From the NCBI GenBank assembly GCA_965267335.1, contig OZ253953.1, positions 1,818,662 through 1,882,661 of the forward strand: a stretch of DNA of 64,000 nucleotides. Direction: 5' to 3'. Origin of the DNA: Cytophagales bacterium (GTDB lineage Bacteria > Bacteroidota > Bacteroidia > Cytophagales > JAAEPT01). The notes under the pieces were generated by a model, which was given only the letters and a program-made list of their open reading frames with translations, had not been told where the DNA came from and made no database searches. The stretch's first letter is position 1; the number at the start of each line of letters is the position of its first letter. Positions 1 through 64,000 of this stretch are shown here, one piece after another. The position numbers and the translations under genes were made by a program.

Positions 1-45
1 TCCAGTAAACCCTTTCTGGAACTGACTAATCCCAACAATAATAGT

Positions 46-1344
46 ATGTGTCGTATGTTCTTCCGGGAGATACCGGAAAGTGGCTGGAGGCTAGGTGCCA
101 TTTTTGTTGAAGATGCATTTAAGACAGATGCAGATTATAAGAACCGAAACGTAATAATTATTATCTGCATATCGGAATTTATTCTGTTAACGCTTATTGC
201 GATTTGGTTGGCGAGCAAGAAATTTTCAATACCCTCCATTCAGGTTGGAATACCAATTGCGAGTATATGTCTTTTGCTAGCCATTGTTGCTATCTGGCTT
301 TCGAAAGTCAGCCAGCCTTATAACCTATTCCAGCAAGCTAAGAGTACTCCAATTACTGAGAAAACAGTTCTGGAGAAGTTTATGTATGACGAAGATAGTT
401 TGAGGACTTACTATAAAGAACCTCCTCTAATAAGGATTCCAACAGGAGTTTTTATTAAACACATTGAATTTGATGGTTCTCATAACATTAAGTTTAGCGG
501 AATTGTCTGGCAGAAGTTTCACAATAGCATTGACACCAATATTGTCAAACCAGATGTTTTCTTTCTTGAAACTGCACCTGATGCAGAGGCTCAAAATTAC
601 AAGCGAATTTACACCAAAGTGGGCAAGGATTATACAACTATAGGTTGGTATTTCCGGCTTGAGGTGCGCGAGCGACTTCATTATGGACTGTATCCGTTTG
701 ACAGGGAGAATATTCGGTTAGCGGTGAGTCATCCGGATATTAGCCAACCCATACAATTAGTACCTGATCTGGAGGCCTATGATAGCAATAATCCAACTGA
801 GCTGCCCGGAGTGGATCAAAATTTAGTTTTACCGGAGTGGCAGTTGGAAGAGGGGTATTTTGATTACAAAACGAATTTCTACAATACCAACTTTGGGGCG
901 CTGGGTGAGTTTGACAATGGCAACCGACATGAGCTTTACTACAACCTGGTAATAAGGAGGAACTTCTTTTGGCCCTTTATGACCAATATAATACCGCTAA
1001 CTACAATAGCCATTCTACTATACCTCTCAGTTATCAGTATTAGAAAAAGTGATAAGAATAAGCCCCTTGGTTTTAGTGGGTTTGGCTTTCTCGAGCTTTG
1101 TACCGCTTTTCTTTTTGTGGCAATTTTGACTCATATTGATCTGAGAGCCAATGTATTGGTAAACTATGTTATCTATATGGACTATTTCTACTTCCATATC
1201 TATTTGATTATCATTGCTTACTCATTTGCTGCCGTATTCTACTCCAAAAGTCCATCAAGAACTTCTTTTCGAATGCCAAAACTTCTTTACTGGCCTGTAC
1301 TACTCGGTAGCTTGTTTTTGTTTACTGCAGTTTTGTTTTATTAG
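46..1344 (+). CDS. Pentameric ligand-gated ion channel (pLGIC, GLIC/ELIC 'Cys-loop receptor' superfamily)-like membrane protein with an extra N-terminal TM hairpin; true 5' end may lie outside the window
   Basis: 432-aa ORF. The frame has no stop back to nt 1, so the start may be upstream. Two N-terminal hydrophobic helices are followed by a ~230-aa soluble region with pLGIC landmarks. These are 'IRIPTGVFIKHIEFDGSHNIKFSGIVWQKF' (beta1-beta2 pattern, recalled GLIC 'VNTGIYLIECYSLDDKAETFKVNAFLSLSWKD'), the loop-7 signature 'YPFDRENIRLAV' (GLIC 'YPFDSQTLHIYL') and pre-M1/M1 'YYNLVIRRNFFWPFMTNIIPLTTIAILLYLSV' (GLIC 'QLRISRQYFSYIPNIILPMLFILFISW'). Three further TM helices (M2-M4) follow. The comparison is from memory; no search was run. 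Confidence 0.6.
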   Translation: MCRMFFREIPESGWRLGAIFVEDAFKTDADYKNRNVIIIICISEFILLTLIAIWLASKKFSIPSIQVGIPIASICLLLAIVAIWLSKVSQPYNLFQQAKSTPITEKTVLEKFMYDEDSLRTYYKEPPLIRIPTGVFIKHIEFDGSHNIKFSGIVWQKFHNSIDTNIVKPDVFFLETAPDAEAQNYKRIYTKVGKDYTTIGWYFRLEVRERLHYGLYPFDRENIRLAVSHPDISQPIQLVPDLEAYDSNNPTELPGVDQNLVLPEWQLEEGYFDYKTNFYNTNFGALGEFDNGNRHELYYNLVIRRNFFWPFMTNIIPLTTIAILLYLSVISIRKSDKNKPLGFSGFGFLELCTAFLFVAILTHIDLRANVLVNYVIYMDYFYFHIYLIIIAYSFAAVFYSKSPSRTSFRMPKLLYWPVLLGSLFLFTAVLFY

Positions 1345-1419
1345 GTCACGAAATTGTGAGTTTAGGCCCTATGGGAGAATTAGAATTTTCTTAAATTCAG
1401 AGGCTACAAAGGTAAGATT

Positions 1420-3306
1420 ATGCAAAAATCAGTAGTAACGATAATCGGATGTGCAGTAGTTGTCCTATTCTCATTTCTGTTATACTTTAAGACCTTGAAT
1501 TATGAGTTTGTGTTGGATGATAGGATCGCTATTACCGAAAACTCTGTCGTCAGAAAGGGTGCAGAAGCGTATAAAGAGGTGTTTGAAAAGTCATTTTATG
1601 CGGGAGCAAATAATAAAAATAAAAATGTATACAGACCCATCACCAGCCTGACATTTGCTGTAAATGTAGATATGCAAGATGTATACCCGGAGGATCCTCC
1701 ATCTGCGTTGGATCCTAAACCTTTTCGTACTTTTAATCTATTCATTCATTCCATTTCATGCGTACTGATTTTCTTGCTCTTGTATCAGGAAGTGTTTCGT
1801 GACAACTTTGCTCTGAGTTTTATTGTGACGCTGTTATTTGTTGTGCACCCCATACACACTGAGGTTGTTGCTAATATCAAAAGTAGAGATGAGCTGCTGG
1901 GTTTGTTTGGTGTGGTCGGCTCAATGTATCTGCTGCTGAAAGGAATACGGTTAGAGAAGATAGAGTTGCTCATCATTGGTTATTTGGTGTTTGCTTTGGG
2001 TGTTTTTTCCAAAGAAAGTATCATTACATTTTCAGTCATTATACCTCTTTCGTTCTATTTTTTTAGAGATTTGAGCTGGAAGCGAATCCTACTGTTAACA
2101 GCTCCCCTGATATTTATTTCAGTTTCTTATCTTATCATAAGAACAAGTGTATTAGACGAAGGAATCGTCCATCAGCAGGCTTTGATTCAGAATGGACTTG
2201 TTCAGGGAGAAAATGTCGTTGAGCGCTTACCTACAAACTTTGTCATGCTCGGTAAGTATTTATCTATACTGACTATTCCAACTTCTCTTTCTGCAGACTA
2301 TAGCTACAATGCAATACCTTTCGTAGGATGGGGAAATGTATGGGCCTGGATTTCTATAATTTTGCATTTAGGGATTGCCTATCTGGTAGTGACAAGGTTT
2401 AAAAGGAAGGATCCACTTGTCTTCGCTATACTGTTCTATTATATCAGTATTTCGGTCGTTTCCAATGTGATTATTCTTATTGGTGCCCAGTTTGCAGAGC
2501 GTTTCGTATTTCTTCCTTCTCTTGGTTTTTGTATAGCAGTTGGGCTACTGTTGGTAAGAATTGGCGAGAAGCTTCTTCCGGAAAAATTGAAAGAAAGAGT
2601 AATCTATGGGGTTGCCGGTATCATTATCATTATTTTTAGTGGACTTACCTCTTCAAGAAATGAAGTATGGCAAAGCAACGAAACCCTCCATCGGGCAACA
2701 ATAAAGGATATGCCGACTTCTGCTCGAGCACACTATTTCTTTGCAGCCGATATATTCAATAAGGGTAATAAAATATCTGATTCAAGGATAAAGAAGGAGC
2801 TATATGATTCTGCTGAAGTCTATTATGGTAATGCTGTGAGAATCTGTCCGGAATTCGGGACAGCATGGTATTTTCTGGGCCAAAGCCATTTTCTGAGTGG
2901 AGATTCAGCTGACGCTTATAGCTGTTATCAGGAGTTTATTCGCCTGGAAGGCCCCAACGCAAAGGCATATAACACTATGGGAGTAATAAAGGGTATGGCC
3001 GGGGATTTAGACTCTTCGCGATACTACTTGAGTGAAGCTGTGAAAGTCGGCAAGAAAAAAGAAGGTATTGAGTATGGGGAAGCGCTTTCAAATTTAGGAA
3101 AGACTTATCTTCAAATGGCATTTAAGGACAGCACTGAAAAACGTTTTGAATATTTTAGAAATGCCCAAAAGTGTTTTGAACGGGCTCTCAATTCGAAAAC
3201 AGCTCCAGCACCAGATATATTAGATGTAAGAAAGAATCTTGAGTTTATAAAGCTACAGTTAAAAGAGAATAACAGAGCTGGGTTAACTCCAACCGATCCC
3301 AAATAA
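1420..3306 (+). CDS. Polytopic GT-C-type glycosyltransferase-like membrane protein with C-terminal TPR repeats (TMTC/PMT_2-like)
   Basis: 628-aa ORF with about 10-11 hydrophobic helices in the first ~430 aa. The loop motif 'YRPITSLTFAVN' is typical of TMTC/DUF1736-type proteins. The C-terminus has TPR-like repeats ('AWYFLGQSHFLSGDSADAYSCYQEFIRLEG', 'AYNTMGVIKGMAGDLDSSRYYLSEAV'). Confidence 0.55.
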   Translation: MQKSVVTIIGCAVVVLFSFLLYFKTLNYEFVLDDRIAITENSVVRKGAEAYKEVFEKSFYAGANNKNKNVYRPITSLTFAVNVDMQDVYPEDPPSALDPKPFRTFNLFIHSISCVLIFLLLYQEVFRDNFALSFIVTLLFVVHPIHTEVVANIKSRDELLGLFGVVGSMYLLLKGIRLEKIELLIIGYLVFALGVFSKESIITFSVIIPLSFYFFRDLSWKRILLLTAPLIFISVSYLIIRTSVLDEGIVHQQALIQNGLVQGENVVERLPTNFVMLGKYLSILTIPTSLSADYSYNAIPFVGWGNVWAWISIILHLGIAYLVVTRFKRKDPLVFAILFYYISISVVSNVIILIGAQFAERFVFLPSLGFCIAVGLLLVRIGEKLLPEKLKERVIYGVAGIIIIIFSGLTSSRNEVWQSNETLHRATIKDMPTSARAHYFFAADIFNKGNKISDSRIKKELYDSAEVYYGNAVRICPEFGTAWYFLGQSHFLSGDSADAYSCYQEFIRLEGPNAKAYNTMGVIKGMAGDLDSSRYYLSEAVKVGKKKEGIEYGEALSNLGKTYLQMAFKDSTEKRFEYFRNAQKCFERALNSKTAPAPDILDVRKNLEFIKLQLKENNRAGLTPTDPK

Positions 3307-3495
3307 AATTGATAGACCAACAACGGTGCCCCAAAAAAGTAAAAAATATGGAAACCCATTTCTTTGAACTAGTACTTTTCTCATCTTGAATCTTGGTTTT
3401 AAAAAATAGCGTAAAAAACTTATATAGCTTAATACGTGATAGCCAACGTTCGGGATAAGGATAAAACTCTTAAAATTGATAAGAAAATCTCCTAA

Positions 3496-5376
3496 TTACT
3501 GAATGAGTACTTTTTTTGTGATCACTGTGTCATTAGATCTTAAAACAACAGTGTGAATCCCCGATTGCAAAAAATCACTTTGAAGGGTATTGTTATTTCC
3601 GGTGATACTCCCGGAATATACTTCCATACCGTTGCTATTTAAAATTGAGATGGAAATAATGTCCTCGCTTCCGGAGCTCAAAGGAGAATCAAAGTACAAA
3701 TATCCGCTTGAAGGGTTGGGGTAGATGGTAACAGTGTTCTCGTTGATGTCTATTTGAATATGTTTCGGGGTCGAAATACTTTCCTCTCCTAATTCATTAG
3801 ATACAGAAACTTTGTAGTCCCCACTCTTATCAGCGACAATGAATTGTTGATTGGCCCCTTCGATGGGTTGTCCATTGAGGAACCATTGATTATTTCGAGG
3901 GGAGCTTGAGTAAAGCATTTCAGCTTCCTGTGTGATTGTCGGTACATCAGGTAATTCAAGGACTTTGCCAAAGAAGGCATCATTTACTCCTGCTGAAGTC
4001 AAATTGGGACCGATACCTAAATTGACTGTCGTCTCTGTTGTAAATCGTCCCGCAATAAAAACTTCACCAAGCGAGTTCTTTTTAATATCAAATCCATAAT
4101 CTAAAAAGGGACCAGCCACAGAGAAGCTCCATTGAAGTCTTCCGTTTTTATCGAATTTAGCGAAGTATGCATCCCAGTTTCCGCCAATTGTTAATGGCGG
4201 CAATATACCCAAAGGGTCTAGGTTCACTTCATTGGTGAAATAGCCAGTAGTATAGATGTTGCCGGATTGATCGATTTCTACCGCTCTTCCTACATCCCTT
4301 AAGTTACCACCAAATCCATTCACCCAGTTGAGCGTACCATTCTGGTTAAACTGGGCCAGGTATATGTTTTCGAATTTCGTTCCGGATAATTCTCCTAAAT
4401 CACTTTCATTCGGAGCGAAATCAACATCGTATTGGTAAAAACCTGTGATAGCGATGTGGTTGTTGTTATGTAAACCAATGTCTAGAGCGCGGTCATTACC
4501 CGTACTTCCAAAACCTTGTGCCCATTGAAGTTCTCCACCAATTTTATATTTGGCCACAAAAATGTCTTCGCCTCCTGAGGATGTGAGTTCAAATACTTTA
4601 TTGCTTCTGGGATCCATATCCATAGATTCTGCAAAGTACCCACTAATGTAAATCCTGAAGTTTTGTGAAACTGTTATACCCCTTCCCGCATCTCTACCAG
4701 GTCCCCCAAATCCACGGATAAAATGGTTCCTTCCACGGGTATCATATTTGGCATAAAAAACATCCCAATCACCATGATGATCTACGTGTTGATTTCCAGC
4801 CTCAGTATTAATGTTTATTTCTGAATCATAAATCCCCGTGAGGAAAATGTAACCAAACTTATGATATGCGAGTGCATTAGCCCGGTCTTTCGATTCAGGA
4901 GCGGAGCTTCCAAATGTTTTTACCCACTTTAGTTTCCCTTCTGTAGAATATCTTGCAAGGAATACATCGTCTCCACCGCTGCTGGTTACGCTTTTTGTAT
5001 TTACAGACGGATCAAAATCAACAGTACTACCAAAGTGGCCAGTTATATAAATGTTGCCGTCACCATCAACGTACATATCAGAAGGTTCGTCACCAGATTC
5101 TCCACCCACATTAAAAGCCCATTCCAACACACCCTCTGAGCTATATTTCGCCACGTAGATATCCGGTCCTCCGTTCGAAGTCAATGTAACGTCTCCTACG
5201 GTAACTGATTCGTTGAGGTACCCGCTGATGTACACGTTTCCATCATCATCATACCCAATGTTCTTACAAATGTCTGAATTGACACCACCGATTGCACTCA
5301 CCCAGCTCAATTGCTGTGCATTGACTGAGCTAGTAAATGATGAAATAAGAATAATCAAAGTTGCTATCCGTACCAT
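3496..5376 (-). CDS. Secreted SBBP-type beta-propeller repeat protein with T9SS type A C-terminal sorting domain
   Basis: 626-aa ORF with signal peptide 'MVRIATLIILISSFTSSVNAQ'. It has about 10 repeats of the pattern 'D..GN.Y.TG.F....DFDP' (SBBP beta-propeller repeat). The C-terminus 'TIYPNPSSGYLYF...VVLRSNDTVITKKVLIQ' matches the Por_Secre_tail pattern. Confidence 0.75.
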   Translation of the reverse strand: MVRIATLIILISSFTSSVNAQQLSWVSAIGGVNSDICKNIGYDDDGNVYISGYLNESVTVGDVTLTSNGGPDIYVAKYSSEGVLEWAFNVGGESGDEPSDMYVDGDGNIYITGHFGSTVDFDPSVNTKSVTSSGGDDVFLARYSTEGKLKWVKTFGSSAPESKDRANALAYHKFGYIFLTGIYDSEININTEAGNQHVDHHGDWDVFYAKYDTRGRNHFIRGFGGPGRDAGRGITVSQNFRIYISGYFAESMDMDPRSNKVFELTSSGGEDIFVAKYKIGGELQWAQGFGSTGNDRALDIGLHNNNHIAITGFYQYDVDFAPNESDLGELSGTKFENIYLAQFNQNGTLNWVNGFGGNLRDVGRAVEIDQSGNIYTTGYFTNEVNLDPLGILPPLTIGGNWDAYFAKFDKNGRLQWSFSVAGPFLDYGFDIKKNSLGEVFIAGRFTTETTVNLGIGPNLTSAGVNDAFFGKVLELPDVPTITQEAEMLYSSSPRNNQWFLNGQPIEGANQQFIVADKSGDYKVSVSNELGEESISTPKHIQIDINENTVTIYPNPSSGYLYFDSPLSSGSEDIISISILNSNGMEVYSGSITGNNNTLQSDFLQSGIHTVVLRSNDTVITKKVLIQ

Positions 5377-5581
5377 ATTATTTGTTATTACTCTCCTTTA
5401 CGAGACTTACTTATAGCCTATAGACAAATTGCTTACTGTGATAGTTGCAAGTTAAGTTGAAATTTCGACTTTTTGAATCACAAAAGTACGTAAATAATTG
5501 ATAAACAATTATTTATAGTTATATTATTTTGTAGAGGATTCTCTTAATTAATTTTATATACGTTGGGTTGCCATGCCTGGA

Positions 5582-6697
5582 TCATGAGTGTAATATTTTT
5601 TTTCCAGCCACAATGAGATGAGATTTTGCGTTTTCGACTGCGTTTTTCTTACTTCCGGCAATATCGTATAGTGAAATGTGCTCAATTCGGTTCTTCTCGC
5701 ACCATTGTTTCCCTTTTTCTTCAATGGTGCCACAGACTATTTTTAGTGGTCTAGCGTGTTTTTTGCATAAAAGGTGAATTCCATGAACGACCTTGCCTCT
5801 GGCGGTTTGAACATCAACTTTGCCTTCACCAGTAACTACTAAGTCAACATTTTTAATGGACTCTTCCAGGTCAATGCTTTGCGCGACCAGATCAAACCCT
5901 GATATCAGATTGGCTCCACAAAAGGCAATCAGACCACCTCCAGCTCCTCCCGCAGCCCCAGCGCCCTTTCTATTGGCAATATTGACACCAAGGTCTTGGC
6001 TGATGATTTTTGCTAGATTTACCATGCCTGCTTCAAGTGACTTTAGATCATCATCTTTTGCTCCTTTTTGTGGGCCATAAGTGTAAGTCGCACCATGGGC
6101 ACCGGTAAAGAGGTTATCTACATCGCAGGCCACTTCAAATGTGACGTCTTTGACCTGATCCATTGCTTGGGTACTATCAATGGAGTTTATCCTGATGAGG
6201 TTTTTTCCTATTGGTTCAATTTCATTTCCATTTTCATCTAAGAATTTATAGCCAAGTGCCTGAGCCAGACCTGCACCTCCATCGTTCGTGGCACTACCGC
6301 CAAGTGTAACTATAATTTTGCGAAAACCTTGTTGAATAGCATCTTTGATGAGTAGGCCTGTGCCGTATGTAGAAGTATTCATGGGATTTCGATCCAATGG
6401 ACTCAGAAGCTCCAATCCTGAAGCTGCGCATAATTCGATAACTGCGGTGTCTTCATTAATGACTCCATAAGCTGCTCTTATTCTTCTTCCGACCGGGTCA
6501 ACAGTATTGCAGTGGATAAGCCTGCCATTTGTTGCCTTTATTATACAATCAACGGTTCCTTCTCCACCATCGGCAACAGGCTTTGTTATGATAGTATATG
6601 CAGGACTGATTTCAGAAATACCTTGTGCAATGTATTTGGCAACGTCAACAGCTGTCAAACAATCTTTGAATGAGTCAGGAGCTACAAGTATCCTCAT
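5582..6697 (-). CDS. glxK: Glycerate kinase
   Basis: 371-aa ORF. 'MRILVAPDSFKDCLTA', 'LGGSATNDGGAG' and 'LVVTGEGKVD' are characteristic glycerate kinase (GlxK/GarK family) motifs. Its ATG overlaps the stop of the upstream CDF gene by 1 nt (TAATG at 6695-6699 on the minus strand). Confidence 0.9.
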   Translation of the reverse strand: MRILVAPDSFKDCLTAVDVAKYIAQGISEISPAYTIITKPVADGGEGTVDCIIKATNGRLIHCNTVDPVGRRIRAAYGVINEDTAVIELCAASGLELLSPLDRNPMNTSTYGTGLLIKDAIQQGFRKIIVTLGGSATNDGGAGLAQALGYKFLDENGNEIEPIGKNLIRINSIDSTQAMDQVKDVTFEVACDVDNLFTGAHGATYTYGPQKGAKDDDLKSLEAGMVNLAKIISQDLGVNIANRKGAGAAGGAGGGLIAFCGANLISGFDLVAQSIDLEESIKNVDLVVTGEGKVDVQTARGKVVHGIHLLCKKHARPLKIVCGTIEEKGKQWCEKNRIEHISLYDIAGSKKNAVENAKSHLIVAGKKILHS

Positions 6698-7584
6698 TAG
6701 ATAGAATTGGGATTACCTGGTTTTGGACCAACTTCAATAGTGGAATGTTCAATGCCCCTCAGCTTAAGTACCTCACGCGCCCGGTCTTTTATTTGCTGCC
6801 AATTGGTGGTATTGCTTTCTTTTTCTGTGATGAGATGCACCGTGAGTATGTGGTAATTCCCATCCATTGACCAAAGGTGCAGATCAAATACTTCTTCTAC
6901 ACCTTGAATATTTTGTAGTTCACCTTCAATTTTGGAAAGTTGAATGTGAGCTGGAACACCCTGCATTACAATTTTTAAGCTGCTTCTTAAATTTTTATAC
7001 ACATTGAATAAAATAAATGCAGCGATACCTAATGATAGCATAGCATCCAGGTATGGGATATTATAAAATTTCATGATAACAGCACCAATAAGTACTGCAA
7101 CCCAACCCAGAACATCCTCAATTAAGTGTAATGAAACGACTCTTTCATTTATTGAACTCCCTTTTCGTAATTGCATTGCAGCCAATCCGTTGACGATAAT
7201 TCCCAGTACAGCAAGCACAAGCATTCCTGTAGTCTCGGGTTGTATAGGGTCATTAAGTCTAAGTATTGATTCCCGAATTATCCATACAGATCCCAGCATC
7301 AAAATCAACGAATTAATCAAAGCTCCTAAAAGTGAAAATCTTCCGTAGCCGTACGAATATTTGTTATCCCGGTCCTTTTGAGAGAGATTGGCCAGATACC
7401 ATGCAATACCCAAAGTCAGGCTATCTCCCAGGTCATGTAGGGCATCGGAAATGATTGCGACACTATTTGTATAGAACCCTCCGGCAATTTCAATTAAGGT
7501 GAAAGCCAAATTAAGAAAGAAGGCAATCTTAATATTCTTGATGGATTTGGGGCCATTATCACTATGGTGATGGTGTATATGCAC
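6697..7584 (-). CDS. Cation diffusion facilitator (CzcD/ZitB-type) divalent metal efflux transporter
   Basis: 295-aa ORF with His-rich N-terminus 'MHIHHHHSD' and six TM helices. Metal-site motifs are 'SDALHDLGDS' (TM2) and 'SLHLIEDVLGW' (TM5). A C-terminal cytoplasmic domain is present. Confidence 0.9.
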   Translation of the reverse strand: MHIHHHHSDNGPKSIKNIKIAFFLNLAFTLIEIAGGFYTNSVAIISDALHDLGDSLTLGIAWYLANLSQKDRDNKYSYGYGRFSLLGALINSLILMLGSVWIIRESILRLNDPIQPETTGMLVLAVLGIIVNGLAAMQLRKGSSINERVVSLHLIEDVLGWVAVLIGAVIMKFYNIPYLDAMLSLGIAAFILFNVYKNLRSSLKIVMQGVPAHIQLSKIEGELQNIQGVEEVFDLHLWSMDGNYHILTVHLITEKESNTTNWQQIKDRAREVLKLRGIEHSTIEVGPKPGNPNSI

Positions 7585-7751
7585 ATTGCAATATAGTTAT
7601 GACATAGTAATGCTTAAAATGAACGCGCTTAAATCTGATTGGAATGATGGTGCTGCTAACACTTATCCTAGAACAGGAGCCGAAAACACCATATTTTTCC
7701 ACACTTACTCACTTTCCTTTATCGGGTATAGTAAAACTTGAAATCTCGTAC

Positions 7752-7759
7752 TAAATTTG
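7752..7759 (+). promoter_or_regulatory. Candidate Bacteroidota -7 promoter box (TAAATTTG, fits TAnnTTTG) for guaA
   Basis: Exact match to the TAnnTTTG consensus, 5 nt upstream of the first guaA ATG (7764) and 14 nt upstream of the second (7773). This implies a leaderless or very short-leader mRNA. Confidence 0.35.
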
Positions 7760-7763
7760 GCGA

Positions 7764-9290
7764 ATGGAGGAAATGATTCTAATCCTGGACTTTGGGTCTC
7801 AGTATACCCAACTGATTGCCCGAAGAGTAAGGGAACTTGATGTTTACTGTGAAATCCACCCTTATAATAATTGTCCGGAAATTACACCCAATATAAAAGG
7901 AGTTATACTATCAGGTAGTCCTTGCTCTGTCAGAGAAGATGGAGCCCCCGATATTGACTTAGATAAGTTTAATAATTTGCCAATACTGGGCGTGTGTTTT
8001 GGTGCACAGCTCATGGCTCATAAGGCCGGAGGTGTAGTGAGCCCCTCTAAAATTAGAGAGTATGGCAGGGCCAGAATAAATGTGTCGAACGGTTCGGATT
8101 ATTTACTAGAAGGTGTTTCAGCCAACTCGCAGGTATGGATGTCACATGGAGACACAATCACAGAGCTCCCTTCGGAATTCAAAGTCATTGCGAGTACAGA
8201 ATCAGTTAATGTTGCAGCCTACCGAGTGGGTGATAAACCTGTTTATGGGATTCAGTTTCACCCGGAGGTAACACACTCGCTGGAAGGGTTACAAATACTT
8301 AAGAACTTTGTTGTAGGTATTTGTAAATGTTCGCAAGATTGGACCTCAGCTCATTTTGTGGATTCAACGGTTCAACTACTCAATGAAAAACTGGGTGATG
8401 ATAAGGTGGTTCTTGGCTTGTCTGGAGGTGTGGACTCATCGGTGGCGGCTGTGTTGATCGATAAAGCTATTGGTGATAATCTGTATTGCATATTTGTTGA
8501 CAATGGGCTTTTAAGAAAGAACGAATACGAAAGTGTATTGGACTCATACAAGCACATGGGCCTCAATGTAATTGGCGTTGATGCCAAAGATAAGTTTTAT
8601 GCTGCTCTTGAAGGAATTACTGAACCCGAGGCCAAACGAAAGGCGATCGGTAGAGTATTTATTGAAGTCTTCGATGAGGAAGCGCATAAGATTGATGGAG
8701 TGAAGTGGTTAGGACAAGGAACGATATATCCTGATGTTATAGAGTCAGTTTCCGTAAAGGGGCCAAGTGCAACTATCAAGTCTCATCACAATGTTGGGGG
8801 GCTGCCCGAGAAAATGAATCTGAAGGTTGTCGAGCCTTTGAATACTTTGTTTAAGGATGAAGTCCGAGAAGTAGGAAAAACCCTTGAAATTGATCAAGCT
8901 ATTCTTGGTAGACATCCATTCCCTGGACCAGGTCTTGGGATCAGAATATTGGGGGATGTGACACCCGAAAAAGTTAGGATCCTACAGGAGGTAGATTACT
9001 TTTTCATAGAAGGACTAAAAAAGAACGGTTTATACGATGATGTTTGGCAGGCTGGAGCCATGCTGTTACCAGTACAGTCGGTAGGAGTTATGGGAGATGA
9101 AAGGACCTATGAAAATGTAGTTGCGCTACGCGCTGTAACGAGTAGAGATGGTATGACTGCCGATTGGTGCCATTTGCCTTATGAGTTTCTTGCGGATGTG
9201 TCTAATGCAATCATCAATAATGTAAAAGGAGTGAATCGCGTTGTATATGATATCAGCTCAAAACCTCCGGCAACCATAGAATGGGAATAG
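7764..9290 (+). CDS. guaA: GMP synthase (glutamine-hydrolysing)
   Basis: 508-aa ORF. It has a class I amidotransferase domain ('[20 protein letters not shown]', 'GVCFGAQL'), an ATP pyrophosphatase P-loop '[10 protein letters not shown]' and a C-terminal dimerisation domain ending 'PPATIEWE'. The in-frame ATG at 7773 gives the more canonical N-terminus. Confidence 0.97.
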
Positions 9291-9309
9291 TTTTTGTATC
9301 AAATCAGTT

Positions 9310-11019
9310 ATGATGGTAAAAAACCTTTTTTTAAGCATATTTTTAGTCGTTTTCGGAACGTCCTTGTATGGGCAGTCGGCAGCTTCTTTTCAAAAACAGT
9401 TTCAGGAAGCAAGAACCTACATGAAGGATGGGGATTATGGCAATGCCATGTCTACTTTCAATGAGTTGACCTATTCACATAAGAGAAATGACTTCGTTGA
9501 AATATCACACTACTACTATGCATTGTGTGCCTATAAAAACGGACAGCCAGATGATGCGCAAATAATGCTGTCGAAATTAACATCCAATTACCAAAATTGG
9601 AGAGGTATCGAAGAAGCTTACTACCTCGAGGCGCTCATCTACTACGAGAAGGGTAACTTTGAATCAGGGGATTCCCGACTTAGTAATATCAAGGGTAATA
9701 AACTGAAAGATGAAATAGAGGGACTAAAGAAACACTACCTCCAGAAAATTCAGAGTGTAGATTCTTTGCTCACCTTACTTGATAAGAATCCCAAAGATGA
9801 ATTTTTGCAGAAATTAACGCTATCAAGAATACTATCTGGTCCGATTGATGGGAAGAAAAGACATCAGCTTGAGTACCTGATCCAGGACTATAAATTGAAC
9901 AGAGAGGACTATGCTTCTCTATTAGAAAAACAATCTGTCTTTAAAGACAAGTACAAAGTGGCGGTGCTATTACCTTTTAATGTTCGTAAAGGACAGGAAC
10001 CCGATCGAAGAGACAAGATTTACTATGAGCTATATAGTGGTATTAAACTAGCTGCTGACTCCCTTAATGAATCAGGGAAGGAGATTGAAGTTTTTGCCTA
10101 TGACACAAAAAAAGATACGAACAAAGTACAAGAAATTTTAACATATCCTGAATTCAAATCTTTTGATCTCATAATAGGTCCTGTATGGAGTCAGACTTCT
10201 GAGTTGGTAAGTACATTTGCCGAAGCCAATCAAATAAATTTTGTTAACCCTGTGAGTTCCAGAGGTAATTTCTTCTCGGGAAAGCAGCATACTTTTTTCT
10301 ATAAGCCCTCGGGAAAAACGATTGCCCATAAGTGTGCGGATTATGCCCTTTCCAGCTTTGATTCGACAAAGAATACTGTATTGATTTTTTACGGTGACAA
10401 AACAAAAGATTCGGTTATGGCGGCCACCTACAAAGCCAGAATGGACAGTGCCGGAAAGAATGTAGGGGTATATCATCTAATAAATAGAGAGAATGCCAAT
10501 GATTTTGAAAATCAAATCCTTCGACAGAATCCGCAGGATATTTCTCACCTTATAATTTGCAGTGAAGATCGTTTTGTAGGAGCCCACCTGATGCATCCTT
10601 TGGAAGACCAGGATATAGTGGCACCGACCATAGTATCTTCCAAGTGGCTGGATATCCATACCATAGATTACTCACAGTTTCGTAGAAGGAATTTCCATTT
10701 CATCTACTCGGATTATATCGCGGATAGCATTCCTGCCGTGAAGAGTATGCAGGAAAGATATCACAAATGGATGCAAATGCCGGCACTCAATGACTATCCG
10801 TATATAGGTTATGAAATTATGTTTGAATTCGGTTCCAGGTTGTTCCAATACGGAACTTTATTCAATCAGGAAACGCGAAACGAAAAAATGAGCCGTGGAG
10901 TACTCACCAACGGTGTTCAGTACGGTGTCGAATCAGATAATCAGGTTGTACCTATCCTTATATTCAATGAGGAGTACGATTTTGAGTGGGTCAATAAGCC
11001 CAATGATAAAAATCAATAG
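9310..11019 (+). CDS. Secreted TPR + type-1 periplasmic-binding-fold protein (LppC/LpoA-like)
   Basis: 569-aa ORF with signal peptide 'MMVKNLFLSIFLVVFGTSLYGQ'. The N-terminus has TPR-like helices. The segment 'YKVAVLLPFN...GIKLAADSLN...IEVFAYDTKKD...FDLIIGPVWS' follows the Peripla_BP_6/LpoA pattern. Confidence 0.5.
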   Translation: MMVKNLFLSIFLVVFGTSLYGQSAASFQKQFQEARTYMKDGDYGNAMSTFNELTYSHKRNDFVEISHYYYALCAYKNGQPDDAQIMLSKLTSNYQNWRGIEEAYYLEALIYYEKGNFESGDSRLSNIKGNKLKDEIEGLKKHYLQKIQSVDSLLTLLDKNPKDEFLQKLTLSRILSGPIDGKKRHQLEYLIQDYKLNREDYASLLEKQSVFKDKYKVAVLLPFNVRKGQEPDRRDKIYYELYSGIKLAADSLNESGKEIEVFAYDTKKDTNKVQEILTYPEFKSFDLIIGPVWSQTSELVSTFAEANQINFVNPVSSRGNFFSGKQHTFFYKPSGKTIAHKCADYALSSFDSTKNTVLIFYGDKTKDSVMAATYKARMDSAGKNVGVYHLINRENANDFENQILRQNPQDISHLIICSEDRFVGAHLMHPLEDQDIVAPTIVSSKWLDIHTIDYSQFRRRNFHFIYSDYIADSIPAVKSMQERYHKWMQMPALNDYPYIGYEIMFEFGSRLFQYGTLFNQETRNEKMSRGVLTNGVQYGVESDNQVVPILIFNEEYDFEWVNKPNDKNQ

Positions 11020-11038
11020 ACTTTAGAAATTACCAAAT

Positions 11039-12337
11039 ATGTTTAATAAGGCCAGTAGTCAGGAACTGTTTGCCAGGGCGCAAGATTATATTCCGGGGGG
11101 AGTAAATTCACCGGTTAGAGCATTTAAAGCGGTAGGAGGAAAGCCTCTTTTTATAAAGTCTGCAGATGGTCCCTATATGATTGATGAGGATGGTAATAAG
11201 TATGTGGATTTCATCAATTCCTGGGGGCCGATGATACTTGGACACAATCACCCTGGTGTCAGGGAGGCAGTGGCTGAAGCAATTACAAAGTCCGTTTCTT
11301 TCGGAGCCCCAACCAGGCGTGAGGTTGAAATTGCAGAGTTGATTACAAGTCTTATACCCTCTGTTGATAAGGTGCGAATGGTAAACAGCGGTACCGAAGC
11401 TACTATGTCAGCTATAAGGGTTGCTCGTGGTTTTACAGGGAAAGATAAGATCATAAAATTTGAAGGATGCTACCATGGTCACGGTGATTCATTCCTAATT
11501 GAAGCTGGTAGTGGAGCTGCTACATTTGGGGTTCCGAATAGTCCGGGAGTAACCGAAGGCACAGCAAAAGACACGTTGACGGCAAAGTACAATGACATTG
11601 CATCCGTCCGTAAATTATTTGCCGAAAATCAGGGACAGATTGCAGGAGTGATCATAGAACCTGTTGCAGGAAATATGGGGTGCGTGTTACCTGAAATTGG
11701 TTTTCTTGAAGGTTTAAGAAGCCTTTGTGATGAGTATGATGCTTTGCTGATATTTGATGAAGTGATGACAGGTTTTCGTTTGTCTATTGGTGGTGCCCAA
11801 CAAGTTTTCGGTGTTCGGCCAGATTTGTCTACATACGGAAAGATCATCGGAGGTGGAATGCCCGTTGGTGCTTATGGTGGCAAAAAAGAAATAATGGATT
11901 ACGTATCTCCTCAGGGACCAGTATATCAGGCAGGAACATTGTCAGGTAACCCTGTAGCTATGGCTGCCGGTTATGCAATGCTGACATACCTGAATGAGCA
12001 TCCGGAGGTTTATGATGGGCTTAAGAATACCACACATAAGATTGTAGATGGTATGGCCAACACCATTAATGAGATGCAGCTTAATCTCACTATCAACCAG
12101 ATTGGTTCAATGTTTACGCTTTTCTTTAGTGGGGAACGAGTGATAGACTTCGAGGGTGCTAAGGCCTGTAATCTTGAGAAATTCTCCTCTTTCTTTAATG
12201 GAATGCTGGAACGAGGGTTTTACCTGGCGCCATCGCAGTTTGAAAGTGCCTTCGTTTCTATGGCAATAACTGACGAAATAGCAGACCAATTTCTGGATGC
12301 TTCACGGGAAGTGCTTACGGAGATTTATTCAAAATAA
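11039..12337 (+). CDS. hemL: Glutamate-1-semialdehyde 2,1-aminomutase
   Basis: 432-aa ORF. '[17 protein letters not shown]', '[11 protein letters not shown]' and '[16 protein letters not shown]' are canonical HemL class-III aminotransferase motifs. Confidence 0.95.
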
Positions 12338-12397
12338 AATTTAATAGAATGTGTATAAATACTTGGTGTCAAAACTGAGTATTGGGGTGCATCATCT

Positions 12398-12405
12398 TAT
12401 ATTTG
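12398..12405 (+). promoter_or_regulatory. Candidate -7 promoter box (TATATTTG) for dcd
   Basis: Exact TAnnTTTG match 20 nt upstream of the dcd ATG (12425). No well-spaced -33 TTG element is seen. Confidence 0.3.
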
Positions 12406-12424
12406 TCCCCCAAATTGATGTAAT

Positions 12425-12961
12425 ATGATACTTTCGGACAAGGAAATACTCGAAGAAATAGAAAAAGGGAGAGTGGTAATTGAGCCGTTCGATAGGAATG
12501 CATTAGGCACCAACTCTTATGATGTGCATCTGGGAAAATATCTTGCTACTTACAAGGATGAAATACTGGATGCCCGAAAGCACAATGAAATCGAGACCTT
12601 TGAGATTCCAGAAGAAGGATTTGTATTACAACCAGCTACGCTTTATCTAGGGGTCACCATGGAGTATACCGAAACCCATGCCCATGTCCCATTTTTAGAA
12701 GGGAAGTCGAGTATAGGCAGGTTGGGTATAGATATTCACGCAACTGCAGGAAAAGGAGATGTTGGATTTTGTAATACATGGACACTTGAGATTTCCGTGA
12801 CCAAACCAGTGAGGGTATACGCAGGTATGCCGGTAGGGCAGTTGATCTATTTTGAAGTTCAGGGAGGGATTGAGAACTATTATAATTCGAAGCAAAACGC
12901 CAAGTACAACTCCAGAACTGACAAGCCCGTGGAATCCATGATGTGGATGAACAAGTGGTGA
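12425..12961 (+). CDS. dcd: dCTP deaminase
   Basis: 178-aa ORF. 'MILSDKEILEEI', 'NSYDVHLG' and 'EGKSSIGRLGI' are typical of the dCTP deaminase/dUTPase-fold family. Confidence 0.9.
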   Translation: MILSDKEILEEIEKGRVVIEPFDRNALGTNSYDVHLGKYLATYKDEILDARKHNEIETFEIPEEGFVLQPATLYLGVTMEYTETHAHVPFLEGKSSIGRLGIDIHATAGKGDVGFCNTWTLEISVTKPVRVYAGMPVGQLIYFEVQGGIENYYNSKQNAKYNSRTDKPVESMMWMNKW

Positions 12962-13183
12962 TTTTCAAACATTGCGAATTAAAAGCAATACCTACTCTAA
13001 ATAGCTTGTAAGTAAACTTTTTGTTGTTATTAAAGTGGAATCTATTGCGAAAATTTATTTTCGTTTAAGTATCACTTTTTGTCACTTTTGTTGAAATTTC
13101 ATTTCATTTAAGAAGCAATTGAATAAGTTGAGGATGTAGATAGAATTAAGACAGTCCAGTGTCTAAATAAAAGAATAAGAATA

Positions 13184-15451
13184 ATGTATAAGAAATTAGT
13201 ATTAGCGATTGGTTTTTTTGGAATACTCTTTCACTCTAACGCTCAATTGAGTGATAAGGAGATTGATCAAAAAGTGGATGAACTCCTAAAGAAAATGACT
13301 ATAGAGGAAAAGGTAGGGCAGATGACGCAGGTTACATTAAATGTAATATGTAAGACACCACCTGACGGCAACCTATATCACAATCTTCCTGCAGAGATTG
13401 ATGATAAAAAATTAGAAATCGCACTCAAGAAATACGGTGTAGGATCAATACTTAATACTGGGACCCATACATTAACGCAGGATAAGTGGCAGGAGCTGAT
13501 TGGAAAAATTCAGAAATATGCACAGAAGGAAACTCGCCTGGGAATCCCTGTGATATATGGTATTGATGCGATACACGGAGCCAATTACACGGTAGGAGCA
13601 ACATTGTTTCCACAAGAGCTGTGTTTGGCTGCTACCTGGGACCCTTATTATGGAGAAAAACTAGGATCAGTAACAGCTTACGAAGTCAGAGCTTCTGCTC
13701 AGTCATGGAACTTCTCTCCGGTGCTTGATATCGCAAGACAGCCCTTGTGGTCAAGGTTTTTCGAGACACTAGGTGAAGACCCGTACCTGGCTTCGAAAAT
13801 GGGTGAGGCCATCGTAAAAGGCTATCAGGGAGATGATCCGTCAAACCCTGAAAAGGTAGCCGCCTGCTTAAAACACTTTGTAGGATATAGTAACCCAAGA
13901 AGCGGTAAGGACAGAACTCCTATCATAATGCCAGAGCGCATGTTAAGGCAATACTATCTTCCTTCATTTAAAACAGCCATAGAAGCAGGGGCTCTTACCG
14001 TCATGGTCAATTCATCCGAAATCAACGGAACGCCAGTACATTCGGATTATCACATCTTGACTGAGATATTGAAAGAGGAATTAGAGTTCAAAGGATTTGC
14101 GGTTTCTGATTGGCAGGACATTATCATGTTGCACACCGTGCATCGCATCGCAGAAAGCGAAAAGGAAGCGACTAAGATTGCAGTGAATGCGGGACTTGAT
14201 ATGAGTATGGTGCCCGAAAATTTCTCTTTTGCTGACCATCTGGTTCAACTTGTGAAAGAAGGTGAAGTTGCAATGTCTCGTATCGATGATGCGGTAAGGA
14301 GAATCTTGTACGTAAAGTTCAAAACAGGACTTTTTGAAAAGACGCATTACAAAGCTAAACGCTATCCGAAGTTTGGTTCGGAGGAGTTTTCCAATTATAG
14401 TTACGAAGCTGCCAGAGAAGGAGTCACTTTATTGAAAAATGATGCTGACGTACTACCGCTTCCTAAGGATGTCAAGGTACTGGTGACTGGTGCAGGAGCA
14501 AATTCCTTGATGGCACTCAATGGTGCCTGGACTCACACATGGCAAGGAGATGTAGCAAAATATGATACTAAAGGTAAGTTAACGATTAAGCAGGCCATAG
14601 AGTCCAAAATCGGAGCCGAAAACGTAGAATATGTGGAAGGGACAAAGTGGACAGAAGCAGTGAATATCCAAAAAGCTGTGCAGGCAGCTCAATCCGTAGA
14701 TTACGTTATTGTATGTACTGGCGAAAAACCGGGAACTGAGATACCGGGTAATATCACTGATCTTACTCTCCCAAAGCCTCAATTAGAACTCATAAAGGAG
14801 TTACAAGCTACCGACAAGAAGGTGATTCTGGTTCTTAATCAGGCCAGGCCTCGTATTGTTCATGAAATCGTAGAAGACTGTGAGGGAATAATGACCGCTT
14901 ATTTATCAGGTGATGAAGGAGGTAGAGCTATTGCTGATGTTTTGTTTGGTGACTTCAATCCATGCGGAAAGCTGCCATTTACCTACCCTAGTGCGACCGG
15001 TTCTTTAACTCATTATGATCATAAATTCTCCGAAACCAAACACATTGACTTTTCTCACAATGCAATTCAGCCTGAGTGGGAGTTCGGCTTTGGATTGAGC
15101 TACACGTCTTTTGAATATGATGATTTGGAGCTCAGTAGTGCCACACTCACGGACAACGAAGAATTGACAGTTTCAGTAAAGGTTAGGAATACGGGTAAGA
15201 TAGCGGGTAAGGAAGTAGTTCAATTATATACTCGGGATGAATATGCTTCCATAACTCCTAATATCAAGCGACTCAAAGGATTTAAGAAAGTTTCGCTCAA
15301 CCCCGGAGAAGAAAAAACAGTGGAGTTCAAATTGAGCCCTATGGATTTGGCCTTCGTAAACAACAAAAATGAATGGGTTACTGAAGAGGGGTGGTTTACC
15401 ATTGCAATTGGAGGTAAAGAAGAACGGTTCAGATATAAGAAGAAGCTATAG
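13184..15451 (+). CDS. bglX: Glycoside hydrolase family 3 beta-glucosidase
   Basis: 755-aa ORF with a signal peptide. It carries 'EKVGQMTQV', 'KHFVGYS' and the nucleophile region 'FKGFAVSDWQDI'. A C-terminal fibronectin-like domain is present ('VVQLYTRDEYASITPNIKRLKGFKKVSLNPGE'). Confidence 0.9.
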   Translation: MYKKLVLAIGFFGILFHSNAQLSDKEIDQKVDELLKKMTIEEKVGQMTQVTLNVICKTPPDGNLYHNLPAEIDDKKLEIALKKYGVGSILNTGTHTLTQDKWQELIGKIQKYAQKETRLGIPVIYGIDAIHGANYTVGATLFPQELCLAATWDPYYGEKLGSVTAYEVRASAQSWNFSPVLDIARQPLWSRFFETLGEDPYLASKMGEAIVKGYQGDDPSNPEKVAACLKHFVGYSNPRSGKDRTPIIMPERMLRQYYLPSFKTAIEAGALTVMVNSSEINGTPVHSDYHILTEILKEELEFKGFAVSDWQDIIMLHTVHRIAESEKEATKIAVNAGLDMSMVPENFSFADHLVQLVKEGEVAMSRIDDAVRRILYVKFKTGLFEKTHYKAKRYPKFGSEEFSNYSYEAAREGVTLLKNDADVLPLPKDVKVLVTGAGANSLMALNGAWTHTWQGDVAKYDTKGKLTIKQAIESKIGAENVEYVEGTKWTEAVNIQKAVQAAQSVDYVIVCTGEKPGTEIPGNITDLTLPKPQLELIKELQATDKKVILVLNQARPRIVHEIVEDCEGIMTAYLSGDEGGRAIADVLFGDFNPCGKLPFTYPSATGSLTHYDHKFSETKHIDFSHNAIQPEWEFGFGLSYTSFEYDDLELSSATLTDNEELTVSVKVRNTGKIAGKEVVQLYTRDEYASITPNIKRLKGFKKVSLNPGEEKTVEFKLSPMDLAFVNNKNEWVTEEGWFTIAIGGKEERFRYKKKL

Positions 15452-15486
15452 ACGGCATTCAAGTTGTTCGGCTAGGAGATATATTT

Positions 15487-15546
15487 AGTCCAAATGTTAA
15501 GCGAATTCTAAATGCAGGTGATGACTGCTTGCTTAACATTTGGGCT
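15487..15546. terminator. Long inverted repeat between convergent genes (possible bidirectional terminator)
   Basis: Arms 'ccaaatgttaagc' (15490-15502) and 'gcttaacatttgg' (15531-15543) are perfectly complementary. They are extendable to ~16 bp with one G-U pair, and the loop is ~28 nt. The repeat lies between the stop of bglX (15451) and the stop of the minus-strand sensor gene (15557). There is no strong U-tract. Confidence 0.4.
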
Positions 15547-15556
15547 TTAAAATTTC

Positions 15557-18500
15557 TTAAATCCGAATCCCCATCACCAACATATCATCAGTCTGTTCTT
15601 CTGACCCTTTCCAGGTGGTAATGGTTTTCTCCAACATATCTCTCTGGAACTCTACATCTTCCTTATGGATTTCGTAAAGGAGCTGTCTTAGACGCGAGTG
15701 CTTAAATTTTTCTTCGTAGTCTTCGTTAAACTGGTCGGCATAACCATCAGAAAACATATACATCATATCGCCTTTTTGCAACTTCAACTCTCTGTTTTCG
15801 AATTGTCTGATTTTACCCCTAATCGGGATGCCGATAGAGAATATATCTACTTCATACTTTTCGATTTCTTTACCGTCTTTCCTTATGAGATAGATTGGGT
15901 TTTTAGCACCCGCAAATTGAATGGTGTCAGAGTCATCTTCAAAGATACAAAGCGTGATATCCATTCCGTCCCGAGTTTCCATGCGTTCTGGTCTTTGGCG
16001 TAAAGATTTGATAACGCGTTGATTTAACTGATTTAGGATATCTGCTGCAGAAAGATTTTCATCACTTTCGGTTATATCATGGAGATGGTTTTGTCCAATC
16101 ATGGTCAGAAATCCTCCCGCCACACCATGACCGGTACAATCAGCGGCTGCTATGTATGAGCGTTTTCCTTTTCTGTAGAACCAGTAAAAGTCACCGCTTA
16201 CAATGTCTTTTGCCTGATAATAGACAAATGATTCCGGGAAGCGTGCTCTGATTTGTTCGATTGGAGGGAGGATAGCGTCCTGGATAATTTTTCCAACTTC
16301 TATGCTTTCTTCGATTTGCTCTTTCTGTCCTAGTATTTGATCTCTCTGAGTTTCAATTTCTTCCTTCTGAGATTCAATTTGTTCCGTACGCTCGGCAACA
16401 CGTTGCTCCAGTATTTTATTTCGTTTTCTGATCGCACGAACTCTTAACCGGAATATTGTAATTAGGATTCCGGCCGCAGCTAGTCCAATGATTAATTTGA
16501 ACCACCAGGTCATCCAGTATGGTGGTGTAATCTGAATTTCTATTGACGTTCCCTCTTTGTTCCAGACCCCATCATTGTTCGATGCCATTACTCTGAATGT
16601 GTATTTACCTGGATTCAGGTTTGTATAGGTAGCAGACCTGATATTATCAACTTCGATCCATTTCTGATCAAACCCTTCAAGCTTGTATTTGTACTGGTTT
16701 TCGGAGCTTACTATAAAATTCAGTGCAGTGAACTCGAAGGTCAATACGTTTTGTGTATAGTCGAGAACCAATAGGTCGGTTTCGCTGATTGGTTTTTTTA
16801 GAACAGACCCCTCTTTTTCGGGAATAACTTCCTCATAGAAGAGCTTAAGACCGGTAAGATGAACAGGTGGGGGGATGTTATTCTTTTTAATGTTGGAAGG
16901 AACAATTTCGGTGAAGCCCTTTATTCCACCAAAATAGAGAGTCCCTTTCTCGCTTTTAAAAGATGCTCCGGCACAAAACTCCTTGTCTTGGAGGCCATCC
17001 CTTGGAGTGAAAATCCTTGTTACTTTTTCGGTGATACTCATGCAGGTAATTCCGTTATCACTACTCAGCCAGAGATTTCCTTTGTCGTCAACCTGAACAC
17101 CATAAACTATCTCACTGCTGAGCCCTTCCTTTATGCCGTATTTTTTGAATTTCGTAAGGTCTGTGGATAAGGAGTTAAGACCTCCAGCCGTACCAATCCA
17201 GTACTTTTTGTTCTGATCCTGTATCATGCAAGTCGCAGCGATATTACTGATTGAGTTTTTGCCGCTGTCAGGTAGAAACACTCGAAATTTGCCATTCTCT
17301 TGATATAGATTAAGACCTCTATTTGTGCCAATCCAAATTCTATTGTCTGCATCCTCAAAAATAAAGTTGATCTGATTGTAAGATAGACTATTGGCGTCAT
17401 CTGCCTGATTGATATACTGGTTCACACTTCCATTAGACTGATTAACTACAGTGATACCCTCATTTTCTGAGCCGATCCAAATTCTGTCCTTGGAGTCTTT
17501 GTAGATACAGGATAGTTCATCACCAAGCTTCTTGAGATTGGAAGGCTTTTTTTCAAAGCTCTTACTAGCCGGGTCATAAATGAGTAGGCCGCTTCCGAAA
17601 GTGGCTATCCATAGTTTTTTGTTATAGTTCTCTGTGATTCCCCGAACGTTGTTAGCCGTACTTTCATTGAAGAATGTACCTGGTAGTATGTTGGTGAATT
17701 TTCGGCTCTCTTCATCGAATAAGTTAATTCCTCCTCCATCTACACCTACCCAAAAGTTTCTATGGCTATCACGGTAGAAAGAAGTTACTCTACCCTCGCC
17801 AAGTCCATTCTTATTGCTTCCGGTATTCAGGTAGGAAGTGAACATATTGGTTTTGGAATTAGCATAGTTGATACCATGGCCGTTGGTTCCTATCCAGAGA
17901 CTTTGCGCATTATCGATATGTACAGTGCTTATATGGTTGTCCGATAAATTACTGCTTCCTTCGGCTTGATAGTGATATATTTGTTTACTAGTTCTATGAA
18001 TCGCAATAAGGCCGTGTTGGGCTGTTCCCATAAAAATATATCCATCCTTACTTTCGGCCAGATGTAAGCCGTTTCTTCCTGAGAACATATCATATGGATT
18101 GTTGGGGTCGAAGAAGAAATATTGAATTTTTCCCGTCTTTCTATCTCGAAAGGCCAGCCCTAATTTCGTTGCAATCCACAGATTTCCATCTCGATCTACA
18201 AGCAGATCGTTCACCGACTGGGCATTCATATTTCCCGGCAAATCTACAACTTCAGTTTGCGTAAGATCAGGAGAGACCCTGTTTAAACCATTTGTTGTAC
18301 CGATCCATATATATCCGTCACCATCTTGAACGATAGATGAAACAGAGTTGCTGCTAATCTTATGCGCTCCAACTTCGTCTTGGCTGAACTCAAAAGCAAC
18401 TCCATCTTTGTTGAGTACAACAACTCCATAGAAAGCTGTTGCAACCCAAATTTTTCCGTTACCGTCTTCTGTTATATCAAGGATATCAAATTTTAATTTT

Positions 18501-18886
18501 TTGACATCAAAAGGCTTGTGATTTGTTGGGTTTAGAAAGTGGCCGGTCTCTTTCTCCAGTTTGTTAATACCTTCAAAAGTTCCTATCCATAAATCTCCAT
18601 TTTTATCTTCAAACAGACAATCTATCGTGTTGTTGGAGATGGTATTGGGGTCATCCTTATCATTCCGGTAGATTTTAAATTCATACCCATCATATCGGTT
18701 GAGTCCATCCTTAGTTCCAAACCACAAAAAACCATTATGATCTTGTAGAATGGCATTGACATAATTGTCAGAAAGTCCATCATCAAAGTTTATTTGCTCG
18801 AATCTCAGATGTGGTCGCTGTGCATATGTAACTATCGATGCAGATAGAAGTAGTGCCAGAGCTGTATGGAAGCGAAATGTTATCAA
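15557..18886 (-). CDS. Membrane sensor: two-component-regulator beta-propellers + Y_Y_Y domain + TM + coiled coil + SpoIIE/PP2C phosphatase
   Basis: 1109-aa ORF. The N-terminus has Reg_prop repeats ('GFLWFGTKDGLNRYDG', 'GDLWIGTFEGINKL', and others). The Y_Y_Y domain is 'YKYKLEGFDQKWIEV...YTFRVMASNNDGVWN', followed by the TM helix 'WWFKLIIGLAAAGILITIF'. The C-terminus is PP2C ('SGDFYWFY...AAADCTGHGVAGGF...SDGYADQF...TDDMLVMGIRI'). Confidence 0.85.
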   Translation of the reverse strand: MITFRFHTALALLLSASIVTYAQRPHLRFEQINFDDGLSDNYVNAILQDHNGFLWFGTKDGLNRYDGYEFKIYRNDKDDPNTISNNTIDCLFEDKNGDLWIGTFEGINKLEKETGHFLNPTNHKPFDVKKLKFDILDITEDGNGKIWVATAFYGVVVLNKDGVAFEFSQDEVGAHKISSNSVSSIVQDGDGYIWIGTTNGLNRVSPDLTQTEVVDLPGNMNAQSVNDLLVDRDGNLWIATKLGLAFRDRKTGKIQYFFFDPNNPYDMFSGRNGLHLAESKDGYIFMGTAQHGLIAIHRTSKQIYHYQAEGSSNLSDNHISTVHIDNAQSLWIGTNGHGINYANSKTNMFTSYLNTGSNKNGLGEGRVTSFYRDSHRNFWVGVDGGGINLFDEESRKFTNILPGTFFNESTANNVRGITENYNKKLWIATFGSGLLIYDPASKSFEKKPSNLKKLGDELSCIYKDSKDRIWIGSENEGITVVNQSNGSVNQYINQADDANSLSYNQINFIFEDADNRIWIGTNRGLNLYQENGKFRVFLPDSGKNSISNIAATCMIQDQNKKYWIGTAGGLNSLSTDLTKFKKYGIKEGLSSEIVYGVQVDDKGNLWLSSDNGITCMSITEKVTRIFTPRDGLQDKEFCAGASFKSEKGTLYFGGIKGFTEIVPSNIKKNNIPPPVHLTGLKLFYEEVIPEKEGSVLKKPISETDLLVLDYTQNVLTFEFTALNFIVSSENQYKYKLEGFDQKWIEVDNIRSATYTNLNPGKYTFRVMASNNDGVWNKEGTSIEIQITPPYWMTWWFKLIIGLAAAGILITIFRLRVRAIRKRNKILEQRVAERTEQIESQKEEIETQRDQILGQKEQIEESIEVGKIIQDAILPPIEQIRARFPESFVYYQAKDIVSGDFYWFYRKGKRSYIAAADCTGHGVAGGFLTMIGQNHLHDITESDENLSAADILNQLNQRVIKSLRQRPERMETRDGMDITLCIFEDDSDTIQFAGAKNPIYLIRKDGKEIEKYEVDIFSIGIPIRGKIRQFENRELKLQKGDMMYMFSDGYADQFNEDYEEKFKHSRLRQLLYEIHKEDVEFQRDMLEKTITTWKGSEEQTDDMLVMGIRI

Positions 18887-19116
18887 ATAAAAAATCCTAT
18901 TTCAATGATTATTTACTACGAAAATTGACTGCTTGGGTTGTTCCTGGTTGTAAATAACAGTCGATGTTTTTATTAATAGCCCAGTTGATCAACCGATTAC
19001 AATGCGAATGTAATTAAATACCATTAAAACTTATCATAAAACCCCAACCATGATATATTCTATACGTACAAAAAAGATATCCAGCAATTTTTCATAAGGG
19101 TTGAGGTTTTTGATTA

Positions 19117-22100
19117 GTGAATCTGGCACACAAAGTACATATTAAAATATCATTACTGGTTTTTTGGCTCTTACTGCTGTTGGTATGCCGAAGAGCGGAT
19201 GCGAATATTTATGTTGTGAATACAACTCTGGATATTGGCGCTGGCTCTTTACGAGACGCAATTAACCAGGCCAATGCGAACTTTGGTGCAGATACCATAT
19301 ATTTTAATATTCCAGGCGCAATACCACACAGAATTTCTCCGAATCCCCAATTGCCATCCATTACCGATACCTTGTTTATCGATGGTTCAAGCCAAAATAC
19401 TTTTGTCGGAGCACCTGCCTCTAAAAGGTTGATTGAGATCGATGGTTCACTGTCCGGTGGTGGTTCAGGCTTAATTGTGCAAACCAATGCTGATGAAACT
19501 GTTTTAAAGCATTTGGTCATCAATAATTTCACAACAGGTTGGGGTGTTTTGATCGAAACAGATAATTGTAGTGTACTGGGCTGCTACCTGGGGACCGACA
19601 CCTTGGGAATGGCTGACCTCGGTAACTCTATAGGAATAGAAATTCACAGCTCAGGGAAGTATAATGTTATTGGAGGTACGGGTGCGGAAGAGCGTTGTAT
19701 TATATCAGGAAATAGTCAAAACGGTGTTTTGATTACGGATGGTGGTACAGATTCTAATCAGGTAATCAATTGTTATATAGGCGTTGCCATTGATGGAGTT
19801 ACCGACCTTGGCAACACTACGCACGGTGTTCTGATCCAAAGCTCGTGTGAATACAATATCATTGGAGGGACGGGTGCCGGTGAAGGAAATGTAATTTCAG
19901 GAAATAATGGATCCGGTGTTTATATACAATCAGGGGGTACCAGTAACAATTATGTGATAGGGAATATAATAGGACTAGACGCTACGGGATTGATAGATGT
20001 TGGAAATGACCAAAACGGAGTCTCTGTTGTTACTAATGCAAGCTTCAACATTATCGGAGGTAATGGTAGCCAATATCGGAATATCATATCCGGTAATGGT
20101 CAAAACGGGGTGTACATAGAGGGGGTCGGGACAGACGATAATGAGGTGTTGGGTAATTTTATTGGATTGGATATCACTGGACTGGCTGGGGTTCAAAACA
20201 ATTTATCGGGAATTCATATTGCTAATACAGCCGAAAGAAATCACATAGGAAATACTGGTCAATATGATGGTAATGTAATTTCCGGTAATGGTCAGCATGG
20301 TATTCTGCTTGCCAATTCACAAACTGACAGTAACTATGTACAGGGAAACTTTATTGGTACCGACTCCACTGGTCTTGTTGCCCTGGCAAACACCCTTTCA
20401 GGAATCAAACTCGAATCGGGAGTTCAGGACAATTTAATTGGGGGAAGTACAGTATATACCAGGAATATAATTTCCGGTAATGCTCAGGATGGTATTATAG
20501 TTAGTTCCAACACCACAAGTAATAATACGATAATAGGAAACTTTATTGGTCTCAATAAAAATGGTGATTTAGCCCTTCCGAACACTTTGACTGGAGTTAG
20601 ATTTGAGAACAATGCGAGCAATAATTATCTAGGTGGAAATACCTATGCTGAGAGAAATGTGATCTCCGGAAACCTCAATCATGGTGTATACTTTCAAAGT
20701 AATACAACTTCAATATTTGTAAGAGGAAATTTTATAGGTACTGATAGCAGCGGCTCATTTGCCATCCCTAATCATCAATATGGAGTTGGTATTTTTGCCA
20801 ATTCATCATCTATTACAATTGGTGGGTTGAATGCTGGTGAGGGTAACGTTATAAGCGGAAATTACCTTTCAGGGGTTTACCTTAATCAGACAAATAATAA
20901 TACTATACAGGGGAATTATATCGGTCTGGACTATGCCGGCACTGACACTATTCCGAACGATAATCACGGAATAGCATTAATCGGGTCTACGAGTGGTAAT
21001 CTGATAGGAGGAGACGGAGGCTTATCTGGCAACTATATTTGTGGGAACAAACAATCAGGTGTCTTTCTCAGCAATGGAGGTACCAATAATAATGAGATTT
21101 ATTCGAATAAAATTGGGGTAGATATCAACGGAGATTGCCTGGGTAATCTTCAACATGGTATCGCGGTGCAAAGTACTCCGTCTAATAATCAAGCAGGAGG
21201 TCCAGGTGATTCCTTGAATGTGATTGCATGCAATGGGGGTGATGGTATATCACTCATCACATCAGATGTAAATCAATTCTTGATCACACAGAACAGCATA
21301 TACGGAAATACAGGGCTTGGTATTGACCTCGAAGATGATGGACCTGATGTTAATGATAATGCTGATGCAGACAATGGGGCCAATGGTGCACAAAATTATC
21401 CTGTAATTGATAGTGTCAGGCACTCCGGGGGTAATATTGTAGTGTATGGAAACTTACATACTATCCCCGGTCAAAATTTTGTTATCGAATTCTATAGTAA
21501 TGAGTTTGTGAATGCCAGCGGATATGGAGAAGGTAAAACATATCTAGGACAAGTAACGGGACTGGCCGATGGAGCAGGTAATATTCCATTTTCTCCTACT
21601 TTTTCAGCAGTGGCAGGCGAACCCTATATATCGGCATTGTCCTATCAGGTGGGAGGGGGTAGCTCAGAATTTTCATTTATTGAATATACCGCATTTGCTC
21701 CCTCCGCAAGCGATGACTATTTCGTAATGAGGCAAGATGAGCCAGTGCGTAATATCGTTGTTCTTTCAAATGATGCTGCGGGAAGCGTAGAAATAGACAC
21801 CAGTTCTGTTCAAATAATTACTGCACCTGTCAACGGAGGAGGGGTTGTTCAGGTAGATGGGAGTATTAACTATACTGTTAATGCTGGATATTATGGTCAC
21901 GATAGTTTGCAATACGTTGTTTGTGACAAAAATACACCAACCGCCCTTTGTGATACTGCGTGGCTTAGGATTTATGTTCAAGAAGAAAAGCCCATTTCCA
22001 TTACAGGGGGCTTCCGGCACACAATTATCAGTTGCAATGACGGTAGCGCCTTCGGTGCCGGGCAAAACAGCCAGGGATCAATTGGTCAAGGGACGTTCAA

Positions 22101-25100
22101 TGGAGCAATTACAACACCGGATCAGGTACTTGATTTAAGTGGGTCAGCTCCGTATACTAATTTTAAACAAGTTATCGCCACAAGTGGATATACGACTCTG
22201 GCAATTACCCAGGATGACTCCCTGCTTTCCTGGGGTAGTGACAACTCAGAGGCTCTGGGTACAACCGGTAATGCAAACAGGAACATTCCCGGTAGGGTCG
22301 AGAATGTTGGGGGGAGTGGCAATGGTTACCTGGGTAATATTCTCGATGCGGCAGGCACCTACTATTCCGGGTTTGCGGTATTGTCAACTACAGGACGTGT
22401 GCTCTCGTGGGGAGAAAACAATGACGGTGAGCTTGGACAAGGAGTGGCAGGAGTATCTCAGGCAGTTGCAGATTCTGCGCTTATAGATAATGTGGTTCAA
22501 ATAGATGCAGGGAATGATCACGCGACAGCCTTAAAAAGAGATGGTACCGTATGGTCATGGGGTCTCAATAATCAAGGGCAGATCGGTCAGAATAACTTAA
22601 CAACACCCCAACACACTCCGGTACAAGTTATAGACTTAAATGATCCTTCAGGTTACCTTACCGGAGTAAAGAAAATACAGGCTGCCGGGAACAGGAATAT
22701 TGCACTGAAATGGGATGGCACTTTAAAAGCATGGGGAGCAAATAGCATCGGAGAGTTAGGTGATGGTACAACGACTTCTCCAAGAACATCGGCAGTAGAT
22801 GTCGTGGATGTTGGTGGGGCGGGGCAACTTGATAGCGTTGTGGATATATCCTGTGGTATTGAACATTGTATGGCCTTATTAGAGAATGGTGATGTTGTAA
22901 CATGGGGAGGTAGTAACTTTGGGGAACTTGGAAATGGTACATTTGGCAACCGAAGCGAACCAGACTATGTTTGGAGGGACGGAGGAAATACTATCAAACT
23001 GGATAGTATAGTCCAAATTGGTGCAGTAGAAGATGCTTGCTTTGCAATTACGCATGACGATTCCTTGTTTGCATGGGGTGTCAACAGTGACGGTCAATTA
23101 ATGCTGGGGACGACAGGTGGAGGAGAAACACGACCTTTATATGTAAATACCTTGAATGGATGTGTGACGCTTAGTTCACCTCCGGTAGCTGTAAAGGATA
23201 CCTTTTATATAAATGAAAATGATCTTAGTCAGGGACTGAATGTGGTAGCTAATGATACTGATTCCGATGGAGATATCGACCCGGGCTCCGTTACAGTATT
23301 AATTGCACCAAACTATGGTGTTGTTGATAGTATTAGTACTGCTGGATTGATTTACTACACTCCGAATACAAATTTTGCCGGTATTGACACCTTGATTTAT
23401 CAGGTCTGTGACTCGGCTTCATCTTGTGATTCTGATACAGCGATAATTTATGTCAACTTACTTCACGGGCCTGGTGGTATTACCAATGGACTTACCATGT
23501 GGTATAAGGCAGATTATGGCACTACTTTAACAGCAAATAGGGTTGATGAGTGGTACAACAGAGCCAATGGAAATTTTGGACCGTTGTTAAGAAATACCAC
23601 AGAACCGCAACTTCGTTCAGAAGCAATGAATTTTAATCCGGCTATTGAGTTTGATGGAACGGATAACCTAGTTGCCTATTTCTGGGGAGAGGATTTTCTA
23701 AATACTACTGACAATACTTCGTTTTTGGTTTCCGACTATTCCAATGGAAATGTTTCATGGGTTACCCAGCAAGATGCGAATAACCGAATTTCATTTGAGT
23801 GTGACAATGATACAAACCTGAGATACGACTACCCTACAAGTGTAAGTCAGACTTTTTCTATCAATTCGATAAACGATGGTGCTCATTTAATTCAATTGAA
23901 TACGGATTTAACTACGGATTCTATTCTTATCGATGGAGCATTTGACAATTCAGGCGTGGGAGGTAGTTTAACAACCACCAGTACTTTTGGGTACAGTTTT
24001 GGTTCATTGCCAAATCTCAGTTTTTTTGCCTCGACAGATATATCAGAACAAATATTATTTAACCGAAAACTGAGTACCGCTGAAAAGCGAGCAGTAGATA
24101 GTTACCTGGCTATTAAGTACGGGTTGACCCTTGATCAAACAATTGCTACCGACTATACTCTTCTGGATGGGACAGTGATTTACAATGCAGCAACAACACA
24201 TGATGCGTATGACTATGATATCGCTGGAATTGGTCGAAATGATGTGGCTGAATTAGTCCAGCCGAAATCAGCGAGTGTTAATGATGGAGCAATTATTGAG
24301 ATGTCACAGCCTGCTCACCTGGGGGATGGTGAATATCTGGTTTGGGGTAATAATGGTATAGATGCTTCCCAATCTCAGGATAATGATATTCCTGCCGGAT
24401 TTACACATCGGATGCAGAAAATATGGAGGGTGGATAAGACAAATGACGTAGGTGTGGTTACCATAAAAATTAATATTTCAGATTTACCTGTAACCTCAAC
24501 GAATGTTTCGGACTATGCACTACTCATTAGTAGTACGACAACCTTCGCTGGAGCTCCTGTTTTAAATCCGGTTATAATTAGCGGTGATACACTGACTTTT
24601 TCGGGAATAGGATTTTCTGATAATGATTTCTTTACACTAGCTTTTAATACAACTACCCCGGGTGCGGTGGCTGATCGGTTGGAGTTGTGGCTTAAGGCGG
24701 ATGCAGGAGTCCTCAATGGCGTATCTCAGGCAACGAACGGACAATCTGTAAATGAGTGGCAAGATCAATCAGGAGTAAGGATCAATAATGCCACAGATGT
24801 AAATATGGCTTCACCCACCTTTTACGACTTTGATACCAACCGTATAAATTTCAATCCTACCGTATACTTTGATGGCATCGATGATGGACTCAATTTTTTT
24901 GACGATTACATTTTTTCAGAAAATGATGGGCTGACAGCCTTTGCGATTGTACAACCGGATACCAATTCGTTGAAGATGACGCCTTTTGTCTTTGATTTCG
25001 GACTTTTTAGTTCGACAGGATACGGGATGTACTATTCAAACTCTGAGATGAGAACCTATGCGCCCTCCAACACTACCAGTATACTGCCCCATTCTTTTTA

Positions 25101-28100
25101 CGATAACCCTGTGTTGGGAAGAAGTATTTATGATTTCGGAACGGAAATACAACAATCTATAAATAACAGCCTTTTTGATACTGAAGCATTAACTACAACA
25201 ACCTTTGATGCATCTACAGTAAGAGCTAATCCTACTCCAATATCTGGTGATGGTCCTTTTACAATAGGGAGACAATCTAAAACCAATAACCTCTCCGCAG
25301 ATGGGGGTAGACTATTTCAGGGAAAAATTGCCGAAGTAATTGTTTATTCAAAACACGTTTCTGTGGCAGAAGTGGAAAGAATTGAGTCATACCTCGCCAT
25401 TAAATATGGAATTACCAAGTTCGGTGATTACATTTCGGCTTTCGGTACTACTGTATGGGATTCTGCGGCTAACAGTGGTTATCATAATGATATCGCTGGA
25501 ATTGGGCAAGATGACTTACAAGGCCTTGATCAAACCAGGTCAATGTCAGTTAATGACAGTGCAGTTGTGTTAATGGAGTTTGCCAATTCACTTGATGATG
25601 GAGATTATCTGATCTGGGGAAACAATGGACTGGCTGTGGATTCTATTACTACTACCAATTTACCGACCGGGTATACTGATCGTTTTGCCAAAGTATGGAA
25701 AGTGCAGGAAACCAATGAAGTAGGCAACGTGGGGGTTAAGTTTAATTTAGCTAATTACCCGGGACACCCAACAGATGCCTCAGATTATGCCATTGTTGTA
25801 CATAATGGGACTGATTTTCAGAATGCCACCCCTCAAACGGTCGGCCTCACTTATAATTCAGATACTGTTCGGGTTAACAGTGTAGCTTTTAATTCTGGAG
25901 ACTATTTTACATTGGTATTTTACACGAATAGCCCTCCAATTGCTAACAATGATACGGTTACATTTAATGAAGATACATTAAGTGCGGGTATATCGGTTTT
26001 AACTAATGACGTAGATACAAACATTGATACCACATCAATATCTGTCATTGGTGGAACGGGACCATTTAATGGTGTCATTGATAGTATTTCCAATGGCATT
26101 GTCTACTATACCCCAAACACAGATTTTAATGGTGTTGATAGTGTTGACTATCGGGTCTGTGATACTGATGCAGAGTGTGACACTGCTCGGATTTACATTA
26201 CTATCGATCCGGTAGATGATTACCCGATAGCTTTAAACGATACCTTGATCATCAACGAAGACGATCCCTTGACCAACATTATGGTTACGGCCAATGACTC
26301 TGATGTGGATGGTAATCTGGATGTTTCTTCTATTTCAATAGTAACTAATGCTTCCAATGGCACATCTACAGCGGTAGTTGATGGAAGCATTGACTATACT
26401 CCGGACATGGACTTCTTTGGCAATGATACTGTATTTTACCGAGTCTGCGATGGTACCGGACTCTGTGATTCGGCTTATTTATTTGTAACGGTCAATCCAA
26501 TAGATGATAACCCTGTGGCAATCAATGACACTTTATTCGTGTCGCAAGGTGGAAGTGGTTCTGCACCAGTGTATTTAAATGATTATGATGTGGATGGTGA
26601 CCTTGATAATAGTTCTGTGACAAATCTCTCTGGAACTACTGCTGAGGGAGCGACTGCATCAAACTCAGGAACGGGATTTGTGAATGTGAATTACAGTTCC
26701 GTCCCTGCATTTACTGGTTTAGATTCCGTACAATATCAAATTTGTGACGGGCAACCAATATGTGTTACTGCCTGGTTGTACATAATGGTTTCCAGTGGTA
26801 ATCCACCTGATGCGGTAACGGATACCTTAATAATTAATGAAGACACTACAAACGCAGGGATTAATGTTACTTTGAATGATACTGATCCCGATGGTAATCT
26901 TGATACATCTACAGTATCGATACTCTCAGGCCCCTTCAATGGTACTATTAATAGTGTTTCCGGATTTTCTGTGGTATACACCCCAAACGCTGACTGGAAT
27001 GGAGTCGATACGGTTATTTACCAAATTCAGGATTCAACGCTTCTAAGTGATCAGGATACCTTGTTCATTATTGTAAATCCGGTTGAGGATAATCCTGTAG
27101 TTGAGAATGACACGATGACTATCCCGGAGGATACGACTACGGTCAACTATCTTGTTATTATCAATGACTCTGACGCGGATAATAATCTTGATACGGCATC
27201 AATCAGTATTTTAAATGCTGCTACAAATGGCATTTCAGTAGCCCAGGTTGATGGAAGTATTGACTATACACCCAATGCAGATTTCAATGGTTTGGACTCT
27301 GTGCATTATCAGGTTTGTGATTTGATGGGCAACTGTGACTCAGCATACTTATATATAATTGTGACCCCGGTACCAGATACACCTAATGCGATCATCGATA
27401 CTTTATTATTGACTCAAGGAGCATCAGGAAGCTATTTAGTCGTGATAAATGATACGGATGTCGACAATGACCTGGACACGAGTTCGGTAACAAGTTTGAC
27501 AGCTTCAACAGTTGAGGGAGCTACGGTAGGTAATGATGGAAATGGTTCACTGATAATTGATTACAGTGTAATTCCCGGTTTTACAGGCTGGGACTCTGTT
27601 CAATATAGAGTATGTGATGCAACAGCACTTTGTGATACGGCTTGGTTGTACATCAATGTCGCGGCTGGTTCACCACCAATTGCTAATCCTGATACGCTGT
27701 TGATAACAGAGGATACGACCATGGTGAGTATCAATGTGCTCCTCGATGATACAGACCCTGATGGTAATTTGGACACATCGTCTATTTCGATATTGGTAGG
27801 TCCATCAATTGGTTCTCTTGGAACAGTTGATGGCTTTGGAATCCAATATCAACCTATGCCAGATTCAAATGGAGTTGACACTATCGTCTATCAGGTTTGT
27901 GATTCTACTTTATTATGTGATAGTGATACTTTGTTTGTAATTGTTCAGCCGGTGAATGATGCTCCTTTGGCTGTCAGAGACTCAACGGGAGAAAGTCAGT
28001 TGAGTCTCGCTACACATACTGTGACCAACAACGATACGGATGTGGAGAATGGCCTTGATACCAGCACAGTGACTATAGTATCTGCTCCGATAAGTGGAGC

Positions 28101-29154
28101 AGCGGCAGTAGTAGATGGTATGGGACAAATATCCATTGATTACTCGACTCAACCATTATTTACAGGCATGGATTCCTTGCAATACCGGGTTTGTGATGTG
28201 GATGGCGCCTGTGATAGTGCCTGGTGGGTTACTAATGTTCAGGTTTTTGTTCCATTCACACTGGCTCCGGACACAATTACTTTCGAAGAAGGATGTGCAG
28301 ATATTACTCAGGATATTTTGACCAACGATAACCTCGCAGCAGCGGATATAGATACTTCGACAATTTCTATTGTTACCGTGGATGCCGGGTTGATTCCATA
28401 TGATTCATTGTACATTGATACCATAACAGGGAATTTACATCTAGATTACCAAACTAATCTTGTCGGGGCCGGGACGCATAATATTACTTATACCATGTGT
28501 AATAAGTTAGGTATTTGTGATACTACTACCGTTACGGTAATCAGAACAACCAGTACCGCTCCGAGTTATCTTGATTTTAGCCTGAGTATGCTACAGTTAG
28601 ATGATCAATCTTACAATATTGCTGATTTTGTAACAGGTGCTGATATCGACTATTCCTCATTGACATTCAACTCTGCGACAACATTGAATTTTGGTGCCTT
28701 AGTTGATACTATAGGGGGAGGAGTGTTCAGGATAAATTATGACTCTGCGGGAGTAGATACGGTCGGGACCGATGTAATCAATTATCAAATTTCTGACCTG
28801 AGCTGTAATGTATATAGCGGCAGTATAACCATTGATATTGATCCTGATCCTGAGAAAATGATTATCTACGATGGGTTTTCCCCCAATGGTGACGGTATAA
28901 ACGAGTTTTGGGAAATCAGACTATTTCGATACTATATGTCGAGTAATGTAAAAATTTATAATCGCTGGGGTAATGTAGTATATGAGGTGAGTGATGTGAT
29001 GAGCGATGAGATTTGGAACGGAACCTCCAATACCGGTTTTGTCGTTGGTGGAGCAAAAGTTCCTGATGGAACCTACTTTTATACGGTTGAATTGCCAGAT
29101 TACGACTTCGTAAAGACCGGTTATATTATTGTGAGAGGAGGTAGACAGAGATGA
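19117..29154 (+). CDS. Giant (3345-aa) T9SS type-B cargo / adhesin-like protein: parallel beta-helix repeats, RCC1 propeller, two LamG-like modules, ~10 tandem-95/cadherin-like Ig modules, gliding-motility-associated C-terminal domain
   Basis: Uninterrupted 10-kb ORF with a GTG start and signal peptide.
- nt ~19200-21330: PbH1-type repeats ('NVISGNNGSGVYI', 'NIISGNGQNGVYI', ...).
- nt ~21990-23160: seven RCC1 blades ('WGENNDGELGQG', 'WGLNNQGQIGQ', 'WGANSIGELGDG', ...).
- nt ~23470-25926: two LamG-like modules, each ending in 'SYLAIKYG'.
- nt ~25930-28560: ~95-aa modules ('..NDTDPDGNLDTSS..YTPN.DFNG.D...Y.VCD....CD.A...I.V').
- C-terminus: 'IIYDGFSPNGDGINEFWEI...IYNRWGNVVYEV...VPDGTYFYTVEL', a CHU_C / type B sorting domain. 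Confidence 0.9.
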   Translation: MNLAHKVHIKISLLVFWLLLLLVCRRADANIYVVNTTLDIGAGSLRDAINQANANFGADTIYFNIPGAIPHRISPNPQLPSITDTLFIDGSSQNTFVGAPASKRLIEIDGSLSGGGSGLIVQTNADETVLKHLVINNFTTGWGVLIETDNCSVLGCYLGTDTLGMADLGNSIGIEIHSSGKYNVIGGTGAEERCIISGNSQNGVLITDGGTDSNQVINCYIGVAIDGVTDLGNTTHGVLIQSSCEYNIIGGTGAGEGNVISGNNGSGVYIQSGGTSNNYVIGNIIGLDATGLIDVGNDQNGVSVVTNASFNIIGGNGSQYRNIISGNGQNGVYIEGVGTDDNEVLGNFIGLDITGLAGVQNNLSGIHIANTAERNHIGNTGQYDGNVISGNGQHGILLANSQTDSNYVQGNFIGTDSTGLVALANTLSGIKLESGVQDNLIGGSTVYTRNIISGNAQDGIIVSSNTTSNNTIIGNFIGLNKNGDLALPNTLTGVRFENNASNNYLGGNTYAERNVISGNLNHGVYFQSNTTSIFVRGNFIGTDSSGSFAIPNHQYGVGIFANSSSITIGGLNAGEGNVISGNYLSGVYLNQTNNNTIQGNYIGLDYAGTDTIPNDNHGIALIGSTSGNLIGGDGGLSGNYICGNKQSGVFLSNGGTNNNEIYSNKIGVDINGDCLGNLQHGIAVQSTPSNNQAGGPGDSLNVIACNGGDGISLITSDVNQFLITQNSIYGNTGLGIDLEDDGPDVNDNADADNGANGAQNYPVIDSVRHSGGNIVVYGNLHTIPGQNFVIEFYSNEFVNASGYGEGKTYLGQVTGLADGAGNIPFSPTFSAVAGEPYISALSYQVGGGSSEFSFIEYTAFAPSASDDYFVMRQDEPVRNIVVLSNDAAGSVEIDTSSVQIITAPVNGGGVVQVDGSINYTVNAGYYGHDSLQYVVCDKNTPTALCDTAWLRIYVQEEKPISITGGFRHTIISCNDGSAFGAGQNSQGSIGQGTFNGAITTPDQVLDLSGSAPYTNFKQVIATSGYTTLAITQDDSLLSWGSDNSEALGTTGNANRNIPGRVENVGGSGNGYLGNILDAAGTYYSGFAVLSTTGRVLSWGENNDGELGQGVAGVSQAVADSALIDNVVQIDAGNDHATALKRDGTVWSWGLNNQGQIGQNNLTTPQHTPVQVIDLNDPSGYLTGVKKIQAAGNRNIALKWDGTLKAWGANSIGELGDGTTTSPRTSAVDVVDVGGAGQLDSVVDISCGIEHCMALLENGDVVTWGGSNFGELGNGTFGNRSEPDYVWRDGGNTIKLDSIVQIGAVEDACFAITHDDSLFAWGVNSDGQLMLGTTGGGETRPLYVNTLNGCVTLSSPPVAVKDTFYINENDLSQGLNVVANDTDSDGDIDPGSVTVLIAPNYGVVDSISTAGLIYYTPNTNFAGIDTLIYQVCDSASSCDSDTAIIYVNLLHGPGGITNGLTMWYKADYGTTLTANRVDEWYNRANGNFGPLLRNTTEPQLRSEAMNFNPAIEFDGTDNLVAYFWGEDFLNTTDNTSFLVSDYSNGNVSWVTQQDANNRISFECDNDTNLRYDYPTSVSQTFSINSINDGAHLIQLNTDLTTDSILIDGAFDNSGVGGSLTTTSTFGYSFGSLPNLSFFASTDISEQILFNRKLSTAEKRAVDSYLAIKYGLTLDQTIATDYTLLDGTVIYNAATTHDAYDYDIAGIGRNDVAELVQPKSASVNDGAIIEMSQPAHLGDGEYLVWGNNGIDASQSQDNDIPAGFTHRMQKIWRVDKTNDVGVVTIKINISDLPVTSTNVSDYALLISSTTTFAGAPVLNPVIISGDTLTFSGIGFSDNDFFTLAFNTTTPGAVADRLELWLKADAGVLNGVSQATNGQSVNEWQDQSGVRINNATDVNMASPTFYDFDTNRINFNPTVYFDGIDDGLNFFDDYIFSENDGLTAFAIVQPDTNSLKMTPFVFDFGLFSSTGYGMYYSNSEMRTYAPSNTTSILPHSFYDNPVLGRSIYDFGTEIQQSINNSLFDTEALTTTTFDASTVRANPTPISGDGPFTIGRQSKTNNLSADGGRLFQGKIAEVIVYSKHVSVAEVERIESYLAIKYGITKFGDYISAFGTTVWDSAANSGYHNDIAGIGQDDLQGLDQTRSMSVNDSAVVLMEFANSLDDGDYLIWGNNGLAVDSITTTNLPTGYTDRFAKVWKVQETNEVGNVGVKFNLANYPGHPTDASDYAIVVHNGTDFQNATPQTVGLTYNSDTVRVNSVAFNSGDYFTLVFYTNSPPIANNDTVTFNEDTLSAGISVLTNDVDTNIDTTSISVIGGTGPFNGVIDSISNGIVYYTPNTDFNGVDSVDYRVCDTDAECDTARIYITIDPVDDYPIALNDTLIINEDDPLTNIMVTANDSDVDGNLDVSSISIVTNASNGTSTAVVDGSIDYTPDMDFFGNDTVFYRVCDGTGLCDSAYLFVTVNPIDDNPVAINDTLFVSQGGSGSAPVYLNDYDVDGDLDNSSVTNLSGTTAEGATASNSGTGFVNVNYSSVPAFTGLDSVQYQICDGQPICVTAWLYIMVSSGNPPDAVTDTLIINEDTTNAGINVTLNDTDPDGNLDTSTVSILSGPFNGTINSVSGFSVVYTPNADWNGVDTVIYQIQDSTLLSDQDTLFIIVNPVEDNPVVENDTMTIPEDTTTVNYLVIINDSDADNNLDTASISILNAATNGISVAQVDGSIDYTPNADFNGLDSVHYQVCDLMGNCDSAYLYIIVTPVPDTPNAIIDTLLLTQGASGSYLVVINDTDVDNDLDTSSVTSLTASTVEGATVGNDGNGSLIIDYSVIPGFTGWDSVQYRVCDATALCDTAWLYINVAAGSPPIANPDTLLITEDTTMVSINVLLDDTDPDGNLDTSSISILVGPSIGSLGTVDGFGIQYQPMPDSNGVDTIVYQVCDSTLLCDSDTLFVIVQPVNDAPLAVRDSTGESQLSLATHTVTNNDTDVENGLDTSTVTIVSAPISGAAAVVDGMGQISIDYSTQPLFTGMDSLQYRVCDVDGACDSAWWVTNVQVFVPFTLAPDTITFEEGCADITQDILTNDNLAAADIDTSTISIVTVDAGLIPYDSLYIDTITGNLHLDYQTNLVGAGTHNITYTMCNKLGICDTTTVTVIRTTSTAPSYLDFSLSMLQLDDQSYNIADFVTGADIDYSSLTFNSATTLNFGALVDTIGGGVFRINYDSAGVDTVGTDVINYQISDLSCNVYSGSITIDIDPDPEKMIIYDGFSPNGDGINEFWEIRLFRYYMSSNVKIYNRWGNVVYEVSDVMSDEIWNGTSNTGFVVGGAKVPDGTYFYTVELPDYDFVKTGYIIVRGGRQR
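25930..28560 (+). repeat. Array of ~10 tandem ~95-aa (about 285-bp) Ig/cadherin-like modules with a three-module higher-order period
   Basis: In-frame coding repeats inside the 3345-aa ORF. Modules 1/4/7, 2/5 and 3/6/8 resemble each other more than their neighbours. For example, 'CVTAWLYIMVSSGNPP' (module 3) compares with 'CDTAWLYINVAAGSPP' (module 6). Confidence 0.7.
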
Positions 29155-30059
29155 TGAGGAAGCTGATCGCCATATTAATCCTATCCACAGGGGCTTTTTG
29201 TTCACAAGGGCAGCAGCAACCTATGTATACTCAATATATGTTTAATGGACTGTTAATCAATCCAGCCTATGCAGGGATAGATCAGATGGTGAGTGCTACA
29301 GCTCAGACCAGATTACAATGGTTGGGGTTTGATGGAGCTCCTGAAACACATACATTCTCAGTGCATAGTCCAATGAAAAATGAATTGGTATCAGGTGGGT
29401 TAACGTTGATGCACGATAAGATAGGGGTAACCCGGCAGAGCTATCTCACGACTTCTTGGTCCTATAAAGTGTTATTCAAAGAGACAACATTAGCACTTGG
29501 ACTTCAGGGAGGTGCGACCTTTGTGAATATGAATTTAAACAGTGTCGAACTACCAGATCCCAATGATCCGTTTTTCATGGGAAATGAGGTGAGAAGCTGG
29601 ATTCCAAACTTTGGAGTAGGAGCATTCTACTACAGTAGTAATTATTATATCGGAGCGTCAATACCTCACTTTATGAATAATCCGCTCAGGCAAACAAATT
29701 ATAAACAGATCAGGCACTATTTTGTAGCAGGTGGGTATGTTTTTGATATCAATGAAGATTTTAAACTGAAACCGAACTTCTTAATCAAGGGAGTGAACGG
29801 TTCACCCATTCAGTTTGATTTGAATGCCAATGTGTTGTTTAAAGACCGATATTGGTTAGGAGTATCGTACCGAAGCTCAGAAAGTTTCGATCTTCTGCTC
29901 GAAGCAAATATTGGTGATCAGTTTCGATTAGGATATTCTTATGACCTGGTTACATTTCAGCTAAGTCGTAACGCATCACATGAAATAATGTTAAATTACC
30001 GTTTCACTTTAGAAAAACATAAGAGCGTAGAAAAACCGTACAAAACCAAGATTTTCTGA
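29151..30059 (+). CDS. PorP/SprF family type IX secretion system membrane protein
   Basis: 302-aa ORF. The hallmark N-terminal motif 'QQQPMYTQYMFNGLLINPAYAG' is followed by a beta-barrel-like alternating pattern. Its ATG overlaps the giant gene's stop (ATGA, 4-nt overlap). Confidence 0.9.
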   Translation: MMRKLIAILILSTGAFCSQGQQQPMYTQYMFNGLLINPAYAGIDQMVSATAQTRLQWLGFDGAPETHTFSVHSPMKNELVSGGLTLMHDKIGVTRQSYLTTSWSYKVLFKETTLALGLQGGATFVNMNLNSVELPDPNDPFFMGNEVRSWIPNFGVGAFYYSSNYYIGASIPHFMNNPLRQTNYKQIRHYFVAGGYVFDINEDFKLKPNFLIKGVNGSPIQFDLNANVLFKDRYWLGVSYRSSESFDLLLEANIGDQFRLGYSYDLVTFQLSRNASHEIMLNYRFTLEKHKSVEKPYKTKIF

Positions 30060-30062
30060 TCG

Positions 30063-33000
30063 TTGCGTAAAATCGTATTACTCATATTAATTATTCTAGG
30101 GAGCACACTTTCCTATGAGGTTTCGGCCCAGCCCAATGTTACGGGAGGGGTTAAGATTTACATAGATAAAGGTGATAAGCTCATGAAAGAGTTTCAATAT
30201 GAGAAAGCGATTCAGCAATATGAAAGAGCACTGAGATTTGATGATAAAAATGATGCCGTCAAATTGAAAATTGCTAACTGCCACCGCCTAAATTTCAATG
30301 ATAAAAAGGCAGAAGAGTGGTATGCAAAGGTTATTGAAAATGAGGATGTCATCACCTCTAAGGATAAGCTCTATTATGCTCAGGCTTTAAAAAAGAACGG
30401 AAACTACGAGGAGGCGAAAAAGTGGTATAAAGCTTATTTGAAGGAAGCAAGAGAAGATCATGTTGCCCATAGCCAGCTATATTCGATTACTCACAAGGAT
30501 CAATTTTATAGAGATACCCTAAAGTATGTGGTTAGCCTGGCCAAGTGCAATTCAATTCATGATGAGTATGCACCTTTTTTGATGAATGAAATCTTGTACT
30601 TCACTTCAGATCGATCGGAGAAAACCTTAAATCATACAGGGAAGCATTCTGAAATATTCTATGTCGGTCAGGATGATTCAACAGATGTCAGGCCTCTGAT
30701 TCCACACTATCCTTATGATTTTGATATGGGGGCATTCGTTCTTTTTGAGAATGGAAACAAAATAATATTTACCCGTACGGTCAGTACAAAAGCCAATGAT
30801 CCGGATAATAACAAGCTCAAGCTTTACGAAATGACTTGGAATGAGTCGGCTAAGGAATGGGAAAACCTTGTTGAGGTTCCGGTAGCGGGTAGAGGACAAG
30901 TAGCCGCTCAACCAGCAATAACCAGCGATGGAAAAACCCTGGTCTTTGTGTCAGACACTACTCGAAGGTCGGACAGCCGAGGAGGTGCTGACCTGTATAT
31001 CTCTCACCGCACAGCAAATGGCTGGTCGACTCCTGTCAATATGGGAGACGGAATCAACACCAATGGACGGGAACACTATCCCTATTTTGTTGGTGACTCT
31101 GTGTTGTATTTCAGTTCAACGGGGCACCCGGGTATGGGAGGAATGGATATTTTTAAAGTTGCACTTACCGGATCCGATTCGGGGAAGGTGATTAATATGG
31201 GCTTCCCAATCAACAGTACATTTGATGACTACGGAATTACTTTCTCACCCGATCAAAAGATAGGATTTTTTGGTAGTAATAGAGATGGTGGTATTGGGCG
31301 AGACGATCTGTATCGCATAGACTTAAAAAAGGTTAGAAAAGTGGTTTTGGAAGGGTTTACCAAAGATATTTCAGGTAACCCAATCAATATGGGGAAAGTC
31401 CTGATCTATGATAATATTACTAAAGAGCAGCTGGGAAGTAGTGATGAAAACGGATACTTCCGGCTTGAGCTGGATGATCAAAAGGATTATGAGTTGGTAG
31501 CCAAAGCTCTTTCGAAGCCTCAATTTTTTAAAATTCATTTTGAAGGCTTTATTAAAGACCTCAAGGACAGTACCCATCTCGTGGAATTAGATATCATTGA
31601 CCCCATGACTTTTGAAAAGGTTAGTAAGGAAATGAAGAACGGGTACCTGACATTTAGCCTGGAAGAAGGTAGAGAGTACAAACTTGACGTAGATGTTACA
31701 AGTATGCCAGGTGTACAGTTGTCTGATGTACATTTTGAGGGATTCGTGACCGGTAATGGACTGCCCCATGTCAACCTGGGTGAAGTGCATATTCTGAACG
31801 CAGCGAATAACCGGATGTTATTCAAAAGTGATGGATTAGGGTATTTTAATTTTAGGGTAAAAGAGAATGAACACCTTTTAATAAAGGCTTTCCGAAAATC
31901 ACCTGAGGATTTCTTTGAGCTGTCTTTTGAAGGCTTTATTAAGGACCGTAAGGATACTAATAATAGGGTGCTCTTGCAGGTGATCGATCCGGAAACGAAC
32001 AAACCGGTAGCCAACACAGAGGGAAAAGGCTTCCTGAATTTTGTTTTGGAGAATGAGAAGGATTACAAATTTAAAGCCCTGGTCGATGATACAACCGGTA
32101 TTGATTTATCTGACATACGTTTTGAAGGCTTCGTAAAGGACCTTGGGATTCCGATAATTGTTGGTGAAGTGCAAATGAAAGAGTGGGAGACTGACGAAGA
32201 AATTTTCAGGAGTGATGACAAGGGCTTTTTTAGCTTTAAAATGAATCCGGGTAAAGAATATGACCTGAAAGTACACAAGAAAAGAGATCCAAAACACAAT
32301 TTCGTAATCTGGCTAGAGGGATTTGTAAAGGATATGGACGATACCTCAAAAACCGCAGTTATCCGTTTGTATGACCCCGAAAACCCTGATCAGTTACTTT
32401 TTAAGAGCGGTAAGGACGGTTTTTTTGCCTTTTCACTCAGAGAAGATTTCGTGTACAAAGCCATAGCAAACTTATTGACCGATAGTACAAAACTGAAACT
32501 AATCGAAAAACTAAAATTTGAAGGTTTTGCCACTGATCCAAACGTGCCTGTTATGGCAGGGAAAGTGAAAATATACGACTCAAAGGCTGATACAGTTCTG
32601 GCTGAAAGCGATGACTTCGGATATTTTACCCTGGCTCTGGACCCAAAACAGAAGTATACTTTTATGGCCAAAAAGGATAATCCGGGATCAGATGGTGCAG
32701 TTGTTCCAATTTTATTCAAAGGGTTTGTGAAGGATCAAGATGATTCTTTGACGTTTGCAAAGCTCACAATTATTGATCCGGAGACTGGCAATGAGGTTAT
32801 TAAAACTAATCTGGATGGGTACTTCTCTTTTGAACTGGAAGAAGGAAAAGAATATGAAGTGCTTGCGGAACCCAGAGACGAACAAAGGCTTGAGCTTCAA
32901 AATGTAAAGCTGATTTTGATCGAGGAAAAATCTGAAATTGAGCAGGTCTTACTTCTCGATAATCTATCAGGTGATTATTTCGAATTGATCTTTGGTAAAG

Positions 33001-33467
33001 GAGTACCTTATTATACCGATGGAGTTAGGGTCCGACACATAGGTGATGAGCACTCAGGAGATAGTATTAATAAGAAAAGTATTGACAGGTTATTGGCCGG
33101 GAACGGGATTTCGGTAAGCGACACATTGGTGTTACATAGCATTTTCTATGGTACCAATAGCATTCAATTGGGACAAAGGGATAAGGATAACCTGGCACGT
33201 TTGGCAAGGTTAATGAAGGAGAACCCTGAAATGAGAGTATTAATATCATCATATACGGACCCAAGAGGTACGGTTGCTTTCAATAAAGAATTAGCTAGAA
33301 GGAGAAATAACTCGGTTATCACCTATGTTTCGAAGCTGGGCGTAGACAAAAACAGAATTAAAGCAATTGCTTACGGGGAGTTTGAAGGCCTCAAACATTG
33401 CGAAAACTGTAAAGAAGAAGAATTAAGTAAAGACAGACGAACAGACATTTTTATTATATCATACTAA
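30063..33467 (+). CDS. OmpA-family protein with TPR, TolB-like (PD40) beta-propeller, eight CarboxypepD_reg-like modules and C-terminal OmpA peptidoglycan-binding domain
   Basis: 1134-aa ORF with a TTG start 3 nt after the PorP/SprF stop, and a signal peptide. TPR helices ('YEKAIQQYERALRFD') are followed by PD40-like blades ('EYAPFLMNEILYFTSDR', 'SDGKTLVFVSD', 'GGMDIFKV', 'GRDDLYRI'). The C-terminus is OmpA ('IFYGTNSIQL...LISSYTDPRGTVAFNKELARRRNNSV...RRTDIFI'). Confidence 0.85.
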   Translation: MRKIVLLILIILGSTLSYEVSAQPNVTGGVKIYIDKGDKLMKEFQYEKAIQQYERALRFDDKNDAVKLKIANCHRLNFNDKKAEEWYAKVIENEDVITSKDKLYYAQALKKNGNYEEAKKWYKAYLKEAREDHVAHSQLYSITHKDQFYRDTLKYVVSLAKCNSIHDEYAPFLMNEILYFTSDRSEKTLNHTGKHSEIFYVGQDDSTDVRPLIPHYPYDFDMGAFVLFENGNKIIFTRTVSTKANDPDNNKLKLYEMTWNESAKEWENLVEVPVAGRGQVAAQPAITSDGKTLVFVSDTTRRSDSRGGADLYISHRTANGWSTPVNMGDGINTNGREHYPYFVGDSVLYFSSTGHPGMGGMDIFKVALTGSDSGKVINMGFPINSTFDDYGITFSPDQKIGFFGSNRDGGIGRDDLYRIDLKKVRKVVLEGFTKDISGNPINMGKVLIYDNITKEQLGSSDENGYFRLELDDQKDYELVAKALSKPQFFKIHFEGFIKDLKDSTHLVELDIIDPMTFEKVSKEMKNGYLTFSLEEGREYKLDVDVTSMPGVQLSDVHFEGFVTGNGLPHVNLGEVHILNAANNRMLFKSDGLGYFNFRVKENEHLLIKAFRKSPEDFFELSFEGFIKDRKDTNNRVLLQVIDPETNKPVANTEGKGFLNFVLENEKDYKFKALVDDTTGIDLSDIRFEGFVKDLGIPIIVGEVQMKEWETDEEIFRSDDKGFFSFKMNPGKEYDLKVHKKRDPKHNFVIWLEGFVKDMDDTSKTAVIRLYDPENPDQLLFKSGKDGFFAFSLREDFVYKAIANLLTDSTKLKLIEKLKFEGFATDPNVPVMAGKVKIYDSKADTVLAESDDFGYFTLALDPKQKYTFMAKKDNPGSDGAVVPILFKGFVKDQDDSLTFAKLTIIDPETGNEVIKTNLDGYFSFELEEGKEYEVLAEPRDEQRLELQNVKLILIEEKSEIEQVLLLDNLSGDYFELIFGKGVPYYTDGVRVRHIGDEHSGDSINKKSIDRLLAGNGISVSDTLVLHSIFYGTNSIQLGQRDKDNLARLARLMKENPEMRVLISSYTDPRGTVAFNKELARRRNNSVITYVSKLGVDKNRIKAIAYGEFEGLKHCENCKEEELSKDRRTDIFIISY
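31347..32912 (+). repeat. Eight in-frame ~65-aa modules in two alternating flavours (A/B) inside the OmpA-family gene
   Basis: Each module starts 'FEGF(I/V)KD' or 'LEGF'. The B type is 'G.V.I.........SD..GYF...', for example 'FEGFVTGNGLPHVNLGEVHILNAANNRMLFKSDGLGYFNFRV'. The A type is 'FEGFIKD.KD.....L..IDPET...', for example 'FEGFIKDRKDTNNRVLLQVIDPETNKPVANTEGKGFLNFVL'. The order is B-A-B-A-B-A-B-A. Confidence 0.7.
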
Positions 33468-33477
33468 TCACTTGAAG

Positions 33478-33918
33478 ATGAAGAAACACATATTGCTAAT
33501 CAGTCTCGCCCTTGGGCTGGTTATGCTGTTCAACCAGCGTAGCAGTGCCCAATGTAGTGCGATCAATTATAAGAACCAGAATATTTCAAAGCTGGCCAAT
33601 GGATTCAAGTACATTCATACTTTTGAATTGGATAAAGGACAGGTAAACTCAAAGGGCGAAATGGAGTTTACTTACATCTTCAACAAGGGCACGTTGTATA
33701 TGATGAATATGTCCAATGGTGAGGGACAAGAGAAGAATATCATAATTGAGCTCTACTCCCAGGACAAAAAACTGGTGGCGACCAATTATGATTCCCGGAC
33801 AGGGAAATTCTGGCCAATCGGGTATGCCTGCAATCAAAGTGGGGTACATTATCTCAAAATTCGTTTTAAAGACTACGATAAAAAATGTGGAATTGTGGTG
33901 TTAGGAGAACGCAAATAA
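33478..33918 (+). CDS. Small secreted hypothetical protein (last gene of the type-B cargo operon)
   Basis: ATG at 33478, with a possible TTG at 33472, only 5-11 nt after the OmpA-family stop. Signal peptide is 'MKKHILLISLALGLVMLFNQRSSAQ'. I recognise no motif. Confidence 0.5.
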   Translation: MKKHILLISLALGLVMLFNQRSSAQCSAINYKNQNISKLANGFKYIHTFELDKGQVNSKGEMEFTYIFNKGTLYMMNMSNGEGQEKNIIIELYSQDKKLVATNYDSRTGKFWPIGYACNQSGVHYLKIRFKDYDKKCGIVVLGERK

Positions 33919-33921
33919 TTG

Positions 33922-35700
33922 CTATTTCGGTCGCTCCATTTCCAACCAGTTTAAATTAAAACCACCACCACTGCACTTAATCTTTAGCTCATGGACACCT
34001 CTGTCTAACTCCAGCTCCCCGGCAATTAAATCTGTCCATTTTTGCCAATCACCCGTAAAAGGAGGGAAAAGCATTTTGTGAAATTTTCCATCAACCCATA
34101 CCTGAAGCATTGTTCCTGTTTTATTACAGCTGGTTCTGAGTTTTAGCAAATAAGTACTTTCTTCCTCGACATGGATATAATAACTCATCCAATCCTTTGG
34201 ATCAATATATCCTATATTTTTTCCGTTTCCGGTATCATTACAGTCTTCGGTTCGGATACCAGACTGATAGTAGTAGTCCTCTGCTTCTATCCGTGATGGA
34301 GCGCTGGCAAGTTTCTTTTGTCGATTCAATACCTGTATTTGTCCCGTAGCTGCAACTGCCCCTGAGTCGGTAGAGGAAATGGCACCTTGCTGGAAGTTTA
34401 TTTTAACTGTATCACTTTGTAAAATGGCTTGCTCTGTTTTTAGTTTTAGCCCTGATTTAGTTATTGAATCAATTTCAAAACGGGTGATTTGACCATTTTT
34501 GGAAATGGAAATTCTATCGGTGTCTATAGAAGAGGCACGCAATGGCTTACTGAATTCAAGGTCAATAATAAAAGGGTCTGATTCGGTTCGTACTTCAATG
34601 AGTTGGGGAGGAGAACCATCAATAAGGTTGTAAACCATGATCTTGCTTGTCGGGGAAGCGGGCTGATTAAATTTTGAAATTATTGATTGACCCGAGTATG
34701 ATAATGTCAATCGATCATTCTTCTCAATAGAGCTATTAAGCTCGAGGAGTACAGTCTGATCGTCTCTGTATGCCCTGGAAATCTTAGTGATGCTGTATTC
34801 TGTGTTTTGAGAGATGATTTTAAAGTCATTTACTGAATTGTTTTCGGCTAAATCAATCGGCTCAGAGAATTTCACACGTACCTGTGTACCAAGATCATCG
34901 GTGATTGCTGATATTATTTTAGGGTTGGTGAGTTCTTTATAACACCGGACGTAGTCTATTTCAAAGTTCTGGGGGAGTAGCTTATCATCAATTTTTTTAC
35001 CCGAAAAATTACTTCCTATTCCAGCGCTGATAATAATGTAGAACTCTTCATTAAAGGGCTTTCTTCCGTCAATATCTTCACTGAGGTTGAATTCATGGTA
35101 TTGTTGGCCATCGAGGAGCCACTTAATTGAGTTTTCATTCCAGAGTATGGTATAAGTGTGCCAGGTTTCCGCGAGATTGGAATCGCAATAGGCATGGTTA
35201 CCTTTGAATTGATGAATATCCCATTGCATGAAGTGGACGGTACCGTAATTGGTAAAAGGAGTGTGCCCATTTGTTTCAAGTATATCGATTTCCCCACTGC
35301 GTGGCCACCAGCCATACTTTTCGAATTGAGGTAACATCCAGAAGGCAGCGCCAATACCATGTCCGGCTGGTATTTTGCATCGTGCTTCTATTTTTCCATA
35401 CTTAAAGTACTTTTTGTTTTGGGTATTAATTCTGCCCGAAGAGTAAAAGAATCCTTTGGCAGGATCTTCTTTCTTTAATACTAGTTTTAGGGTACCATCA
35501 GATACAACTACATTTTCTTTGGTACAATAATCCATTTGACCGGTTCCCCAGCCGCCATTGCCGTTGCCGAGCTCATAATTCCAGTACGTCTCGTTTAGAG
35601 AGTTACCATCGAATTCATCTGCCCATATTAGTTCATAATCCTGTGGGTAGGAAGGGGAGGATAGATATATAGACGATAAAACCAGCAGGAGAAACCTCAT
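33922..35700 (-). CDS. Glycoside hydrolase family 16 (laminarinase/beta-glucanase-like) with Ig-like linker domains and C-terminal CBM6
   Basis: 592-aa ORF with a signal peptide. It has the GH16 start 'LIWADEFDG', the catalytic motif 'GEIDILE' and a C-terminal CBM6-like segment 'IEAEDYYYQSGIRTEDCNDTGNGKNIGYIDPKDWMSY...GGFNLNWLEM'. Confidence 0.85.
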   Translation of the reverse strand: MRFLLLVLSSIYLSSPSYPQDYELIWADEFDGNSLNETYWNYELGNGNGGWGTGQMDYCTKENVVVSDGTLKLVLKKEDPAKGFFYSSGRINTQNKKYFKYGKIEARCKIPAGHGIGAAFWMLPQFEKYGWWPRSGEIDILETNGHTPFTNYGTVHFMQWDIHQFKGNHAYCDSNLAETWHTYTILWNENSIKWLLDGQQYHEFNLSEDIDGRKPFNEEFYIIISAGIGSNFSGKKIDDKLLPQNFEIDYVRCYKELTNPKIISAITDDLGTQVRVKFSEPIDLAENNSVNDFKIISQNTEYSITKISRAYRDDQTVLLELNSSIEKNDRLTLSYSGQSIISKFNQPASPTSKIMVYNLIDGSPPQLIEVRTESDPFIIDLEFSKPLRASSIDTDRISISKNGQITRFEIDSITKSGLKLKTEQAILQSDTVKINFQQGAISSTDSGAVAATGQIQVLNRQKKLASAPSRIEAEDYYYQSGIRTEDCNDTGNGKNIGYIDPKDWMSYYIHVEEESTYLLKLRTSCNKTGTMLQVWVDGKFHKMLFPPFTGDWQKWTDLIAGELELDRGVHELKIKCSGGGFNLNWLEMERPK

Positions 35701-35869
35701 ATATTTAATTTATAAATATTGAGACAACAACCCCTGCTGATCTGTGATTTTTGACCATACGTGAACGATCAAAGCCATAACACTCCTGCTCATGTTACCT
35801 TTTGATAACAATGTAATCGGGGATTGAGCGAAATAACTTAGGCTCTGTTCACTTTAGAAAGCAATGATG

Positions 35870-36457
35870 CTATTCTACGAGAGCTTCTTCTTCGACTTTA
35901 ATGTGACTCCAGTTTTCACCTGATTTGATCCTGTATAGCTGCATCTCACTAATTCCGAATTGCTTAGCAATGATTTTCATCCTTGTCTTTCGATTCGGGT
36001 CGAAAATGAGTTTTTTGATTCGGATGACTTCAGTGCTGGTAAGTTTTTTGCCAACCTGAGGTTTGTTCTCCTTCATCTTTTCTCTTGCAGCCTTTACATT
36101 GGGGCTGTCCTGATAGTGAGCGAGCCACTCTTCCTTATTGGCCCAGGCAAGATTAGTAAAGTGATTGTTCTTCTTGTTGTGATCAAGGTGAATCACGTAT
36201 TCCTGATCTTCCTGTTTTTGCGGGAGAAAGAACTCAGCTACCAGGCGGTGAATGTAGAAATTCTTGTTTTTGCCGTAATAACGTACTCTCAGAGCTGGGT
36301 ATCCGGCAAGAGTGCTTCCTTTGATTAATCGTCCGTTTTCTATCTTGTCGGTATAGCTGATTATCCGTCCGTAGTTGGAAATAGCATACTTGACGTCAGA
36401 TGTCTTACGCTTTAGATTAATAGGATTCCACTCCTCATCATAAAAGAATTTGGGCAT
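35870..36457 (-). CDS. Free-standing NUMOD4 + HNH_3 endonuclease-like protein with C-terminal helix-turn-helix
   Basis: 195-aa ORF. It has a NUMOD4-like 'EEWNPI...YAISNYGRIISY', an HNH_3-like 'IHRLVAEFFLP...VIHLDHNKKNNHFTNLAWANKEEW' and a C-terminal HTH-like 'MKIIAKQFGISEMQLYRIKSGENWSHI'. It is flanked by 170-bp and 312-bp AT-rich non-coding DNA. Confidence 0.75.
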   Translation of the reverse strand: MPKFFYDEEWNPINLKRKTSDVKYAISNYGRIISYTDKIENGRLIKGSTLAGYPALRVRYYGKNKNFYIHRLVAEFFLPQKQEDQEYVIHLDHNKKNNHFTNLAWANKEEWLAHYQDSPNVKAAREKMKENKPQVGKKLTSTEVIRIKKLIFDPNRKTRMKIIAKQFGISEMQLYRIKSGENWSHIKVEEEALVE

Positions 36458-36769
36458 AGCTTTTTGGTTGAATTGGTTGAAGTTATTATTTAGCTGGTGT
36501 ATCAGTTATTTAAGGAGTAATGATACGTTTACAAAGGAAGGGATTTTTTTGCATAAATGCTAGTTTTAGAGCGTTTTAGGTAAAAGACCTAGTCAATTCC
36601 TAATTGTGGTCTGAAATTGTATTATGAGAACATTTAATTGACTTTTTGGTAGTTAATTTGGGTTACTTTTCTTACATTAGCAATATATACCAATAGAACG
36701 CGCTCTCCTAAAAGCGTGTTTTACCAAAGATAAGCCTGAAAGGGCACCTTATACCAAAGAAAGACAGAT

Positions 36770-39700
36770 ATGAAAAGTGTAAAAAAACTCTTTTGCAGAG
36801 TTGCCTATACTATTGTAGGTATATTCTGTGTAATTCACACATCACATTCCCAGGATTTAAATATTTCAGGAGGTAACAGTGTTTCCGTAAGCTTGTGTGC
36901 CAATGGTGGTATTTTCGCTTGGGGGCAAAACTCACAAGGTAATAGTCCGAAATTGTATGGCCGACTTGGAACAGGCAACATGACCGATGACTTTGTCTCG
37001 ACTCCGGTTCAGGTAAACGTACCAGCAGCAGCTTTACCAATTAGACAGGTAGATGCAGGATCTGGAGGACATTTCGTGGCGCTTGGCTGTGATGGCACAG
37101 TTTGGGGATGGGGTAACAATGGGACAAGACAAGTAGGTAATACAACTGCAACAGCTGATGTTGTAACAGTACCTACACAAGTTATGGCCGGTGAAGGTAC
37201 AGATAATGATTCTGATGGTTTTCTGGATGGTGTATCTTATATATCCGGTGGAAATGATGAAAATTTTGCCATACTGGAAACGGGGGAAGTTGTTGCCTGG
37301 GGTCAGAACGATGAGGGACAATTAGGGAATGGGACCTTGATTGATGCTACAACTCCAGTACTAGTTAGAACAGGTCCGGGAGTAACCTTGCAAAATGTAA
37401 TTATGGTTGAAGCAGGTGATCAAACGGGGTATGCCTTGGTTGATCCTGATGGAGATGGTATTGGAACGGTGTATTCATGGGGTGATGGAGCAGATGGACG
37501 ATTAGGACGTGCTGACGCAGGGAATACTTATGCAGCTCCGGTGGTTAGACAGGATGGTTCAATTCTGGACAACATAAAATCGATTACGGGTGGAGATGTA
37601 ATGGCATTTGCTATTGATGAAAATGATTATGTATGGTCTTGGGGACATGGTAGCTGGGGACAGTTAACAGGTATAAATCAAAACTTAAGTCACCCCTATG
37701 CTTTGCAAGTTGTAGGAGGAGAAACAGGGGGAACTTACCTACAAGCAAGAGCAATATCCGCTGGTCAGGGATTTGGTATGGCTGTAACTCTAGATGGGAG
37801 AGCAGTTGCTTGGGGTAATAACAATAGCAATACAAATGGAGGGAATTTAGGGAACTGCGGAACTGCTGGTAGTGGTTCTCCGGTTTACATGAATACGGCT
37901 CCAGGCACACCTATTACTGGTGTCACAAATATCTCGGATGGTGATTACTGGGGGTTTATTACCAGAGACGATAATTCGATTTGGACCTGGGGTGGAAACG
38001 GAGTAGGTCAGCTTGGCTTGGGATATGACGGTGCACAGGAACTATGTTTAGTTCAAATGCCTGCTATTCCTGGTTGCGATTTCCCCGATCCTTCACCAAC
38101 TGCAAATTTGGGTGTGGATACAATTTATACCTGTGCGCCTGTCAGCGAATTGTTAGATCCCAACTTTACAAATCTTAATAACGAGTATGACATTACCTGG
38201 TACCATAACGATGTATCATTGGGTACGAACAAAACTGTAACTCACACAGCCAATGACTTTGGGGAATGGAAGGTAAGAATTAGTTATGTAGGTACAGATT
38301 CACCATGTAGTGCTTATGAAGATGCTCTTGATTCAGTTGTTATACTGGAAAACCCAACAACATTTAGTGATCCCGGAGGTCTTACATTTTGTAGTGGTGA
38401 CATTACCGCCAATGTAGTAGGGAACGGAAGTTATACCTGGTATACTGAGAGTGTAGGTGGTTCTTCATTAGGAACTTCCTCTGGGTCTGGTGATGTGACA
38501 TTTAACTCGGGATTGGTAACGAATGTAGCAGGGACCACATACTCAGTTTTTGTCGAAGAAACAGCCAATGCTGCCGGGTCCGTGATACCTAACGTTCCTG
38601 CAAGTGCCACCAATGTCAGCGGAACGCAATTCACAAATTCAGATATGTTCTTTACTACCAATGAAACTGTAACAATTGATTCCATGGATATATTGTTCAG
38701 ATCCTATAGTGCCACTGCAACCCTAACAATTCAGATGGAAGTTTATGGTTCAATGTCCGCTTGTGGATCTAAAACAGTTGCCGATAAAGGAAATATTTTA
38801 TACACAGGTGCAGCATCTACTGTTCATACTACTACTGTGACATCTCCGGGATGGGATGTTGCAAGAGTCCCGGTTAACATTACATTGCCTCCTGGGACCT
38901 ACTTTATTGGAGCTTCATCTGCCTCATCAATCAACAATGGTGCTGTAGGTTTTGTGAACGGAGAGGCCGGTATGCCAAATAACACAAATGATTTATCAAA
39001 TGGTAATACAGCTCGGGTAGATAATGTCACGGGTGATATTATTTCTGTTTTCGGATCTGATAAAGGTGATTGCCACGCTAATAATGGTGAACTGGGTTTA
39101 TACCACAACTGGCAGTTCAGAACCCTTCCACTGGCCTGTGAAAGGGTGCAGGTTGATATTGAACAATCTTGTCCGTGTGATAACCCGGGTACAGTATCAT
39201 TAAGTCCCGCAGGTCCTATCAGTATATGCGGAGGTAGCCAGACACTAACAGCCACACAAACCGGAACTCATTCCGGAGGTGGATTTGAATATGAATTTTT
39301 CAGAGGGGGTGTCAGTGTGCAAGGACCTGGTGCGTCCAACACCTACTCAGCTTCTGTAGCTGGGAACTATACAGTTGAGGTGACTGACCCAAGTGATGCA
39401 GCAAGTTGCAACGCGACTTCCAATACAGTTTCTCTTACTATTGATAGTCCTCCTTCAGCGGCTGCAGCAGGTACAAACCAAACTCAATGTGGAAGTACAA
39501 CTACGGCTACTTTAGCAGGAAATACACCGGCCACAGGCACCGGAACATGGTCATTGATCAGTGGATCAGGTACCGTAACCACCCCAAGTTCACCGACAAG
39601 TGGTATTACAGGTTTGGGCTTAGGTGCAAATGTATTCAGATGGACAATTAGCAATGGTTCTTGTCCGGATGAAACCGATGAGGTGACTATAACATTAGAC

Positions 39701-42700
39701 ACTCCTCCTTCAGCGGCTGCAGCTGGTAGTAATCAAACTCAATGTGAAACCACAACTACAGCTACCATGGCAGCAACAGCGCCAGCTACAGGAACTGGAG
39801 CTTGGACGTTGGTGAGTGGTTCGGGGACCGTAACCACGCCATCTTCACCTACCAGTGGAGTGACGGGCTTAGCTACCGGAGCGAATGTATTCCGATGGAC
39901 GGTAAGTAATGGAGTGTGTCCTGATGAAACAGACAATGTGACTATTACCCTTGATGCTGCTCCTTCAGCGGCTGCAGCGGGTAGTGCTCAGACTCAATGT
40001 GAAACAACGACAACGGCTACAATGGCTGCTACATCACCAGCAACCGGAACAGGAGCATGGTCTCTTGTCAGTGGGTCTGGTACGGTGACAACAGCCTCTT
40101 CGCCTACTAGTGGAGTTACAGGTCTTGGAGCTGGGGCCAATGTGTTCCGTTGGACAGTAAGTAACGGAGTCTGCCCGGACGAGACTGATGACGTAACAAT
40201 AACATTAGATGCAGCACCTTCAGCTGCAGCAGCCGGAGCCAACCAGGATGTATGTGAGACGCCTGGAACAGCAACCATGGCAGCGACCGCACCGGCAGTT
40301 GGTACCGGAACCTGGTCTTTGATAAGCGGTACCGGAACAATAACAACAGCAAACTCTGCTACATCTGGAATTACAGGACTTGGTACCGGAGCGAATGTAT
40401 TCCGTTGGACAGTGTCTGAACCTGGGTCTTGCCCAGACGAAACAGACGATGTAACGATCAATGTAGATGCAGCTCCAAGCACAGCTGTCGCTGGATCAAA
40501 CCAAACAATTTGTGCGAGCACAGCCACGATGGCAGCGACTGCACCAGCAACAGGAACGGGAACCTGGAGTTTGATTTCAGGAACAGGTTCAGCAACCTCA
40601 CCAAACTCAGCGACTTCGGGCATTACCGGATTAACTACGGGAACTAACACCTTCCGCTGGACGGTGAGCAATGGAGTATGCCCTGACGAAACAGATGAAG
40701 TAGATATTAATGTTTCAGCGACAGTAACAACTGCTGATGCAGGTCCAGCCCAGACACTATGTGCCGGCTCAACGGCAACCATGGCAGCGAATGCAGCAGG
40801 TGGAGGTGAAACAGGTACCTGGTCACTGGTAAGTGGATCAGGAACAATTACCAGTCCTAATTCGGAGACGACAACAATTACAGGACTTGGTTCAGGAGCC
40901 AATGTGTTCCGTTGGACCATAGATAATACAATTTGCCCGGTAAGTACGGATGAAGTAACCATTACGATTGACGATGCACCAAGCGCAGCGGTAGCAGGAA
41001 CAAATCAAACAGTATGTGAAACACCAGGCACGGCCACGATGGCAGCGACTGCACCAGCAACAGGAACAGGAACCTGGACCTTACAATCAGGTACGGGAAC
41101 AATAACAACTCCAAGTTCAGCCACAACAGGAATCACCGGTCTTGGAGCAGGAGCTAATGTATTCCGCTGGACAGTAAGCAATGGAGTATGCCCTGATGAA
41201 ACAGATGAAGTAACGATTACTGTTGATGCAGCACCAACCACAGCAAATGCAGGTCCTGCCCAGACAGAATGTGAAGGGACAACGATAACAATGGCAGCGA
41301 ACACCCCTGCAACAGGAACAGGTGTCTGGTCATTAATATCAGGAACCGGATCAGCCGACACACCTGGTGACCCGGCTTCCACAGTAAGTGGATTGACCGC
41401 AGGAAGCTCATCAACCTTCCGCTGGACGATTAGCAACGGAACCTGTCCGGATGAAACAGATGAAGTAGTAATAACCATTGATCAGGCCCCTACAGCAGCT
41501 AACGTAGGAGCTGACCTGAATGTGTGTATAGCAGACCCTATTAACCTGACAGGTAATAACCCATCGGTAGGAACAGGTATCTGGACAACAGGCCCTGCTA
41601 CCACAGGAGGTACAATAGATACACCAACCGACCCAACTTCGAGTGTAAGTGGAATGTCAGGAGGAGATGTGCTAGAGGCTATCTGGACAATATCTAACGG
41701 AGTGTGTCCAAGTGATGATGATACGATAACGATTACCGCAACAGGTGTGGCTTCACCAAGTGTGACCCTGAATGTAGACAACAGCCAGGTCTGTGAAGGA
41801 ACAGCAATCACTTTTACAGCCACAGGAAACAATGGAGGTTCAGCACCGACCTATGAGTTCTTCGATGGAACAAATACAAGTTTACAAGGACCGGGAGCAT
41901 CGAATACCTTTACAATAGCCGCTCCGAATCAGGATACAACGATTTATGTAGAGATGGTGTCCAACTCCAGCTGTTTGGGAGCCAACCCAGCAGATGTACA
42001 ATCAACGACAGTGGCAGTACAGGTAGACCTGAATCCTAGTACAGCAGATGCAGGTCCTGACCAAACGGTGTGTACGACTGATGCGACACTAGCTGCAGTA
42101 GCACCAACAACGGGTACAGGATCCTGGTCAGTAACATCCGGAACCGGAACAGTGACTACGATCAATGATCCGGGTTCACAGGTAACCGGACTGGCTGCAT
42201 CAAGCACAGTGACCCTGCAGTGGGAGGTAAGCAATGGAGTATGTCCGACCAGTACAGACGATGTAGACATTACAAGAACAGGAAGTCTGACAAGTCCGAA
42301 TGCAGGCCCTGACCAAACAATATGTGAGACAGGAACAGCAACCTTAGCGGCCAACGCAGTAGCCGGAGGTGAGACAGGCACCTGGACTACCTCAGGAGAT
42401 GGTACATTCAGTAATGCCAATGACGAAGCAGCTACTTATACGCCAGGAGCAACAGATATTACGAATGGTACAGCAACACTAACCTGGAGTATTGACAATG
42501 GAGTATGTCCAGTGGCTACAGATGAAGTAGACATCACAATTGATGGTATTCCAACAACAGCAGTGGCAGGAGCCGATGATGCGATTTGTACGGACGGTTA
42601 TCAGCTATCAGGTAACAACCCAACTGTAGGAACGGGAGCCTGGACGAGCAGTGATGGAGGGGTGACCTTTGACAACATCAACTTGTTTGATGCACAGGCG

Positions 42701-45403
42701 AGTAACATCCAAACAGGAGTGACAACCTTTACCTGGACAATCACCAATGGAGTATGTCCGGCCAGCACAGACGATGTAGACATCACAAGAAGCGGAAGCT
42801 TGACTACACCGTTAGCCGGAGCTGATCAAACAATATGTGAGACCGGAACAGCTACGATGGCAGCAAATGCAGCGGGAGGAGGAGAGACAGGAACCTGGTC
42901 AACAAGTGGAGACGGAACGTTTGATGATGTCAATAGCGAAACAGCAGTGTATACACCAGGAGCAACAGACATCACAAATGGAACAGTAACACTGACCTGG
43001 ACCATGAGCAATGGAGTGTGTCCTGATGCTACAAATACTATGGATGTAACTATTGAATCTACTCCAGTAGCAACCATTACAGATCCTGCGGGAGCAACCA
43101 AAACAATCAACGGAACCAGTACTACATTGACAGCAGCAGCTATCGGTGCTACGGAGGATGGATTGTGGAGTAAGCCAAATGCAGGTGATCAAGGAACATT
43201 ACAAGCTCCGCTGGATGCAACTACAGTAACATTGGACAATCTAAATACTTTTGAAAGCGGAATTGGAGATGGTACTACAGAAATATGCTGGACAGTAAGT
43301 ACGCAAACCGGTTCATGTCCAGATGATCAAGCATGTGTGGATGTAATCAGGAGAGATGTCAGTATCCCGAATGTGCAGCCACAAAGCGATACGATCTGTG
43401 AGAGTGGAGCACCAGCGGTTTTAATTACTGCTAATCCTTTACCGATTACGGCTAATGGCGAGACAAGCGCCTGGACAGCAATAGGAGCAGCGACATTTAC
43501 ACCATCCGGTGATGATATTCAGCCGACTAATACGACACCTGGTGTTTATCAGTATGTGTACGAGATTTCGAATCCGACACTTCCAGGTTCACCGGTGAAC
43601 TACGATACGGTAACGATTCAGATTGATGCAGCACCAAGTGCAGCATTGGCAGGTACGGATGAAAGTACTTGTCTGGAAGATTATCAACTAAGTGGTAATA
43701 CTCCTGCGGTTGGAACAGGTATGTGGACCGCTACCGGAGGGTTGACTTTTGATGATGCTACTAACCCTGCAGCGACTGCAAGTACCCTGGTCAGTGGGAA
43801 CTATACATTTACCTGGACAATTTCCAATGGAGTGTGTCCTGATGAAACGGATGATGTCGTTATTGATAAATTGGGAACAATTACATCTCCGGACCCTGGA
43901 ACATACTCAGATATTTGTGAGACAACCACAAGTGTTAATTTGAACGGAGCAGTTCCAAATGCAGGAAATGCGGAAACAGGTATGTGGACAGTAGGAGGAC
44001 CGGCAACTATTTCCGATGCAACGGATCCTGCGGCTGTATTGACTATTACAGGAACAGGGACCGTAAGTCTTGACTGGACCATTTCTAATGGAGTATGTCC
44101 GGATGGCACATTAAGTACAAGTTTTGATGTAGATGCCGATCCTAGTACGCCTGATCCTGGAAGTAACTTTAGTGTTTGTGGAGACGCAGGAACTCTTCCT
44201 GGAACAAACCCGGCAGTCGGGACAGGAACCTGGAGTACTCCTGGTACTATTACAATAGCTAATATGAATGACGCAGCAAGTACATTCTCCGGATTAAGTG
44301 GTTCAGCAGTATTGACCTGGACCGTGAGTACGGGAGGAGCTTGTGCTGATAAACAAGCATCGATCACAGTGACTAGTACAACACCGTTAACGCCTTCTGT
44401 GACTGTTTCACCGAGCCAGGACCCTGCCTGTTTTGCGGTAGATAACGTGACCTTTACGGCTACACCTACCAATGGTGGTCCAACACCAACTTATGACTGG
44501 ACAGTTAATGGCTCTCCGGTGCAAAGTGGTCCATCGGCTACTTTCTCAAGTAGTACTATTCAAAGTGGACAAACGGTGGCAGTAACTATGACTTCATCGG
44601 AGACATGTCTTGCATCGACAACGGCAACGGATAATACTAGTATTACTGTGGCGTTTGAGCCTAGCCCTGTAATCGGAACTCCTGATCAGTCCATCTGTGA
44701 GGATAGTCCGGTTACCCTTGAAGTATTCAACAGTGGTGGGAACCTACAGTGGTTTGAAGTTTCTTCGGGTGCTCTATCAAATACAACAAGTACGCATACG
44801 GTGTCAACTTCTGGTTCGTACTATGCAACTGAAGACAACGGGGTATGTCCTGCAGAATATTCAGATACTGTGACAATAAATGTTGATCAAGTGCCAGCGG
44901 TCAGTATTGGAGGACCTTATGATATCTATATTGGTGAAAGTGTCACATTAGATGCCACAATTAGCCCATCAGGTACACCAAGTTGGTCTCCTTCAATAGT
45001 CGAGCTAAGTAGCACTACAGTTGAGGATCCTGTCTTCACACCTTCGGTTGGTGGAATAGAAGATTTTACACTTGAAGTAACCAACGGTGGATGTGTTGCT
45101 TATGCAACGGTTCAGGTGATCGTTAGAGAACCAATCGTTATACCGAATGTATTTACGCCAAATGCCGATGGAGAAAATGATACTTGGGTAATTACCGGAT
45201 TAGATACCTATCCGGGTGCTACATTACAGGTATTCAATAGATGGGGAAGTCCGGTATACAGAGTGTCCGGTACAATTGCACCATGGGATGGGTTTAGAAA
45301 CGGAGAAGCAATGCCGACACACACCTATTACTATATTCTGGATTTGGGTATAGCAGATGATGATACGGATACGTTTACCGGTAGTGTGACAATAGTCAAA
45401 TAG
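36770..45403 (+). CDS. Giant (2877-aa) T9SS type-B cargo / adhesin-like protein: N-terminal RCC1 propeller, Ig-like domains, ~17 copies of an ~85-aa module, gliding-motility-associated C-terminal domain
   Basis: Uninterrupted 8.6-kb ORF with a signal peptide.
- nt ~36855-38040: seven RCC1 blades ('WGQNSQGNS', 'WGNNGTRQVGN', 'WGQNDEGQLGNG', 'WGDGADGRLGR', 'WGHGSWGQLTG', 'WGGNGVGQLGLG').
- nt 39446-44390: repeated module 'AG.NQT.C....A.MAA..PA.GTG.W.L.SG.G......S..SG.TGL..G.N.FRWT.SNG.CP.E.D.V.I'.
- C-terminus: 'IPNVFTPNADGENDTWVI...VFNRWGSPVY...HTYYYILDL', a type B CTD. Confidence 0.9.
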   Translation: MKSVKKLFCRVAYTIVGIFCVIHTSHSQDLNISGGNSVSVSLCANGGIFAWGQNSQGNSPKLYGRLGTGNMTDDFVSTPVQVNVPAAALPIRQVDAGSGGHFVALGCDGTVWGWGNNGTRQVGNTTATADVVTVPTQVMAGEGTDNDSDGFLDGVSYISGGNDENFAILETGEVVAWGQNDEGQLGNGTLIDATTPVLVRTGPGVTLQNVIMVEAGDQTGYALVDPDGDGIGTVYSWGDGADGRLGRADAGNTYAAPVVRQDGSILDNIKSITGGDVMAFAIDENDYVWSWGHGSWGQLTGINQNLSHPYALQVVGGETGGTYLQARAISAGQGFGMAVTLDGRAVAWGNNNSNTNGGNLGNCGTAGSGSPVYMNTAPGTPITGVTNISDGDYWGFITRDDNSIWTWGGNGVGQLGLGYDGAQELCLVQMPAIPGCDFPDPSPTANLGVDTIYTCAPVSELLDPNFTNLNNEYDITWYHNDVSLGTNKTVTHTANDFGEWKVRISYVGTDSPCSAYEDALDSVVILENPTTFSDPGGLTFCSGDITANVVGNGSYTWYTESVGGSSLGTSSGSGDVTFNSGLVTNVAGTTYSVFVEETANAAGSVIPNVPASATNVSGTQFTNSDMFFTTNETVTIDSMDILFRSYSATATLTIQMEVYGSMSACGSKTVADKGNILYTGAASTVHTTTVTSPGWDVARVPVNITLPPGTYFIGASSASSINNGAVGFVNGEAGMPNNTNDLSNGNTARVDNVTGDIISVFGSDKGDCHANNGELGLYHNWQFRTLPLACERVQVDIEQSCPCDNPGTVSLSPAGPISICGGSQTLTATQTGTHSGGGFEYEFFRGGVSVQGPGASNTYSASVAGNYTVEVTDPSDAASCNATSNTVSLTIDSPPSAAAAGTNQTQCGSTTTATLAGNTPATGTGTWSLISGSGTVTTPSSPTSGITGLGLGANVFRWTISNGSCPDETDEVTITLDTPPSAAAAGSNQTQCETTTTATMAATAPATGTGAWTLVSGSGTVTTPSSPTSGVTGLATGANVFRWTVSNGVCPDETDNVTITLDAAPSAAAAGSAQTQCETTTTATMAATSPATGTGAWSLVSGSGTVTTASSPTSGVTGLGAGANVFRWTVSNGVCPDETDDVTITLDAAPSAAAAGANQDVCETPGTATMAATAPAVGTGTWSLISGTGTITTANSATSGITGLGTGANVFRWTVSEPGSCPDETDDVTINVDAAPSTAVAGSNQTICASTATMAATAPATGTGTWSLISGTGSATSPNSATSGITGLTTGTNTFRWTVSNGVCPDETDEVDINVSATVTTADAGPAQTLCAGSTATMAANAAGGGETGTWSLVSGSGTITSPNSETTTITGLGSGANVFRWTIDNTICPVSTDEVTITIDDAPSAAVAGTNQTVCETPGTATMAATAPATGTGTWTLQSGTGTITTPSSATTGITGLGAGANVFRWTVSNGVCPDETDEVTITVDAAPTTANAGPAQTECEGTTITMAANTPATGTGVWSLISGTGSADTPGDPASTVSGLTAGSSSTFRWTISNGTCPDETDEVVITIDQAPTAANVGADLNVCIADPINLTGNNPSVGTGIWTTGPATTGGTIDTPTDPTSSVSGMSGGDVLEAIWTISNGVCPSDDDTITITATGVASPSVTLNVDNSQVCEGTAITFTATGNNGGSAPTYEFFDGTNTSLQGPGASNTFTIAAPNQDTTIYVEMVSNSSCLGANPADVQSTTVAVQVDLNPSTADAGPDQTVCTTDATLAAVAPTTGTGSWSVTSGTGTVTTINDPGSQVTGLAASSTVTLQWEVSNGVCPTSTDDVDITRTGSLTSPNAGPDQTICETGTATLAANAVAGGETGTWTTSGDGTFSNANDEAATYTPGATDITNGTATLTWSIDNGVCPVATDEVDITIDGIPTTAVAGADDAICTDGYQLSGNNPTVGTGAWTSSDGGVTFDNINLFDAQASNIQTGVTTFTWTITNGVCPASTDDVDITRSGSLTTPLAGADQTICETGTATMAANAAGGGETGTWSTSGDGTFDDVNSETAVYTPGATDITNGTVTLTWTMSNGVCPDATNTMDVTIESTPVATITDPAGATKTINGTSTTLTAAAIGATEDGLWSKPNAGDQGTLQAPLDATTVTLDNLNTFESGIGDGTTEICWTVSTQTGSCPDDQACVDVIRRDVSIPNVQPQSDTICESGAPAVLITANPLPITANGETSAWTAIGAATFTPSGDDIQPTNTTPGVYQYVYEISNPTLPGSPVNYDTVTIQIDAAPSAALAGTDESTCLEDYQLSGNTPAVGTGMWTATGGLTFDDATNPAATASTLVSGNYTFTWTISNGVCPDETDDVVIDKLGTITSPDPGTYSDICETTTSVNLNGAVPNAGNAETGMWTVGGPATISDATDPAAVLTITGTGTVSLDWTISNGVCPDGTLSTSFDVDADPSTPDPGSNFSVCGDAGTLPGTNPAVGTGTWSTPGTITIANMNDAASTFSGLSGSAVLTWTVSTGGACADKQASITVTSTTPLTPSVTVSPSQDPACFAVDNVTFTATPTNGGPTPTYDWTVNGSPVQSGPSATFSSSTIQSGQTVAVTMTSSETCLASTTATDNTSITVAFEPSPVIGTPDQSICEDSPVTLEVFNSGGNLQWFEVSSGALSNTTSTHTVSTSGSYYATEDNGVCPAEYSDTVTINVDQVPAVSIGGPYDIYIGESVTLDATISPSGTPSWSPSIVELSSTTVEDPVFTPSVGGIEDFTLEVTNGGCVAYATVQVIVREPIVIPNVFTPNADGENDTWVITGLDTYPGATLQVFNRWGSPVYRVSGTIAPWDGFRNGEAMPTHTYYYILDLGIADDDTDTFTGSVTIVK
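39446..41740 (+). repeat. Nine best-conserved tandem copies (period 246-258 bp, ~85 aa) of the giant-protein module; more divergent copies continue to ~44390
   Basis: Unit starts are read from the sequence at 39446, 39701, 39956, 40211, 40469, 40715, 40973, 41228 and 41483. Adjacent units encode very similar peptides but differ at many third-codon positions. Confidence 0.8.
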
Positions 45404-45475
45404 TATACGGATATACTGGCTAGTGCTGGTATACAACCTATTAAAAGACCTTACACATATATCTGTTACATAAAC

Positions 45476-45516
45476 AAACCTCAGTCATAGAGCTTATGGC
45501 TGAGGTTTTGTATTTT
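45476..45516 (+). terminator. Rho-independent terminator downstream of the 2877-aa gene
   Basis: The stem 'cctcagtcat' (45479-45488) pairs with 'atggctgagg' (45496-45505), 10 bp with one G-U pair. The loop is 7 nt and is followed by 'ttttgtattttg'. Confidence 0.7.
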
Positions 45517-45523
45517 GTATATA

Positions 45524-47362
45524 ATGAGCACAATGAGGCCTACGAATAAGATAATATTGCTAGTACTGTTGTTGCTAAAGTTAGTTTCAGGGATGTCACA
45601 GGACAAGCTGGTGCTGGAGGACAAAGGGGAGATAGTTTGGGGCTATACATCCGGTTTGAAGGTATTGATTGATAGTAATGAGAATTATGCTTTTGAAGAT
45701 GTTTGTGGTAAGGAGTATGATAAATTATTTGTGCCGTACGAACAAGTTCAGTTTATTGTTTTAAATCCTGGCCTTCGGTATTACACCAAGCAAACCCTTA
45801 AAAACTCTACTCAGCGCCAGTCATGGATACTCGAATATATTGACCCACATTTGTCTGAATTGACGGTCAATATATATCACAAAGATTCTCTTGTGTTCTC
45901 AGGTATACAAGGTGCGGATATTAATAACTCAGTCATGAATATCAAGCATAAGAACTATGCCTGGGAAATCCAACTGCTGCCAGGTGAAGAGCATACGATC
46001 TATACCAAACTAAGTAGTAGGTATCATGGAGTTATACAGTATGTGATAAAACCCGTTACCGAATTTGTTAACTATGCCATGGTGGAGTACTACTTACTGG
46101 GATTTTTCTATGGAACACTGGTAATCATTGCGCTCTATCACCTGCTTCTTTTTTTTCAACTGAGGGAATGGTTTTTTCTCCATTATGTCTTTTACATTCT
46201 GACTGCAATTTTAGTAGGATTCTCAAATGATGGAATTGCCGCTCACATACTCTGGTCTGATAAGCCTCTGTTCAACCGGTTTTTGTTCAACTACAGCACA
46301 ATCATATTCATCTTTGCGTTGATTACGTATACGCGGAGTTTTATTAAGGTAAAGCATTTTTTTCCAGTCTATAACCGCTGGTTGAATGTAGCTCTCGTCC
46401 TTGCATTGGTTTATTACCTGTTGGAAATTTATGTAATAGACTTGAGGCTACAGTATGTCATTAATACCTTGATTTTCGTTATGACAGCGATTTTGTCATT
46501 TAAGACCTTCAAAAAGGGATACAGACCTGCACGATATTTTATAGTCGGCCACACCTGTGTAATCCTAAGCTTGCTGATTAATATTATGTTGATTTTTGGA
46601 CTTGTACCGGCAAATTACTTTACTGTCTATGCATTTTATTTTGCGCTTTACATAGAAATATTGGTTCTGTCAATCGCTGTTGGAGATCGGATTCGATGGG
46701 AGAAAGAAGAGCGACTGAAAGCCCAGGATACAGCCCTTAAAAAACTCAAGGAAGCAGAGGAAACAAAAGATAAATTGAACAGGGAATTAGAGAAGAAAGT
46801 AGAGGAACGTACCGTGGAATTACGCGAGGCAAATCAAAAACTGGCCATTCAGGCTGCTGAAATTACTGAGATGAATTTAAAGCTGGATTCATCGAACAGG
46901 CACCTTCGTAAGAAAGTAGAAGAAGTTTCTAAAAAGAGAATTCACGGGGAAGAGCTAGACCCGGAAGAATTCAGGAAGATCTACCCTGATAAATTAAGCT
47001 GTTATAAGTTTCTGGAAGAAATTAAGTGGCATAGTGGTTATCATTGTAAGAAGTGTTCCAACACAACATACAGCCCTGGCACCGGACTGCGAAGCAGACG
47101 CTGTACTAAGTGTGGAGTAAATGAAACCGTTACTTCCAACACTATTTTTCATAGACTGAGAATGCCGATAGAAAGTGCTTTCTATATGCTTGCTATGGTG
47201 GTACAAAGTAAGGGAAAGGTCTCATCTTCTGCCTTGGCTGAAAAAACAGGCATCAATCAAAAGAGTTGCTGGGCATTCCGACAAAAAATTATCGATAGAA
47301 TGAATCAATTGAAAGGGAAGAATGACTCGTGGGTGTCGGTAATTTTAGACTCTGTTTTTTAA
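45524..47362 (+). CDS. 7TMR-DISM receptor (DISMED2 extracellular domain + 7 TM) fused via a coiled coil to an IS1595-type transposase zinc-ribbon/HTH module
   Basis: The ORF track starts at TTG 45515, inside the upstream terminator, so ATG 45524 is preferred. It has a signal peptide, a ~170-aa extracellular domain and then 7 hydrophobic helices ('YYLLGFFYGTLVIIALYHLLLFF' ... 'AFYFALYIEILVLSIAV'). A ~100-aa charged coiled coil follows. The C-terminus is 'CYKFLEEIKWHSGYHCKKCSNTTY...RRCTKCGVNETVTSNTIFHRLRMPIESAFYMLAMVV...SSSALAEKTGINQKSCWAFRQKIIDRM'. This follows the Zn_Tnp_IS1595 pattern (C..C...C..C, 'T.F...k.p...w', HTH, 'aW....KIr.aM'). Confidence 0.8.
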   Translation: MSTMRPTNKIILLVLLLLKLVSGMSQDKLVLEDKGEIVWGYTSGLKVLIDSNENYAFEDVCGKEYDKLFVPYEQVQFIVLNPGLRYYTKQTLKNSTQRQSWILEYIDPHLSELTVNIYHKDSLVFSGIQGADINNSVMNIKHKNYAWEIQLLPGEEHTIYTKLSSRYHGVIQYVIKPVTEFVNYAMVEYYLLGFFYGTLVIIALYHLLLFFQLREWFFLHYVFYILTAILVGFSNDGIAAHILWSDKPLFNRFLFNYSTIIFIFALITYTRSFIKVKHFFPVYNRWLNVALVLALVYYLLEIYVIDLRLQYVINTLIFVMTAILSFKTFKKGYRPARYFIVGHTCVILSLLINIMLIFGLVPANYFTVYAFYFALYIEILVLSIAVGDRIRWEKEERLKAQDTALKKLKEAEETKDKLNRELEKKVEERTVELREANQKLAIQAAEITEMNLKLDSSNRHLRKKVEEVSKKRIHGEELDPEEFRKIYPDKLSCYKFLEEIKWHSGYHCKKCSNTTYSPGTGLRSRRCTKCGVNETVTSNTIFHRLRMPIESAFYMLAMVVQSKGKVSSSALAEKTGINQKSCWAFRQKIIDRMNQLKGKNDSWVSVILDSVF

Positions 47363-47431
47363 TAACTAGAAAATTCCAATTAGTGCTTATTTTTGCTTTA
47401 AAAGACTATTTTTTACTGTTCTTTAACGACT

Positions 47432-47539
47432 AAGGTTAACATAGAGTTAACAATATAAAACAACTTTTTTTGTACTTATTTCATATTTTATTGGACAAAT
47501 ATAATGTGCATCATTTATAATGATTGCATTGTTAACCTT
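47432..47539. promoter_or_regulatory. Candidate operator: three GTTAAC cores, with the outer two forming a 10-bp perfect inverted repeat
   Basis: 'aaggttaaca' (47432-47441) and 'tgttaacctt' (47530-47539) are exact reverse complements. A third 'gttaac' lies at 47446-47451. All are within the 194-bp region upstream of the GH5 ATG (47557). Confidence 0.25.
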
Positions 47540-47556
47540 ACCTACTTTACACGAAT

Positions 47557-50500
47557 ATGATACGCCTTAAAAAAATTTTATTGGGCGTTGCAATGACATT
47601 ATTGACCGTGACGTTGCATGCCCAAACCGCTACGCCTGTAGAGGCGTACGGACAACTTTCCGTTTCAGGAAATAAAATGATTAGTAATAATACCGGACAA
47701 CCTGTTCAACTGCGCGGAATGTCCTTGTTCTGGAGTCAATGGGAACCCGAGTTTTATACCTCAACCGCGATTTCTCAATTACGGAACGACTGGTGCACTG
47801 ATATAGTACGAGCTGCAATGGCGGTGGAAAGCGGTGGCTATTTGACAAATGCAACGGCTGAAGAGAATAAAGTCAGAGCTGTAATTGATGCGGCCATCGA
47901 TCAGGGGATGTACGTTATCGTTGACTGGCACGACCATAATGCACACAACCATACTAGTCAGGCAGTGGATTTTTTCTCAAGAATTGCACAAGATTATGGT
48001 AGTTACCCGAATATTATTTATGAAGTATTTAACGAACCTTTGAACATAAGTTGGTCCGGAAACATAAAGCCATATTGCGAGTCCGTTATAGCTGCGATAC
48101 GACAACATGATCCCAATAACATTATTGTATGCGGAACACCACAATGGTCTCAAAGAGTAGATCAGGCTTCTAATGACCCGATAACGAGTTCAACGAATAT
48201 CATGTATACCTTGCATTATTATGCCGGGTCACATGGTGCTACTTTGAGGTCCTATGGTGAAACTGCTATGAATAACGGGATAGCACTTTTTGTAACAGAG
48301 TTTGGTACCGTAAATGCCGATGGAAATGGTGCGGTTAATGAGGGTTCGTCAAATACCTGGTTCAGCTGGATGGATAGTCATGACTTGAGTTATTGTAACT
48401 GGTCCCTTTGCGACAAGGACGAGGGGTCAGCAGCACTAAGTCCGGGTACAGGTCCCAATGATGATTTTGAAACTAATCTTACTACTTCAGGTAGTTTTAT
48501 GTACAATCATTTTATTTCTACTTGTCCTGATTATGGAAACCCGCCTGATCCTGTTTATATAGATGTGCCTTCAAAAGTAGAGGCAGAGGATTATTCTTCT
48601 ATGTCTGGTATACAAACAGAAACAACCACCGATGCGGGTGGAGGTCAGAATGTTGGGTACATTGATAACGGAGATTGGATAGAGTTTAATATTAATGCAA
48701 CGGTTTCTGGAAATTTCAATTTTGAGTATAGGTTGGCTTCCAATGGTGGAGGCGGATCCTTTGAGTTATATATTGATAATACTTATGTGCACACCGTAAA
48801 TATTGGAGATACTGGTGGCTGGCAAAATTGGATCAGTACCAATGAGAGTGTAAATCTATCACTAGGTCAGCACACTATGAGGCTTGAAGCAACCGGGGGA
48901 GGATGGAACATTAACTATATCGATATTACGGCAAATGGTGTGGTGGATTGTAATGGTGATCCTGGTGGATCAGCAACCATTGATGATTGTGGAGAATGCT
49001 CCGGTGGCAATACCGGAGTCACTCCAAACTCATCATGTGTACAAGACTGTAATGGTGACTGGGGTGGAACCGCTGCAATAGATGGCTGTGGTGTATGCGC
49101 AGGAGGTAATACCGGAGTTGTCCCCGGTGAGTCTTGTGGTGGTGGTTGTCAACCTGGCTTCGGTCCCAATGGAATTTACGATGATTTTACCCTTGATACA
49201 GACCCGTTCAATGATAATGGAGGTGTGTATTCGTGGGGAGAAGCAGACCTCGGGGGAGATTCCAATCCTAATTTTCAGGCCATTGTACAACGGAATGCAG
49301 GTGCTGATAGGCTCGATGTTGAAGTCACTCAGGCCCAGGGTGAATATATTCCATTTGGTTTTTCATTTGGAGAATCACCGGTGCGAACCATTGATATCAG
49401 TTCAGATGGTACTTTTGAATTTGAATTTGAGAATACATCCAGTGATGATATTAACATCAACATAGCTATTCAGGATGTTAATGGTGACCTCATAAACACT
49501 TTTGCCTCAGCCAATGGACAGGCATTTGGCGATGCTTACTTACATGCCATTTCTACAAGTGTTAACGCAGGCGCTACCCGTACGTATTCCGGTGATTTTT
49601 CCAATGGGTATTATGCGGATTATGGTGCCGGACAATATGTTAGCACCTTTGACTACACTCAGGTCGCTACAGTCCTTATTACTGTAGTCAATCAAGATAA
49701 TACGGGCGCACCAAATTATCAACCACTGGCTATCAGTGGTACGACCATTGAAATGACCAAGATTAAAATAGGAGACTGTTCAGGAGCATACAATGACAAT
49801 GGAAAAGACTGTAATGGTGAAGTTGATGGTACTGCGTATGTAGATGATTGTGGTGTGTGTGCTGGAGGAAGTACTGGCATAACTCCAAATTCAACCTGTA
49901 CTCAGGATTGTAACGGAGAGTGGGATGGTACCGCATCTGTGGATGATTGTGGTGTATGCTCCGGTGGAAATACAGGAGTAACTCCAAATTCTACCTGTAC
50001 CCAGGATTGCAACGGAGAGTGGGATGGAACGGCCTCGGTTGACAACTGCGGAGTGTGTTCAGGAGGAAGTACAGGGATAACTCCAAACTCAACCTGTTCA
50101 CAGGATTGTAATGGGGAATGGGATGGCACCGCATCCGTGGATGATTGTGGTGTATGCTCGGGTGGAAATACGGGAGTAACTCCAAATTCTACCTGTACCC
50201 AAGATTGCAACGGAGAGTGGGACGGAACGGCCTCAGTTGACAACTGTGGAGTTTGTTCTGGAGGAAGTACAGGGATAACTCCAAACTCAACTTGTACGCA
50301 AGATTGTAACGGAGAATGGGATGGAACGGCCTCGGTTGACAATTGTGGAGTTTGTTCTGGAGGAAGCACTGGAATTACACCAAACTCAACCTGTTCTCAG
50401 GATTGTAACGGAGAATGGGGCGGCACGGCTTATCTTGACGGGTGTAACAATTGTGTGGCCGGTAATACTGGTCAATTGCCTTGTGATGATGATTGTGCAG

Positions 50501-51240
50501 GTGTTCCCGGTGGCTCAGCTTCAGTTGACAATTGTGGAGTGTGTTCTGGTGGTACAACGGGTATCACACCAAATTCTACCTGCTCACAAGATTGCAATGG
50601 TCAGTGGGGTGGTACAGCGAGTATTGATGATTGTGGGATATGTTCAGGAGGAAACACAGGAATAACACCCAACTCAAGTTGTACCCAAGACTGTAATGGA
50701 GATTGGGGAGGTACAGCCTATATTGATGGATGTAGTAACTGTGTTGGTGGCAATACGGGAGCGCTTCCGTGTGGAAACGACTGTGCAGGAGTAGCAGGAG
50801 GATCCGCATCCGTTGATAATTGTGGTGTTTGCTCTGGTGGGAATACAGGGATTACACCGAACTCCACTTGCACACAGGATTGTAACGGTGATTGGGGAGG
50901 AAGTGCAGACTATGATGTTTGTAATATTTGTTCAGGAGGAAACACTGGACAAACGCCTGAAACAAATCCAGACAATTGCATTAATTCAGTTGATGGTTTA
51001 GTGGACGGGGTTATGTTTAAGGTATACCCGAATCCATTTGAAAATTATTTGACTATTGAAGTTAATAACGACCTCACCTATAACTATACCATGACCAACC
51101 TACATGGTCAGGTGGTTTCATCTCGACAGGGAGCCACCGGTAACCTTAATTTATCTTTGGACAATATGTCGGGGGGAGTCTACTTAGTAAAAATCAGTTA
51201 TTCGGATAGTACGCAAATCATCAGGGTAACTAAACTGTAA
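47557..51240 (+). CDS. Glycoside hydrolase family 5 endoglucanase (cellulase) + CBM6 + Cys-rich 33-aa repeat arrays + T9SS type A C-terminal sorting domain
   Basis: 1227-aa ORF with a signal peptide. GH5 motifs are 'IYEVFNEPL' (acid/base Glu) and 'LFVTEFGT' (nucleophile Glu). The CBM6-like segment is 'VEAEDYSSMSGIQTETTTDAGGGQNVGYIDNGDWIEF...GGWNINYIDI'. Repeats have the form 'DCNG.W.GTA..D.CG.C.GGNTG'. The C-terminus 'FKVYPNPFENYLTIEV...GVYLVKISYSDSTQIIRVTKL' is a Por_Secre_tail. Confidence 0.9.
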   Translation: MIRLKKILLGVAMTLLTVTLHAQTATPVEAYGQLSVSGNKMISNNTGQPVQLRGMSLFWSQWEPEFYTSTAISQLRNDWCTDIVRAAMAVESGGYLTNATAEENKVRAVIDAAIDQGMYVIVDWHDHNAHNHTSQAVDFFSRIAQDYGSYPNIIYEVFNEPLNISWSGNIKPYCESVIAAIRQHDPNNIIVCGTPQWSQRVDQASNDPITSSTNIMYTLHYYAGSHGATLRSYGETAMNNGIALFVTEFGTVNADGNGAVNEGSSNTWFSWMDSHDLSYCNWSLCDKDEGSAALSPGTGPNDDFETNLTTSGSFMYNHFISTCPDYGNPPDPVYIDVPSKVEAEDYSSMSGIQTETTTDAGGGQNVGYIDNGDWIEFNINATVSGNFNFEYRLASNGGGGSFELYIDNTYVHTVNIGDTGGWQNWISTNESVNLSLGQHTMRLEATGGGWNINYIDITANGVVDCNGDPGGSATIDDCGECSGGNTGVTPNSSCVQDCNGDWGGTAAIDGCGVCAGGNTGVVPGESCGGGCQPGFGPNGIYDDFTLDTDPFNDNGGVYSWGEADLGGDSNPNFQAIVQRNAGADRLDVEVTQAQGEYIPFGFSFGESPVRTIDISSDGTFEFEFENTSSDDININIAIQDVNGDLINTFASANGQAFGDAYLHAISTSVNAGATRTYSGDFSNGYYADYGAGQYVSTFDYTQVATVLITVVNQDNTGAPNYQPLAISGTTIEMTKIKIGDCSGAYNDNGKDCNGEVDGTAYVDDCGVCAGGSTGITPNSTCTQDCNGEWDGTASVDDCGVCSGGNTGVTPNSTCTQDCNGEWDGTASVDNCGVCSGGSTGITPNSTCSQDCNGEWDGTASVDDCGVCSGGNTGVTPNSTCTQDCNGEWDGTASVDNCGVCSGGSTGITPNSTCTQDCNGEWDGTASVDNCGVCSGGSTGITPNSTCSQDCNGEWGGTAYLDGCNNCVAGNTGQLPCDDDCAGVPGGSASVDNCGVCSGGTTGITPNSTCSQDCNGQWGGTASIDDCGICSGGNTGITPNSSCTQDCNGDWGGTAYIDGCSNCVGGNTGALPCGNDCAGVAGGSASVDNCGVCSGGNTGITPNSTCTQDCNGDWGGSADYDVCNICSGGNTGQTPETNPDNCINSVDGLVDGVMFKVYPNPFENYLTIEVNNDLTYNYTMTNLHGQVVSSRQGATGNLNLSLDNMSGGVYLVKISYSDSTQIIRVTKL
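48946..49149 (+). repeat. Two copies of the Cys-rich 33-aa module (first block)
   Basis: 'DCNGDPGGSATIDDCGECSGGNTGVTPNSSCVQ' and 'DCNGDWGGTAAIDGCGVCAGGNTGVVPGESCGGGC'. A ~215-aa unrelated domain separates them from the main array. Confidence 0.75.
49807..50979 (+). repeat. Main array of ~12 tandem 99-bp (33-aa) Cys-rich modules, with a 198-bp two-unit super-period in the core
   Basis: Unit starts are at 49807, 49906, 50005, 50104, 50203, 50302 and 50401, exactly 99 bp apart. Looser copies then continue to ~50979. Core units alternate between '...SVDDCGVCSGGNTGVTPNSTCTQ' and '...SVDNCGVCSGGSTGITPNSTC(S/T)Q'. Confidence 0.9.
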
Positions 51241-51268
51241 CTCTTCATGCTCCGGGTATTATGATATC

Positions 51269-51988
51269 ATGCGAATGATTATTGTTTTATCCGGGGCTTT
51301 ACTTCTTTTTATATCGAAGGCCACGGCTAATTATCCCACCAGACCAAATAAAGTCCATGTTTTAGCCAAAGCTTCAATAAAATTCCGAACGCATTTTAGT
51401 GATTTTCTTTATCTCAAAATGCCTAATTTGTTAGTGATAGATACCAGTCCATCAGCAATAGAACTTCAAGCCGATGGTGCTTTAATAAATCGTATCAAAG
51501 ACTCTGTGGCAGCGACTTATTCAATAATTCCGATTAAGCCATCTTTGAAAATCTATTTTATCGATTCGCTAAGTGGAGATACGGTGGCCGCCAAGGAATT
51601 CAAAGTAAGATTGGTCCCTGCTCATAATATTAAACTGACCATTGATGGAAGAATGTACCAAGGATATATTCCGGCATTTAATCATGTGAAGCAAATGGAA
51701 GTTTGTGTCGAATGGGACCAGCGTTTTAGAGAAGCTTTTCCTGACGAGTACTTTCGATTCAGAGTGACTAAATTCGATATCTTCTTGTTGCGTGACAAAC
51801 GAGCAATTGATCAAATTCAGAATTCGTCACAAATTGTAGATATTCAGGAGCTAATGAATAAAGCCAAATCAGGTGATAGGTTGCTAGTTAATCTTTATAT
51901 GATGAAGGTAGAGGAAAATGGCAAGTTGAGCTATATGAACTGCGGAGTGCTTTATACCTATACATTAGGCAAAGAAGAAAAGCCATGA
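51269..51988 (+). CDS. Secreted hypothetical protein (weak resemblance to the GldM C-terminal-type beta-sandwich pattern)
   Basis: 239-aa ORF, 28 nt after the GH5 stop, with signal peptide 'MRMIIVLSGALLLFISKATA'. The segment 'EFKVRLVPAHNIKLTIDG...FRFRVTKFDIFLL...SGDRLLVNLYMMKVEENGK' loosely recalls GldM_C-like domains. The family call is low confidence. Confidence 0.45.
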   Translation: MRMIIVLSGALLLFISKATANYPTRPNKVHVLAKASIKFRTHFSDFLYLKMPNLLVIDTSPSAIELQADGALINRIKDSVAATYSIIPIKPSLKIYFIDSLSGDTVAAKEFKVRLVPAHNIKLTIDGRMYQGYIPAFNHVKQMEVCVEWDQRFREAFPDEYFRFRVTKFDIFLLRDKRAIDQIQNSSQIVDIQELMNKAKSGDRLLVNLYMMKVEENGKLSYMNCGVLYTYTLGKEEKP

Positions 51989-52235
51989 ACATTATTGCGC
52001 ATGGCTTCTGTAACCTACCAAAGTTTAGATGTGATGTGTGCTTCCCTAACGAATGGTTACAGACAATGTTGTATTCATTTGTAATTATCTCTAACTGTTA
52101 GAGCCTAGAGTTAAGTCGCAAAGCCTTGTTCCTATAGTGTAATAATTTAATCAAAGTCTGGCTCTTTTGCGTCTTTGTTATCATATAAAGAACACACTTA
52201 CTTGTTCCATATATAATAGACTTTATATTTCATAT

Positions 52236-53243
52236 ATGGATAAGAAACACAAGATCAGGTGGGGTGTTTTGGGTACTGCTAACATTGCGACCAAGAAAGT
52301 TATCCCAGCTATTCAGAACGGAGATAATTGTATTGTCACTTCAATCGCATCGCGTGATCTTCAATCGGCACGCAACTCTGCTGAACTGTTAGGGATCAAG
52401 AATGCATATGGTTCCTACGATGAGTTAATTGCGAACCCTGATATCGATGTAGTGTATGTGCCACTACCCAACCATCTTCACTTCGACTGGACTAAAAAGG
52501 CAATGAAGGCAGGTAAAAATGTGCTTTGCGAAAAACCACTCGTCTTAAATTCCACACAAATAGATGAACTAAGGTCCTTACGTAATAGTAGTGGGGTAAA
52601 GGTTGGAGAGGCATTTATGGTAAAAACCGCGCCTCAGTGGAGAAAAGCAAAGGAAATCATCAAGTCAGGAAGGATTGGTGAGTTGAGAAGTATTCAGGGG
52701 TTCTTCAGTTATTACAACAACGATTCAGATAATATCAGGAATATCAAAGACTATGGAGGAGGGGCTCTGTGGGATATTGGTGTTTATCCGGTGTTTACTT
52801 CGCGTTACATTCTTGATGAGGAACCGGAAAAGGTTATGTGTGATTTGGAGCAACATGATGGGTTTAAAACCGATGTACTTGTTTCTGCGATGGTAAGGTT
52901 TCCGGGGCTGACATTAAGTTTTACCTGTTCTACCTTGATGGTGCCCTATCAAAGAATGAATTTTTTTGGTATTGAAGGAGTCCTGGAAATTATGATTCCA
53001 TTCAATGCTCCAATAGATAGTGACTGTATTATCAAAATCCATAAAGGAGATATTTGGGAAAAGAATACAGAGGTTATTAAAATTCCGGCATCTGACCAGT
53101 ACACAGTTCAGGCCGAAGAGTTTAGTGATGCGGTGATGGGCAAAGGTGTAGTGCCGGTGTCTCTTGAAAATACATACAACAACACTAAAGTAATAGAAGC
53201 ACTCTTCAAGTCGTGTGATAGTAGTGCCTGGGTAACGGTCTGA
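52236..53243 (+). CDS. Gfo/Idh/MocA family NAD(P)-dependent oxidoreductase
   Basis: The track ORF starts at TTG 52167. ATG 52236 gives 'MDKKHKIRWGVLGTANIA' (Rossmann GxGxxA at the N-terminus) and 'NVLCEKPL' (the family EKP motif). Confidence 0.85.
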   Translation: MDKKHKIRWGVLGTANIATKKVIPAIQNGDNCIVTSIASRDLQSARNSAELLGIKNAYGSYDELIANPDIDVVYVPLPNHLHFDWTKKAMKAGKNVLCEKPLVLNSTQIDELRSLRNSSGVKVGEAFMVKTAPQWRKAKEIIKSGRIGELRSIQGFFSYYNNDSDNIRNIKDYGGGALWDIGVYPVFTSRYILDEEPEKVMCDLEQHDGFKTDVLVSAMVRFPGLTLSFTCSTLMVPYQRMNFFGIEGVLEIMIPFNAPIDSDCIIKIHKGDIWEKNTEVIKIPASDQYTVQAEEFSDAVMGKGVVPVSLENTYNNTKVIEALFKSCDSSAWVTV

Positions 53244-54131
53244 CTACAGTTTTGGAATAGTCACCTTTTCGATACAACCCCGGTCTTGAAGGGTAACATA
53301 AACTTCAGTGCTTTCCTCCAGCTCTACAATGGCTAAATTAGAAGGCTTTTGGCCTTTTAGTTCGTATGTATTGAGTAGTTGGCCATCCTTACTTAGGATA
53401 TCGATTTTGCCTAATCCATATCGGGTAATCCACAGATTACCTTGTGAGTCGCATCGCATTCCATCCTGGCCACCTTCTTTAAACTCATAGAAAAGCTCCT
53501 TTTTTTCTACCTCTGGCATTCCTGAAGGTTTTAGTGGATATTTCCATACCTTTTTTTGAACACTTTCATTGACATATAGGAATTTGCCATCTGGACTTAC
53601 TTCTATACCATTGGTTGTTCCTACTTTGCTTTCAAACATGACTGGGGTGTTGTCAACGATAAACCAAAGCTTACCCGTTGAGTCGGACCAGTTGGGGTCT
53701 GAACAATAGACATTGTCATTATAAATAGCCAGGTCATTCGGTTGGTTCAATGAGTCGCTATGTGCCAGTACTTCAATATCCTTGCTGAGGATATTTATTT
53801 TGAGCACATTATGTCCGGTATAATCTGCAACGTACATGATCGTATCATTGACAAATTGAATTCCATTTCCAGTACTACCTTTGGGTAAATCCACAAAAAC
53901 TTCCGAAATACCGTCAGGGCTGACACGACCGATTGTACCGTCTGTTTTATAGTTGACAGCATAGACATAGCCATTCCTGTATTCCGCTCCTTCAATTCCT
54001 TCAGTGAAGCCGTTTTCCTGTGTGAAGTCAGCAATTAGGTATTCACTTTTCGTTTCAATCATGTTTTGCGATTCGTTGGAACCTGAACAGGATACCAAAA
54101 GAGCGGTTATAGCTATTAATAGAATTCTCAT
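53244..54131 (-). CDS. SMP-30/gluconolactonase/LRE-family six-bladed propeller lipoprotein
   Basis: 295-aa ORF with lipoprotein signal 'MRILLIAITALLVSCSG'. Blade motifs include 'PNDLAIYNDNVYCSDPN', 'TNGIEVSPDGKFLYV' and 'GQDGMRCDSQGNLWI'. Its stop abuts the stop of the convergent oxidoreductase gene with zero spacer. Confidence 0.8.
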   Translation of the reverse strand: MRILLIAITALLVSCSGSNESQNMIETKSEYLIADFTQENGFTEGIEGAEYRNGYVYAVNYKTDGTIGRVSPDGISEVFVDLPKGSTGNGIQFVNDTIMYVADYTGHNVLKINILSKDIEVLAHSDSLNQPNDLAIYNDNVYCSDPNWSDSTGKLWFIVDNTPVMFESKVGTTNGIEVSPDGKFLYVNESVQKKVWKYPLKPSGMPEVEKKELFYEFKEGGQDGMRCDSQGNLWITRYGLGKIDILSKDGQLLNTYELKGQKPSNLAIVELEESTEVYVTLQDRGCIEKVTIPKL

Positions 54132-54447
54132 GCTTTTAATTTATTAACTGCAGCACAATATAAAAATTCAGAGGATTAAAATTTCATTTTTTTTTTGTGG
54201 TGTTAGTAATGTGATAAAATATTTATTCTTTCCTCCAATATCATTGAAAAAACTGATTAAATCCCATAATAGGGCAATGAAAAAACGTTATTTAGGTGTT
54301 AATAACATTGTTGTAATTCCATGGTTTTTTAAAGGAATTTTATTGAAAAAAATTAGAGTTGCTTTCCAATTATTTATGAAAAAGTACATTGAGTTAAGTA
54401 AGTAAAGTAAACGACTCGCTTTGTAAGGTAAGCGTAAGTTAAGGTGT

Positions 54448-54481
54448 AAGTGGCCACTGTAATATGGTGGCCACTTTTTTT
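54448..54481 (+). terminator. Orphan plus-strand Rho-independent terminator
   Basis: The stem 'aagtggccac' (54448-54457) pairs with 'gtggccactt' (54467-54476). The loop is 9 nt and the T-run is 7 nt (54475-54481). No convincing plus-strand gene lies upstream. Confidence 0.55.
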
Positions 54482-54857
54482 ATTGTAAATTAACCGGGTA
54501 ATGAGGTCGGCAACCAAATTGTATATCAAAGGCAACGATTAATGTGAGTATAAGAAGACCTAAAATGATATAGCTACCCATAATCCAAATATTGATATCC
54601 AACAAGGTAAGCCAAAACCCTCCTCCAGTCAGACCGGTAAGGTGAATAAGCCATTTGGTAAAAAGCCATATCAATATGCTTCCCATTAAGAGAGTGAAGA
54701 TTTCTCGGAATACACGGATGATTTTTTTCTTGGGCTTGGGAAGTTTTTTATTAGCGTCTGTACAAGTAGTAGTATCGGGGGTACGGTGTACAGAAGGAGC
54801 CGAATAAGAACAATAGCTGGCAAAAAGAACTATAACAATAAACAATAATCGCATCAC
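54480..54857 (-). CDS. Small hypothetical membrane protein
   Basis: 125-aa ORF with an N-terminal signal/TM, a Lys-rich linker 'KKLPKPKKKIIR' and two or three further hydrophobic helices. I recognise no motif. Confidence 0.45.
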   Translation of the reverse strand: MMRLLFIVIVLFASYCSYSAPSVHRTPDTTTCTDANKKLPKPKKKIIRVFREIFTLLMGSILIWLFTKWLIHLTGLTGGGFWLTLLDINIWIMGSYIILGLLILTLIVAFDIQFGCRPHYPVNLQ

Positions 54858-55035
54858 TTACTTTTTATGGTAGATGCGCAATCATCATACTTTTCATAAA
54901 ACAAGAGCAGTTTCAGAACGAAACTGCCCTCAGTTTGAAAGTACGAACTAAAGTAAAAAGCAAGTCAAAAAAATACTTTTACTGAGGTCTGTACTAATAA
55001 TGACCGGGACTTGATCAAAAAGGTTGCAATCTTGT

Positions 55036-55785
55036 TCAGGTATTGGCTCCAGTGTTATCAGTTTTTAACCATTCCGATTCAAAACTCTGTGTCTTAATCT
55101 TATCACCGCCTTGGCCAAACTGTGTAATCTTGATTGTAAAATCTTGGTCATCCTTATTACCTACATACACAGAGACCATTTTTTGCGCTTCAGTCAAGAA
55201 CTTTGTTACGTCACCATTCTTGCCAGTAATTTCTACAAGAAGAATACTTTCAGGCCTGGCTGAGGAAGTGAATACGTAGGAGAGTGGCTTATCTTTATAA
55301 TAGTTTGTCTTGTCAAGGTTGAAGTTCACCGTTGTAACTGTCTGATTCTTTACCTTATGAATTTTATGTCCTCCGAAAAAATAAACTCGATCCATGAAGT
55401 TATTTTTCTTGTTGTCCTCCAGGTTCAAAACGAAGCGATAGGCGCCCTCGGGCCTAAGTTCTTGTGTAGCTACAAGGGCCAGGTATTGATTCTTTGGGAG
55501 GTTCTTTAGTGTATTCCTAGACTGAACTAGCTTAATAGTTTTTTTGGTCAAGGTGTCTTCAAGTGCCAGGTAATAATGCTGCCCGTAGTTTTTGTATTTA
55601 TTGTCGTAATGATTTGTAGAAAAAAAGAATACCTGCCCATCCGCAATAGTATTACGCCCATTGCTTATATAACTAATACTTGATCCACCGTAGGGGCCAC
55701 AGGTATAACCGCTTGTAGAGATGATTATCGACAGAATAAAAAATAACGTTTTCATGTTTTTGAATTTTGATTGTACATAACTCAA
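55036..55785 (-). CDS. Secreted hypothetical protein
   Basis: 249-aa ORF. The internal ATG at 55755 gives a cleaner signal peptide, 'MKTLFFILSIIISTSGYTCG'. I recognise no family motif. It lies directly downstream of the AraC regulator on the same strand. Confidence 0.5.
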   Translation of the reverse strand: MSYVQSKFKNMKTLFFILSIIISTSGYTCGPYGGSSISYISNGRNTIADGQVFFFSTNHYDNKYKNYGQHYYLALEDTLTKKTIKLVQSRNTLKNLPKNQYLALVATQELRPEGAYRFVLNLEDNKKNNFMDRVYFFGGHKIHKVKNQTVTTVNFNLDKTNYYKDKPLSYVFTSSARPESILLVEITGKNGDVTKFLTEAQKMVSVYVGNKDDQDFTIKITQFGQGGDKIKTQSFESEWLKTDNTGANT

Positions 55786-55849
55786 AGGTCATGAATAACC
55801 TGTCTGTTTGATTGTAAATTTCCTGAAAGCTATTGAAGATTTGCCTTGT

Positions 55850-56716
55850 TCACCTATATTTTTTTGCTCCCTGTGATTTGAATTCATTTGGAGTTAGTCC
55901 GGTTTTACTCTTAAAAAAATTACTAAAGTGAGCAGGGTCATTGAAGTTAAGTTGGTAGGCTATTTCTTTTGCCGACTGTGCAGTATACACGAGCAGTCGT
56001 TTGGACTCTAATATAAGTCTCTCTTTAATTATCTCACTTGCCGTGCGACCAAGAAACTTTTTTGTGAGATCGTTTAACTGGTCAGGTGAAATCTCAAGAT
56101 AGTCAGCATAGACCTGTACCTGATGAACCTCATTAAATTCCATTTCAAGTGTTCTGATGAATTTCTGGACCATGTGATGTTCCTTAGTTCCGAACCCAAT
56201 TTCGTTTTTGTAGTACTGCTTGCACTTCAATAACAGTATGTTCAGGTAGGATTGGAGAATGTCTACATTGGAGAGCAGGTTGGAATGGTACTCTTTGTCA
56301 ATGCTTTTAAAAATTCCATGAATGACTTCAAACTGTTCTTTATCGAACTCAATAGTTGGGTCCTTGGTGAAGTTATGAAAAAAAGGTAATTGGTACAGGA
56401 GGTCCTTGTTGAGAATTCCTGAGTGTGTAAAGTCCCTTGAGAACATGATGACGAACCCATTGGAATTCAGTTCTCGGTTGACCTGATGTATTTGTCCGGG
56501 TGAAATGAAGTGAATACTATGGCCAATGATTTCATGAGTTTCAAAATCAATTATATGTGTCCCACCACCGTTTTCGAAGAGAAAAATCTCATAATAATTA
56601 TGTCGGTGTGGAACATCAGTATTGTATTTGTTCTTGTAGTTAAGTTGTTCAAGTCGGAATGCAATGCTTGTATTGTCATCCTTTGTGAAGTTGTGAAAGG
56701 GTATTTTTTCCGACAT
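55850..56716 (-). CDS. AraC family transcriptional regulator
   Basis: 288-aa ORF. The N-terminus is cupin-like ('HRHNYYEIFLFENGGGTHIIDF'). The C-terminus is HTH_18 ('SAKEIAYQLNFNDPAHFSNFFKSKTGLTPNEFK'). Confidence 0.9.
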   Translation of the reverse strand: MSEKIPFHNFTKDDNTSIAFRLEQLNYKNKYNTDVPHRHNYYEIFLFENGGGTHIIDFETHEIIGHSIHFISPGQIHQVNRELNSNGFVIMFSRDFTHSGILNKDLLYQLPFFHNFTKDPTIEFDKEQFEVIHGIFKSIDKEYHSNLLSNVDILQSYLNILLLKCKQYYKNEIGFGTKEHHMVQKFIRTLEMEFNEVHQVQVYADYLEISPDQLNDLTKKFLGRTASEIIKERLILESKRLLVYTAQSAKEIAYQLNFNDPAHFSNFFKSKTGLTPNEFKSQGAKKYR

Positions 56717-56883
56717 GATGCTGAATTTATGAAAGTCTATAACATATTGGACTAATATGGCCTGTTATTTTACATTTAAGCCTTTTTTTATGGGGATTTG
56801 TTATTGATGATAATGAAATCCTCTATGCTTAGTATGGGTGTTTTTGCTTAGTAACGTGGGTTGTTATGGTGCGCTTGTGCTAC

Positions 56884-56912
56884 AAAAAATCCCGGAACGA
56901 TAATTCCGGGAT
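56884..56912 (-). terminator. Orphan minus-strand Rho-independent terminator upstream of araC
   Basis: The stem 'atcccggaa' (56889-56897) pairs with 'ttccgggat' (56904-56912), with a 6-nt loop. The plus-strand A6 run at 56884-56889 reads as a U-tract on the minus strand. Confidence 0.6.
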
Positions 56913-57016
56913 TAATTTCCCAACTACTGGGATTAAATAGTTGAAAAAGATATCAAAAAATCATTGATACGGTCAATACTGTGATTAAAGCAAGCAAGAT
57001 TACTGTATTGTTGTAT

Positions 57017-57024
57017 CAAACATA
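57017..57024 (-). promoter_or_regulatory. Candidate minus-strand -7 box (TATGTTTG) that could drive a ~125-nt transcript ending at the 56884 terminator
   Basis: The reverse complement of 'caaacata' (57017-57024) is 'tatgtttg', an exact TAnnTTTG match. No ORF lies between it and the terminator. Confidence 0.25.
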
Positions 57025-57225
57025 CCTACTTTAACGGGATTCGGTACACCCGGATGTCAGGTATTAGTGAACGTGTTATTCCCCTATGTGAACGATAAGG
57101 TTTATTTATTCAACGATAAGTCTAAATTTTGAATTAAAAGATTACTAATTGTCTTGAAAAGGTATACATACATAGCTTGTTTTAGCTGAACGTTTATCTT
57201 ACACGTTCATCTTACCACTAAGTGA

Positions 57226-64000: not shown

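What the first reader, a model, noticed from the sequence alone, without database searches (positions are those of the whole stretch)
45524..47362. 7TMR-DISM receptor whose output is a domesticated IS1595 transposase zinc-ribbon/HTH module
7TMR-DISM receptors normally signal through kinase, cyclase/GGDEF or phosphatase domains. Here the cytoplasmic tail is a ~100-aa coiled coil followed by the N-terminal DNA-binding module of IS1595-family transposases. That module comprises a CxxC...CxxC ribbon, 'TIFHRLRMPIESAFYML', and the HTH 'SSSALAEKTGINQKSCWAFRQKIIDRM'. The ORF stops ~25 aa later.

There is no DDE catalytic domain, no terminal inverted repeats and only 190 bp of AT-rich DNA before the next gene. 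This looks like a membrane-tethered one-component regulator of the ToxR/CadC type, built from a captured transposase DNA-binding domain. It sits between a giant adhesin gene and a GH5 cellulase gene whose upstream region carries GTTAAC inverted repeats.
Basis: partly seen in the sequence, partly recalled or inferred. Interest (0 to 1): 0.65.

Follow-up and report, generated by a model that had tools for sequence, protein, structure and literature searches.

The report
Glycan receptor with transposase-derived DNA-binding tail
This gene encodes a seven-helix membrane receptor whose cytoplasmic output is the DNA-binding head of an IS1595 transposase. It belongs to a large, unstudied Bacteroidota family that sits next to sugar-harvesting genes and probably switches them on directly.

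Summary
ORF 45524-47362 (+) encodes 612 aa with this layout:
- signal peptide
- 7TMR-DISMED2 beta-sandwich
- 7TMR-DISM seven-helix bundle
- an ~80-aa signalling helix carrying the 'ERT' signature
- a 128-aa CxxC..CxxC zinc ribbon plus tri-helical HTH

The tail is 41% identical, without gaps, over 116 aa to the N-terminus of genuine IS1595 transposases. There is no DDE domain, no terminal inverted repeats and no remnant anywhere in the window.

It is not a one-off. A search of 1.84 billion proteins gave 712 cluster representatives at E<=1e-10. Nearly all of the 150 best hits carry the module at the C-terminus. All 63 relatives of ~600 aa that I scanned are 7TMR-DISM receptors. All 8 relatives of ~1000 aa are Reg_prop/Y_Y_Y sensors, the type found in hybrid two-component systems.

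In 52 of 70 informative genome loci the next gene is SusC-sized. All 5 pairs tested were SusC/SusD. In the window's own subclade the next gene is the same secreted GH5-CBM6 cellulase.

My best reading is a single-polypeptide glycan sensor that binds DNA and controls the adjacent glycan-degradation gene. DNA binding is inferred, not shown. I found no paper describing it. Databases call it '7TM ... domain-containing protein', 'ParA' or 'hypothetical'.

The parts
45476..45518 (+). Terminator-like hairpin plus T-tract, ending 6-15 nt before the receptor start codon. It either ends the adhesin transcript or lies in the receptor's 5' leader.
   Evidence: 14-15 bp stem. The equivalent position in L082 has a hairpin with a different stem sequence and the same loop.
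45524..47362 (+). Receptor-regulator gene, 612 aa. Alternative starts are TTG 45515 and ATG 45533.
45539..45586 (+). N-terminal signal or anchor helix (aa 6-21).
   Evidence: AlphaFold helix 6-21.
45608..46054 (+). Periplasmic 7TMR-DISMED2 beta-sandwich (aa 29-177), the presumed ligand (glycan) sensor.
   Evidence: Pfam PF07696, E 7e-9. The model is all-beta over 29-177.
46055..46699 (+). 7TMR-DISM seven-helix membrane bundle (aa 178-392).
   Evidence: Pfam PF07695, E 7e-35. The model shows seven long helices.
46700..46939 (+). Cytoplasmic coiled coil / signalling helix (aa 393-472), continuous with TM7. The 'ERT' signature is at aa 428-430 (46805-46813).
   Evidence: Single helix 370-472. VEERTVEL is present, and R429 and T430 are at least 90% conserved in 63 relatives. 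The ERT signature defines the S-helix (PMC1592074).
46961..47344 (+). IS1595-transposase-derived DNA-binding module (aa 480-607): two leading helices, a four-Cys zinc ribbon and a tri-helical HTH.
   Evidence: 41% identity over 116 aa with no gaps to the true transposase P0126. AlphaFold pLDDT 87, pTM 0.80. PF12760 hits 58 of 63 relatives.
47045..47113 (+). Zinc ribbon, C508-x2-C511 ... C527-x2-C530.
   Evidence: All four Cys are invariant in 63 relatives.
47168..47308 (+). Tri-helical HTH: helices 549-561, 568-575 and 579-595. The last is the presumed recognition helix, QKSCWAFRQKIIDRMNQ.
   Evidence: The recognition-helix motif RQKTCWxFxxK is shared with the transposases.
47363..47556 (.). 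194-bp spacer between the receptor gene and the GH5 gene. This is the candidate regulatory region.
47416..47432 (+). Block GTTCTTTAACGACTAA, conserved with the spacer of the closest syntenic relative (L082: GTTTTTTAACGACTAA).
   Evidence: Alignment A5.
47431..47441 (+). Left arm of the perfect 11-nt inverted repeat TAAGGTTAACA. A further GTTAAC lies at 47446-47451.
47530..47540 (+). Right arm, TGTTAACCTTA, 88 nt from the left arm and 17 nt before the GH5 start codon.
   Evidence: A sigma-70-like 11/12 match (47492-47521) lies between the arms. Bacteroidota promoters differ, so this match carries little weight.
47557..51240 (+). Presumed target gene: secreted GH5 cellulase with CBM6 and a T9SS sorting tail.
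   Evidence: Pfam. The same gene follows the regulator in L081 and L082, and is 78% identical in L082.
36770..45403 (+). Upstream giant RCC1/PKD/CHU_C T9SS surface protein. It is a syntenic neighbour and a possible second target.
   Evidence: Pfam. A CHU_C protein also precedes the regulator in L082.

Best explanation
The gene encodes a transmembrane one-component transcription regulator.

Proposed signal path:
1. A periplasmic DISMED2 beta-sandwich senses a glycan or a glycan breakdown product.
2. The seven-helix bundle and a dimeric signalling helix (with the ERT signature) carry the conformational change to the cytoplasm.
3. A zinc-ribbon plus HTH module, taken over from an IS1595 transposase, binds DNA in the 194-bp spacer downstream.
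4. This controls transcription of the adjacent secreted GH5 cellulase, and possibly of the neighbouring adhesin.

It is one member of a large Bacteroidota family. In most relatives the controlled genes are a SusC/SusD polysaccharide-utilisation operon.

Shown here: the architecture, homology of the tail to transposase N-termini, absence of transposition machinery, conservation of the fusion, and the conserved gene neighbourhood.

Inferred: the ligand class, dimerisation, DNA binding, the operator, and the sign of regulation. I favour activation by the membrane-bound protein. Release of the module by proteolysis is a variant that I cannot exclude.
For: Architecture.

Homology to real transposases:
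- Gap-free 111-column alignment of the module with the N-termini of 15 transposases. Mean identity between 7TM-receptor modules and transposases is 44%, against 49% among the 7TM-receptor modules themselves.
- The recognition-helix motif is shared.
- These transposases are mobile. They have 13-bp terminal inverted repeats and 8-bp target duplications, and identical copies lie in at least 4 different contexts.

Conservation of the fusion:
- 4187 hits at E<=1e-3 and 712 at E<=1e-10.
- The module lies at the C-terminus in nearly all of the 150 best hits.
- 63 of 63 relatives have DISMED2+7TM, 58 of 63 hit PF12760, and the four Cys are invariant.

Portable output: 8 of 8 relatives of ~1000 aa are Reg_prop+Y_Y_Y sensors ending in the same module. 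In a neighbour-joining tree the two sensor types are intermixed.

Functional linkage:
- 52 of 70 informative loci have a gene of at least 900 aa next on the same strand (median gap 304 bp). All 5 tested were SusC-like, each followed by SusD.
- Other downstream genes include a glucoamylase-like hydrolase and T9SS-tailed proteins.
- A Reg_prop variant closes a SusD/GH43 locus.
- In the window's subclade, the regulator-then-GH5-CBM6 arrangement is conserved in L081 and L082, although the regulators are only about 40% identical.

Cis elements:
- The window spacer has a perfect 11-nt inverted repeat and a block shared with L082.
- SusC-linked relatives carry two direct copies of T(T/A)AAGCG(T/A)AT-like sequence, 64-92 bp apart.
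- [AC][GC]CGTAT occurs at 1.86 per kb on the coding strand of these spacers, 0 on the other strand, and 0.13 per kb in other spacers. Two or more copies occur in 10 of 52 target spacers against 0 of 215 others.

S-helix: the ERT signature is present and conserved.

Topology: an N-terminal periplasmic domain plus 7 TM helices puts the tail in the cytoplasm.
Against: - No experiment or solved structure shows that this module binds DNA. Foldseek against the PDB gave no significant match (best E 1.4; the weak partial hits were mostly HTH regulators and zinc ribbons). A sequence profile found nothing in the PDB.
- The window protein alone misses the PF12760 gathering score.
- The motif enriched in SusC-linked relatives is absent from the window spacer. 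The window's GTTAAC repeat is not conserved in L082. So no single operator is established.
- Many of the 80 loci are related genera, so the enrichment counts are not independent.
- The strict strand bias of the motif could instead point to a promoter or an RNA-level element used by another factor.
- 18 of 70 loci lack a SusC-sized neighbour. Two of those have a fumarase gene next.
- A terminator-like hairpin abuts the start codon, so the gene's own promoter is unclear.
Confidence: 0.62

Rival explanations
1. Same receptor, but the tail is not a DNA-binding output. The zinc ribbon plus helical domain binds a protein (for example it sequesters a sigma factor, like zinc-binding anti-sigma domains) or an RNA. 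Control of the neighbouring genes would then be indirect.
For: ECF sigma/anti-sigma pairs are a standard type of PUL regulator (established knowledge). DNA binding is untested. The motif in relatives is strictly strand-specific, which would suit an RNA element. There is no significant structural match to a DNA-bound protein.
Against: The module is homologous along its whole length to the DNA-recognition end of active transposases and keeps their HTH recognition-helix motif. No sigma-factor gene is a conserved neighbour: of 10 upstream genes tested, 9 were unrelated and 1 was an ECF sigma on the opposite strand. None lies next to the window gene. The weak fold matches are mostly HTH transcription factors.
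Confidence: 0.15
2. Release mechanism. The receptor is an inactive membrane-held precursor. Ligand binding triggers proteolysis in the low-confidence linker (aa 461-479), which frees a soluble zinc-ribbon/HTH regulator.
For: The only disordered stretch of the cytoplasmic part lies exactly between the coiled coil and the module (pLDDT below 50 at 461-478). The database holds Met-initiated module-only proteins of ~140 aa, which shows the module could act alone.
Against: There is no protease gene or cleavage motif conserved nearby. The conserved S-helix with its ERT signature is typical of reversible conformational signalling between covalently linked domains. The short proteins may be fragments of metagenomic gene calls.
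Confidence: 0.15
3. IS-related scar or transposition regulator. Either the fusion is an accident of an IS1595 insertion into a conventional receptor gene, or the protein binds IS ends to control transposition, like truncated transposase repressors.
For: The module is transposase-derived. PF12760 is routinely used to label transposases.
Against: The fusion is conserved in hundreds of divergent lineages, with invariant zinc ligands and an intact reading frame. There is no DDE remnant, no IS terminal repeat and no other IS1595 copy in 64 kb. The module is tightly and repeatedly linked to SusC/SusD or GH5 genes rather than to IS elements.
Confidence: 0.02

Closest known systems
7TMR-DISM receptors (e.g. 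RetS, LadS, SagS, RgsP; Anantharaman & Aravind 2003)
   Same: The DISMED2 periplasmic domain and the seven-helix DISM bundle both pass Pfam thresholds. An S-helix links the sensor to the output.
   Different: Known outputs are histidine kinase, GGDEF/EAL, PP2C phosphatase or cyclase domains. Here the output is a zinc-ribbon/HTH module with no enzyme domain at all.
IS1595-family transposases (ISXO2-like; Pfam PF12760 + PF12762; NCBIfam NF033547)
   Same: The N-terminal ~115 aa (two helices, four-Cys ribbon, tri-helical HTH) align without gaps at 33-45% identity to the window module, and the recognition-helix motif RQKTCWxFKQK is shared.
   Different: No DDE catalytic domain, no terminal inverted repeats, no target duplication, single copy, and fused behind a membrane receptor.
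Membrane-bound one-component regulators (ToxR, TcpP, CadC) and the membrane-embedded DNA-binding chitin sensor ChiS
   Same: One polypeptide would sense outside the cell and bind DNA inside it. The ChiS-type DNA-binding domain is even found on 7TMR-DISM proteins in Proteobacteria.
   Different: ToxR and CadC have an N-terminal OmpR-type winged helix, one TM helix and a C-terminal periplasmic sensor. ChiS-type proteins keep kinase and receiver domains, and their DNA-binding fold is different. Here the order is sensor, then 7 TM helices, then S-helix, then zinc-ribbon/HTH.
Hybrid two-component systems (HTCS) and other PUL regulators of Bacteroidota (SusR, ECF sigma/anti-sigma)
   Same: The genomic position is the same, directly beside SusC/SusD or glycoside hydrolase genes. 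Sister proteins use the HTCS-type Reg_prop/Y_Y_Y sensor.
   Different: No HisKA, HATPase, receiver or AraC-type HTH. Signal transfer would not involve phosphorylation.
Domesticated transposase DNA-binding domains acting as transcription factors (THAP, BED, paired/Pax, FHY3/FAR1 in eukaryotes) - from general knowledge
   Same: The sequence-specific DNA-recognition end of a transposase is reused as a regulator, and the catalytic domain is lost.
   Different: This is a bacterial case, fused to transmembrane sensors, and the source is IS1595/Merlin-type rather than those superfamilies.

Membership tests
7TMR-DISM receptor family | 7TMR-DISM_7TM seven-helix membrane region (PF07695) | tested here: met
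   E 7.4e-35, 121 bits against a cut-off of 29, full-length match 1-205/205. The AlphaFold model shows seven helices.
7TMR-DISM receptor family | N-terminal extracellular DISMED1 or DISMED2 domain | tested here: met
   PF07696, 36.2 bits against a cut-off of 22. The model is a beta-sandwich over aa 29-177.
7TMR-DISM receptor family | Cytoplasmic enzymatic signalling module (kinase, GGDEF, PP2C or cyclase) | tested here: not met
   No such Pfam or NCBIfam domain. The tail is a coiled coil plus a zinc-ribbon/HTH.
IS1595 family transposase | N-terminal zinc ribbon (PF12760) | tested here: inconclusive
   21.8 bits against a gathering score of 25.4 in the window protein. 58 of 63 relatives hit it, with a best E of 7e-10. 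Direct alignment to true transposases is highly significant.
IS1595 family transposase | DDE_Tnp_IS1595 catalytic domain (PF12762), or passing NCBIfam NF033547 | tested here: not met
   No PF12762 hit. NF033547 scores 22.6 against a cut-off of 75 and covers only profile positions 3-53. tblastn finds no DDE remnant in the 64 kb.
IS1595 family transposase | Terminal inverted repeats and an 8-bp target-site duplication; multiple copies | tested here: not met
   Related elements have the terminal repeat TTGAATTAGGCAT and an 8-bp duplication. Nothing comparable flanks the gene. The module occurs once in the window.
ToxR/CadC-type membrane-bound regulators | N-terminal cytoplasmic OmpR-type winged-helix domain, a single TM helix and a C-terminal periplasmic sensor | tested here: not met
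   No Trans_reg_C hit. The domain order is reversed and there are seven TM helices. This is a functional analogy only.
Signalling helix (S-helix) linkers | A ~40-residue heptad helix between sensor and output, with a central 'ERT' signature | tested here: met
   VEERTVEL at aa 426-433 lies inside the continuous helix 370-472. R429 and T430 are at least 90% conserved. The definition comes from PMC1592074. Dimerisation was not tested.
Hybrid two-component system PUL regulators | Reg_prop/Y_Y_Y sensor plus HisKA, HATPase, receiver and AraC HTH | tested here: not met
   None of these domains is in the window protein. Only sister proteins share the sensor.
Polysaccharide utilisation locus (PUL) component | Adjacent SusC/SusD pair | tested here: not met
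   No ORF next to the gene is SusC- or SusD-like, and none of the 19 window ORFs I scanned is. The neighbour is a T9SS-secreted GH5. The feature is met in relatives: 52 of 70 loci, and 5 of 5 tested pairs.
Sequence-specific DNA-binding transcription regulator | Demonstrated binding to an operator and an effect on transcription | not testable with these tools
   Only candidate cis elements were found.

The most novel reading that the evidence does not exclude
Environmental Bacteroidota (Cytophagales, Sphingobacteriales, Chitinophagales and some Flavobacteriales) have an unrecognised major class of glycan-utilisation regulators. These are single-chain transmembrane sensors, either 7TMR-DISM or Reg_prop/Y_Y_Y. 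They bypass phosphorelay and bind DNA directly through a DNA-recognition module exapted once from an IS1595 transposase and then shuffled between sensor types. They would read two same-strand half-sites 64-92 bp apart in front of susC/susD or secreted cellulase genes.
Probability: 0.5. Interest if true: 0.72.

Novelty: new variant of a known kind. Interest (0 to 1): 0.62.

Why it matters
Regulators are known for only some polysaccharide-utilisation loci, and mainly in gut Bacteroides (HTCS, SusR, ECF sigma/anti-sigma). For soil and aquatic Bacteroidota, and for cellulolytic lineages that secrete enzymes through the type IX system, it is largely unknown how glycans are sensed.

A family with hundreds of divergent members, placed directly in front of SusC/SusD or GH5 genes, gives several things:
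- a concrete and testable candidate, with a proposed operator, for that missing control layer;
- a clear bacterial example of a transposase DNA-binding head being domesticated as a portable signalling output;
- an extension of the known outputs of 7TMR-DISM receptors to direct DNA binding.

There is also a practical point. PF12760 hits are used to flag mobile elements, and some family members are named 'ParA' or 'LadS'. Genome annotation and mobilome counts for these proteins are therefore wrong.

Tried and rejected
- A word-indexed protein search with the C-terminal 205 aa found only two relatives, which understated the family. The exhaustive search corrected this.
A four-sequence alignment worked.
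- No genome in the species collection carries a close orthologue (best module identity 53%), so the organism of the window was not identified.
- Literature searches combining 7TMR-DISM/7TM with PUL, SusC or SusD, and searches for PF12760 or IS1595 domestication, found no description of this fusion.
- The IS-insertion-scar idea was rejected.
- The anti-sigma idea was weakened because no sigma gene is a conserved neighbour.
- I looked for similarity between the terminal repeat of related IS elements (TTGAATTAGGCAT) and the candidate operators. Nothing convincing emerged.
- I could not find one operator shared by the window and the SusC-linked relatives. [AC][GC]CGTAT is absent from the window spacer. 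The resemblance between TTTAACGAC and TTAAAGCGAT is too loose to claim.
- The sigma-70-type promoter match between the repeat arms was not used as evidence, because Bacteroidota promoters differ.
Full report
**1. What is in the sequence**

An ORF runs from 45515 (TTG) or 45524 (ATG) to 47362 on the + strand.

Pfam places three domains:
- 7TMR-DISMED2 at aa 44-167 (E 7e-9), above the gathering score.
- 7TMR-DISM_7TM at aa 188-389 (E 7e-35), above the gathering score.
- Zn_ribbon_IS1595 (PF12760) at aa 492-531, E 1.8e-4 and 21.8 bits. The gathering score is 25.4.

The NCBIfam IS1595 transposase model matches aa 546-595 to its first 53 positions only.

A full-length AlphaFold model (pLDDT 78.8) gives this layout:
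- signal or anchor helix, aa 6-21
- all-beta domain, aa 29-177
- seven membrane helices
- one unbroken helix, aa 370-472 (TM7 plus about 80 cytoplasmic residues)
- a low-confidence linker, aa 461-478
- a compact C-terminal domain

The tail modelled on its own is confident (pLDDT 87, pTM 0.80). It has two short helices, a beta-hairpin ribbon carrying C508/C511/C527/C530, and three helices at 549-561, 568-575 and 579-595 that form an HTH.

The coiled coil contains VEERTVEL. R429 and T430 are at least 90% conserved across relatives. This is the 'ERT' signature that defines the signalling helix, which links sensors to outputs in many receptors (PMC1592074).

**2. Is the tail really transposase-derived, and is it a scar?**

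I searched 1.84 billion representative proteins with the last 140 aa. This returned 4187 hits at E<=1e-3 and 712 at E<=1e-10.

One of the top 150 hits, P0126 (308 aa), is a genuine transposase:
- It carries Zn_ribbon_IS1595 plus DDE_Tnp_IS1595 and passes the NCBIfam IS1595 cut-off.
- It is 41% identical to the window tail over 116 residues with no gap.
- Its relatives are annotated IS1595 transposases of Saprospiraceae and Flavobacteriales.
- For one relative, identical copies lie in at least four unrelated contexts. They are bounded by the 13-bp inverted repeat TTGAATTAGGCAT and an 8-bp target duplication. These are active insertion sequences.

In a gap-free 111-column alignment, 7TM-receptor modules and transposase N-termini average 44% identity. 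The 7TM-receptor modules average 49% among themselves. The recognition-helix motif RQKTCWxFxxK is shared.

The window has no transposition machinery. tblastn of the transposase against all 64 kb hits only 46967-47314. The IS terminal repeat is not found near the gene above chance. Only 194 bp separate the stop codon from the next gene. The insertion-scar explanation is excluded.

**3. The fusion is a family**

Nearly all of the 150 best hits are 580-660 aa long with the module at the extreme C-terminus.
- Of 63 such proteins, 63 have DISMED2 and the DISM 7TM region. 58 hit PF12760, with a best E of 7e-10. The four cysteines are invariant.
- Eight hits of about 1000 aa all have Reg_prop repeats plus Y_Y_Y. 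This is the periplasmic sensor of Bacteroides hybrid two-component systems. It is followed by the same module.
- In a neighbour-joining tree the two sensor types are intermixed, while the transposases form one separate tight clade. This fits one capture followed by shuffling of the module between sensors. The tree is crude and unbootstrapped.

Public names for these proteins are '7TM diverse intracellular signaling domain-containing protein', 'chromosome partitioning protein ParA', 'sensor histidine kinase LadS' or 'hypothetical'. None recognises the output domain.

**4. Genomic context gives the function**

A scan of one genome per species returned 80 loci, all Bacteroidota. They include Pedobacter, Mucilaginibacter, Albibacterium, Chitinophaga, Cytophagaceae, Cyclobacteriaceae, Flammeovirgaceae, Fulvivirga, Marinoscillum and some Flavobacteriales.

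I called ORFs myself in these loci.
- In 52 of 70 loci with enough downstream DNA, the next gene lies on the same strand at a median gap of 304 bp and encodes at least 900 aa. It is followed by a gene of 470-670 aa.
- Five of five such pairs, from different genera, are SusC-like TonB-dependent transporters followed by SusD.
- Among the exceptions are a truncated SusC, a glucoamylase-like hydrolase and type IX-secreted proteins.
- A Reg_prop-type member closes a locus containing SusD, an FG-GAP/ASPIC protein and GH43.
- Upstream genes are heterogeneous. Only one of ten tested is an ECF sigma factor.

The window's own subclade behaves the same way with a different partner.
- In L082 the order is CHU_C surface protein, then regulator, then GH5+CBM6. 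In L081 it is regulator, then GH5+CBM6+Por_Secre_tail. This matches the window.
- The GH5 proteins of the window and L082 are 78% identical, but the regulators only 40% (61% in the module). So the pairing has been kept while the sensor diverged quickly.

**5. Candidate cis elements**

The window spacer (47363-47556) contains:
- three GTTAAC sites, against 16 in the whole 64 kb;
- a perfect 11-nt inverted repeat, TAAGGTTAACA/TGTTAACCTTA, with 88 nt between the arms (this long or longer in 37 of 2000 shuffles);
- a 16-nt block, GTTCTTTAACGACTAA, shared 15/16 with L082.

In SusC-linked relatives a different and clearer signal appears: two same-strand copies of T(T/A)AAGCG(T/A)AT-like sequence. 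They are 64-66 bp apart in Cytophagales and 77-92 bp apart in Sphingobacteriales.
- [AC][GC]CGTAT occurs at 1.86 per kb on the coding strand of these spacers, never on the other strand, and at 0.13 per kb per strand in other spacers of the same loci.
- Two or more copies occur in 10 of 52 target spacers against 0 of 215 others.
- Exact 8-mer direct repeats with at least three G or C, at 60-95 bp spacing, occur in 17 of 50 target spacers, 17 of 156 background spacers and a mean of 3.3 of 50 shuffled spacers.

These counts are inflated by relatedness among the loci. The motif is not in the window. I treat all of these as candidate operators, not as evidence of binding.

**6. Mechanism**

The topology puts the module in the cytoplasm: a periplasmic N-terminal domain followed by seven TM helices. 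The S-helix is the usual dimeric relay between a membrane sensor and its output.

I therefore propose a phosphorelay-free, single-chain regulator. Glycan sensing by DISMED2 or the 7TM bundle changes the register of the S-helix. This changes how two zinc-ribbon/HTH heads engage DNA in front of the adjacent gene.

Still inferred: DNA binding, the operator, the ligand, the direction of regulation, and whether the protein acts while membrane-bound or after cleavage in the disordered linker.

No structure of an IS1595 N-terminus exists to compare with. The weak fold matches are mostly HTH regulators and zinc ribbons.

**7. Comparison with what is known**

- It is a true 7TMR-DISM receptor with a non-canonical output.
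- It is not an IS1595 transposase, because the catalytic domain, terminal repeats and target duplications are all absent.
- It works like ToxR, CadC or ChiS but shares none of their defining domains or topology.
- It occupies the genomic niche of HTCS, SusR and ECF regulators without their domains.
- A partial precedent exists: a ChiS-type DNA-binding domain on 7TMR-DISM kinases in Proteobacteria.
- I found no paper that describes this fusion or links 7TMR-DISM proteins to polysaccharide utilisation loci. The library holds only open-access papers and preprints, so absence there is not proof of absence.

**8. Verdict**

I rate it a new variant of a known kind (transmembrane one-component regulators and domesticated transposase DNA-binding domains). 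Interest is moderately high because the family is large, unannotated and tied to glycan utilisation in environmental Bacteroidota.

Noticed in passing
window 45476-45518; L082 1917-1955: A strong hairpin plus T-tract ends only 6-15 nt before the regulator's start codon. The same position in L082 has a hairpin with a different stem sequence (compensatory changes) and the same AGAGCTT loop. It may be a terminator for the adhesin gene that the regulator's transcript must read through or start within.
   Followed up: partly
window 47557-51240 vs L082 3963-6356; window 45524-47362 vs P0003: The GH5 cellulases are 78% identical, but the adjacent regulators are only 40% identical (61% in the DNA-binding module). 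Either the sensor evolves unusually fast or a paralogue replaced it.
   Followed up: partly
window 15557-18886 (-) and 13184-15451 (+): A Reg_prop + Y_Y_Y sensor with a SpoIIE/PP2C phosphatase output lies next to a GH3 glycosidase gene. This is a second non-kinase glycan-sensor design in the same window.
   Followed up: no
window 35870-36457 (-): A NUMOD4 + HNH_3 homing-endonuclease-like ORF (195 aa) sits alone between a GH16-CBM6 gene and the giant adhesin gene.
   Followed up: no
window ~48950-50980 (GH5 protein aa ~465-1140): About 13 tandem Cys-rich repeats of ~33 aa (DCNGxWxGTAxxDxCGVCSGGxTGxTPNSxCxQ) fill the C-terminal half of the cellulase, between CBM6 and the T9SS tail. No Pfam domain covers them.
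   Followed up: no
window 19117-30059 and 36770-45403: Two giant RCC1-repeat surface proteins with CHU_C type IX secretion tails (3345 and 2877 aa). The first is followed by a PorP/SprF gene and an OmpA/TPR/PD40 protein. None of the 19 window ORFs I scanned is SusC- or SusD-like. This suggests a Cytophaga-like, secretion-based glycan strategy.
   Followed up: partly
L088, L091, L093, L095 (about 1140-2105 in each): The related genuine IS1595 element is ~960 bp long, with 13-bp terminal inverted repeats TTGAATTAGGCAT, an internal partial copy of the repeat and an 8-bp target duplication (AAATTTTA in L088). Identical copies lie in at least four contexts.
   Followed up: yes
spacers between the regulator gene and susC in L002, L004, L009, L011, L013, L024, L026, L032, L033, L040, L068, L075, L076, L078: Paired same-strand T(T/A)AAGCG(T/A)AT-like sites at 64-92 bp spacing, conserved across orders while the flanking sequence diverges. 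The strict strand bias is unexplained.
   Followed up: partly
proteins P0035, P0125, P0135, P0138 (one search list): Met-initiated proteins of ~140 aa that consist of the zinc-ribbon/HTH module alone. They could be free-standing regulators or truncated metagenomic gene calls.
   Followed up: no
L044, L048, L052 (Flavobacteriales MAGs): The regulator is flanked upstream by a 1670-1800-aa protein and downstream by a ~290-aa Por_Secre_tail protein. This echoes the window's order of giant protein, regulator, T9SS substrate.
   Followed up: partly
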